A stretch of 64,000 nt of DNA from assembly GCF_963921235.1 (NCBI RefSeq), contig NC_086097.1:44456001-44520000 (forward strand), read 5' to 3'. This DNA comes from Mobula hypostoma. Lineage: Eukaryota. The notes beneath the pieces were generated by a model that did not search any database, was not told where the DNA came from, and saw only the letters and a program-made list of their open reading frames with translations. Below are positions 1 through 64,000 of the stretch, one piece after another. The position numbers and the translations under genes were made by a program. Every line of letters starts with the position of its first letter. The stretch's first letter is position 1.

Positions 1-361
1 TGAGCTTGGAAGTTCAGTATGGTTTGGTATCAGCAAATGAATTGTCATCTCACCATTTGGAAGGAACACATAATAGTGCAACAAAGGTTTAGTTACATCT
101 CTGGGTGTAGGTAATTCAGTGTAGCAAGTTTGAGTATGTTATAATTTTCAATTTGCACTTAATAAATATCGCTACATCTACGTCAGATTAGGGATTGTAA
201 ATAAGGTATGTTAAATCAAAGATTTTACTGGTCATTTCTCTTACTGCATTGATAAACTTCTAAGTGCTTAAATTAGACTCAGTAATTATTTATTAGCTCA
301 AGAATCAGTTTTTGAGAAACAAGCTGAAGTCTTATTATTTGTGCATATGCTTTTTCCATAG

Positions 362-583
<222 letters not shown>

Positions 584-681
584 TGAGGAATCGAAGATGT
601 TTTGCATTACTATTCTTTGAAATTAAAATTTCAAATTATACAACGTCAATGTACTTAATTCTTATTTTTTGTTTCACTCAG

Positions 682-822
682 ATCAACAAGCATGCATTTT
701 CAGGAGGTAAAGATACTATTGAAGAGCATCAGCGTCTTGGTGGCAATTGTGAAGTGGATGTATCTTATTTGTACTTGAGGTTTTTCCTGGAAGATGATGA
801 GAGATTGGACAAGATAAAGCAG
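682..822 (+). CDS. WARS1: WARS1 penultimate coding exon (141 nt)
   Basis: Acceptor gtttcactcag|, donor |gtcagc. [47 protein letters not shown] matches the TrpRS anticodon-binding domain; phase 0/0 fits the neighbouring exons. Confidence 0.97.
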
Positions 823-2287
823 GTCAGCAGAGTTTATTAAAAACTTAATTTTATTCATTTCAGTCCCCTAAAATGATAATGTTACATAACAACTTTGTCA
901 TGTAAAGGGTGGTTGATGGTCAGTGCAAACTCTCTGGGTCTAAGGGCCTGTTTTTGGGCCCGCTCTCTGATTCTTTGATGAACTTATTTTCACCAAAATA
1001 CAATACAAAAATCACAAGTAAACAGGAACTGAAGTAGGCTGCCTGCCTGCCATTCAATGTGATCATGACAGATCTGTCCCAGGCCTACATAGCCCTCAAT
1101 TCCTTAATCTTAAAACAAAATCTACCTGCTCTTTAAATACATTCAGTGATCTACTTCCACACGTGCAGTATTCCAGAGATTCAGCACCTTCTGTGGCAGC
1201 TCACATCCCTTCACTTGAGACTCTACCACAGGTTAGGGCAACTCAACATTTGCTCTGTCATGCCCTCATAGAAAAAAGGTGATGCAACTGAAACATACAT
1301 ATATAGGATTTCATATGTTTCATTTAGATCAGCTGTCGTCTCAACTTTAAAGAATACCATCTAATCTTTTAGCCATTATGACAGGACAACCCAGGAGTTA
1401 GCCTCATGAATTGCATTTGAACGGCAGCCAATCAGAAATCGGGAGCGAGCAACCCAGCACTTTGTGTGAGTTTTGGTATTTGAACAATGACAGTCAGAGG
1501 TCAGGATTCATTAGCAAAACCAAATAAAAATAAGGCAAGGGGAAGTGGAGTGGCCTTTGTCAGAGTAGACAGTGTTAGAGTGGGGATTTTAGGCTTTAGA
1601 TCTTTGAGGCTCGATTGTGAGAAGGCAAAAAGCTGTAGGTAGATTTTTTTCCAGTTTATTTATTGTTTCCTTCTTTATAACTGCACAGTTAGAGCAGTAG
1701 GGATGCCAGGCAGGATAGTTGAATGATCCTCTTGCGGGATGTGGGAAGGCAGAGAGATCTCCGGTGTCCAGAACAACTATAACTGGTGAGGTACTGGAGG
1801 ATTAAAGGATAGCTAATGTTGTTGGCTGTTTAAGAAAAGCTTGAAGAATAAACCAGGAAATTATAGGCCAGTGAGCCTGACATAAGTAGTGGGAAGGTTA
1901 TTGGAAGGTATCCCAAGGGACCAGATATATATGAGTATTTGAATATACAGGGACTGATTAGGGATAATCAGAATGGCTTTGTGCATGGTAGATCTTATTT
2001 TACCAGTCTTGTAGACTTTTATCAAGGAAGTTACCAGGAAAGTTGATGAAGGCAAGGCTATGGACATTGTCTATGTGGACTTTAGCAAGGGATTTGACAA
2101 GGTCCCCAGTGGGAGGTTGGTCAAGAGGTTCAGTTACTTGGCATTCAAGATGAAGTAGTAAATTGGATTAGACATTGGCTTTGTGGTAGAAGCCAGAAAG
2201 TGGTAGTAGATGGTTGCCTCTCTGACTGGAGGCCTGTGACCAGTGGAATGATCTGGATGATAATGTGGTTAACTGAATGAACAAACT

Positions 2288-2945
2288 TTTTTAGATTAGA
2301 TGATGAGGACACTCAGTCCTCGTTTATTGTCATTTAGAAATGCATGTATTAAAAAATGATACAATGTTCCTCCAGTATGATATCACAGAAACACAAGACA
2401 GACCAAGACTAAAACTGACAAAAACCACATAATTATAACATATAGTTACAACAGTGCAAAGCAATACCGTAACTTGATAAGAGCAGACCATGGGCATGGT
2501 AAAAAAAAGTCTCAAAGTCCCGATAGCTCCAACATCTCACGCAGACGGTAGAAGGAAGAAACGCTCCCTGCCATGAGCTTCCAGTGCCGCAAACTTGCCG
2601 ATGCAGCATCCTGGAAGCACCCGACCACAGTCCGACTCTGAGTCCGCCCGAAAACTTCGAGCCTCTGACCAGCCCCCCGACACCGAGCACTGAGCGCTTC
2701 GACCCTGGCCGCCAAGCAACAGGCAATGCCGAGGATTCAGGGCCTTCCCCTCCGGAGATTTTGGATCACACAGTAGCAGTGGCAGCAAAGCAGGCATTTC
2801 AGAAGTTTCACCAGATGTTCCTCCGTGCTCTCACGTCTGCCTCCATCAAATCAGAGTTGTGCACGGCATCCTACTTGACAGATTACAGATATTCATCACC
2901 GGAGAGGCCGCGCATGCTGCGTCGCGCCGTCATCTTCTCCTCCTC
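2288..2945 (-). mobile_element. Non-autonomous retroelement (LINE-tailed SINE-like) inserted into the CR1
   Basis: Interrupts the CR1 K-F-x-x-D-T-K codons. On the - strand it ends in ...aaatgacaataaacgaggactgagtgtcctcat..tctaatctaa, a typical non-LTR 3' tail. Confidence 0.55.
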
Positions 2946-3441
2946 GGTGTGAATGACACCAAGATTGGGCATGTAGTGGACAAGGAGGAATTCTATCAAA
3001 GCTCGCTGCGGAATCTGGATCAACTGGAGAAATGGGCTGAAAAGTGGCAGATTGAACTTAATGCAGATGATTGTGAGATGTTGCACTTTGGGAGGACCAG
3101 CCAGGGTAGGTTTTACAGAGTGAGCAGCAGGGCACTGAGGGGTGTGCTAGAATAAAGGCCCTAAATCATTGAAAGTGGCATCACGGGTAGATAGGGTTAG
3201 ATATAAAGCTTCTGGCACATTGGTCTTCATAGATCAAGGTATTGATTGGAGGAGTTAGGATATTACATTGAAGTTGTATGAGATGTTTGTGAGGCCTAAC
3301 TATTGTGTGCAGATTTGTTCACCTTCCTACAAGAAAGATGTAAATAAGATTGAAAGAGTACAGAGAAAATTTACAAGGATGTTGCTGGGACTGAAGGACC
3401 TGAGTTATAAGGAAAGATAGTTAGAACTTTATTCCCTAGAA

Positions 3442-5262
3442 CAGTGGTCCCCAACCTCTGGGCCGCAGACTGATACCGGGCCACGAAGCATGCGGTAGCC
3501 AGAGTGCACCCAGCACATCTTTAAGAAAAAAGCCAAAATAAACAAGCTAATTAATTAGGTGCCGCCCGGCACGTGAATGTCGGCCCAGATCAGAGGCGAT
3601 TGTGGATTTCACTTGCTCTACGCCAGGGGTCCCCAACCTTTTTTGCACTGCGGACCGGTTTAATATTGACAATATTCTTGCGGACCGGGGGTGTGGGGAG
3701 GATAGGGTTGCCAATGGACAAAAGTAGCAGTCAATACATTGTGTTTACCCCAAGAAAGACTACAATGACCATGAAGCCTTGCGCGGGCATCTGTGTGCGC
3801 ATGCGTGTGCGTGCCAATTTTTTCCCCTACAAATCATTTTTGGCAATTCTGTTCGGGGGGTGGGGGAGTGTTAATCACGACTGGAATATAGGTGGTAAGT
3901 GGCTAATGCACTCAATTTCGTTTCTAAAAGGGGTTATCTAATGAATTTAATATTAAACACACAGCGCATATTTTCCTCGCTTGAATATAGTGATGTCAAT
4001 TATCAGGGGAGGACAGGGGAGCTTGAAGTAGGTGTTGATCGAACTTCCAGTAGAAGTGGTAGAGGCAGGTTCGATATTATCATTTAAAGAAAAATTGGAC
4101 AACTATATGGACAGGAAAGGAATGGAGGGTTATGGGCTGAGTGTAGGTCGGTGGGACTAGGTGAGAGTAGCGTTCAGCACGGACTAGAAGAGCAGAGATG
4201 GCCTGTTTCCGTGCTGTAATTGTTATATGGTTATATAAGTCACTTAATAAGTCAATAGCATCATAACATTTCAAGTAACGTTTGGATGTTAAACACACCG
4301 TACATATTTTCCCCGTACGAACATATAACATCATTGCAACCCACCAGTATCACTGAATCAGTGGGAGCCCTGGGCTTGTTTCCCTGCAACAACACGGTCC
4401 CATCGAGGGGTAATGGGAGACGGCGATACTCGAAGGGGGTTCCTTATGTCCAGTCTATTCTGCAATTTAGTTTTCGTTGCATTCATCGCAGAGATATGCT
4501 GGAAATGGAAGCAACGTTTTCAGTGCTTTCATGGCTATCTCAGGATATTCAGCCTTGACTTTGATCCAGATTGCCAGCAGAGATGTTATGTCAAACATAC
4601 TTTTCAGCTTGTCGTCATTTGCAAGCTTAAGGAGTTGATCTCCTTCCCGCGTTGACATGGATGACGCGCGGGTAATGACCTCGCGTGCGTTCAAGCTCAG
4701 TGCGTGACAGGGAATGAGGGAAGGTGCAGCTGACTCATATCGCCAAATCATATTGTTTCCTCGCGGCCCGGTAGCACATGCTTTGCAGCCCAGTACTGGT
4801 CCGTGGCCCAGTAGTTGGGGACCGCTGCTCTACACGATGTTCACTCCACTTTCCAGGGCGCTGGAGCCTTTAGCTGTTCCATTGTTTGGTCGATTTAAAT
4901 GCCAGCCCAGACAGGGCTGTCAGGATCGAGGTGACATGTTGAATCTACACAAACTTCTAATAAAGTATATGCGCTGCCGTGCTTTCTTTGTAATGACAGT
5001 TACGTGCTGGTCCCAGGACAGATTCTCTGACACTTTTCAGAGAGAGAAACGTCGATCCTTAATGCTGAGGAATTTAAAGTTATTGACCCTCTCCACCTCA
5101 GTTCCTCTAATGAAGACTGGCTTCTGGGCGGCACCTAATTAATTAGCTTGTTTATTTCGGCTTTTTTCTTAAAGATGTGCTGGGTGCACTCCAGCTACCG
5201 CTGCACCCCTGCATGCTTCGTGGCCCGGTATCGGTCCGCAGCCCGAAGGTTGGGGACCACTG
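3442..5262. mobile_element. Non-autonomous hAT (Charlie/Buster-type) element, outer, with ~130-bp TIRs
   Basis: Ends cagtggtccccaacc ... ggttggggaccactg; extended inverted repeats ~3442-3568 and ~5126-5262; 8-bp TSD ccctagaa (3434-3441) / ctctagaa (5263-5270). Confidence 0.9.
3624..4827 (-). mobile_element. Second hAT (Charlie/Buster-type) element nested in the first, with a transposase C-terminal remnant
   Basis: Ends caggggtccccaac ... gttggggaccgctg; TSD ctctacgc (3616-3623) / ctctacac (4828-4835). Minus-strand FDITSLLAIWIKVKAEYPEIAMKALKTLLPFPAYLC resembles the hAT dimerisation domain. Confidence 0.88.
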
Positions 5263-6783
5263 CTCTAGAACATAGAAGAATGAGGGAGTGGGGTGTTGAT
5301 AGACGTATACAAAATTATGAAGGGGATAGATAGGGTAAATGCAAGCAGGCTTTTTCCACTGAGTTTGGGTGAGATTTCAACTAGAGGTTGTGGGTTAAGG
5401 GTGAAAGATGAGATGTTTAAGGGGAAGCTGAGGGGAAACTTCTTCACAGAAGGTGATGAGAGTGTGGAATGTTTAAACGTGATTTTTAACATTTAAGAGA
5501 AGTTTGAATACGTGCATGAGTGGGAGGGGTATGGAGTGCTATAGTCTGGGTGCAGGTCGATGGGTCTTGGCAGTTTGAATAGTTTGGCGTAGACGAGATG
5601 GGCAAATGGCCTGTTTCTGTGCTGTTGCCTTCAGTTATAGTGTATACTTTCTTAAATAAGCTTTCCAAAGCTGTTCATGACTCTCCAGGTGCAGCTTCTT
5701 CAACTCCTCGCACAGCTGTAACAATATTGCCCTATATTTAATTTACAAATCCTTAGCAATAGGTAGATTGTTAATGTGCTGTTTGCTGTCTTAGTTACTG
5801 TGCTACACTTATTTGCAATTTGCATTTCATGTCCTAAGACATCTTGATCCTTCTGCTTGATTCATTTACGTTTCCTTCTATTAAGATAATAGTTTGTCTT
5901 GTTATTCCTCCTACAAGGTGCAAAATCTCAACATTCCATCTGCCAAATTTTTGTCCGCTCACGCAACTTATCCACTATGACAGAGTCTAACTATCTTTAT
6001 CCTGGCATGCATTCCCATACCTTTGAGTCATTAACAAACCTGGATACTTTACACTTTGCCCTCTCCTTCAAGTCATTAATATAGACAGTGAGTAATATTG
6101 TGCACCAGCCTTTTATGTGGCACCTTATTGAATGTCTTTTGTATATCCAAATACCCTACATTTACAGGTACTCTGCTATTGATCTTCTTTGCTTTAAAGA
6201 TGTAACCTGATTTCCCTTACGTAAAATCACACTGATTTGGTTTAATTACATTAAGCTTCTCTAATTGACCAGGCATTCATTTAGATACATGTTAAGGTAA
6301 CTGGCCTATAATTTCCCACTTTTTGCCTCCCACCTGTCTTGTATAAAGAGTCATGTTTGCAGGGTGCCAAACTGCTGTTATTTTCCTGAAATATGGTTAG
6401 TTTTTAAAAGCTTCAATCAATGGACCTATTATTTCTGCAGCCATTCTCTTTCAAAACCTTTGATGCAGGCCATCAGATATGGTTGACTTGCCTCCCTTCG
6501 GTCTCATTATTTCCCTCCTGATGGCGATTGCTACAAGTTCTTCCATGCTGTTGGAAACTAGCCACTCTGTTTATATTTGGAATTGGAATTGGTTTATTAT
6601 GTCTTCCGCCATGAATTATGTACCATTTGCTTATTTCCTGCTGTAAAATTCCCAGTCTTATTCTCCATGAGTCCTATGCTGAGCAAGCCTCTTTCTTTTG
6701 ATATACCATATGTAAATAAATTCCTGCTGTTTATTTTGATATTGCTAGCCAGTTTTTTTTTTCATGATCAGCTGTCTTCCTCA

Positions 6784-7886
6784 TCTATATACTACTAAAA
6801 CTCTCATGCTCTGTCTGTCTGTTTGTCTGTTTGTGACCTCCAGTTAGTGCAAACGGTGCATTACAGCGGCACTTTTTTTGGCTAAATCAAATTAAAATGC
6901 GCTAACTTACAGAATGCAGGCAAAGTTCAGGGTTATATATTCGTATAAAATTGCTCATTCGCCAAAATAAACAGGCTCCCTTTTAACCCGAGACCCTATC
7001 GGCCATCATGGAAATCAGGACGCGACAGCCTGACGCATGCGCACGGCCAGCCTCAGCAGTGACACCTACTGGAGCAAAAGGGCAAGGCAGCTCTATTTCG
7101 AAGGGCCACATTCTGCTAATCACCATCAGCATGTGCAGGATTGGGACAGATCTAACTGCCACCCATCAATAAGAGATAATTAAATCTTATTGTAATGATG
7201 TACTTCAAGACACCCATAAAACCCTTTGCTGCCGTCAAAGGACAGCGATGACTATATCACGTCCATTTAGGAGAACGCCAGCCACATCATCAAGAATAAT
7301 CAGCATCCTTTGGTGTTACTGCTTCGTATCTTCTATCCAGCATTAGGGTAAAAAAGAAATGGTCAGCCTAATTATGCCGCATGGAAAGGGAAGGGGGACA
7401 TTATGGTCAAGAGATGATGCCAAACGTGGTCGGGAAGCAGCAAGGAGAGGGAGAGAACAAGAATCGGATGAGGCCAGGGCCGCAGGACTCCAGGATCAAA
7501 GAGTCAGGACAAAAAAGGTGAGAGAAGAAGAGACAGAGGAGGAGAGGCATGCACGTCTCCAGGATCAGAGACAAACAACAAACAGCAGAAGAGATGAAGA
7601 GACGGGGGATGAAAGGACTGCACGTCTCCAGAATGACAACGAGAGGCAGAAGACTGGCAGATAAACCAGAAATGATGCCATCAAAAGTGTCCTTCGTTAA
7701 ATGAGGAGCAGCTATATTTGCTTTGCTATGCGTCGTTCTTCTTTAATAAACTGAGGTTTTCTACTTCCGTTTCCAAAGCAAAGCGATACCAATAGCATTC
7801 AGGAAAACTTAATGTTTATTCTGGTCACATCAGACTGCACTACCCTTCTCTCAAAGGGTGCCCCAATGGGTCACCCCGCTGTCCAG
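6784..7886 (+). mobile_element. Non-autonomous Helitron (1.1 kb)
   Basis: 5' a|TCTATATACTACTAAAA; 3' imperfect hairpin caatgggtcaccccgctg then tCCAG|t (decayed CTAG). Inserted between A6783 and T7887 with no TSD; (TCTG/TTTG)n tract near the 5' end. Confidence 0.8.
7359..7664 (+). other. Helitron-borne ORF with three 23-aa STPR-like repeats
   Basis: EQESDEARAAGLQDQRVRTKKVR / EEETEEERHARLQDQRQTTNSRR / DEETGDERTARLQNDNERQKTGR: exact 23-residue period with E-[TS]-x-[DE]-E-x-x-A-[RG]-L. Confidence 0.6.
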
Positions 7887-8389
7887 TTAGATTTTAAATC
7901 TCCTGTCTTCTGATCTACCACTACCTTTTCCCTTTCTGAATACACTGGCTTTTAATTTTATAATTTTCCTTAATTGGCTTTGTTAACCACAGTTAGATCT
8001 TTCTCACTGAGTTCATCTAGCTGAAGGCGATAAATTTCTGATGTGGTATGAAAGATCTTCTGAACATTCTCCCTCTATTCATCTACTGACATTTCTTTTA
8101 ACCTATTTTCCCAATGTCTGAAGGACAGATTTTCCTTTAGACATTGGTTAATTATCCTTGCATAAGTTGAGTACACTGGTTTTGAATCAGGATGTTTATC
8201 CTCAAACTGTTACTGCATTCTACAGTGTTGTGATCAGAGCTTCATTTGCAATCCTTGAGATGTTTTATTAATCTTTCCTCATTATATATGACCAAATCTA
8301 AACTAGCCTGTTCCCAGCTGTTATAAAATAGTGCTCTAAGAAATAACCATTTAGCACTGTACAAAAAAAGTCTTTTCAACGCTATCCAT

Positions 8390-9470
8390 GACAGTTTGAT
8401 TAACAATGCATTTGCTTTCCTTACCACCGACTCAACGTACAAGTCAATCTTTAAGGAATGCTACACAAGAGCTCCCAAGTTTCTTTGCACCCCTGACTTT
8501 TTAAATTTTCTTTCTGTTTAGAAAATAGCCTATACCTTTATTCCTTCTACCAAAGCGCCTGATCATACACTTCTCTACACTATGTTCCTTCTGCCACTTC
8601 TTCACCCATTCTCCCAGTCTAAGTCCTTCTACAGACTGCTTGCATCCTCAACACTACCTGCCCCTCCACCTATCTTTATATCATCTGCAAACTTAGCCAC
8701 TAAGCCATCAATTCCATCATCCAAATTGTTGACATGTAACGTGAAACGAAGCGGTCCCAATACTGACCCCTGTGGAACACCACTAGTCACCAGTAGCCAA
8801 ACAGAAAAGATCTCCTTTATTCCCACTCTTTGTCTCTTGTCAGTCACCCAACCTTCTATCCATGCTTGTATCTCTCCTGTAATTTTACAGCCTCTCATCT
8901 TGTTGAGCGACCTCATATGCGGTACCTTGTCAAAGGCCTTCTGAAAATCCAGGTAAACAATATCCACTGACTCTCCTTTGTCCATCCTGCCTATAATTTC
9001 TTGAAATAATTCCAACTGATTTGTCAGGCAAGATTTCCCCTTAAGGAAACCATGCCTACTTCATCATCTGTCTCCGAGTACCCAGGAACCTCATCCGTAA
9101 TAACGGACTTCAACATCTTCCCAAGCACTGAGGTGAGGCTAACCGGTCTATAATTTCCTTTCTGCTCCCTCCTCCTTTCCGAAAGAGTGGAGTGACATTT
9201 GCAATTTTCCAGTCCTCCATTCCATTCCAGAATCTAGTGATTCTTGATAGATCATTACTAATGCCGCCACAATCTCATCAGCCACCTCTTACAGAACCCT
9301 GGGGTGTAGTCCATCTGGTGCAGGTGTCTTATCTACCTTCAGATCTTTCAGTTTCCCAAGTACCTTCTCTAAATAATAGCAGCTACACTCACTTCTGCCC
9401 TCTGACACTCTTCTGGTATACGTCTAGTGTCTTCCACGGTGAAGACTGACTCAAAATACTTTTTAAATTC
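8390..9470 (-). mobile_element. CR1 LINE reverse-transcriptase fragment within older, more decayed CR1 sequence (~5750-10400)
   Basis: ORF 8629-9015(-): VDIVYLDFQKAFDKVPH...SGVPQGSVLGP...KFADD. Confidence 0.9.
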
Positions 9471-11156
9471 ATATTTGCATCCTATGTCACCTCTTTCTAA
9501 GGATTTGATTTCATATTTTTTTTACCATCAGAGCCACCCCACCCCTCAAGTACTGTACGTGTACTGTATGCAGATGCAGTGGAAACCTACTAGTAGCAGC
9601 ATCACTGCATTCAGATAAGGAATCTTCATCTTTGTTTTGCAGTGTTTAACTACAGATCCATTGTGTTGCATGTTTTTGCATTTATTTTCCATCTCTTTCT
9701 GTCATGCTTTGATTTTCATTCTCCTCGCTAGCCTCTGTTCTTTCGATTGATTTTCATTCGTGTCACTTGACATTTTCCCTCCTCTGGCTAGTTGAAAGGC
9801 TAGTCTATAACCCTAGTTTTTGTTTTTTTCCAGTTCAAATGAACCTTGCCCCAAATGTGCAGTTCCTTCTTTCCCCAGATGGTGCCAGTACTTCATGAAT
9901 CAGAACCTATTTCTTCCACTCACCCTTGAACCTTGTGGTTACTTCTGTTATTCTATTTACCTTCTGCAGTTTACATATGACTAAAGTAATAATCTGGAGA
10001 TTATCATCCTAATGGTTCTGCTTTTTCAACTTTGCTCTAACTGCTCATAATCCTTCAGCATACCCTCCTTCCCAACCCTACCTGTGACGTTAATGCCTAT
10101 GTGACTGGATCCTCCCCGTCGCTCCAAGTTAATCCCCAGCCCTGGCGGAAGGCACTCAAGACTCTTTGCTGCGGAAAATAATGTCTCTTCTCCCATCTAT
10201 GGTATACCCCATGACCACGTTTCTTTTTTCTCCCACTACTTGAATGACTCTCTGCATCTTGCGCTATGAACAATTTTCATATCCCCTGTAAATCCCTAGT
10301 CTTGTCCAAACACGAAGCAAGAACTTCATACCTAGTAATGGCTGAGGCTCACCCAGAACTACCCTCTAGATACACTTATCTGCCTCTTTTGCAATCATAC
10401 CGTTAACTTTTAATACAGCCAACAAATAGAGAGCAGGAATTAGCAACGCCAGTGTAATATTTCGAGAATGTATCAGTTGCACAGGATTGCTAATTTAGTC
10501 CGAGGAAGTCCTGGTGATGATGCAGCTAATGAAGGATTTGCAAAAGGCATGACATAAGAGCAACTTCAAGATATCCAAATGTTTTTTTCTGCAAATGAAT
10601 GACTATTAAGTATATTCGCTCTTATAATATAGCAGAAGTAGCATCGAACATGCCCAGAATAAGCTCACATTTGCAGTAATATGACTGTGTATTTATTTTA
10701 TAATACTGATTGAAGGATGCATGTTTGTCAGTGGTGTGATCAGCCAGCTTCTTCACTTACACTTGAGAATGAAGATATTGCGTAACTTTAACATCCCATC
10801 TGAAAGATTAATGTGTTTAGAGCATTCCTTCAATATTACATGTTTCTGGTCATTTATTTGTAGGGGAATGCAAAAATAATTTCTCCAGTGATGTGGCTTT
10901 TGGTCTCTGCCGAAAGAGGTGTTAAAATAATTTTTAAAGAACTATTAGCTGTAAGTTGCACCTTAAGAACGTGAGCTGATGCAATGAATGGACCACAACA
11001 TATTTCTAAATGAATAAAGTCGCACTGAAAGGCCGCCTTTATACATAATTATCCTAATGATTTTAATAACGTCATTTGAAGCATACACTGGTGTAGTCAA
11101 TGCAGTTACATCAATGAATTTAGGATTAATTTCTTTATTATCCTTATTTCCTTTAG

Positions 11157-11315
11157 GATTATTCAAGTGGAAAGCTTCTTACAGGAGAACTAAAGAAAAT
11201 TCTCATTGAAACACTGCAGCCTCTCATAGCAGAACACCAAGCACGACGCAAGCAGGTTACTGACGAAGTGGTAAAACAGTTCATGACCCCTCGGAAACTG
11301 GCATATAATTTTTAA
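11157..11315 (+). CDS. WARS1: WARS1 last coding exon to stop codon
   Basis: Acceptor tatttcctttag|. [55 protein letters not shown] at 11313-11315; typical TrpRS C-terminus. Not in the ORF track. Confidence 0.96.
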
Positions 11316-11431
11316 TGACAAGTTTTGGAATTCACATTCCTTAATGGAGAATGCAGTCCAATTTAATTCATTAAAATCTTAACATTATGAAGAAGTTCTA
11401 TGTAATATGATGGACAAATGATTCAAAATCA

Positions 11432-11437
11432 AATAAA
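11432..11437 (+). promoter_or_regulatory. Candidate WARS1 polyadenylation signal AATAAA (second candidate at 11592-11597)
   Basis: First canonical AATAAA, ~115 nt after the stop codon. Confidence 0.5.
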
Positions 11438-11694
11438 TATCACTAAATTATAACCTGTAAGTTCCAGATCTATGGAGATAATTGCTTACTCACTCTTTGG
11501 TACATTATTAGATTGTCCTGATAAAACTTCACCCAGATCCATATAACAATTTGCCCTGATTATTTCTTATTCAAGAAGCCTACTCTTTCATAATAAATGG
11601 TTGGTCAAGAATTCTCTGCCCCAGAGGCCAAATCATTAGAGATATTTAAGGTGGAGATAGATAAATATTTGGAAGATAAAGGAATTGATACAAA

Positions 11695-11990
11695 GGAGTT
11701 TTTATTTCATTTATTTTTGTTTCGAGATCTGGCGCAGAACAGGCCTTTGCTAGCCTTTGAGCCGTACCTCCCTGCAACCCCTAACAAATCTGATTTAACC
11801 CTAACCTTATCACAGGACAATTTACAATGAGCAGTTAACCTACCCAGTATATCTTTGGACAGTGGGAGGAAACCAGAGGACTCGGAGAAAACCCACACAT
11901 TCCATGGGGAGGACATACAGAGATTTCTCACAGAGGATGCTCTGAGGGCTTGTTTCTATGCTGTCCTTCTCTACGACACTGCTCTACCAC
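11695..11990 (-). mobile_element. tRNA-derived SINE fragment (approximate ends)
   Basis: tttggacagtgggaggaaaccagag...aaaacccacac is the reverse complement of the common fish/chondrichthyan SINE core. Confidence 0.55.
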
Positions 11991-12259
11991 GCTGCCAGAA
12001 TAGATTTGAATTGAGGCCAGCATACATCGGCCATTCTCATATTGAATGGTGTGGTAGTCTTGAGAGGCTTGTTGGCCTACTTCTCTCCTATTTTCATCTG
12101 TTATAATTGAAAAAAGCAAGTTTAGAGTCAGGTAGTTGGATAATCACTTAAAAAAGAAAATTTGTATTATATGGATAAGAGGGGGAAAATATAAGACACC
12201 AGGACTAACTGGATTGATTTTTGAAGAAGACAGTACACAGGTTTGACATGCAAAATGGC

Positions 12260-13392
12260 TGCAACAATCATACCCTCAGTTCTAATCAACACGCTCCAAA
12301 ACCTGCACCTCTGGATGCTTAACTTCCTCACCGGGAGATCACAGTCTGTGCCAATTGGAAATGACATCTCCATGCTGACAATCAACCCTGGTGCACCTCA
12401 AGGATGTGTGCTTAGCCCACTGCTCCACTCCTTCTACACCCAGGAATATGTGGCTCGGCACAGCTCAAATGCCATCCATAAATTTGCTGACGACACAACT
12501 ATTGTTGGCAGAATTTCAGATGGTGTCAAGGAGGTGTACAGGAGTGAGATAGATTAGCTGGTTGAGTGGTGAGACAACAACAACCTTGCACTCACCGTCA
12601 GTAAGACCAAGGAATTGATTGTGGACTTCAGAAGGGGGAGGTCAAGGGATCACACTCTAGTCATCACTGAGGGATCGGAACTGGAAAGTGTGAGCAGTTA
12701 AAGTTTCTGGGTATCAACATCTCTGAGGATCTATCCTGGGCCAAACATTTGACGTAATTACATAGAAGGCAGAACACCGGCTATACTTCATTCGGAGTTG
12801 GTATTGTCACCAAAGACACTTGTAGATTTCTACAGAACATTCTGTAGAAATATCATGGAAAACATTCTAATTGGTTGCATCGTCATCTTTAGAATCTCAG
12901 GTAATTGGATAATCACTTAAAAAAGGAGAAGAAATCTTAAATTATGAGGGTGAGAGGGAGAAAAATATGGAAGGGCCAATGCACTAGATTGGAAAAAGCT
13001 GCAGAAATTTGTAAACTCAGCCAGCTCCATCATGGGCACTAGCCTCCCCGGCATCCAGAGCAGCTTCAAAAGGCGATGTCTCAAAAAGGTGGCATCCATC
13101 ACAGGACCCCCATCACCCAGGATATGCCCTCTTCTCATTGCTACCATCAAAGGAAGACACACACTCAATGATTCAGGAACAGTTCCTGCCCTTCCACCCT
13201 CAGATTTTTGAATGGACAATTAACACACGACCACTTCCTCACTTTTTTTTCCTCTCTTTTTGTACTATGTGTTTAATTTTCTTTTTTTATGCATACAGTG
13301 TAATTTATAGTTATTATGTATTCCAATGTTCTGCTGCCATAAAACAACAAATTTCATGACATATGCCGGTGATATTAAGCCTGCTTCTGATT
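12260..13392 (+). mobile_element. Rex1/Babar-like (L2-group) LINE 3' fragment
   Basis: GAPQGCVLSPLL...IHKFADDTTIVGRIS, KTKELIVDFR; 3' end gatattaagcctgcttctgatt. Confidence 0.85.
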
Positions 13393-14176
13393 TCTGTGCT
13401 GTATTGTACTGTGATTTGTTTCCTTAAACAGTTTACTTCTGAAAAGATAGTTGATTGAATCCAATTTTATTTTGTTCTGCAAACTACTTATTAATCCAAG
13501 TTTATTACTTTGACATGTGAGTGTCAACTGTTAATGAGCATTGCAGTGCAGTGGTTGGAAGTATTCCCATGGTGGTCTTGGGTAATTATTCAGTGATTTC
13601 ATAAGATCAGTGATAGCTGCTCAAATCAGGGTAGTGAGTGACCAGAAGATAATGGTGGACTAATGTTTTAAAAAAATGTTAGATCTAGAAGTTGTTGAAG
13701 CTTTAGATATGTTGTACGTAATTCATCCATTTCAGATGGTGAAAGGGGTGTTTCATCAAGTGGACTGTTTTGCCCTGGCTGGCATTAAGTCTTGAATTCT
13801 GCAGGTGGTAAAAAGATTTGGAGACCTGTTGTTACAAAATACTCATCTCCCATTTGCACTAGTAGTTGCATTTCAGTGATCAATCTTATGTTTACTTTCC
13901 ATTCATTGGTGATTCCCATATATGATGATGGGGGGGATTCAGAAATGGTATTGTTGTTTAATTGTCATAGGGAGGTGCTTAGCTGTGTTAGGAAGAAGAT
14001 GGTCATTGCCTGGAATCCGTGATTTCCAGAAGGCATGGATTTCATTATCTGAGGAGTGGGGAGTGAAACTGTGTTCTCAGTTCCAACTTTGTACATTTGT
14101 TTGCAGGTGTAAGTGATAGTTGAGCATGAGCAACTTCTACAGTGATGACCTAGGGCTGAGATTAGCGCTCAGCAAC

Positions 14177-14702
14177 TGTTAAGGATCCGGCCTGAACACT
14201 GGGTCGAAGGGCCTCTCCTGGTAGCTCTGGATCACGACAGTCTTTAATTTCTGTTTTCTTTCACCTGGCCTTGTGGGTCTTGGCCCAGCCCCTTTCCTTT
14301 TTTGGACTTCTTCCAATTACCTGCTTGTCTCCTCATTTGCACCCTCCTGTGTCTAATTTTCACTCATTACCCTGTCCATTTAAACCCTGCCTTGACTAGC
14401 ATTCTCTGTCCAGTTTGTCCCAGATTCTGACCTGTGTCATTCTAGCCTGTCATTGCGACTTCTGCCAACCGATTTTGCTTGGTTCTGTGTTTGGATTTTG
14501 CCTGTTCCTGGACCTGATTTTTGCCTGTGCGCTCTGGATTGTCTGCCCTTGCCTGACTGCCTTTCCTGGTAAGACCTCTGCCTGCCATTTCGGATTCGTG
14601 CCTGCCTTCTGTTTTTGAAAGATGGTTGCCTTTGTGCTCCCTAATAAACCCTGGTGAAAAAGTATTCATCGATCTGCCCTTGAGTCGTGCCAAAACCCGA
14701 CA
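14177..14702 (+). repeat. 5' LTR (526 bp)
   Basis: TGTTAAGG...CCCGACA; TATA-like atttaaa ~14378; aataaa 14643. Confidence 0.93.
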
Positions 14703-17700
14703 GAACGAACTGGCCAAAATGGACTCAGCGGACCCCAACCAGGTACGTGAGGCCCTCTCCCAACAGGGCATGTTGTTAGGGAGACATGAAACGCAGTTCG
14801 CCTCTATCAACCTGTCGATGGAAGCTTTCTCCGCCACTCTGACCAGCATGGCCTCCCAGCTACAGCAGATTCAGCTGGCTCTGAGCTCTAACCCGCCTTC
14901 TCTTGCTGCGCCATCAGCCCCACAGACTCCAACCCAACCAGCCTGAGAGCCCCGTTTACCTCCACCTGAACTTTACAATGGTGAACCAGGCACCTGCTGA
15001 TCCTTCCTGTCTCAATGCTCGCTGATCCTTCCTGTCTCAATGCTCGCTGATTTTTGAGCTGCAGCCCACTACCTTTTCCTCTGATCGATCCCGTATCGGT
15101 TATGTTATCACACTGCAGTCAGGAAGAGCAAGAGAGTGGGGTACAACTGTGTGGGACAGCAGAGCCCCTTTTTGCCACACATTTAAGGACTTTTGTGAGG
15201 AGATGAGAAGAGTCTTTGACCATTCCCAGCAGGGGCGAGAGGCGGCAAAGGGAGATGTTGCGAGTTCGTCAGGGTAACCATTCTGTTTCAGACTACGCCA
15301 TTCAGTTCCGCACTCTAGCCGCCACTACCAACTGTAATTTGGTGGCCCAATCTGACGTGTTTCTCTATGGGCTTAGCGAAGAGGTTAAGGATGAACTAGC
15401 CTCCCATGACATGCCTACTGGCTTCCAAGAGCTGGTCGATTTGGCCATTAAGATTGACAGCCACATAAAACAACGTCAGCAGGAGCGTGATGTCTGGGTG
15501 GTGGGGGGGGGGGTCAGGAAGAACCACCAGGGGGCGTCTGACCCCTCCCCAGCCAGCACCCAGATCTCCTTCCCTGAGTCCTCAGTCACCCCCATCCAGC
15601 CCATCGGAGCTCATGCAGATTGATTGTACCTGTCTGTCTCCTTCAGAAAGGAGGAGGAGAATCAGTACCAACTCCTGTCTGTATTGTGGTCATGCTGGTC
15701 ACTATGTATCTACCTGTCCTGTAAAAAGCCAACGTTCGCTCGTATAGAGGGGACTACAGGTGAGCAGTACTTCCTTCCCCAGTTCCCCATCACTCGAACC
15801 CTGCTACCTGCTTTTATACTGGCTGAAGGGAGGAGACGCACCGTTTCATTTTTATCGACTCTGGGGCTGAGGGAAACTTTATCAGTTCCAGCTTTGCGGC
15901 CAATCTCGGGATGCCACTCTCCTGTCTGAAGCAACCCCTGGAGGCCAGCGGCTTAACCAGAGTGAAACTTGCCATGATTACCCACTCTACAGCTCCGGTG
16001 AGTCTCCTCATTTCTGGCAATCACCAGGAGAGCATTGCTTTCCATGTAATAGATTCCCCCAAAGCTGATGTTGTGTTAGGCCACCCATGGCTAGCTCAGC
16101 ACGGTCCACAGATTGGTTGGTCTAATAACAGAGTGTTAAGCTGGAGTCCTTTCTGCGTAAATCATCGTCTGCGTGTTGCTCATGCTACTCAAAGTCCGGT
16201 TCCTCTGCCTACAGAAGAGTTTCCCGATCTGTCCTCTGTACCCCCTGAATATCTGGACCTAAAGCTGGTATTCAGCAAGACTCAGGCCACCACCTTACCC
16301 CCACGCCGCCCCTATGACTGCGCTATAGATCTCCTTCCGGGAACCTCGCCACCTAGGGGCCGTCTGTATTCCCTGTCTCCACCTGAAAGGAAAGCGATGG
16401 ACCAGTGTATCCAGGAGGCCTTACCAGTGTATCCAGGAGGCCTTGGCTGCAGGAATTATCCGTCCCTCTTCCTCCCCAGCAGGCGCAGGGTTCTTCTTTG
16501 TGGCCAAGAAGGACGGGTGCCTGCATCCTTGCATGGACTATAGAGGTCTCAATGAGATCACCATTAAGAACCGCTATCCTCTTCCTCTTATGTCATCTGC
16601 ATTTGAATTGCTCCAGGGTGCTTCTATCTTCTCCAAGCTCGACCTCCGCAACGCTTACCATCTGGTCCACATAAGAGAGGGGGGATGAGTGGAAGACCGC
16701 ATTCAATACGCCATCTGGGCACTATGAATATTTGGTAATGTCTTTCGGACTTTCTAATGGTGTTGCTGTGTTCCAGTCCCTGGTGAATGACGTCCTCAGA
16801 GACATGTTTAAGCAATTTGTATTTGTTTACTTGGATGATATTCTGATATTTTCTAGGTCCCTCTCTGAACACATCCAGCACGTCCGTCGGGTGCTCCAAC
16901 GACTCCTGGAGAATCAGTTATTCGTGAAGGCGGAAAAGTGTGAATTTCACCGGAGTTCAACTTCGTTTCTGGGATATGTGATCAGCGCTGGAGGAATCCA
17001 GATGGACCCTCAGAACATCAAGGCGGTACAGGAGTGGCCACAACCCGCCTCTCGATGAGATGTCCAACGCTTTCTTGGGTTTGCCAACTTCTATGGCCAA
17101 TTCATTCGAAATTGCAGCATCCTGGCCGCCCCGCTGACTGCGCTAACCTCCTCCAAGTCGAAGTTGGCCTGGAATCCAGCGGCTGAGAAAGCCTTTTCCG
17201 ATCTAAAGACCCGTTTCACCACGGCACCTATCCTCCTTCAGCTCGATCCTACAAGGCAGTTTATTGTAGAGACTGACGCCTCTGATGTAGAAGTAGGGGC
17301 TATACTGTCACAGTGTTCAGCAGAGGACGACAAGCTACACCCGTGCGCCTTTTTTTTCCCACAAATTTTTGCTCACAGAACGCAACTATGACATCGGCAA
17401 TCGAGAGTTATTGGCTGTTAAACTTGCTGTTGAGGAATGGCGGCATTGGCTTGAGGGAACGACTACTCCTTTTCTAGTCTGGACGGATCACAAGAACCTG
17501 GTATATATCCATTCAGCCAAATGCCTCAACTCCCGCCAGGCTCGGTGGTCCCTGTTTTTTGCCCGTTTTAGATTCACCCTGGCCTACCGTCCTGGCTGTA
17601 AGAACAGCAAGCCTGACGCGCTGTCCAGGCAGTTTCCAACAACCGACGAGGCGCCCGAGGTTATGACCATTCTCCCCCAGCAATGTCTGGTCGCCGCAGC

Positions 17701-19113
17701 ATAGTGGGAGATTGAATCTGTGGTCCAGTCTGCCCAGCAGGGTGAGTCTGCTCCTAGTGCCTGCCCTGCTAATCTATTGTATCTTCCCCAGTCTGTCCAC
17801 ACCCAGGTTCTCCAGTGGGGACACACCTCCAAACTGGCATGTCATCCTGGCGTCTGACGCATGACGGCTTTCATCAGTCGAAGATCTTGGTGGCCATCCC
17901 TGAGGAAGGATGTTGAGAGCTTCATTTCTGCCTGCCTAGTCTGTGCACAGAACAAGACCTCCAGCCAGCCACCAACTGGTCTCCTGCAACCCCTGCCTGT
18001 TCCTAGAAGGCCCTGGTCACACATTGCACTGGACTTTGTCACTGGACTCCCTCCATCGGACAGTAACACTACCGTTCTTACCATAGTGGATCGTTTTTCC
18101 AAATTGGTCTATTTAGTTCCCCTTCCCAAGCTGCCCTCTGCCAAGGAGACTGCCAACCTGGTGATTCAGCATGATTTCCATATTCACGGTCTCCCCATTG
18201 AAGTGGTATCTGATAGAGGTTCGCAATTCACCTCCCACTTTTGGAGGACCTTTTGCAAACTACTCGGAATCAGGGTTAACCTCTCATCTGGGTTTCATCC
18301 ACAGAGTAATGGCCAGACCGAGGGGGCTAATCAGCAGATGGAGGTGATGCTCCATTGTGTGACGTCTCAGGAATCTTCCTCTTGGAGTCAGCAACTTCCC
18401 TGGGTCAAGTACGCCATTAATTCTTTGCCTTCTGCTTCATCAGGTTTATCCCCATTCCAGTGCTGTCTTGGCTATCAACCCCCCTTATTCGCGTCTCAGG
18501 AGGAGGAAGTGGGTGTTCCCTCAGCCGAAGCGTTTGTCCAGAGGTGTTCACGGACCTGGAGACGAGCCCGAAAGGCGCTGCTTCAATCTACAGCCAGAAT
18601 GAAGCAGTAAGCAGACCGTCACCGCATTGAGGCCCCCCCGTTACCGCCAGGGTGAGGTGTGGTTATCTTCGCGTGACATCCCCTTGAAGGTGGACTCCCG
18701 CAAGCTGGCACCACGCTACATTGGACCTTTCCCCATCACCAAGGTGATCAGCCCTTCGGTGGTACGTCTAAATCTACCCCCTACCCTTCGCAGAATCCAT
18801 CCTACATTCCATGTTTCAAGGATTAAGCTCTTTGTCTGAGCCCCCTCTGTCCCACCCCCAAGCCCCCTCCCCCTCCCCATCTCATCGATGGCTCAGAGAC
18901 CTTCACTGTGCACCGATTACTGGACGTTCGACGCAGAGGTTGTGGACTGCAATACCTTGTTGCTTGGGAGGGCTATAGCCCCAAAGAGAGGTGTTGGGTT
19001 CCCGCTCGAGATATCCTGGATCCCTCTCTCATGAAGGACTTTCATAGGAGCCATCCCGTACCAGCAAGAAGGGCATCTGGAGATGCCCGTGGGATGGGGG
19101 GAGGGGGGGTTAC

Positions 19114-19639
19114 TGTTAAGGGTCTGGCCTGAACACTGGGTCGAAGGGCCTCTGCTGGTAGCTCTGGATCATGACCGTCTTTAATTTCTGTTTTCTTTCA
19201 CCTGGCCATGTGGGTTCTAGCCCAGCCTCTTTCCTTTTTTGGACTTCCTCCATTTACCTGCTTGTCTCCTCATTTGCACCCACCTGTGTCTAATTTTCAC
19301 TCATTACCCTGTCCATTTAAACCCTGCCTTGACTAGCATTCTCTGTCCAGTTTGTCCCAGATTCTGACCTGTGTCGTTCTAGCCTGTCATTGCGACTTCT
19401 GCCAACCGACTTTGCTTGGTTCTGTGTTTGGATTTTGCCCGTTCCTGGACCTGATTTTTGCCTGTGCGCTCTGGATTGTCTGCCCTCGCCTGACTGCCTT
19501 TCCTGGTAAGACTTCTGCCTGCCATTTCGGATTCGTGCCTGCCTTCTGTTTTTGAAAGACGGTTGCCTTTGTGCTCCCTCATAAACCCTGGTGAAAAAGT
19601 ATTCATCGGTCTGCACTTGAGTCCTGCCAAAACCCGACA
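19114..19639 (+). repeat. 3' LTR (526 bp), followed by a 10-bp terminal duplication
   Basis: Direct repeat of 14177-14702 with about 23 substitutions counted by eye (~4%). Confidence 0.93.
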
Positions 19640-21059
19640 GAACCCGACAGCAACTCAGCTCTTTCCTTGCTCTGGGAGTAGTACCAAACATCCAAGAAAA
19701 TGAGGTACTTACCTAGTGAAGCTATAACACGTGCATGCTTAACTGGAAAAGCAGCATGTAATAAACAGAGCCAAACAATTCCTGACTAGCAGGCCAGATG
19801 AAATCTCTCAGTTCTGTCACATCTGATTATGAGTAATGGTAGGCAATAGAACAACAAACAAGAAAGGTTAACTCCAACAACATCCAATCCTCTGAGGCAA
19901 GGTTAATGTATTTGCAAAGGCATTCACTCAGAAGTGCCGAGTAACTGATCGTTCACAACTTTCTCCTGAGGAACACTGCTTTGCAGAAGCCAGTTTTCAG
20001 GTCTGATTGTACATGATATAAAGAAGCTCCTGAAAATACAATGAAGGCAGCAGGACAAAATGACGTAATTACTATTTTGCTGAAACAAGTTGTGACTCCA
20101 ACCAAAATGTTCCAGTTCAATTATAGCAAGTGCTGATATGGAAAATTGCCCATCTATGACCTATCCACACAAAAAAAGTGAAATGAAATCTGGTCAGTTA
20201 CCATTCCATCAGTCTACTTTTAATCAACAATTAAGTGATGGAAGGCATTGTAATTAGTGCGTAAAGCAGCCCCTCACTCATCAGTAACCTGGTCATTGAT
20301 GCACATCTTGGGTTTTTATCAAATAGTGTTTGTTTGTTTTTTACTATGGTGTTAATCTAAACTTTTACCAAAGTGCTGAAATGCAGAGGTGAAAATAAAG
20401 GCAGTATCTGCCCGAGTATGGCATCCAGGAGCCCTAATACTACTACTTGCATTACATAACTAACAATTTCCTCTTTGGTTACTCTGATCCTTTGTGTGTC
20501 CATGGATTTAAATAATGATGTCTCTTCGTCCGAAATACCTGCAAGGCCTTGTTTGGCTGCAGCCAGCCAGTGAATATTATGGGAGCACAGGAGTTATGCT
20601 ACCAGATTAGTATACAAGATCTCCACATTTGGAATAATCCCTAATTTATTTCTATGCAATTACAAACCTAAAGATGAATGTCAAAAGTCTGTGAATAAAT
20701 TGAAACATGTGCTGGAAAACTAGCTGTCTGTTAACTATTTTCTGATTTCACGGATGATGAATTTCAGTGTTTCCGGTATTTCTTTAAATTCAAAGACGAA
20801 GCTCTTTCACTCAATTCTTTATCATAATTTCTTTGTTAGACTCTATACAATAAATCAAATAGTCATGATATTTAATATAAATGTAATAAACACTGTCATT
20901 TGAGGTATTTCTTTTTCCTGGGATAGGAAAGATTGCAACTTGTTATCACCTGTGGTTTAGGTCAATGCATTGATGTAAGAAGAAGGGAATAGAAGGTCAC
21001 ATTTTTTTTAAATCTAAAGTTTTTAATTTTCCTAAATGTTAATAAAGTTCAAATTAAAA

Positions 21060-22960
21060 ATAAAGTGCCAAAAATACTCAGATCAGGCAGTGACAATGAA
21101 GAGAGAAAAACAGTTAATATTTTGGGTCAATGACCTGTCATCAGAATTGGAAAACAGATGGGAGATAGATTTTAAGTTGCAGAGAGGGAGAAGGGTGGAG
21201 GAGCAAAGAGAATGCCTGTGACTGGGTCAAAATCTAGATTGTCCAGTTGGAAAAGGGCAGTCAGTAAGGAGACAAAAGCAAAATATGGTGGAACTGTGAT
21301 ATGCAGATAAAATACAACATTTGCTGGAAATCTGACACACAAAATAATTCTGAAAGTACACAACTCAAGTACTCATGCTGAGAGAGAAAAGAACTGAGTT
21401 ACTGTTACTGATGACCTTGCATCATAACCGTCCAGTTCTGTCACAAACTAGAAAAATCAGTTTCCTCAAACATTGGAATTCAGTTTTGAGCCTTGAGGTC
21501 TGTAATGTGTAAATGAGATGAGCTCCTTCAATTTACGTTGGGCTTTGTTGGAATACTGTAAGAGGTCAAAGATCGGGAGGTTACAGTAATGGAGAAGTGG
21601 CAGGTAACTGGATGCTCCAGGTCACTTTTGCAGACTCGGAGATGTTCTGCAAAGTGACCATGCCATCTGTATTTGGCTTTGCCAAAGTAGAAACCACACC
21701 ATGGGCACTGAACACAATATGCTAAATTGGAAGAGGTGTAAGTGAACTGCTACTTTATCTGCAAGACAATTTGCATCCATAGATGATGGGAAGAGGTAAA
21801 AAGGCAGTGTTGATTATTCCATGGTTAAATCTGAAAATACCATTACATAATTGATACAGATGGAAAAACAAACCAGGGACTTGTAAAGAGAACAGTCTCT
21901 TCAGAATGCTGAGCGGAAGATGTGTAAAGTAATGGAACCTCATTACAGTTGCCAGAAATTACAGATGAGCTAGTAGGTGGAAGCTGAAGATCAGGGTATA
22001 TATTCCCTTGGGTGAGAGTGGAGGCAAGAGCAGATCTATAGGATGTAGAGGGGACATGTTTGAGAGTGCTGCCAACTGTGTTAGCAAGGAAATTTTGGTT
22101 AAGGAAAATAGAAGATAGTTTCACAATCACCATCAGAACAGGTAAGATGGAGAAAGTGGGACAATGGAATGAAGCAGTGTTGGAGGAGGTGTCGTCAAGA
22201 TAACTGAAGGACTCATGGACACCTATTCATTGACGAACAACGGCTTGAGATGAAGATAGGTAGCTAAAATGAGAAGAGTCAGTTATGGGTAATGTGAAAG
22301 TGAGCACGACAGTAGGTGTGAATTGTTAGTTCTATATTAGTACAGAAAGCAGTCAATGTGTTATAAGTAAACAACAGGAATTCTGCAGATGCCGGAAATT
22401 CAAGCAACATACAAAGTTGCTGGCCTTTGATGAACATTGACTTATCTAACTTCCGCTAAGGCCCCACCTCCCCCTCGTACCCCATCTGTTACTCATTTTT
22501 ATGCACACATTCTCTCACTCTCCTTTTTCTCCCTCTGTCCCTCTGAATATACCTCTTGCCCATCCTCTGGGTCACCCCCCCCCCTTTCTTCCCGGACCTC
22601 CTGTCCCATGATCCTCTGGTATCCCCTTTTGCCTATCACTTATCCAGCTCTTGGCTCTATCCCTCCCTCTCCTGTCTTCTCCTATCATTTTGGATCTCCC
22701 CCCCACTCCAACTTTCAAATCCCTTACTCACTCTTCCTTCAGTTAGTCCTGACGAAGGGTCTCGGCCTGAAACGTCGACTGCGCCTCTTCCTATAGATGC
22801 TGCTTGGCCTGCTGCGTTCACCAGCAACTTTGATGAATGTGTTATAAGTATAGTTATGAAGGAGAGAAACCTGCGCAAGACTGCTCGAAGTATGCCACAA
22901 AGAGACGGGCATCACTTGGGCCATGCAACTTCTGTAGACATCTTCGGTTTCCAGTAGATG
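21060..22960. mobile_element. Old degenerate Penelope-like element (- strand) with a younger Penelope 3' end inserted at ~22367-22835 (approximate ends)
   Basis: 22424-22835 resembles the 62075-62500 Penelope tail (atgaacattgacttatctaacttccgctaa, pyrimidine tract, ctgacgaagggtctcggcctgaaacgtcgac). An inverted terminal piece sits at 22367-22423. Decayed RT-like sequence near 22870-22930(-). Confidence 0.6.
22744..22781 (+). ncRNA. Minimal type I hammerhead ribozyme motif (Penelope-associated)
   Basis: tagtc-CTGACGA-agggtctcggcct-GAAA-CGTC-gactg: conserved core, stems I and II, palindromic ACGT in place of stem III. Confidence 0.7.
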
Positions 22961-24649
22961 TCAGGATTAGATGATATACTGTGTCAGAAGTATTATGACG
23001 ACTATAAGCTTGTTCATGATCCACTTCACCAGCTGAGTTTTATTATAGATATATGAGGAGATTTATTTTTCTTGTTCAGGCACAAAGTTGACATACTATT
23101 GTCGTAAAGGCCTTGTAATTAGGGCTAAAACATTTTTAACTGTTCTACACTAGTTTAGGCAATCTGATTACAAATCCTACAGATGTTTAAATTTGATTGG
23201 GTATTTTAAAGAAGTTAGTATGTTAGTTGTCCTGTCTATCTGGATTTTCCTGAAGCTGCCGATAGGATACATTACCAAGGGTTTCCCTACAAGATAAAAT
23301 TGTATGAAAATGTTAATAAATCTGTGGTAGATTAAAATCTAGCTTGATGTCAAAGGTAGAAACAAACTGTCAGTCACCAGTTATGTAGGAGTTGGAATGA
23401 CCAATTATTTATAAATAACCCTGAGGTTTGTGACTTTTTTTAACAAATCCTGATGTTAGAGGAATTGGGCCCCGTCTGTATAATATTTAAATTGGGAAAA
23501 GGTATTGTGCTTATGAGCAGGTCAAATGCTGAATCAGTTGCAATCCTACAGGGGACATTTAAAGACAGTGGAAGACATTTTGATATGGTTGTTTTAGTAC
23601 ACCAGATTCTAAAGATTTATGACCAATATCTTGAAATATAGGCAAAGTGGAAAATGGTTTGTGATATATTTATAGTACAGTTAGCAAAAAAGCAAAGTTG
23701 ACATTTTGGCTTTGTGCAAGACCTTGCTTAGAACTCAAGGTAGAATATTGTATTTAGTTGGGGTCTCCTTTTATATGAGGTATTGATATGCATTTTAACA
23801 CCCTGGGTTTGTATTTTTGAGAAATATAGGGCTTTTAGGATGATGAAGCTGACAGAAATTAATTTGTGCAGATGTATTGTTTTGATTGATGAGCTTTAAC
23901 AAGGCAGGAGCACTCTCATAATAAGCTGCTGTTGTGTAATTAATATATTATGGAATTAATGTGCAGAAACTGTTACAGTACAATTAACTACCCAATTACT
24001 CAAAGTAATAGGACTAACTTCTGCTACATGTAATGTGGAAATCGGACATTCCTGAAGTTATATCTGATGACATTGGAATTAATAGTAATATGTAAGAAAA
24101 CTCAAAATTTCTCATTTTATGAAGGGAATATTTTAGTGAATTAAACCAAAATTAGTAAGTAAGCAGCTTTGAAAATAAAGATGTATCTACTTTTTCCAAT
24201 GAGAAAGTAAGTAACTGCAGAGTTTTTGGCATCTCTATAGATTAATCCATCAGGAACATCCTGCAATGGGCTAGATGTTTGAGAAACACTAAGCTGTTCC
24301 AGTGTGCGAGTCACTTGCCCTTGGATTGCATTGTTACTTACAGTGAGATTCTGGCTCAGTCTTCCAAAGGGAGGCTTGCTTCCAGCTTGTCAAGGAGTCT
24401 TGCGTAGGGCGGCTTCAGTGGGAGTCAAAACTGTCGAATATAAATGGATATGTGATCTATCGGTCACATTTTGTTCCTTTTCCTTTGTGTTGACATATTG
24501 GGCCCACTGACTTGACAACTGAGGGAGGAAAAAATTTTTTTACAAGGGAATCAAGATATTGCTATGTGACAAAAGCTGCAAGCAATAGATTAAATTAAAA
24601 GGTACAGGCAAACTGGTAATTTAGAGTGTGCAGCTCCACAACATGGTAC

Positions 24650-25150
24650 CTCCAAAAAAAACTTCCTAAACTACAGGGCCAATGGAAGACTTTTCAACCT
24701 GTGCCAGCTGCACTTCAGCACAAATGTGCCAACCACAGTGGTTGAGCTACAGCATATAGACAGTATATATCTGGGGCTGACAGAGAATGGTCCGTGTCTG
24801 CAAAGCAAAGAAATTCTACCAATATGCCCACTGTGTACAATAGCATCCTCTGACAACAATGAGAGCTTAGAAAATCTGGCTCACTTCCAATATCTCAAAA
24901 GCACTTCTAAGCAAAGTCAGACATGGATGATGAACTTCACCTTAGCTCCCAGTGCTTCAGTACAGCTTTTAAGTGTCTAAGGAAAGTAACAGGACCTCAA
25001 AGCCAGTGCAAAATGAATGGTCCATAGACATCAATTATCCCTACCTTCCTCTTTGTAGACCATCAAAAATAATCAATGAACTTGGTACACATTCTGGGAA
25101 GGGAGGAAAAAAATCAGTTGTAGCAAATGAGAAACCATTCTACTATCATG
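24650..25150 (+). mobile_element. Highly decayed RTE-like LINE fragment
   Basis: ctacagggccaatggaagacttttcaacctg reads YRANGRLFNL, an RTE-clade RT motif. Confidence 0.45.
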
Positions 25151-26376
25151 TGGTATATTCAGAGTTCAAAGTAACTTTATTATTAAAGTATGCATATGTT
25201 ATCATATACTACTTTGTGATTACACTTTGCATGCTGGCATTTACAGAGGAAAAAAGTACAATAGAACTTAACAAAAAAAATACATAAGACACAAAGACTG
25301 ACAACCAACCAATGTGCAAAGGTCAAACTGCATATAAAAATAATACTGAGAACAAGTGTTGTAAAGGGTCTTTGAAAGTGAGTCCATAGGTTGTAGAATC
25401 CATCAGCGTTGTGGTGATTGAAGTTATCCATACCAGATACTGGTGGCTGTAGGGTAATAATTTCCTGAACCTGATGGTGTGGGACGTAAGGTTTCTGTCC
25501 CTCCTGCCTGATAGTGGTAGTGCGAAGAAGTAATGACAACCTGTGTTACATTACACCTGAATAAATCTATAAAGACAGATGAAAGCCTTGGCACTCATTT
25601 ACTCTCTTTACATACAGAAAGAAATTTCTTCTTCAAGTGGTAAACAAAAGGTGCAACTTTCAAATCCTGTGCTATAATGAAAACACAGCTGCTTCACAGT
25701 GCCAGAGACCCAGGTATGGTCCTGACCTTGGATCCTGTCTGTGTAGATATTGCACGACCTCTCTGTGACCAACGGGGTTACCCCTGGATGCTTCATTTTC
25801 TTCGGCCGTCCCAATATCATTCAGGTGGTAAGTTAACTTGCTGCTGAAGAACTAAGCCACTTGGCTGTAGATAAGTGGTAGAATCAGGTTGGGGTAGTTG
25901 AGGATATGGGGAGAATAAAAATAATGGAATTAATGCAGGTTTAGTGTAAATGGGTGGTTGATGGTGCAGATGCAATGGGCTCGAGACTGATTACCTGCTG
26001 TAACTTTATATCTCTATAGCACTAAGAGAAGGAACTGAAGTTAAACCTAATTACAAAATAATTAACACAATAACATTTAGAAATATTTGCATTAATATAC
26101 AAAATTTTGTACATTTGCTTTTCAGGATTTTAAGGAATCTTAGATTAATTTCATCATACAGAAGAGCTGAAGTGCAAAAGTACTTTGAGCTAACAGTGCA
26201 AATCAGTAGGGATTTTTTTGGTTCGTATTGAGAAGCTCAATCTACTGCTAAACAATCTTAAATCAATACAAAATGCTATATTTAGCTTCTAACATGGGAA
26301 AATAATAGCTTATTTTATGCAAAATTTCAATGTATAACATCAATAAGCATTCAGCACCAATAAACATTAAAAGTAT

Positions 26377-27395
26377 AAAGTTCAAAGTAAATTTATTATC
26401 AAAGTACATATATGTCACCATATATAACCCTGAAATTCAGTTTCTTGTGGGCATTCACAGTAAATACAAGAAACACAATAGAACCAATGAGGGACCACCC
26501 CAACAGGGCGGACAAACAACCAATATGCAAGACAAAAAACTGCAAATACAAAAGAAAATAATAAATAAATATTGAGAACATGAGATGAGGAGTCCTTGAA
26601 AGTGAGTCCGGAGGTTGTGGGAACATTTCAGTGATGGGGTGAGTGAAGCTATCCCCTCTGGTTCAAGAGCCTGATGGTAATAACTGTTCCTGAACTTGGT
26701 GCTGTGGGTCCCGAGGCTCCTGTATTACATTCCCAATGACAGCAGCAAGAAGAGTATGGCCTGGATGGTGGGGGTCCTTGATGATGGATGCTGCTTTCCT
26801 ATGACAATGCTCTGTGTAGATGTATTCAATGGTGGGGAGGGCTTTGCAACTGATGGACTGGGATGTTCGCACTACTTTTTGTAGGCTTGTCCATTCAAGG
26901 GCATTGGTGTTTCCATATCAGGCAGTAATACTCTCCACAGCACACCTACAGAAGTTTGTCAAAGTTTTAGATGACATGCCGAATTTTCGCAAACTTCTAA
27001 AAAGTAGTGGTGCTGCCGTGCTTTCTTTATAATGGCGCTTTCATGCTGGACCGGACAGATCCCCTGAAATGATAATACTGAGGAATTTAATGTTGCCAAC
27101 CCTCTCCACCTCCGATCCCCAATAAGAACTGGCTCATTGACCTCTGATTTACTCCTACTGAAGCCAATAATCGGCTCTTTGGTCATGCTGACGTTGAGTG
27201 AGAGGTGGTTGTGGTGCTATTCAGCCAGATTTTCAATCTTCCTCTTACATGCTGATTTGTCACCACCTTTGAATTTGCCGACGACAGTGGTGGTGTCAGT
27301 AAATTTAAATATGGCATTGGAGCCTCATAGTTATTAGTATAAGGGGAATAGAGTAGGGAGCTAATCATACAGCCTTGTGGTTCACCTGTGCTGAT
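26377..27395 (-). mobile_element. Rex1/L2-group LINE 3' fragment (shorter related piece at ~25160-25535)
   Basis: Minus-strand KAASIIKDPHHPGH and TKEPIIGF motifs; tail gataataaatttactttgaacttt. Confidence 0.8.
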
Positions 27396-27609
27396 TTAGT
27401 GCCAATAAGCAAGTGGCATTGAATTTAAAAGTTTAAAAGTAGAAAACTGGAACAGAAAAAAATAAGCAGATATTATCGAAATATGTTTTTTCTCTTTAAT
27501 TCACTTTCTGTAGCCGTTTCATTCTTGGTGCAGGACAGAAACAAATGAACATTTATAATAGGTATTTACATTCAAGGTGTTCACAGGCAAAGGCATTCTT
27601 ATTTAGTCC

Positions 27610-27910
27610 ATGGGGGAGCCTAGGACCAGAGGACACAGCCTCAGAATAGAGGGACGTCCCTTTAGAACAGAGATGAGTAGGAATTTCTTCAACCAGAGTT
27701 TGGTGAATCTGTGGAACTCCTTACCACAGACAGCTGTGGAGGCAAAGTCAATGGGTATATTTAAAGCGGAGGTTGATAGGTTCTTGATTAGTAGGGGCGT
27801 AAAAGGTTATGGAGAGAAGGCGGGAGAATGAGGTTGTCAGGGATAATAAATCAGCCATGAAGGAATAGCAGAGCAGACTTAATGGGCTGAATGGCCTAAT
27901 TGCTCCTATT
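27610..27910 (+). mobile_element. CR1 3' end fragment
   Basis: GEPRTRGHSLRIEGRPFRTEMSRNFFNQSLVNLWNSLP...; atgggctgaatggcctaattgctcctat tail. Confidence 0.85.
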
Positions 27911-28126
27911 CCTTAATCATTTTTCAGCATATGGGAGTCACTGACAAGACCAGCATTTGTTGCCCATCCCTAATTGGGAAGATAGTGGAAAGTCAGTGTA
28001 TTGAATCATTGCCACCTTTCTGGTAAACATATTCCTGCAGTGCTGTTGGCTGCGAGTTCCAGGATTTAGATTCAGATTGTGTATAAATCGTTGGGGAGTA
28101 AATTCAACATTGATCATTCACTTCTA

Positions 28127-28437
28127 TCAGTTCAATAGGTACATTTAATGTCAGAGAAATGTATACAATATACATCCTGAAATTCTCTTTCTTTGCAAAC
28201 ATTCACAAAAACACAGGAGTGCCCTAAAAATAATGAATGGCAGTTAAATGTTAGAACCCCAAAGCCCCTCCAGCTCCCCCTTCCCACGCACAAGCAGCAG
28301 CAAAGCAATAACCCCCCCCCCCCACCAAGCACTCAAACGTACAGCAAAGCATCAATAAAGTCACGGGCTTGCAGTACCCCAAAGACTACTCGTTCACCTG
28401 GTAATTCGACATATCACAGGCGCTGTCTCTCTCTCTA

Positions 28438-28506
<69 letters not shown>

Positions 28507-28985
28507 AATAAGGGAAGAAGAGATGTCCCCATTTCACAGTGAGAGGGGAGACATGACAAACAACTCACTGATAAATGATATTAAAAGTTGTGTCGTTTTT
28601 TTCGAGCCCTGCATCCAGAGAATCAGCCCCAGACAGGCTCGGGTCTTTGGGCACACAGCCAGCAGCAAACCCGCTGCTCCTGATGTTCCATGTTCTTCCA
28701 CGACACCGCAGTCAGGGGTACCAGCCTTCAATTAACCCATCTACAGAGCCACAAAAATCCGGCACCCTGGAGGTGTGCTAGTCTTCCAGGCCATGTCCTT
28801 GGCACATCAAAAAGCAGCCCATTCCTACAAAGAACCAAAGTCAGACTGTAACTCCAGGTCAGGTCTTCAAAAGAACCTTAAAAAGGAAAAAAAAAAGAGA
28901 TATCAAAGATAGAAATAGAGCTGTTTCTGAAGATACAAGCAAAGGTGTTGCCATTTAGCACCATCATCACTTTGCTCTGCCCTCC
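28127..28985 (-). mobile_element. Non-autonomous retroelement containing a (CT)n/(CTAT) microsatellite at 28426-28506; related copy in opposite orientation at ~31345-31680
   Basis: ttcaataggtacatttaatgtcagagaaat...catcctgaaattc at 28131 is the reverse complement of ~31622-31675. Confidence 0.65.
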
Positions 28986-29417
28986 AAATAGGTAACGTAT
29001 TAGAGAAGGTTCTTAGGGATAGGATCTACTCAGATCTGTAAAAGCATAGACATATTAGGTATAGTCACCAAAGCTTTGTGAGGGAGAGGATGTGCTTTGC
29101 AAACCTGAGTTTTCTCAGGAAGTGATGAAAATGTTTGATGAGGGTAGGACAGTGGATGTTACATGCATGGACCTTAGTAAAGCTTTCAGCAGGGTCTTCA
29201 TGGTAAGCTGATCCAGAAGATTAAGACATGGAATCCAGGGAGATTTGGTAGAATGGACTCAAAACCAGTAGGTAATTTGTACATGACATTATTTCTCCCC
29301 AAATATTAACTCCCCCCCCCACAACTACCCGTGCATTTAGCCTAATTAATAGGATGGAACGCAACCATGGCAAATAACCAAGGTAATATACAAACCACAG
29401 GAAAATTACCAGCTTAC

Positions 29418-29602
29418 CTCAGCAGTCCCCGCAGGGCAGCCTGCAAATAAAAAAGATCAAGTCTAGATGGCTTCAGGGCAGAGCTGCTGTGCCAAAATTG
29501 ACATTCAAAATTATGACGATTTCTGCATGTGCCAAAATAAACTGAACTGCATATAGCTACTGCTAGGACAGGCAATGCCATTCCTTAATAAAATCTGTCA
29601 AC
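29418..29602 (-). pseudogene. SLC25A47: SLC25A47 pseudogene, exon-4 equivalent (185 nt) with a stop and a +2 frameshift
   Basis: cccaacacag| VDRFY*GMALPVLAVAICSSVYFGTCRNRHNFECQFWHSSSALKPSRLDLF/[shift]AGCPAGTAE |gtaagc vs human VWGFYRGLSLPVCTVSLVSSVSFGTYRHC...KPTKADITLSGCASGLVR. TAA at 29585-29587; length not divisible by 3. Confidence 0.9.
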
Positions 29603-31773
29603 CTGTGTTGGGACAGGAAGAATGATTACTTTTGTTCATTTCATAGCTCCGATATTGCCATATACATATAAACTATGAATTACAAATATACTGACACAAA
29701 TATTTGTCTCATTTCTAATCCCATTCATGATCAACTTAGTTCAGTTTGCATTTGGTTAAATTTTCCAAACTCTGTAATGTACAGTATGTTGTTGAATGAA
29801 TCTCTTCCTTGTTTACTAACTAAATAAACGTTCCAACACATAAAGAGTTCAGTGAAAAATAAAAGAAACACAATGGATCAAATGAATGTTAGTCTTTAAA
29901 GCCAAAGGAGTAGAATAAAAAGGGGAGGATATTTTGCTACAACAATACAAAGACCCATTTAGACCACATATGTGGCATTTTTATACAGAACAACCTTGGA
30001 AGCCATGTTGATCAGATTCACCCAAATGCAACCAAGGCACTAAGGTTTAGATAATAGGATAGATCACCCAAATATTACTTGCACTCTGCAGAATATGCAA
30101 GGATAAAGACATTTGTTTCAAGATTTGATGATTTTTGAAGTGAATTGACCAAGTTTTTCTGCTGATGAGTAGAGTAATACCAGAGCAAGGGGATGCATAG
30201 AACGGGATTGTACTTAGTCCCTACTGTGCCGATGTTCACTCTTGTTCTTCCCTTCCCCAAGCTTCATACTCCTCCCCACTAAATCTTTCCACACCTCCAC
30301 AAATCCAAGCAGTGGCCCCATAAAGAACAGAAAATAGGTCTCAGGCAGCAGATGCCAGACTGCCACATCCTATTGATGGCTTCATCTGTCAAAGGTCTTT
30401 ACCATGATTTCCTGATGTCTTTGATAATCAGTTGAAATAAAATGCAAAATGTTTAAGAAAAAAATAAAAATACTTTTTTGTTCTAGTATAAAGACATTGA
30501 TGTTAAATCAAACAAAGAAACAGCCTTTTTCAATGCATGCCATTACCTTTTAAAATGAATGAGGTGGTGCTACTTACCAAGTTGTGCCTGCCATAAGGCT
30601 GATACAGAGTGTAATCTTCACTCATATCAGCAAGAGAGAGTTCCAGCCCAAGCTCAAAGTTCAACCAAGCAGCAGATTAGGAAGTGAGATAAATCCACAT
30701 CTGATCTTAAGCACATTCCTCCTTCTGCACCCATGCAGCAGAGAAGTCAGAACATGCTGACCTGTGAGGAGGTCCTCACTGATAATTCTTTTCCTAAATG
30801 TTGGCCCAGGCATGAGAAAAATCCAGATGCATTTCTTTTCTGGAAGAGATGTGGAATTGTCTCCCCTCCCCAACAAAAAAAGAAGCTACCTCAAAGAATT
30901 TAACTTCTGAGATCAATGTTTTGCCAGCCAGAAGTACGAAAGGGACACAGAGGAAGTGAAGGGAGTTATGTTTCACTGGATGATGGAACGTGCACAAGCA
31001 ACAGAGTGACACGTTCACACTGCTCTGTTCAAAATGTTCCACTTTAAAGGGAAAAAAAATAAAGAGGCAACTCAATTAAGCAAATCTAAGATCAATCTTC
31101 TTTAATTTGAAATAATTTATTTTTTGCAAAGGTTTAAAAAGCTGGCCATGATTAAATTTTCAGCTTTATTGTAGCTTGCAGTTATTTCAAAAGATGGCAT
31201 TGAAAATGATTTGAATTAACAAGACTCAAATTGAAGTCTATGCAATTTGTGATCAGTTTATTGATAAAGTAGTTTTATAGGGAAATCATTCTGTACCAGA
31301 CATTGTGCAGAACTATAAATGGTGATGATTAACTTCTGGAATTCCCTTGTGAAATGGGGACACCTCTTTTTTCTTTATTAGGGGGAGAGAGAGAGTCTGT
31401 GCTATGTCAAATTCCGGGTGAACGAGTAGTCTTTGGGGTACAGGAAGTCTGTGTCCTTATTGATGCTTTGCTGCACATTTGAGTGCTTGATGGGGAAGGG
31501 GGGTTCATTGCTTTGCTGCTGCGTGGGAGGGGGAGTTGGGGGTGCTTTGGGGTTCTAACATTTAACAGTCATTCATTCTTTGGGGCATTCCTCCGTTTTT
31601 GTGGATGTTTGCGAAGAAAAAGAATTTCAGGATGTATATTGTATAAATTTCTCTGACATTAAATGTACCTATTGAAACTTTCAACACAGTAACGTTCAAT
31701 AGCTCTGTTACTAAGCAATAAATAAAATGTTTTTGAACAGAATTTCTCCACACTTCACATTATATAGATTTAC

Positions 31774-31845
31774 CTTGACTCTCTATAAAGTTGATCAAAT
31801 ACAATGCCAAACTCCACTGTACGTGTGTTGTGTCTGAATTCTCAC
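31774..31845 (-). pseudogene. SLC25A47: SLC25A47 pseudogene, exon-3 equivalent (72 nt) with two in-frame stops
   Basis: atctcaccag| VRIQTQHTYSGVWHCI*STL*RVK |gtaaat vs human VRIQTEPKYTGIWHCVRDTYHRER; TGA at 31795-31797, TAG at 31783-31785. Confidence 0.9.
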
Positions 31846-31928
31846 CTGGTGAGATAACTGCTATTAACTGCAATATCATACATGTAACTATGGGCAACTT
31901 CCAGCAGTAATTCTAATAAATACATTAC

Positions 31929-31972
31929 CTTGATTGTATTCAAAGGATATCGCACAACTTTACCAAGTCCAC
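31929..31972 (-). pseudogene. SLC25A47: SLC25A47 pseudogene, exon-2 equivalent (44 nt)
   Basis: Minus strand: ...gcaaacacag|GTGGACTTGGTAAAGTTGTGCGATATCCTTTGAATACAATCAAG|gtaatg = (G)GLGKVVRYPLNTIK vs human GVCGVAVGYPLDTVK (recalled). The D of the carrier signature Px[DE]xxK is replaced by N. Confidence 0.85.
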
Positions 31973-32781
31973 CTGTGTTTGCAATGTAGATTTTTTAGCA
32001 GTGGATGCCTTTAATTACATTCTTATATTATTATAACATAATAAGTCATGAAATGTGTCAGCAATGATACATACACATTAATTTAATTTCTGTATTTTCC
32101 CTATATGCTGATAATAATGAAGAAACATATTAGCAAGATAATAGTCACAAGCATAATCAGATGGAATGCAAAAGAAAAAGTTTTGATTTCAGCTCTGAAT
32201 TCACACTTTAATATTCAGCAAAGGATCATGGAAAAATGAAGATTGGATGCATAGTAAGCCTTCTTTATTCAGCTCCAAATAACTTAGTTCACATTCTGAA
32301 CTTTTACTTTGGACTTGGTTTTGAATAGAATCTCCGTGCTACTGCAAGATTAGCCGAAGGTCCATCTAACATGCATGATGAAGTTCAAAAAATTGCATCT
32401 AAATGGCAAAAAATTACCAATTAATAATGCATTTTCAGTCCACATGATGCAGAGCAATCAGGTTTGGCCCAAAACATTGACTGCTTATTCATTTACATAG
32501 ATTAATTTACTCCTTGACCTGCTGAGTTCGTCCAGCCTTTGTGTGCGTTGCTCTGGATCTCTGCAGAATTTCTTGTGTCTAATCCAAGAACAACATTGGT
32601 TTAGTTCAATGCATTTTTAGCAGGCAAGTCTGGGACTGGGACAATTATGGCTAGCCCAAGGAGTGACTTAAATGAGGCCAGAGAGCCCAGGAAGGGATAG
32701 AGCTTAGTATGGTTTTTGCCTAGCAGCTTCAGCAACCTAGGTTGAACACCGACTTCCATTACTGTCTATTTGGAGTTTATA

Positions 32782-32909
32782 CACTAAATGGCCACTTTAT
32801 TAGGTACCAGAGTGGAACCTGGTGTCTTCTGCTGCTGTAGCCCATCCACTTCAAGGCACGCTATGTTGTGCAATTAGAGATGCTCTTCTGCACACCGCTG
32901 TTGTAATGC
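32782..32909 (+). mobile_element. Left end of a Tc1/mariner-type MITE inserted at TA in a SINE; its right end lies inside each array unit
   Basis: ta|cactaaatggccactttattaggtac at 32782 is the inverted match of gtacctaataaagtggccactgagtg|ta at 36175-36202. Confidence 0.8.
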
Positions 32910-35900
32910 TGTTGTAAATTACCTAGATCTCACTTTTTTAGATATCTACAGGTTAGAAACTTTTTAATTACTGTTTCTCCTAATTTTCCACACTTATATC
33001 CAATGGATATTTTGGAAAAAATTTTAGATTTAAATCTTTCTCAGAAAGGTGTTGTAGCAATTATTTATAATATAATTATGAATTTATGTCCTGATGTATC
33101 TAATAAAATTAAAACTGATTGGGAAAGAGAATTTTAGATTACTGTACCGATTAAAAAATGGGGAAAAAAATTCTTCAATTAGTTAGTTCATCCTCTATAT
33201 GTGCTAAACATGTGTTGATACAGTTTAAAGTAGTGCACAGGACTCAGATGTCCAAAGATAAATTATCCCGTTATTACTCTTATATAAATCCTACATGTGA
33301 TAGATGTCACTCCGAGATAGCTTCTTTAACTCACATGTCTTGGTCATGTCCTTTGTTGAAAAAATATTGGAAAGATATTTTTGATATTATTTCAACGGTT
33401 TTGAATATAGACTTACAACCTCACCCAATTACTGCTATTTTTGGGTTACCAATGATAGAATCAAATCATTTAACCTCTTCAGCTCGTCGGATGATTGCAT
33501 TTCTTACTTTAATGGCTAGAAGATCCATTTTGCTGAATTGGAAAGAGATTAACCCTCCTACCATATTTCATTGGTTTTCACAAACTATGTTGTGTTTAAA
33601 TTTGGAAAAAATTAGAAGTGTGATTTATGACCCTTCCATTAAATTTGAAAAGACTTGGAGGCCATTCATTCAGCATTTTCATATGATGTAATTTGACCAT
33701 TTCCAAACTTATTTTACTTTTCTGTAATGTTGGTTGAGAGGAACGGAGTTGTCGACACTAAGGTTTTCATTTCTCCCATTTTTTATGATGTTAAAACAGC
33801 CGAAGTCTTTTTTTTTTAGTTTAGTTGATTAATTCTGTTTAGATTAGTGTTTTTTGTGGGGGGGGGGGGTTATTTTTTTTTTACTTTTTAATGATTTTTG
33901 TTTAGATATTTTTCTTTGTTTTATATTATTCATTGCTATCCTATACGATTGGGAGTTTTATCATTTAAGTGTTATTTGGCTTTATAATCACTCATGTTAA
34001 TTATAACAACGTATTCCCAATAACTTTGTACTACTACCATGTCATGTTTATATCTTTATTTAACTAATAAAAAGATTGGAAAAGAAAGGGAAAAAAAGGA
34101 TACGGGGAGAATACATTAGGATTGGTGTAAGTGATGGCAGATGCAGGTTCGGTGGTCAAAGAATAGGTTTAATGCTATCTGACTATGCATCATGGTTGGT
34201 GTGATATATGCAAATTTAAATACATAGTTGTATAAGTGATTTAATACAAAACGTCTTTTGCTTATTGCACTTTGTGTGGTGCAACATACCATTTGTTTTT
34301 AAAAGAGTGGTAAAGGTTTAAACTCTCCCAATAAATCATAACGACTCAGCTCACTGTCAAATCTAGCTGTTAGCTGGAACATTGCCATTTTTCATCAACC
34401 AGAAAGAAATGCTAAGTAGAGGTATCGCCCAGATCTAATATATTTGCAATGTAATTTGGAACGCTGTCCTCTGATTTTCCTACCACCCACCTGGACTAGA
34501 GATCATTCAGACCACAGGCATGCATTTGCAATAGAGCATCCGAAAGCCAGCAACCAGTAAATCTGTGCAGTTTGGGAGCGTAACAGAGCACCAAGGGAAA
34601 CACAAATGGGCAGGGCAAGTATGAGCAAATTCCACGTAGACAGCACACAAGGCGAGCATTGAACTGAATTTGGGTTGCTGCAGCTATATCACCTGCTGCA
34701 TCGCTGTGCTGCACTCGGTGTTTCAATGGCCAGAACTAGACACAGCATTCAAGCTGTAGCAATGAATGACCAAAAGTATGAACGATAGATCAGTAGGCTA
34801 CATTTGATCCCTTTAAATTTATGTTCAACTTTCGAAGCGCAATATTTCAAGTTCAAACTAAATTTATTATCAAAGTATATATAAACGTTTTCAAGAGATA
34901 TTGAGGCCCTGGTTAAGAAAAAAAAAGGAGGAGCACAGCAGGTCTAGGCAGGTAGGAACAAATGAGGTGTTTATGGAGTATAAGAAATGCAAGAGTACGC
35001 TTAGGAAAGAAATCAGGAGGGCTAAAAGAAGGCATGAAGTTGCCCTAGCAGACAAGGTGAAGGAGGGATTCTACAGATATTTTAAGAGCAAAAGGATTAC
35101 AAAAGGCAAAATTGGTCCTCTGGAAGATCAGAGTGCGAATCCATGTGTGGAGTCAAAAGAGATGGGGGATATCTGAAATATTTTTCTGTATTTACTCAGG
35201 AGATGGACACAGGGTACTATAGAAGTGAGGCATAATGAAATCAACTTCATGGACCCTGTACAGATCACAGAGGAGGAGCTGGTTGCTGCCTTGAAGCAAA
35301 TCTGGTGGATAAATTCCCAGGGACTGACTGGTGTTCCCTTGGAACCTACAGGAGGCAAGTGCAGAAATTGCTGGGGCCCTAGCAGAGATATTTAAATCAT
35401 CCTTAGCAATAGGAGAAGTACCAGAGGATTGGAGGATAGACAATGTTGTTCCGCTGTTTAAGAAAGGATCTAAAAGTAAACCAGGAAATTATAGGCCGGT
35501 GAGTCTGACATCCATTGTGGGAAAGTTATTGGAAGGTATTCTAAGAACTAGATATACAAGTATTTGGATAGGCATGGACTGATTAAGCATAGTCTGCATG
35601 GCAAGTCATGTCTAACTAATCTTATAGTGTTTTTCAAGGAAATTACCAGGAAAGTAGATGAGGGCAGGCAGTGGATGTTGCCTACATGGACTTTAGCAAG
35701 GCATTTGACATTCTGCTGCTGTAGCCCATCCACTTCAAGGCACGCTATGTTGTGCAATTAGAGATGCTCTTCTGCTCACCGCTGTTGTAATGCGTAGTTA
35801 TTTGAGTTACCGCCACCTACCAGTTAGCTTGAACCAGACTGACCATTCTCCACTGAACTCTCTCATTAACAGGTTATTTTCGCCCACAGAACTGCAACTC

Positions 35901-36328
35901 ACTGGATGTTTTTTTGTTTCTCGCACCATTCTCTGCAAACCCTAGAGAATGTTGTGTGTGAAAATTGCAGGAGATCAGCAGTTTCTGAGATACTCAAACC
36001 ACCCTGTCTGGCACCAACAACCATTCCACGGTCAGTCACTTAGATCACACTTCTTCCCCATTCTGATGCTTGGTCTGAACAAACAACTGAACCTCTTGAC
36101 CATGTCTGCATGTTTTTATGCATTGAGTCACATGATTTGCTGATTAGATATTTGCATTAATGAGATGTGCTGGTGTACCTAATAAAGTGGCCACTGAGTG
36201 TACAGTATATTTTTGCTGCAACTACTTTGGATGCTTCATTTTTCTCTTACATTTAATAGCTGTCTGGTGTAGTAGATTAATTAGTTTCTATAAATTGTCC
36301 CTTTGCATATAAGGAGATGAGGATATGG

Positions 36329-37627
36329 CTCAACCTTCCACTATGGATCAAGCTTATTTACATTGGAAAATCAAAGGTACAGTACGATTTTGTGATTTAC
36401 TTTTGATAATTGTTTTATGTCCTTTGACCAACAATCTAATAAATATAAATTACCTAGATCTCACTTTTTTAGATATCTACAGGTTAGAAACTTTTTAATT
36501 ACTGTTTCTCCTAATTTTCCACACTTATATCCAATGGATATTTTGGAAAAAATTTTAGATTTAAATCTTTCTCAGAAAGGTGTTGTAGCAATTATTTATA
36601 ATATAATTATGAATTTATGTCCTGATGTATCTAATAAAATTAAAACTGATTGGGAAAGAGAATTTTAGATTACTGTACCGATTAAAAAATGGGGAAAAAA
36701 ATTCTTCAATTAGTTAGTTCATCCTCTATATGTGCTAAACATGTGTTGATACAGTTTAAAGTAGTGCACAGGACTCAGATGTCCAAAGATAAATTATCCC
36801 GTTATTACTCTTATATAAATCCTACATGTGATAGATGTCACTCCGAGATAGCTTCTTTAACTCACATGTCTTGGTCATGTCCTTTGTTGAAAAAATATTG
36901 GAAAGATATTTTTGATATTATTTCAACGGTTTTGAATATAGACTTACAACCTCACCCAATTACTGCTATTTTTGGGTTACCAATGATAGAATCAAATCAT
37001 TTAACCTCTTCAGCTCGTCGGATGATTGCATTTCTTACTTTAATGGCTAGAAGATCCATTTTGCTGAATTGGAAAGAGATTAACCCTCCTACCATATTTC
37101 ATTGGTTTTCACAAACTATGTTGTGTTTAAATTTGGAAAAAATTAGAAGTGTGATTTATGACCCTTCCATTAAATTTGAAAAGACTTGGAGGCCATTCAT
37201 TCAGCATTTTCATATGATGTAATTTGACCATTTCCAAACTTATTTTACTTTTCTGTAATGTTGGTTGAGAGGAACGGAGTTGTCGACACTAAGGTTTTCA
37301 TTTCTCCCATTTTTTATGATGTTAAAACAGCCGAAGTCTTTTTTTTTTAGTTTAGTTGATTAATTCTGTTTAGATTAGTGTTTTTTGTGGGGGGGGGGGG
37401 TTATTTTTTTTTTCCTTTTTCATGATTTTTGTTTAGATATTTTTCTTTGTTTTATATTATTCATTGCTATCCTATACGATTGGGAGTTTTATCATTTAAG
37501 TGTTATTTGGCTTTATAATCACTCATGTTAATTATAACAACGTATTCCCAATAACTTTGTACTACTACCATGTCATGTTTATATCTTTATTTAACTAATA
37601 AAAAGATTGGAAAAGAAAGGGAAAAAA
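36329..37627 (+). mobile_element. 5'-truncated L1/Tx1-group LINE 3' end (one per array unit)
   Basis: ORF2 C-terminus with CDRC-x8-H-x4-C knuckle (36689-37222), T-rich 3' UTR, aataaa and A-rich tail; TSD aggatatgg (36320-36328) / aggatacgg (37628-37636) inside a SINE. Confidence 0.88.
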
Positions 37628-38424
37628 AGGATACGGGGAGAATACATTAGGATTGGTGTAAGTGATGGCAGATGCAGGTTCGGTGGTCAAAGAATAGGTT
37701 TAATGCTATCTGACTATGCATCATGGTTGGTGTGATATATGCAAATTTAAATACATAGTTGTATAAGTGATTTAATACAAAACGTCTTTTGCTTATTGCA
37801 CTTTGTGTGGTGCAACATACCATTTGTTTTTAAAAGAGTGGTAAAGGTTTAAACTCTCCCAATAAATCATAACGACTCAGCTCACTGTCAAATCTAGCTG
37901 TTAGCTGGAACATTGCCATTTTTCATCAACCAGAAAGAAATGCTAAGTAGAGGTATCGCCCAGATCTAATATATTTGCAATGTAATTTGGAACGCTGTCC
38001 TCTGATTTTCCTACCACCCACCTGGACTAGAGATCATTCAGACCACAGGCATGCATTTGCAATAGAGCATCCGAAAGCCAGCAACCAGTAAATCTGTGCA
38101 GTTTGGGAGCGTAACAGAGCACCAAGGGAAACACAAATGGGCAGGGCAAGTATGAGCAAATTCCACGTAGACAGCACACAAGGCGAGCATTGAACTGAAT
38201 TTGGGTTGCTGCAGCTATATCACCTGCTGCATCGCTGTGCTGCACTCGGTGTTTCAATGGCCAGAACTAGACACCGCATTCAAGCTGTAGCAATGAATGA
38301 CCAAAAGTATGAACGATAGATCAGTAGGCTACATTTGATCCCTTTAAATTTATGTTCAACTTTCGAAGCGCAATATTTCAAGTTCAAACTAAATTTATTA
38401 TCAAAGTATATATAAACGTTTTCA

Positions 38425-39241
38425 AGAGATATTGAGGCCCTGGTTAAGAAAAAAAAAGGAGGAGCACAGCAGGTCTAGGCAGGTAGGAACAAATGAGGTG
38501 TTTATGGAGTATAAGAAATGCAAGAGTACGCTTAGGAAAGAAATCAGGAGGGCTAAAAGAAGGCATGAAGTTGCCCTAGCAGACAAGGTGAAGGAGGGAT
38601 TCTACAGATATTTTAAGAGCAAAAGGATTACAAAAGGCAAAATTGGTCCTCTGGAAGATCAGAGTGCGAATCCATGTGTGGAGTCAAAAGAGATGGGGGA
38701 TATCTGAAATATTTTTCTGTATTTACTCAGGAGATGGACACAGGGTACTATAGAAGTGAGGCATAATGAAATCAACTTCATGGACCCTGTACAGATCACA
38801 GAGGAGGAGCTGGTTGCTGCCTTGAAGCAAATCTGGTGGATAAATTCCCAGGGACTGACTGGTGTTCCCTTGGAACCTACAGGAGGCAAGTGCAGAAATT
38901 GCTGGGGCCCTAGCAGAGATATTTAAATCATCCTTAGCAATAGGAGAAGTACCAGAGGATTGGAGGATAGACAATGTTGTTCCGCTGTTTAAGAAAGGAT
39001 CTAAAAGTAAACCAGGAAATTATAGGCCGGTGAGTCTGACATCCATTGTGGGAAAGTTATTGGAAGGTATTCTAAGAACTAGATATACAAGTATTTGGAT
39101 AGGCGTGGACTGATTAAGCATAGTCTGCATGGCAAGTCATGTCTAACTAATCTTATAGTGTTTTTCAAGGAAATTACCAGGAAAGTAGATGAGGGCAGGC
39201 AGTGGATGTTGCCTACATGGACTTTAGCAAGGCATTTGACA
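38425..39241 (+). mobile_element. CR1 ORF2 fragment (one per array unit), cut at the array junction
   Basis: IRRAKRRHE...GEVPEDWRIDNVVPLFKKG...NYRPVSLTSIVGKLLE...; ends abruptly at the codons for MDFSKAFD. Confidence 0.9.
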
Positions 39242-42200
39242 TTCTGCTGCTGTAGCCCATCCACTTCAAGGCACGCTATGTTGTGCAATTAGAGATGCTC
39301 TTCTGCTCACCGCTGTTGTAATGCGTAGTTATTTGAGTTACCGCCACCTACCAGTTAGCTTGAACCAGACTGACCATTCTCCACTGAACTCTCTCATTAA
39401 CAGGTTATTTTCGCCCACAGAACTGCAACTCACTGGATGTTTTTTTGTTGCTCGCACCATTCTCTGCAAACCCTAGAGAATGTTGTGTGTGAAAATTGCA
39501 GGAGATCAGCAGTTTCTGAGATACTCAAACCACCCTGTCTGGCACCAACAACCATTCCACGGTCAGTCACTTAGATCACACTTCTTCCCCATTCTGATGC
39601 TTGGTCTGAACAAACAACTGAACCTCTTGACCATGTCTGCATGTTTTTATGCATTGAGTTACTGTCACATGATTTGCTGATTAGATATTTGCATTAATGA
39701 GATGTGCTGGTGTACCTAATAAAGTGGCCACTGAGTGTACAGTATATTTTTGCTGCAACTACTTTGGATGCTTCATTTTTCTCTTACATTTAATAGCTGT
39801 CTGGTGTAGTAGATTAATTAGCTTCTATAAATTGTCCCTTTGCATATAAGGAGATGAGGATATGGCTCAACCTTCCACTATGGATCAAGCTTATTTACAT
39901 TGGAAAATCAAAGGTACAGTACGATTTTGTGATTTACTTTTGATAATTGTTTTATGTCCTTTGACCAACAATCTAATAAATATAAATTACCTAGATCTCA
40001 CTTTTTTAGATATCTACAGGTTAGAAACTTTTTAATTACTGTTTCTCCTAATTTTCCACACTTATATCCAATGGATATTTTGGAAAAAATTTTAGATTTA
40101 AATCTTTCTCAGAAAGGTGTTGTAGCAATTATTTATAATATAATTATGAATTTATGTCCTGATGTATCTAATAAAATTAAAACTGATTGGGAAAGAGAAT
40201 TTTAGATTACTGTACCGATTAAAAAATGGGGAAAAAAATTCTTCAATTAGTTAGTTCATCCTCTATATGTGCTAAACATGTGTTGATACAGTTTAAAGTA
40301 GTGCACAGGACTCAGATGTCCAAAGATAAATTATCCCGTTATTACTCTTATATAAATCCTACATGTGATAGATGTCACTCCGAGATAGCTTCTTTAACTC
40401 ACATGTCTTGGTCATGTCCTTTGTTGAAAAAATATTGGAAAGATATTTTTGATATTATTTCAACGGTTTTGAATATAGACTTACAACCTCACCCAATTAC
40501 TGCTATTTTTGGGTTACCAATGATAGAATCAAATCATTTAACCTCTTCAGCTCGTCGGATGATTGCATTTCTTACTTTAATGGCTAGAAGATCCATTTTG
40601 CTGAATTGGAAAGAGATTAACCCTCCTACCATATTTCATTGGTTTTCACAAACTATGTTGTGTTTAAATTTGGAAAAAATTAGAAGTGTGATTTATGACC
40701 CTTCCATTAAATTTGAAAAGACTTGGAGGCCATTCATTCAGCATTTTCATATGATGTAATTTGACCATTTCCAAACTTATTTTACTTTTCTGTAATGTTG
40801 GTTGAGAGGAACGGAGTTGTCGACACTAAGGTTTTCATTTCTCCCATTTTTTATGATGTTAAAACAGCCGAAGTCTTTTTTTTTTAGTTTAGTTGATTAA
40901 TTCTGTTTAGATTAGTGTTTTTTGTGGGGGGGGGGTTATTTTTTTTTTCCTTTTTCATGATTTTTGTTTAGATATTTTTCTTTGTTTTATATTATTCATT
41001 GCTATCCTATACGATTGGGAGTTTTATCATTTAAGTGTTATTTGGCTTTATAATCACTCATGTTAATTATAACAACGTATTCCCAATAACTTTGTACTAC
41101 TACCATGTCATGTTTATATCTTTATTTAACTAATAAAAAGATTGGAAAAGAAAGGGAAAAAAAGGATACGGGGAGAATACATTAGGATTAGTGTAAGTGA
41201 TGGCAGATGCAGGTTCGGTGGTCAAAGAATAGGTTTAATGCTATCTGACTATGCATCATGGTTGGTGTGATATATGCAAATTTAAATACATAGTTGTATA
41301 AGTGATTTAATACAAAACGTCTTTTGCTTATTGCACTTTGTGTGGTGCAACATACCATTTGTTTTTAAAAGAGTGGTAAAGGTTTAAACTCTCCCAATAA
41401 ATCATAACGACTCAGCTCACTGTCAAATCTAGCTGTTAGCTGGAACATTGCCATTTTTCATCAACCAGAAAGAAATGCTAAGTAGAGGTATCGCCCAGAT
41501 CTAATATATTTGCAATGTAATTTGGAACGCTGTCCTCTGATTTTCCTACCACCCACCTGGACTAGAGATCATTCAGACCACAGGCATGCATTTGCAATAG
41601 AGCATCCGAAAGCCAGCAACCAGTAAATCTGTGCAGTTTGGGAGCGTAACAGAGCACCAAGGGAAACACAAATGGGCAGGGCAAGTATGAGCAAATTCCA
41701 CGTAGACAGCACACAAGGCGAGCATTGAACTGAATTTGGGTTGCTGCAGCTATATCACCTGCTGCATCGCTGTGCTGCACTCGGTGTTTCAATGGCCAGA
41801 ACTAGACACCGCATTCAAGCTGTAGCAATGAATGACCAAAAGTATGAACGATAGATCAGTAGGCTACATTTGATCCCTTTAAATTTATGTTCAACTTTCG
41901 AAGCGCAATATTTCAAGTTCAAACTAAATTTATTATCAAAGTATATATAAACGTTTTCAAGAGATATTGAGGCCCTGGTTAAGAAAAAAAAAGGAGGAGC
42001 ACAGCAGGTCTAGGCAGGTAGGAACAAATGAGGTGTTTATGGAGTATAAGAAATGCAAGAGTACGCTTAGGAAAGAAATCAGGAGGGCTAAAAGAAGGCA
42101 TGAAGTTGCCCTAGCAGACAAGGTGAAGGAGGGATTCTACAGATATTTTAAGAGCAAAAGGATTACAAAAGGCAAAATTGGTCCTCTGGAAGATCAGAGT

Positions 42201-45200
42201 GCGAATCCATGTGTGGAGTCAAAAGAGATGGGGGATATCTGAAATATTTTTCTGTATTTACTCAGGAGATGGACACAGGGTACTATAGAAGTGAGGCATA
42301 ATGAAATCAACTTCATGGACCCTGTACAGATCACAGAGGAGGAGCTGGTTGCTGCCTTGAAGCAAATCTGGTGGATAAATTCCCAGGGACTGACTGGTGT
42401 TCCCTTGGAACCTACAGGAGGCAAGTGCAGAAATTGCTGGGGCCCTAGCAGAGATATTTAAATCATCCTTAGCAATAGGAGAAGTACCAGAGGATTGGAG
42501 GATAGACAATGTTGTTCCGCTGTTTAAGAAAGGATCTAAAAGTAAACCAGGAAATTATAGGCCGGTGAGTCTGACATCCATTGTGGGAAAGTTATTGGAA
42601 GGTATTCTAAGAACTAGATATACAAGTATTTGGATAGGCGTGGACTGATTAAGCATAGTCTGCATGGCAAGTCATGTCTAACTAATCTTATAGTGTTTTT
42701 CAAGGAAATTACCAGGAAAGTAGATGAGGGCAGGCAGTGGATGTTGCCTACATGGACTTTAGCAAGGCATTTGACATTCTGCTGCTGTAGCCCATCCACT
42801 TCAAGGCACGCTATGTTGTGCAATTAGAGATGCTCTTCTGCTCACCGCTGTTGTAATGCGTAGTTATTTGAGTTACCGCCACCTACCAGTTAGCTTGAAC
42901 CAGACTGACCATTCTCCACTGAACTCTCTCATTAACAGGTTATTTTCGCCCACAGAACTGCAACTCACTGGATGTTTTTTTGTTTCTCGCACCATTCTCT
43001 GCAAACCCTAGAGAATGTTGTGTGTGAAAATTGCAGGAGATCAGCAGTTTCTGAGATACTCAAACCACCCTGTCTGGCACCAACAACCATTCCACGGTCA
43101 GTCACTTAGATCACACTTCTTCCCCATTCTGATGCTTGGTCTGAACAAACAACTGAACCTCTTGACCATGTCTGCATGTTTTTATGCATTGAGTTACTGT
43201 CACATGATTTGCTGATTAGATATTTGCATTAATGAGATGTGCTGGTGTACCTAATAAAGTGGCCACTGAGTGTACAGTATATTTTTGCTGCAGCTACTTT
43301 GGATGCTTCATTTTTCTCTTACATTTAATAGCTGTCTGGTGTAGTAGATTAATTAGCTTCTATAAATTGTCCCTTTGCATATAAGGAGATGAGGATATGG
43401 CTCAACCTTCCACTATGGATCAAGCTTATTTACATTGGAAAATCAAAGGTACAGTACGATTTTGTGATTTACTTTTGATAATTGTTTTATGTCCTTTGAC
43501 CAACAATCTAATAAATATAAATTACCTAGATCTCACTTTTTTAGATATCTACAGGTTAGAAACTTTTTAATTACTGTTTCTCCTAATTTTCCACACTTAT
43601 ATCCAATGGATATTTTGGAAAAAATTTTAGATTTAAATCTTTCTCAGAAAGGTGTTGTAGCAATTATTTATAATATAATTATGAATTTATGTCCTGATGT
43701 ATCTAATAAAATTAAAACTGATTGGGAAAGAGAATTTTAGATTACTGTACCGATTAAAAAATGGGGAAAAAAATTCTTCAATTAGTTAGTTCATCCTCTA
43801 TATGTGCTAAACATGTGTTGATACAGTTTAAAGTAGTGCACAGGACTCAGATGTCCAAAGATAAATTATCCCGTTATTACTCTTATATAAATCCTACATG
43901 TGATAGATGTCACTCCGAGATAGCTTCTTTAACTCACATGTCTTGGTCATGTCCTTTGTTGAAAAAATATTGGAAAGATATTTTTGATATTATTTCAACG
44001 GTTTTGAATATAGACTTACAACCTCACCCAATTACTGCTATTTTTGGGTTACCAATGATAGAATCAAATCATTTAACCTCTTCAGCTCGTCGGATGATTG
44101 CATTTCTTACTTTAATGGCTAGAAGATCCATTTTGCTGAATTGGAAAGAGATTAACCCTCCTACCATATTTCATTGGTTTTCACAAACTATGTTGTGTTT
44201 AAATTTGGAAAAAATTAGAAGTGTGATTTATGACCCTTCCATTAAATTTGAAAAGACTTGGAGGCCATTCATTCAGCATTTTCATATGATGTAATTTGAC
44301 CATTTCCAAACTTATTTTACTTTTCTGTAATGTTGGTTGAGAGGAACGGAGTTGTCGACACTAAGGTTTTCATTTCTCCCATTTTTTATGATGTTAAAAC
44401 AGCCGAAGTCTTTTTTTTTTAGTTTAGTTGATTAATTCTGTTTAGATTAGTGTTTTTTGTGGGGGGGGGGGGGGTTATTTTTTTTTTCCTTTTTCATGAT
44501 TTTTGTTTAGATATTTTTCTTTGTTTTATATTATTCATTGCTATCCTATACGATTGGGAGTTTTATCATTTAAGTGTTATTTGGCTTTATAATCACTCAT
44601 GTTAATTATAACAACGTATTCCCAATAACTTTGTACTACTACCATGTCATGTTTATATCTTTATTTAACTAATAAAAAGATTGGAAAAGAAAGGGAAAAA
44701 AAGGATACGGGGAGAATACATTAGGATTAGTGTAAGTGATGGCAGATGCAGGTTCGGTGGTCAAAGAATAGGTTTAATGCTATCTGACTATGCATCATGG
44801 TTGGTGTGATATATGCAAATTTAAATACATAGTTGTATAAGTGATTTAATACAAAACGTCTTTTGCTTATTGCACTTTGTGTGGTGCAACATACCATTTG
44901 TTTTTAAAAGAGTGGTAAAGGTTTAAACTCTCCCAATAAATCATAACGACTCAGCTCACTGTCAAATCTAGCTGTTAGCTGGAACATTGCCATTTTTCAT
45001 CAACCAGAAAGAAATGCTAAGTAGAGGTATCGCCCAGATCTAATATATTTGCAATGTAATTTGGAACGCTGTCCTCTGATTTTCCTACCACCCACCTGGA
45101 CTAGAGATCATTCAGACCACAGGCATGCATTTGCAATAGAGCATCCGAAAGCCAGCAACCAGTAAATCTGTGCAGTTTGGGAGCGTAACAGAGCACCAAG

Positions 45201-48200
45201 GGAAACACAAATGGGCAGGGCAAGTATGAGCAAATTCCACGTAGACAGCACACAAGGCGAGCATTGAACTGAATTTGGGTTGCTGCAGCTATATCACCTG
45301 CTGCATCGCTGTGCTGCACTCGGTGTTTCAATGGCCAGAACTAGACACAGCATTCAAGCTGTAGCAATGAATGACCAAAAGTATGAACGATAGATCAGTA
45401 GGCTACATTTGATCCCTTTAAATTTATGTTCAACTTTCGAAGCGCAATATTTCAAGTTCAAACTAAATTTATTATCAAAGTATATATAAACGTTTTCAAG
45501 AGATATTGAGGCCCTGGTTAAGAAAAAAAAAGGAGGAGCACAGCAGGTCTAGGCAGGTAGGAACAAATGAGGTGTTTATGGAGTATAAGAAATGCAAGAG
45601 TACGCTTAGGAAAGAAATCAGGAGGGCTAAAAGAAGGCATGAAGTTGCCCTAGCAGACAAGGTGAAGGAGGGATTCTACAGATATTTTAAGAGCAAAAGG
45701 ATTACAAAAGGCAAAATTGGTCCTCTGGAAGATCAGAGTGCGAATCCATGTGTGGAGTCAAAAGAGATGGGGGATATCTGAAATATTTTTCTGTATTTAC
45801 TCAGGAGATGGACACAGGGTACTATAGAAGTGAGGCATAATGAAATCAACTTCATGGACCCTGTACAGATCACAGAGGAGGAGCTGGTTGCTGCCTTGAA
45901 GCAAATCTGGTGGATAAATTCCCAGGGACTGACTGGTGTTCCCTTGGAACCTACAGGAGGCAAGTGCAGAAATTGCTGGGGCCCTAGCAGAGATATTTAA
46001 ATCATCCTTAGCAATAGGAGAAGTACCAGAGGATTGGAGGATAGACAATGTTGTTCCGCTGTTTAAGAAAGGATCTAAAAGTAAACCAGGAAATTATAGG
46101 CCGGTGAGTCTGACATCCATTGTGGGAAAGTTATTGGAAGGTATTCTAAGAACTAGATATACAAGTATTTGGATAGGCGTGGACTGATTAAGCATAGTCT
46201 GCATGGCAAGTCATGTCTAACTAATCTTATAGTGTTTTTCAAGGAAATTACCAGGAAAGTAGATGAGGGCAGGCAGTGGATGTTGCCTACATGGACTTTA
46301 GCAAGGCATTTGACATTCTGCTGCTGTAGCCCATCCACTTCAAGGCACGCTATGTTGTGCAATTAGAGATGCTCTTCTGCTCACCGCTGTTGTAATGCGT
46401 AGTTATTTGAGTTACCGCCACCTACCAGTTAGCTTGAACCAGACTGACCATTCTCCACTGAACTCTCTCATTAACAGGTTATTTTCGCCCACAGAACTGC
46501 AACTCACTGGATGTTTTTTTGTTGCTCGCACCATTCTCTGCAAACCCTAGAGAATGTTGTGTGTGAAAATTGCAGGAGATCAGCAGTTTCTGAGATACTC
46601 AAACCACCCTGTCTGGCACCAACAACCATTCCACGGTCAGTCACTTAGATCACACTTCTTCCCCATTCTGATGCTTGGTCTGAACAAACAACTGAACCTC
46701 TTGACCATGTCTGCATGTTTTTATGCATTGAGTTACTGTCACATGATTTGCTGATTAGATATTTGCATTAATGAGATGTGCTGGTGTACCTAATAAAGTG
46801 GCCACTGAGTGTACAGTATATTTTTGCTGCAACTACTTTGGATGCTTCATTTTTCTCTTACATTTAATAGCTGTCTGGTGTAGTAGATTAATTAGCTTCT
46901 ATAAATTGTCCCTTTGCATATAAGGAGATGAGGATATGGCTCAACCTTCCACTATGGATCAAGCTTATTTACATTGGAAAATCAAAGGTACAGTACGATT
47001 TTGTGATTTACTTTTGATAATTGTTTTATGTCCTTTGACCAACAATCTAATAAATATAAATTACCTAGATCTCACTTTTTTAGATATCTACAGGTTAGAA
47101 ACTTTTTAATTACTGTTTCTCCTAATTTTCCACACTTATATCCAATGGATATTTTGGAAAAAATTTTAGATTTAAATCTTTCTCAGAAAGGTGTTGTAGC
47201 AATTATTTATAATATAATTATGAATTTATGTCCTGATGTATCTAATAAAATTAAAACTGATTGGGAAAGAGAATTTTAGATTACTGTACCGATTAAAAAA
47301 TGGGGAAAAAAATTCTTCAATTAGTTAGTTCATCCTCTATATGTGCTAAACATGTGTTGATACAGTTTAAAGTAGTGCACAGGACTCAGATGTCCAAAGA
47401 TAAATTATCCCGTTATTACTCTTATATAAATCCTACATGTGATAGATGTCACTCCGAGATAGCTTCTTTAACTCACATGTCTTGGTCATGTCCTTTGTTG
47501 AAAAAATATTGGAAAGATATTTTTGATATTATTTCAACGGTTTTGAATATAGACTTACAACCTCACCCAATTACTGCTATTTTTGGGTTACCAATGATAG
47601 AATCAAATCATTTAACCTCTTCAGCTCGTCGGATGATTGCATTTCTTACTTTAATGGCTAGAAGATCCATTTTGCTGAATTGGAAAGAGATTAACCCTCC
47701 TACCATATTTCATTGGTTTTCACAAACTATGTTGTGTTTAAATTTGGAAAAAATTAGAAGTGTGATTTATGACCCTTCCATTAAATTTGAAAAGACTTGG
47801 AGGCCATTCATTCAGCATTTTCATATGATGTAATTTGACCATTTCCAAACTTATTTTACTTTTCTGTAATGTTGGTTGAGAGGAACGGAGTTGTCGACAC
47901 TAAGGTTTTCATTTCTCCCATTTTTTATGATGTTAAAACAGCCGAAGTCTTTTTTTTTTAGTTTAGTTGATTAATTCTGTTTAGATTAGTGTTTTTTGTG
48001 GGGGGGGGGGGTTATTTTTTTTTTCCTTTTTCATGATTTTTGTTTAGATATTTTTCTTTGTTTTATATTATTCATTGCTATCCTATACGATTGGGAGTTT
48101 TATCATTTAAGTGTTATTTGGCTTTATAATCACTCATGTTAATTATAACAACGTATTCCCAATAACTTTGTACTACTACCATGTCATGTTTATATCTTTA

Positions 48201-51200
48201 TTTAACTAATAAAAAGATTGGAAAAGAAAGGGAAAAAAAGGATACGGGGAGAATACATTAGGATTAGTGTAAGTGATGGCAGATGCAGGTTCGGTGGTCA
48301 AAGAATAGGTTTAATGCTATCTGACTATGCATCATGGTTGGTGTGATATATGCAAATTTAAATACATAGTTGTATAAGTGATTTAATACAAAACGTCTTT
48401 TGCTTATTGCACTTTGTGTGGTGCAACATACCATTTGTTTTTAAAAGAGTGGTAAAGGTTTAAACTCTCCCAATAAATCATAACGACTCAGCTCACTGTC
48501 AAATCTAGCTGTTAGCTGGAACATTGCCATTTTTCATCAACCAGAAAGAAATGCTAAGTAGAGGTATCGCCCAGATCTAATATATTTGCAATGTAATTTG
48601 GAACGCTGTCCTCTGATTTTCCTACCACCCACCTGGACTAGAGATCATTCAGACCACAGGCATGCATTTGCAATAGAGCATCCGAAAGCCAGCAACCAGT
48701 AAATCTGTGCAGTTTGGGAGCGTAACAGAGCACCAAGGGAAACACAAATGGGCAGGGCAAGTATGAGCAAATTCCACGTAGACAGCACACAAGGCGAGCA
48801 TTGAACTGAATTTGGGTTGCTGCAGCTATATCACCTGCTGCATCGCTGTGCTGCACTCGGTGTTTCAATGGCCAGAACTAGACACCGCATTCAAGCTGTA
48901 GCAATGAATGACCAAAAGTATGAACGATAGATCAGTAGGCTACATTTGATCCCTTTAAATTTATGTTCAACTTTCGAAGCGCAATATTTCAAGTTCAAAC
49001 TAAATTTATTATCAAAGTATATATAAACGTTTTCAAGAGATATTGAGGCCCTGGTTAAGAAAAAAAAAGGAGGAGCACAGCAGGTCTAGGCAGGTAGGAA
49101 CAAATGAGGTGTTTATGGAGTATAAGAAATGCAAGAGTACGCTTAGGAAAGAAATCAGGAGGGCTAAAAGAAGGCATGAAGTTGCCCTAGCAGACAAGGT
49201 GAAGGAGGGATTCTACAGATATTTTAAGAGCAAAAGGATTACAAAAGGCAAAATTGGTCCTCTGGAAGATCAGAGTGCGAATCCATGTGTGGAGTCAAAA
49301 GAGATGGGGGATATCTGAAATATTTTTCTGTATTTACTCAGGAGATGGACACAGGGTACTATAGAAGTGAGGCATAATGAAATCAACTTCATGGACCCTG
49401 TACAGATCACAGAGGAGGAGCTGGTTGCTGCCTTGAAGCAAATCTGGTGGATAAATTCCCAGGGACTGACTGGTGTTCCCTTGGAACCTACAGGAGGCAA
49501 GTGCAGAAATTGCTGGGGCCCTAGCAGAGATATTTAAATCATCCTTAGCAATAGGAGAAGTACCAGAGGATTGGAGGATAGACAATGTTGTTCCGCTGTT
49601 TAAGAAAGGATCTAAAAGTAAACCAGGAAATTATAGGCCGGTGAGTCTGACATCCATTGTGGGAAAGTTATTGGAAGGTATTCTAAGAACTAGATATACA
49701 AGTATTTGGATAGGCGTGGACTGATTAAGCATAGTCTGCATGGCAAGTCATGTCTAACTAATCTTATAGTGTTTTTCAAGGAAATTACCAGGAAAGTAGA
49801 TGAGGGCAGGCAGTGGATGTTGCCTACATGGACTTTAGCAAGGCATTTGACATTCTGCTGCTGTAGCCCATCCACTTCAAGGCACGCTATGTTGTGCAAT
49901 TAGAGATGCTCTTCTGCTCACCGCTGTTGTAATGCGTAGTTATTTGAGTTACCGCCACCTACCAGTTAGCTTGAACCAGACTGACCATTCTCCACTGAAC
50001 TCTCTCATTAACAGGTTATTTTCGCCCACAGAACTGCAACTCACTGGATGTTTTTTTGTTTCTCGCACCATTCTCTGCAAACCCTAGAGAATGTTGTGTG
50101 TGAAAATTGCAGGAGATCAGCAGTTTCTGAGATACTCAAACCACCCTGTCTGGCACCAACAACCATTCCACGGTCAGTCACTTAGATCACACTTCTTCCC
50201 CATTCTGATGCTTGGTCTGAACAAACAACTGAACCTCTTGACCATGTCTGCATGTTTTTATGCATTGAGTTACTGTCACATGATTTGCTGATTAGATATT
50301 TGCATTAATGAGATGTGCTGGTGTACCTAATAAAGTGGCCACTGAGTGTACAGTATATTTTTGCTGCAACTACTTTGGATGCTTCATTTTTCTCTTACAT
50401 TTAATAGCTGTCTGGTGTAGTAGATTAATTAGCTTCTATAAATTGTCCCTTTGCATATAAGGAGATGAGGATATGGCTCAACCTTCCACTATGGATCAAG
50501 CTTATTTACATTGGAAAATCAAAGGTACAGTACGATTTTGTGATTTACTTTTGATAATTGTTTTATGTCCTTTGACCAACAATCTAATAAATATAAATTA
50601 CCTAGATCTCACTTTTTTAGATATCTACAGGTTAGAAACTTTTTAATTACTGTTTCTCCTAATTTTCCACACTTATATCCAATGGATATTTTGGAAAAAA
50701 TTTTAGATTTAAATCTTTCTCAGAAAGGTGTTGTAGCAATTATTTATAATATAATTATGAATTTATGTCCTGATGTATCTAATAAAATTAAAACTGATTG
50801 GGAAAGAGAATTTTAGATTACTGTACCGATTAAAAAATGGGGAAAAAAATTCTTCAATTAGTTAGTTCATCCTCTATATGTGCTAAACATGTGTTGATAC
50901 AGTTTAAAGTAGTGCACAGGACTCAGATGTCCAAAGATAAATTATCCCGTTATTACTCTTATATAAATCCTACATGTGATAGATGTCACTCCGAGATAGC
51001 TTCTTTAACTCACATGTCTTGGTCATGTCCTTTGTTGAAAAAATATTGGAAAGATATTTTTGATATTATTTCAACGGTTTTGAATATAGACTTACAACCT
51101 CACCCAATTACTGCTATTTTTGGGTTACCAATGATAGAATCAAATCATTTAACCTCTTCAGCTCGTCGGATGATTGCATTTCTTACTTTAATGGCTAGAA

Positions 51201-54200
51201 GATCCATTTTGCTGAATTGGAAAGAGATTAACCCTCCTACCATATTTCATTGGTTTTCACAAACTATGTTGTGTTTAAATTTGGAAAAAATTAGAAGTGT
51301 GATTTATGACCCTTCCATTAAATTTGAAAAGACTTGGAGGCCATTCATTCAGCATTTTCATATGATGTAATTTGACCATTTCCAAACTTATTTTACTTTT
51401 CTGTAATGTTGGTTGAGAGGAACGGAGTTGTCGACACTAAGGTTTTCATTTCTCCCATTTTTTATGATGTTAAAACAGCCGAAGTCTTTTTTTTTTAGTT
51501 TAGTTGATTAATTCTGTTTAGATTAGTGTTTTTTGTGGGGGGGGGGGTTATTTTTTTTTTCCTTTTTCATGATTTTTGTTTAGATATTTTTCTTTGTTTT
51601 ATATTATTCATTGCTATCCTATACGATTGGGAGTTTTATCATTTAAGTGTTATTTGGCTTTATAATCACTCATGTTAATTATAACAACGTATTCCCAATA
51701 ACTTTGTACTACTACCATGTCATGTTTATATCTTTATTTAACTAATAAAAAGATTGGAAAAGAAAGGGAAAAAAAGGATACGGGGAGAATACATTAGGAT
51801 TAGTGTAAGTGATGGCAGATGCAGGTTCGGTGGTCAAAGAATAGGTTTAATGCTATCTGACTATGCATCATGGTTGGTGTGATATATGCAAATTTAAATA
51901 CATAGTTGTATAAGTGATTTAATACAAAACGTCTTTTGCTTATTGCACTTTGTGTGGTGCAACATACCATTTGTTTTTAAAAGAGTGGTAAAGGTTTAAA
52001 CTCTCCCAATAAATCATAACGACTCAGCTCACTGTCAAATCTAGCTGTTAGCTGGAACATTGCCATTTTTCATCAACCAGAAAGAAATGCTAAGTAGAGG
52101 TATCGCCCAGATCTAATATATTTGCAATGTAATTTGGAACGCTGTCCTCTGATTTTCCTACCACCCACCTGGACTAGAGATCATTCAGACCACAGGCATG
52201 CATTTGCAATAGAGCATCCGAAAGCCAGCAACCAGTAAATCTGTGCAGTTTGGGAGCGTAACAGAGCACCAAGGGAAACACAAATGGGCAGGGCAAGTAT
52301 GAGCAAATTCCACGTAGACAGCACACAAGGCGAGCATTGAACTGAATTTGGGTTGCTGCAGCTATATCACCTGCTGCATCGCTGTGCTGCACTCGGTGTT
52401 TCAATGGCCAGAACTAGACACCGCATTCAAGCTGTAGCAATGAATGACCAAAAGTATGAACGATAGATCAGTAGGCTACATTTGATCCCTTTAAATTTAT
52501 GTTCAACTTTCGAAGCGCAATATTTCAAGTTCAAACTAAATTTATTATCAAAGTATATATAAACGTTTTCAAGAGATATTGAGGCCCTGGTTAAGAAAAA
52601 AAAAGGAGGAGCACAGCAGGTCTAGGCAGGTAGGAACAAATGAGGTGTTTATGGAGTATAAGAAATGCAAGAGTACGCTTAGGAAAGAAATCAGGAGGGC
52701 TAAAAGAAGGCATGAAGTTGCCCTAGCAGACAAGGTGAAGGAGGGATTCTACAGATATTTTAAGAGCAAAAGGATTACAAAAGGCAAAATTGGTCCTCTG
52801 GAAGATCAGAGTGCGAATCCATGTGTGGAGTCAAAAGAGATGGGGGATATCTGAAATATTTTTCTGTATTTACTCAGGAGATGGACACAGGGTACTATAG
52901 AAGTGAGGCATAATGAAATCAACTTCATGGACCCTGTACAGATCACAGAGGAGGAGCTGGTTGCTGCCTTGAAGCAAATCTGGTGGATAAATTCCCAGGG
53001 ACTGACTGGTGTTCCCTTGGAACCTACAGGAGGCAAGTGCAGAAATTGCTGGGGCCCTAGCAGAGATATTTAAATCATCCTTAGCAATAGGAGAAGTACC
53101 AGAGGATTGGAGGATAGACAATGTTGTTCCGCTGTTTAAGAAAGGATCTAAAAGTAAACCAGGAAATTATAGGCCGGTGAGTCTGACATCCATTGTGGGA
53201 AAGTTATTGGAAGGTATTCTAAGAACTAGATATACAAGTATTTGGATAGGCATGGACTGATTAAGCATAGTCTGCATGGCAAGTCATGTCTAACTAATCT
53301 TATAGTGTTTTTCAAGGAAATTACCAGGAAAGTAGATGAGGGCAGGCAGTGGATGTTGCCTACATGGACTTTAGCAAGGCATTTGACATTCTGCTGCTGT
53401 AGCCCATCCACTTCAAGGCACGCTATGTTGTGCAATTAGAGATGCTCTTCTGCTCACCGCTGTTGTAATGCGTAGTTATTTGAGTTACCGCCACCTACCA
53501 GTTAGCTTGAACCAGACTGACCATTCTCCACTGAACTCTCTCATTAACAGGTTATTTTCGCCCACAGAACTGCAACTCACTGGATGTTTTTTTGTTTCTC
53601 GCACCATTCTCTGCAAACCCTAGAGAATGTTGTGTGTGAAAATTGCAGGAGATCAGCAGTTTCTGAGATACTCAAACCACCCTGTCTGGCACCAACAACC
53701 ATTCCACGGTCAGTCACTTAGATCACACTTCTTCCCCATTCTGATGCTTGGTCTGAACAAACAACTGAACCTCTTGACCATGTCTGCATGTTTTTATGCA
53801 TTGAGTTACTGTCACATGATTTGCTGATTAGATATTTGCATTAATGAGATGTGCTGGTGTACCTAATAAAGTGGCCACTGAGTGTACAGTATATTTTTGC
53901 TGCAACTACTTTGGATGCTTCATTTTTCTCTTACATTTAATAGCTGTCTGGTGTAGTAGATTAATTAGCTTCTATAAATTGTCCCTTTGCATATAAGGAG
54001 ATGAGGATATGGCTCAACCTTCCACTATGGATCAAGCTTATTTACATTGGAAAATCAAAGGTACAGTACGATTTTGTGATTTACTTTTGATAATTGTTTT
54101 ATGTCCTTTGACCAACAATCTAATAAATATAAATTACCTAGATCTCACTTTTTTAGATATCTACAGGTTAGAAACTTTTTAATTACTGTTTCTCCTAATT

Positions 54201-57200
54201 TTCCACACTTATATCCAATGGATATTTTGGAAAAAATTTTAGATTTAAATCTTTCTCAGAAAGGTGTTGTAGCAATTATTTATAATATAATTATGAATTT
54301 ATGTCCTGATGTATCTAATAAAATTAAAACTGATTGGGAAAGAGAATTTTAGATTACTGTACCGATTAAAAAATGGGGAAAAAAATTCTTCAATTAGTTA
54401 GTTCATCCTCTATATGTGCTAAACATGTGTTGATACAGTTTAAAGTAGTGCACAGGACTCAGATGTCCAAAGATAAATTATCCCGTTATTACTCTTATAT
54501 AAATCCTACATGTGATAGATGTCACTCCGAGATAGCTTCTTTAACTCACATGTCTTGGTCATGTCCTTTGTTGAAAAAATATTGGAAAGATATTTTTGAT
54601 ATTATTTCAACGGTTTTGAATATAGACTTACAACCTCACCCAATTACTGCTATTTTTGGGTTACCAATGATAGAATCAAATCATTTAACCTCTTCAGCTC
54701 GTCGGATGATTGCATTTCTTACTTTAATGGCTAGAAGATCCATTTTGCTGAATTGGAAAGAGATTAACCCTCCTACCATATTTCATTGGTTTTCACAAAC
54801 TATGTTGTGTTTAAATTTGGAAAAAATTAGAAGTGTGATTTATGACCCTTCCATTAAATTTGAAAAGACTTGGAGGCCATTCATTCAGCATTTTCATATG
54901 ATGTAATTTGACCATTTCCAAACTTATTTTACTTTTCTGTAATGTTGGTTGAGAGGAACGGAGTTGTCGACACTAAGGTTTTCATTTCTCCCATTTTTTA
55001 TGATGTTAAAACAGCCGAAGTCTTTTTTTTTTAGTTTAGTTGATTAATTCTGTTTAGATTAGTGTTTTTTGTGGGGGGGGGGTTATTTTTTTTTTCCTTT
55101 TTCATGATTTTTGTTTAGATATTTTTCTTTGTTTTATATTATTCATTGCTATCCTATACGATTGGGAGTTTTATCATTTAAGTGTTATTTGGCTTTATAA
55201 TCACTCATGTTAATTATAACAACGTATTCCCAATAACTTTGTACTACTACCATGTCATGTTTATATCTTTATTTAACTAATAAAAAGATTGGAAAAGAAA
55301 GGGAAAAAAAGGATACGGGGAGAATACATTAGGATTAGTGTAAGTGATGGCAGATGCAGGTTCGGTGGTCAAAGAATAGGTTTAATGCTATCTGACTATG
55401 CATCATGGTTGGTGTGATATATGCAAATTTAAATACATAGTTGTATAAGTGATTTAATACAAAACGTCTTTTGCTTATTGCACTTTGTGTGGTGCAACAT
55501 ACCATTTGTTTTTAAAAGAGTGGTAAAGGTTTAAACTCTCCCAATAAATCATAACGACTCAGCTCACTGTCAAATCTAGCTGTTAGCTGGAACATTGCCA
55601 TTTTTCATCAACCAGAAAGAAATGCTAAGTAGAGGTATCGCCCAGATCTAATATATTTGCAATGTAATTTGGAACGCTGTCCTCTGATTTTCCTACCACC
55701 CACCTGGACTAGAGATCATTCAGACCACAGGCATGCATTTGCAATAGAGCATCCGAAAGCCAGCAACCAGTAAATCTGTGCAGTTTGGGAGCGTAACAGA
55801 GCACCAAGGGAAACACAAATGGGCAGGGCAAGTATGAGCAAATTCCACGTAGACAGCACACAAGGCGAGCATTGAACTGAATTTGGGTTGCTGCAGCTAT
55901 ATCACCTGCTGCATCGCTGTGCTGCACTCGGTGTTTCAATGGCCAGAACTAGACACCGCATTCAAGCTGTAGCAATGAATGACCAAAAGTATGAACGATA
56001 GATCAGTAGGCTACATTTGATCCCTTTAAATTTATGTTCAACTTTCGAAGCGCAATATTTCAAGTTCAAACTAAATTTATTATCAAAGTATATATAAACG
56101 TTTTCAAGAGATATTGAGGCCCTGGTTAAGAAAAAAAAAGGAGGAGCACAGCAGGTCTAGGCAGGTAGGAACAAATGAGGTGTTTATGGAGTATAAGAAA
56201 TGCAAGAGTACGCTTAGGAAAGAAATCAGGAGGGCTAAAAGAAGGCATGAAGTTGCCCTAGCAGACAAGGTGAAGGAGGGATTCTACAGATATTTTAAGA
56301 GCAAAAGGATTACAAAAGGCAAAATTGGTCCTCTGGAAGATCAGAGTGCGAATCCATGTGTGGAGTCAAAAGAGATGGGGGATATCTGAAATATTTTTCT
56401 GTATTTACTCAGGAGATGGACACAGGGTACTATAGAAGTGAGGCATAATGAAATCAACTTCATGGACCCTGTACAGATCACAGAGGAGGAGCTGGTTGCT
56501 GCCTTGAAGCAAATCTGGTGGATAAATTCCCAGGGACTGACTGGTGTTCCCTTGGAACCTACAGGAGGCAAGTGCAGAAATTGCTGGGGCCCTAGCAGAG
56601 ATATTTAAATCATCCTTAGCAATAGGAGAAGTACCAGAGGATTGGAGGATAGACAATGTTGTTCCGCTGTTTAAGAAAGGATCTAAAAGTAAACCAGGAA
56701 ATTATAGGCCGGTGAGTCTGACATCCATTGTGGGAAAGTTATTGGAAGGTATTCTAAGAACTAGATATACAAGTATTTGGATAGGCATGGACTGATTAAG
56801 CATAGTCTGCATGGCAAGTCATGTCTAACTAATCTTATAGTGTTTTTCAAGGAAATTACCAGGAAAGTAGATGAGGGCAGGCAGTGGATGTTGCCTACAT
56901 GGACTTTAGCAAGGCATTTGACATTCTGCTGCTGTAGCCCATCCACTTCAAGGCACGCTATGTTGTGCAATTAGAGATGCTCTTCTGCTCACCGCTGTTG
57001 TAATGCGTAGTTATTTGAGTTACCGCCACCTACCAGTTAGCTTGAACCAGACTGACCATTCTCCACTGAACTCTCTCATTAACAGGTTATTTTCGCCCAC
57101 AGAACTGCAACTCACTGGATGTTTTTTTGTTTCTCGCACCATTCTCTGCAAACCCTAGAGAATGTTGTGTGTGAAAATTGCAGGAGATCAGCAGTTTCTG

Positions 57201-60200
57201 AGATACTCAAACCACCCTGTCTGGCACCAACAACCATTCCACGGTCAGTCACTTAGATCACACTTCTTCCCCATTCTGATGCTTGGTCTGAACAAACAAC
57301 TGAACCTCTTGACCATGTCTGCATGTTTTTATGCATTGAGTTACTGTCACATGATTTGCTGATTAGATATTTGCATTAATGAGATGTGCTGGTGTACCTA
57401 ATAAAGTGGCCACTGAGTGTACAGTATATTTTTGCTGCAACTACTTTGGATGCTTCATTTTTCTCTTACATTTAATAGCTGTCTGGTGTAGTAGATTAAT
57501 TAGCTTCTATAAATTGTCCCTTTGCATATAAGGAGATGAGGATATGGCTCAACCTTCCACTATGGATCAAGCTTATTTACATTGGAAAATCAAAGGTACA
57601 GTACGATTTTGTGATTTACTTTTGATAATTGTTTTATGTCCTTTGACCAACAATCTAATAAATATAAATTACCTAGATCTCACTTTTTTAGATATCTACA
57701 GGTTAGAAACTTTTTAATTACTGTTTCTCCTAATTTTCCACACTTATATCCAATGGATATTTTGGAAAAAATTTTAGATTTAAATCTTTCTCAGAAAGGT
57801 GTTGTAGCAATTATTTATAATATAATTATGAATTTATGTCCTGATGTATCTAATAAAATTAAAACTGATTGGGAAAGAGAATTTTAGATTACTGTACCGA
57901 TTAAAAAATGGGGAAAAAAATTCTTCAATTAGTTAGTTCATCCTCTATATGTGCTAAACATGTGTTGATACAGTTTAAAGTAGTGCACAGGACTCAGATG
58001 TCCAAAGATAAATTATCCCGTTATTACTCTTATATAAATCCTACATGTGATAGATGTCACTCCGAGATAGCTTCTTTAACTCACATGTCTTGGTCATGTC
58101 CTTTGTTGAAAAAATATTGGAAAGATATTTTTGATATTATTTCAACGGTTTTGAATATAGACTTACAACCTCACCCAATTACTGCTATTTTTGGGTTACC
58201 AATGATAGAATCAAATCATTTAACCTCTTCAGCTCGTCGGATGATTGCATTTCTTACTTTAATGGCTAGAAGATCCATTTTGCTGAATTGGAAAGAGATT
58301 AACCCTCCTACCATATTTCATTGGTTTTCACAAACTATGTTGTGTTTAAATTTGGAAAAAATTAGAAGTGTGATTTATGACCCTTCCATTAAATTTGAAA
58401 AGACTTGGAGGCCATTCATTCAGCATTTTCATATGATGTAATTTGACCATTTCCAAACTTATTTTACTTTTCTGTAATGTTGGTTGAGAGGAACGGAGTT
58501 GTCGACACTAAGGTTTTCATTTCTCCCATTTTTTATGATGTTAAAACAGCCGAAGTCTTTTTTTTTTAGTTTAGTTGATTAATTCTGTTTAGATTAGTGT
58601 TTTTTGTGGGGGGGGGGTTATTTTTTTTTTCCTTTTTCATGATTTTTGTTTAGATATTTTTCTTTGTTTTATATTATTCATTGCTATCCTATACGATTGG
58701 GAGTTTTATCATTTAAGTGTTATTTGGCTTTATAATCACTCATGTTAATTATAACAACGTATTCCCAATAACTTTGTACTACTACCATGTCATGTTTATA
58801 TCTTTATTTAACTAATAAAAAGATTGGAAAAGAAAGGGAAAAAAAGGATACGGGGAGAATACATTAGGATTAGTGTAAGTGATGGCAGATGCAGGTTCGG
58901 TGGTCAAAGAATAGGTTTAATGCTATCTGACTATGCATCATGGTTGGTGTGATATATGCAAATTTAAATACATAGTTGTATAAGTGATTTAATACAAAAC
59001 GTCTTTTGCTTATTGCACTTTGTGTGGTGCAACATACCATTTGTTTTTAAAAGAGTGGTAAAGGTTTAAACTCTCCCAATAAATCATAACGACTCAGCTC
59101 ACTGTCAAATCTAGCTGTTAGCTGGAACATTGCCATTTTTCATCAACCAGAAAGAAATGCTAAGTAGAGGTATCGCCCAGATCTAATATATTTGCAATGT
59201 AATTTGGAACGCTGTCCTCTGATTTTCCTACCACCCACCTGGACTAGAGATCATTCAGACCACAGGCATGCATTTGCAATAGAGCATCCGAAAGCCAGCA
59301 ACCAGTAAATCTGTGCAGTTTGGGAGCGTAACAGAGCACCAAGGGAAACACAAATGGGCAGGGCAAGTATGAGCAAATTCCACGTAGACAGCACACAAGG
59401 CGAGCATTGAACTGAATTTGGGTTGCTGCAGCTATATCACCTGCTGCATCGCTGTGCTGCACTCGGTGTTTCAATGGCCAGAACTAGACACCGCATTCAA
59501 GCTGTAGCAATGAATGACCAAAAGTATGAACGATAGATCAGTAGGCTACATTTGATCCCTTTAAATTTATGTTCAACTTTCGAAGCGCAATATTTCAAGT
59601 TCAAACTAAATTTATTATCAAAGTATATATAAACGTTTTCAAGAGATATTGAGGCCCTGGTTAAGAAAAAAAAAGGAGGAGCACAGCAGGTCTAGGCAGG
59701 TAGGAACAAATGAGGTGTTTATGGAGTATAAGAAATGCAAGAGTACGCTTAGGAAAGAAATCAGGAGGGCTAAAAGAAGGCATGAAGTTGCCCTAGCAGA
59801 CAAGGTGAAGGAGGGATTCTACAGATATTTTAAGAGCAAAAGGATTACAAAAGGCAAAATTGGTCCTCTGGAAGATCAGAGTGCGAATCCATGTGTGGAG
59901 TCAAAAGAGATGGGGGATATCTGAAATATTTTTCTGTATTTACTCAGGAGATGGACACAGGGTACTATAGAAGTGAGGCATAATGAAATCAACTTCATGG
60001 ACCCTGTACAGATCACAGAGGAGGAGCTGGTTGCTGCCTTGAAGCAAATCTGGTGGATAAATTCCCAGGGACTGACTGGTGTTCCCTTGGAACCTACAGG
60101 AGGCAAGTGCAGAAATTGCTGGGGCCCTAGCAGAGATATTTAAATCATCCTTAGCAATAGGAGAAGTACCAGAGGATTGGAGGATAGACAATGTTGTTCC

Positions 60201-61756
60201 GCTGTTTAAGAAAGGATCTAAAAGTAAACCAGGAAATTATAGGCCGGTGAGTCTGACATCCATTGTGGGAAAGTTATTGGAAGGTATTCTAAGAACTAGA
60301 TATACAAGTATTTGGATAGGCGTGGACTGATTAAGCATAGTCTGCATGGCAAGTCATGTCTAACTAATCTTATAGTGTTTTTCAAGGAAATTACCAGGAA
60401 AGTAGATGAGGGCAGGCAGTGGATGTTGCCTACATGGACTTTAGCAAGGCATTTGACATTCTGCTGCTGTAGCCCATCCACTTCAAGGCACGCTATGTTG
60501 TGCAATTAGAGATGCTCTTCTGCTCACCGCTGTTGTAATGCGTAGTTATTTGAGTTACCGCCACCTACCAGTTAGCTTGAACCAGACTGACCATTCTCCA
60601 CTGAACTCTCTCATTAACAGGTTATTTTCGCCCACAGAACTGCAACTCACTGGATGTTTTTTTGTTTCTCGCACCATTCTCTGCAAACCCTAGAGAATGT
60701 TGTGTGTGAAAATTGCAGGAGATCAGCAGTTTCTGAGATACTCAAACCACCCTGTCTGGCACCAACAACCATTCCACGGTCAGTCACTTAGATCACACTT
60801 CTTCCCCATTCTGATGCTTGGTCTGAACAAACAACTGAACCTCTTGACCATGTCTGCATGTTTTTATGCATTGAGTCACATGATTTGCTGATTAGATATT
60901 TGCATTAATGAGATGTGCTGGTGTACCTAATAAAGTGGCCACTGAGTGTACAGTATATTTTTGCTGCAGCTACTTTGGATGCTTCATTTTTCTCTTACAT
61001 TTAATAGCTGTCTGGTGTAGTAGATTAATTAGCTTCTATAAATTGTCCCTTTGCATATAAGGAGATGAGGATATGGCTCAACCTTCCACTATGGATCAAG
61101 CTTATTTACATTGGAAAATCAAAGGTACAGTACGATTTTGTGATTTACTTTTGATAATTGTTTTATGTCCTTTGACCAACAATCTAATAAATATAAATTA
61201 CCTAGATCTCACTTTTTTAGATATCTACAGGTTAGAAACTTTTTAATTACTGTTTCTCCTAATTTTCCACACTTATATCCAATGGATATTTTGGAAAAAA
61301 TTTTAGATTTAAATCTTTCTCAGAAAGGTGTTGTAGCAATTATTTATAATATAATTATGAATTTATGTCCTGATGTATCTAATAAAATTAAAACTGATTG
61401 GGAAAGAGAATTTTAGATTACTGTACCGATTAAAAAATGGGGAAAAAAATTCTTCAATTAGTTAGTTCATCCTCTATATGTGCTAAACATGTGTTGATAC
61501 AGTTTAAAGTAGTGCACAGGACTCAGATGTCCAAAGATAAATTATCCCGTTATTACTCTTATATAAATCCTACATGTGATAGATGTCACTCCGAGATAGC
61601 TTCTTTAACTCACATGTCTTGGTCATGTCCTTTGTTGAAAAAATATTGGAAAGATATTTTTGATATTATTTCAACGGTTTTGAATATAGACTTACAACCT
61701 CACCCAATTACTGCTATTTTTGGGTTACCAATGATAGAATCAAATCATTTAACCTC

Positions 61757-62503
61757 AGGGCCCCAAACAGTCCTTCTAAGTGAGGCAGCACTTCTCTTGT
61801 GAGTCTGTTGGGGTCAGCTATTGCATCCGGTGCTCCCGGTGCGGCCTCCTCTACATCGGTGAAACCCGACGCAGATTGGGGGACCGCTTCATCGAGCACC
61901 TCCGCTCCGTCCGCCAAAACAGACAGGATCTCCCAATAGCCACCCACTTCAACTCTGCTTCCCACTCCCATTCAGATATATCCATACATGGCCTCCTCTA
62001 CTGCCATGATGAGGCTAAACTCAGGTTGGAGGAGCAACACCTCATATACCGTCTAGGTAGTCTCCAGCCCCTTGGTATGGACATAGAATTCTCCAACTTC
62101 CAGTAATTCCCTCCCCCTCCCTTCCCCTATCCCTATGTCACTCTGCCCCCTCCCCCAGCTGCCTATCACCTCCCTCCTGGTTCCGCCTCTTTCTACTACC
62201 CATTGTGTTTTTCCCTATTCTTTCTTCACCTTTCCTGCTTATCACCTCCCTGCTTCCCCTCCCCCACCCCTTTATGTTTCCCCTTACTGGTTTTTCACCT
62301 GGAACCTACCAGCCTTCTCCTTCCCACCCTCCCCCCACCTTCTTTATAGGGCCTCTGCCCCTTCCCTCTTCAGTCCTGACGAAGGGTTCTGGCCCGAAAC
62401 GTCGACTGATCTTTTCCACTGATGCTGCCCGACCTGCTGAGTTCCTCCACCGTGTTGTGAATGTTGCTTTGACCCCAGCATCTGCAGATTATTTTGTGTT
62501 TAC
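61757..62503 (+). mobile_element. Penelope-like element 3' part with GIY-YIG endonuclease
   Basis: YCIRCSRCGLLYIGETRRRLGDRFIEH...HFN...LEEQHLIYRLGSLQPLGMDIEF (61780-62106), then a pyrimidine-rich UTR and a hammerhead motif. Confidence 0.92.
62371..62408 (+). ncRNA. Minimal type I hammerhead ribozyme motif
   Basis: cagtc-CTGACGA-a-ggg-ttctgg-ccc-GAAA-CGTC-gactg; perfect stem I (cagtc/gactg); predicted cleavage after C62403. Confidence 0.78.
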
Positions 62504-63311
62504 ATGAGTGAGTTGTTGTCTACGATAATAAGAAATGGAATTCTACCAAAGGCTCAGCAGCGAGAAAATGACCTACATAGGACCATTTTAAATGGCGAGT
62601 CCTCAACTGGTCACTGCAATATAATAAGGGTCGCGTGAGAAGATTCAATTTTCAGACTTAGAACTACAATATCACATCATGCATGATCACTATGAATAGC
62701 TTTTGTGCCTCACACTCTGAAGAGATTTGAATAAAAGCATGCACAGATTTAGAAGGAAGTACTGGCTACCATTTACCGGATAAAGAAGCTTTACAAATTT
62801 CCACTTGGAAAACATTTTCATCCTATTTATGGTTCAAATTGAGCAATTCCAATCATTGCAACATTCAGCATGCAGAGATGCTGCTGTCCCACAGTGGCAT
62901 CTGCCCTGATGTCAGCCTTTGTGCAAATACAAATTTCCAGCACTGGTATCAGATTAAGTCAGACGTAGCATGCTCCAGTGGCACTCTGAAGAATCCAAAG
63001 AGTCATGGCATATTTTGCAGCAAACAAGTGGGGAGAATTTTGGGATGTCTGGAGGTGAGTTGCTCTCTGATGCTTCATTTGCTGAGGCATTTCTAAATGG
63101 AACTGAACGTGGAGCAGTCATCTTCAACCATCCCTAGTTCCTACCACATGACAGAAGAAAGGTCGTTCATGAAGCAGTTGAAGTTGTGCTGGGGCCAGAG
63201 GTCTGATCTCTGACAACCACAAATAATTTCTCTTGTGCAATACTTCCCCCTTGATAGCCATTAACTTTACTTTTACCAGGGCTCCTCAATGCCCCTCTTG
63301 GTTATATGTTG

Positions 63312-63409
63312 CACAAAATGCTGGAGGAACTCAGCAGGCCAGGAAGCATCTAAGAAAGAGAGTAAACAGTTGACGTTTCAGGCCGAGACCCTTCATCAGG
63401 ATGTGTTTG
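63312..63409 (-). mobile_element. 98-bp Penelope-terminal fragment with hammerhead core and 13-bp TSD
   Basis: TSD tggttatatgttg at 63299-63311 and 63410-63422; minus strand CTGATGA-agggtctcggcct-GAAA-CGTC. Confidence 0.75.
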
Positions 63410-63629
63410 TGGTTATATGTTGTCCTAAATAACACATAAGAATTGTACATAATCTTTGCACAGTGCTAATTAATTTTCTTTTAGAAAAATGATGACAACT
63501 CTAGACTTTATTGATGGCTGCTCAGTAGATTGATGATAGGTGAAATCATGTACAATGGAACATACAAGTGATGAGCATTGAAAGGGAGAATAAAACTAGA
63601 GGCTATGAGGATCCTTGCAGCTCCTGGCG

Positions 63630-64000
63630 ACTTTGTGATCTCTGTCTCGAAGGCCAAGGTAAGGCTGCCTTTCAAGAGGGTAAAAGTTCGCAAGGCAACA
63701 GAATACCTGGTAGGACTCCGAAAACCTATGCCAACCAACCGGCGGGGTCTGTTCAAAGACATTTCAAACTGTCGTTGCTACAGCCGGAAGTTCCCACCTG
63801 CTTCAACAAAAAGAGCAGGGTGAGATGCCCTAATGACTATTGTCCGGTAGCACTCACATCTATGGTGATGAAGTGCTTTGAGGGATTGGTTATGGCTAGA
63901 ATCAACTCCTGTATCAGCTAGAACCCGCCACAATAGGTCTACAGCAGATGAGACGTTATTGGCTCTTCACGTGGCCTTTGATCACCTGGACAATACTAAT
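63630..64000 (+). mobile_element. Rex1/Babar-like LINE RT fragment, running off the window
   Basis: SLLQPEVPTCF...CPNDYCPVALTSMVMKCFEGLV. Confidence 0.8.

Follow-up and report, generated by a model that had tools for sequence, protein, structure and literature searches.

Remnants of the liver mitochondrial carrier gene SLC25A47 next to WARS1 in a devil-ray genome: an apparent unitary pseudogene

The decay of a tissue-specific, widely conserved mitochondrial carrier of the SLC25 superfamily, in place and with its chromosomal neighbors intact, has a familiar precedent in UCP1 (SLC25A7), which is a unitary pseudogene in several mammal lineages. The case described here is likewise one of decay in place but concerns a different carrier, a different tissue, and a different group of animals, namely, SLC25A47 (HDMCP; “SLC25A47-B” in the NCBI naming of fish genes) in rays. 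SLC25A47 is a carrier of the liver mitochondrial inner membrane and one of the few mitochondrial carriers that are tissue restricted. Two studies in mice are at odds over its role. In one, the carrier is needed to make glucose from lactate, a process that suffers on its depletion while the liver stays undamaged (PMC9992842); in the other, it is largely dispensable, with only modest effects of the knockout and no substrate established (PMC11773045). With knockout mice being viable and showing modest phenotypes, life without SLC25A47 is plausible. Our literature searches, judged by titles and the opening parts of abstracts, turned up no paper describing an evolutionary loss of SLC25A47.

The window that we analyzed, a stretch of 64,000 nucleotides from Mobula hypostoma (contig NC_086097.1, 44,456,001-44,520,000), had been singled out in a first-pass annotation as carrying an apparent unitary loss of SLC25A47 at the orthologous locus, and the best match, the tree, the synteny, the lesions, and the lack of any other copy all bear out this reading. 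We consider it very probable that the window holds the remnants of a single-copy SLC25A47 ortholog, which is a unitary pseudogene still at its ancestral place, long dead, and drifting neutrally in a myliobatiform (devil-ray-like) genome. Close to the start of the window, on the plus strand, lie the 3′ coding exons of WARS1, the cytoplasmic tryptophanyl-tRNA synthetase (362..840; PF00579, E = 2.4e-10; human TrpRS chains, E of about 1e-32). These are convergent with the SLC25A47 remnant on the minus strand, an arrangement which recalls that of the human gene, which we take to lie tail to tail with WARS1. On the other side, 111 kb past the end of the window on the same contig, the plus strand carries the terminal exon of SLC25A29, a 259-aa open frame with 89% identity to proteins that bear the name mitochondrial basic amino acids transporter. 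The gene order is thus WARS1 (+), SLC25A47 remnant (−), and SLC25A29 (+), and the proposed syntenic position next to WARS1 holds. In Leucoraja, Amblyraja, Rhinoraja, and Cetorhinus, the RefSeq numbers of SLC25A29 and SLC25A47 are consecutive and belong to the same contig, from which numbering we infer that the two genes are adjacent in these genomes too. The SLC25A29 exon is identical to the Mobula hypostoma record at 247/247 residues and to those of Hemitrygon at 240, Hypanus at 238, Pristis at 236, Narcine at 232, and the skates at 218 to 225 of the same 247. This neighboring paralog shares both the carrier superfamily and the chromosomal neighborhood with the remnant; unlike it, SLC25A29 is intact in this genome, and it forms a separate clade in the tree described below.

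On re-extraction, the three minus-strand exons have exactly the lengths first given (44, 72, and 185 nt) and canonical splice sites. Exon remnant 1 (31929..31972; 44 nt) aligns with residues 12 to 26 of the intact batoid SLC25A47, exon remnant 2 (31774..31845; 72 nt) with residues 27 to 50, and exon remnant 3 (29418..29602; 185 nt) with residues 51 to about 112. An AG stands ahead of each (acceptors ...CACAG, ...CACCAG, and ...ACACAG), and the donors read GTAATG, GTAAAT, and GTAAGC, so that all six splice dinucleotides are canonical. The first exon remnant is translated as GLGKVVRYPLNTIK. The second, VRIQTQHTYSGVWHCI*STL*RVK, contains two in-frame stops, TGA at 31797-31795 and TAG at 31785-31783, and the third, VDRFY*GMALPV...SRLDLF..., contains one, TAA at 29587-29585, all on the minus strand; the first of these stops comes 30 codons into the surviving remnant sequence. 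Past SRLDLF, the likeness of exon remnant 3 to intact proteins resumes in another frame (AGCPAGTAE), and this stretch has 26 nt versus the 24 needed by intact relatives, which makes a +2 frameshift in a T-rich run near 29443-29455. Further, in the tblastn alignment of exon remnant 1, the first Px[DE]xx[KR] carrier signature reads YPLNTIK versus YPLDTIK in the intact proteins; besides this D>N, the exon carries a G>R replacement. All of the lesions that had been claimed, i.e., three nonsense codons, a +2 frameshift, and the D>N in the signature, could therefore be located, and the translations read as they had at first.

The damage to the gene goes beyond the four lesions first counted, with residues 113 to 301 absent and the first coding exon not found. 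A tblastn search of the window with an intact relative, P0001, returned exon 3 (E = 6.9e-17) and exons 1 and 2 (E = 9.4e-9) and nothing else, leaving residues 113 to 301 unmatched. Similarly, a profile of 106 SLC25A47 proteins, run against 4,320 six-frame pieces of the window, picked out the three exons at E = 1.3e-8, 1.2e-5, and 0.057, with no other piece scoring better than E = 1.4. To judge from these scores, the remnant matches are far above chance. A very loose tblastn search of the window with 11 intact proteins gave only E values of >1 for residues 113 to 301. The sole minus-strand match in the right order for the missing 3′ exons, at 11162-11299 (residues 245 to 280), has an E value of 3.7 to 7.4, an identity of 30%, and two gaps, and we rejected it as noise. 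A pattern search of 31973-34500 did not find the first coding exon, although this is a weak test for an exon that would code for only about 11 residues. Exon 3 on its own reached no Pfam family. Members of the Mito_carr family (PF00153) are built from three tandem repeats of ~100 residues, every one of which bears a Px[DE]xx[KR] signature. Here, the surviving DNA would code for no more than most of the first repeat, in whose signature the D has become N, and the DNA for the two others is gone. The remnant descends from the Mito_carr family without being a working member, and the locus is predicted to be unable to make a carrier.

Several lines of evidence bear on the identity of the remnant. 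When the translation of exon 3, taken from after its stop, was searched among longer proteins, the single match was P0001, an intact 301-aa Mito_carr protein with 78% identity. In the 90% cluster of P0001, 7 of the 10 members are named SLC25A47 or 47-B, the remaining 3 being unnamed; the named members come from Amblyraja radiata, Leucoraja erinacea, Rhinoraja longicauda, and Pristis pectinata. Most of the best 120 relatives of P0001 also bear the name SLC25A47 and range from sharks to mammals, and only 3 among these 120 are named member 45 or 45-like. The next relatives of P0001 are the SLC25A47 proteins of many sharks, the one representing Chiloscyllium having 82% identity, as well as that of Callorhinchus, and behind them come those of bony fish, amphibians, birds, and mammals at 48 to 58%. 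Taken together, the three exons are 73 to 76% identical to batoid SLC25A47 proteins over residues 12 to about 112; the match of exon 3 to a protein named SLC25A45 is only 33%.

A maximum-likelihood tree was built from 35 rows, with 301 of 462 columns kept, of which the row from the window fills 32%; it took in SLC25A45-named and SLC25A29 rows and the two closest paralogs from this genome, with one row, P0003, labeled tentatively and no row named SLC25A48. In this tree, the remnant falls within batoid SLC25A47 (100/99*) as the sister of Pristis (92/77). The SLC25A47 clade as a whole has a support of 99/96*, SLC25A29 forms its own clade (100/100), and the SLC25A45-named rows, the SLC25A29 rows, and both of the genome’s paralogs lie outside the SLC25A47 clade, which speaks for SLC25A47, rather than another of the SLC25 subfamilies sampled, as the group of the exons. 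The best match, the tree, and the position of the locus together identify the three exons as the SLC25A47 ortholog. In these same three respects, namely, best match, place in the tree, and chromosomal neighbors, the ray sequence is like intact SLC25A47. It differs from the intact versions of sawfish, skates, sharks, and the chimaera in its stops, its +2 shift, and the D>N of its signature and further in being without carrier repeats 2 and 3 and without a start exon that could be found.

The surviving residues also appear to have been released from constraint. The remnant is identical to Pristis at 75 of 99 residues, versus 93/99 for Pristis and Leucoraja and 85/99 for Pristis and Scyliorhinus over the same residues. 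Among columns that are invariant in 10 intact elasmobranch proteins, 14 of 71 are altered in the remnant, as are 5 of the 26 that are invariant in 20 vertebrates (G>R, D>N, E>V, G>R, and Y>C). In the tree, its end branch has a length of 0.29 versus 0 to 0.017 for the intact batoids, i.e., it is about 17 times longer.

The stretch is present, at least in part, in 20 public runs, and contigs from the runs of four organisms were compared. Those of run X1 (organism A, the same organism as the assembly) span 29300-31427 and 31652-32100 and show neither a difference (0) nor a gap (0) in either stretch; since X1 probably represents the sample behind the assembly, it is no independent check of the individual. 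Run X5 comes from organism B, with another sample and another study, and differs by 28 substitutions and 13 gap letters in 29300-31093 and by 8 substitutions and 12 gap letters in 31671-32100, a divergence from the assembly of roughly 1.6 to 1.9%. None of these 25 gap letters falls within an exon, and so organism B has the +2 frameshift as well. There, a change at 31807 also turns TGG (31809-31807, of ...VWHC...) into TGA, which adds an extra stop to exon remnant 2. Each of the individual stops is likely to be common to organism B too, the positions being accounted for of 27 of the 28 substitutions in the contig bearing exon 3 and of 6 of the 8 in the contig bearing exons 1 and 2. Run X9 (organism C) covers the locus at a divergence of about 4%, with no cover in the bin 31744-31837, and run X14 (organism E) covers it at 7 to 9.5%. 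The stops that had been read from one assembly thus recur letter for letter in contigs assembled from reads, and lesions beyond that assembly, such as would mark a unitary pseudogene, are seen in the frameshift and further stop of organism B.

One could imagine that the locus is a partial duplicate turned pseudogene and that a working SLC25A47 resides where the genome is unassembled or collapsed, given that an assembly in 200 contigs may have gaps and that our search scores only candidate matches. A six-frame protein search with P0001 through this 3.48-Gb assembly, in which 56 of 56 candidates were scored and 19 matches obtained, returned the exons of the window at 68 to 74% identity, with their stops, and no intact SLC25A47 elsewhere: no match outside the window exceeded 50% identity, nor did a remnant of residues 113 to 301 turn up. 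The best intact match to SLC25A47 was SLC25A29 at 37%, a paralog on contig 21 matched at 38 to 50% in three exons, and the remaining matches had 23 to 48% identity; a search of the genome with a Latimeria protein named SLC25A45 likewise brought up nothing closer than 39 to 49%. The DNA of exon 3 is single copy, its sole match in the genome being itself. Against a duplicate, there are also the ancestral position of the remnant between WARS1 and SLC25A29 and the database, in which no SLC25A47 protein was found for Mobula, Hypanus, or Hemitrygon, though their SLC25A29 is present. A hidden working copy is therefore very improbable. Still less credible, to the point of being nearly negligible, is the notion that the lesions are errors of sequencing or assembly, or the null allele of one individual, in a species with a working gene. 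This notion could draw on the fact that the same organism is represented among the compared runs by X1 alone, which probably comes from the assembly’s own sample. Nevertheless, the contigs of X1 show 0 differences over both of the exon-bearing stretches, organism B has the same +2 shift and an additional stop, two thirds of the coding sequence is gone, which errors could not have removed, and five residues invariant across vertebrates are altered.

A different alternative accepts the loss of the carrier and supposes that the remnant was kept as a spliced noncoding RNA or as a short N-terminal peptide whose translation begins farther upstream. The canonical AG and GT borders of all three exons would fit such a role, but by a rough estimate their survival is not unexpected under drift. 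The first stop comes 30 codons into what survives of the gene, and an exon with the start of such a peptide was not found by the (weak) pattern test of 31973-34500. Moreover, retention in either form sits poorly with an end branch about 17 times longer than that of any intact batoid and with the fresh stop in organism B, which is indicative of drift. We hold this alternative to be highly doubtful, about as much so as the hidden copy, and return to the reading of a dead gene decaying in place. By this account, SLC25A47 would have died before the split of the four organisms with the locus, probably on the stem lineage leading to the stingray order, and would then have decayed by drift, deletion, and the insertion of retroelements. 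If the gene is dead, the rays must live without the carrier, and these animals would thus be getting by without SLC25A47.

The loss had initially been presented as one in a cartilaginous fish; it stands for the present lineage, but it is not general among such fish or among batoids, for skates and sawfish keep the gene. Full-length SLC25A47 proteins of 301 to 378 aa are found in Pristis, Leucoraja, Amblyraja, Rhinoraja, and many sharks, and their function in those lineages is assumed from their intactness and short branches. SLC25A29 proteins of Mobula, Hypanus sabinus, Hemitrygon akajei, and Narcine bancroftii are present in the protein database. No SLC25A47 of these four genera occurs among the best 120 relatives of P0001 or in the full clusters of P0001, P0004, and P0007; from the shark cluster P0002, 15 of the 39 members were covered in this search for a ray SLC25A47. 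This absence, which is one from protein annotation and not from genomes, hints that the loss extends over the stingrays as an order and perhaps over the electric rays. As for its age, the 24 changes that the 99 residues have gathered since parting from the Pristis lineage amount, by a rough estimate, to about 0.12 neutral substitutions per site. Since organisms A and E differ by only 7 to 9.5% in total at the locus, the gene was probably dead well before the organisms compared here split. We give roughly even chances to a more specific scenario, in which the gene was lost a single time, before about 100 million years ago, on the stem lineage of the Myliobatiformes (mantas, eagle rays, and whiprays), was lost again, or earlier, in electric rays, and was kept in skates, sawfish, sharks, and chimaeras.

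The value of the finding rests on how far across the rays the loss extends. A lineage that has long been without SLC25A47 would be an independent data point for the dispensability of the carrier in at least one liver physiology. The species to compare are sawfish and skates with the gene and stingrays without it, in terms of metabolite transport, compensation by paralogs, and gluconeogenic flux. If the loss is indeed old and stingray wide, these animals would be ancient natural knockouts and offer a comparative route to both the function of the carrier and the liver metabolism of elasmobranchs. For annotators of these genomes, the gap that separates WARS1 from SLC25A29 would represent a true loss rather than a missed gene.

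The remnant lies among abundant repetitive sequence. A very high-copy interspersed repeat (31274..31743) sits in the intron that separates exon remnant 2 from exon remnant 3, with a summed contig depth of 10^3 to 10^6 in the four organisms. The 28 kb from exon 3 to WARS1, where the missing 3′ exons would be expected, is crowded with pieces of retroelements and includes a decayed Ty3/gypsy-type LTR retrotransposon on the plus strand (14400..19712) with protease, reverse transcriptase, integrase, and chromodomain regions and repeated ends. On the opposite flank, a self-comparison of the sequence with blastn defined a tandem array (32915..61756, plus strand), in which about 8.15 copies of a 3.54-kb unit composed of retroelement fragments are 99.7 to 99.8% alike; Tandem Repeats Finder, applied to 28000-64000 with a period limit of 500, which is below the size of this unit, reported nothing. 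This young array is 28.8 kb long and begins at a distance of 943 bp on the upstream side of exon remnant 1, at the place where the promoter and the first coding exon of SLC25A47 would be expected.

The relative of SLC25A47 that comes nearest to it in this ray genome assembly, after SLC25A29, lies on the plus strand of contig 21 (approximately 41,143,000 to 41,159,100). It is represented there by three exon matches (L006, L002, and L008), which are free of stops and share 38 to 54% identity with SLC25A47 and 40 to 51% with proteins named SLC25A45. In the maximum-likelihood tree, this paralogue occupies a long branch outside both the SLC25A47 and SLC25A45 clades and might therefore represent either SLC25A48 or an SLC25A45 that has diverged. 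We regard it as a candidate carrier that could compensate for the lost SLC25A47.

The RefSeq numbers of SLC25A47 and SLC25A29 are consecutive in skates and the basking shark but nonconsecutive in Pristis pectinata and Heterodontus francisci; in the latter two species, both genes share one chromosome-sized contig. Either the neighborhood of these genes may have been rearranged in Pristis and Heterodontus or RefSeq numbering may be uninformative in this respect.

On the upstream side of the pseudogene, 943 bp from its first surviving exon, begins a tandem array (32915 to 61756) in which a 3.54-kb unit is repeated about 8.15 times. This unit is composed of retroelement fragments, namely, RT-like frames and a frame of 178 aa that weakly matches zf-RVT. 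The copies are 99.7 to 99.8% identical to each other, and the array looks young; its terminus at 61756 falls within a unit. At this far edge, a plus-strand frame of 108 aa (61780 to 62106) displays a subthreshold match to GIY-YIG (E value of 0.00097; 19.8 bits versus a cutoff of 22.6), which we take to be possibly a fragment of a Penelope-like element.

Within the pseudogene, the intron between the second and third exon remnants harbors an interspersed repeat (31274 to 31743). Its contig depth sums to 10^3 to 10^6 in each of the four organisms with aligned sequencing-run contigs, which indicates that the repeat is extremely abundant across this ray group. A sequence resembling it is also seen at about 28181 to 28735. 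Elsewhere in the window is a Gypsy-type LTR retrotransposon (14400 to 19712) whose protease, RT, integrase, and chromodomain frames are disrupted by frameshifts; the two ends of this element are marked by near-identical 72-aa frames (14400 to 14618 and 19337 to 19555).
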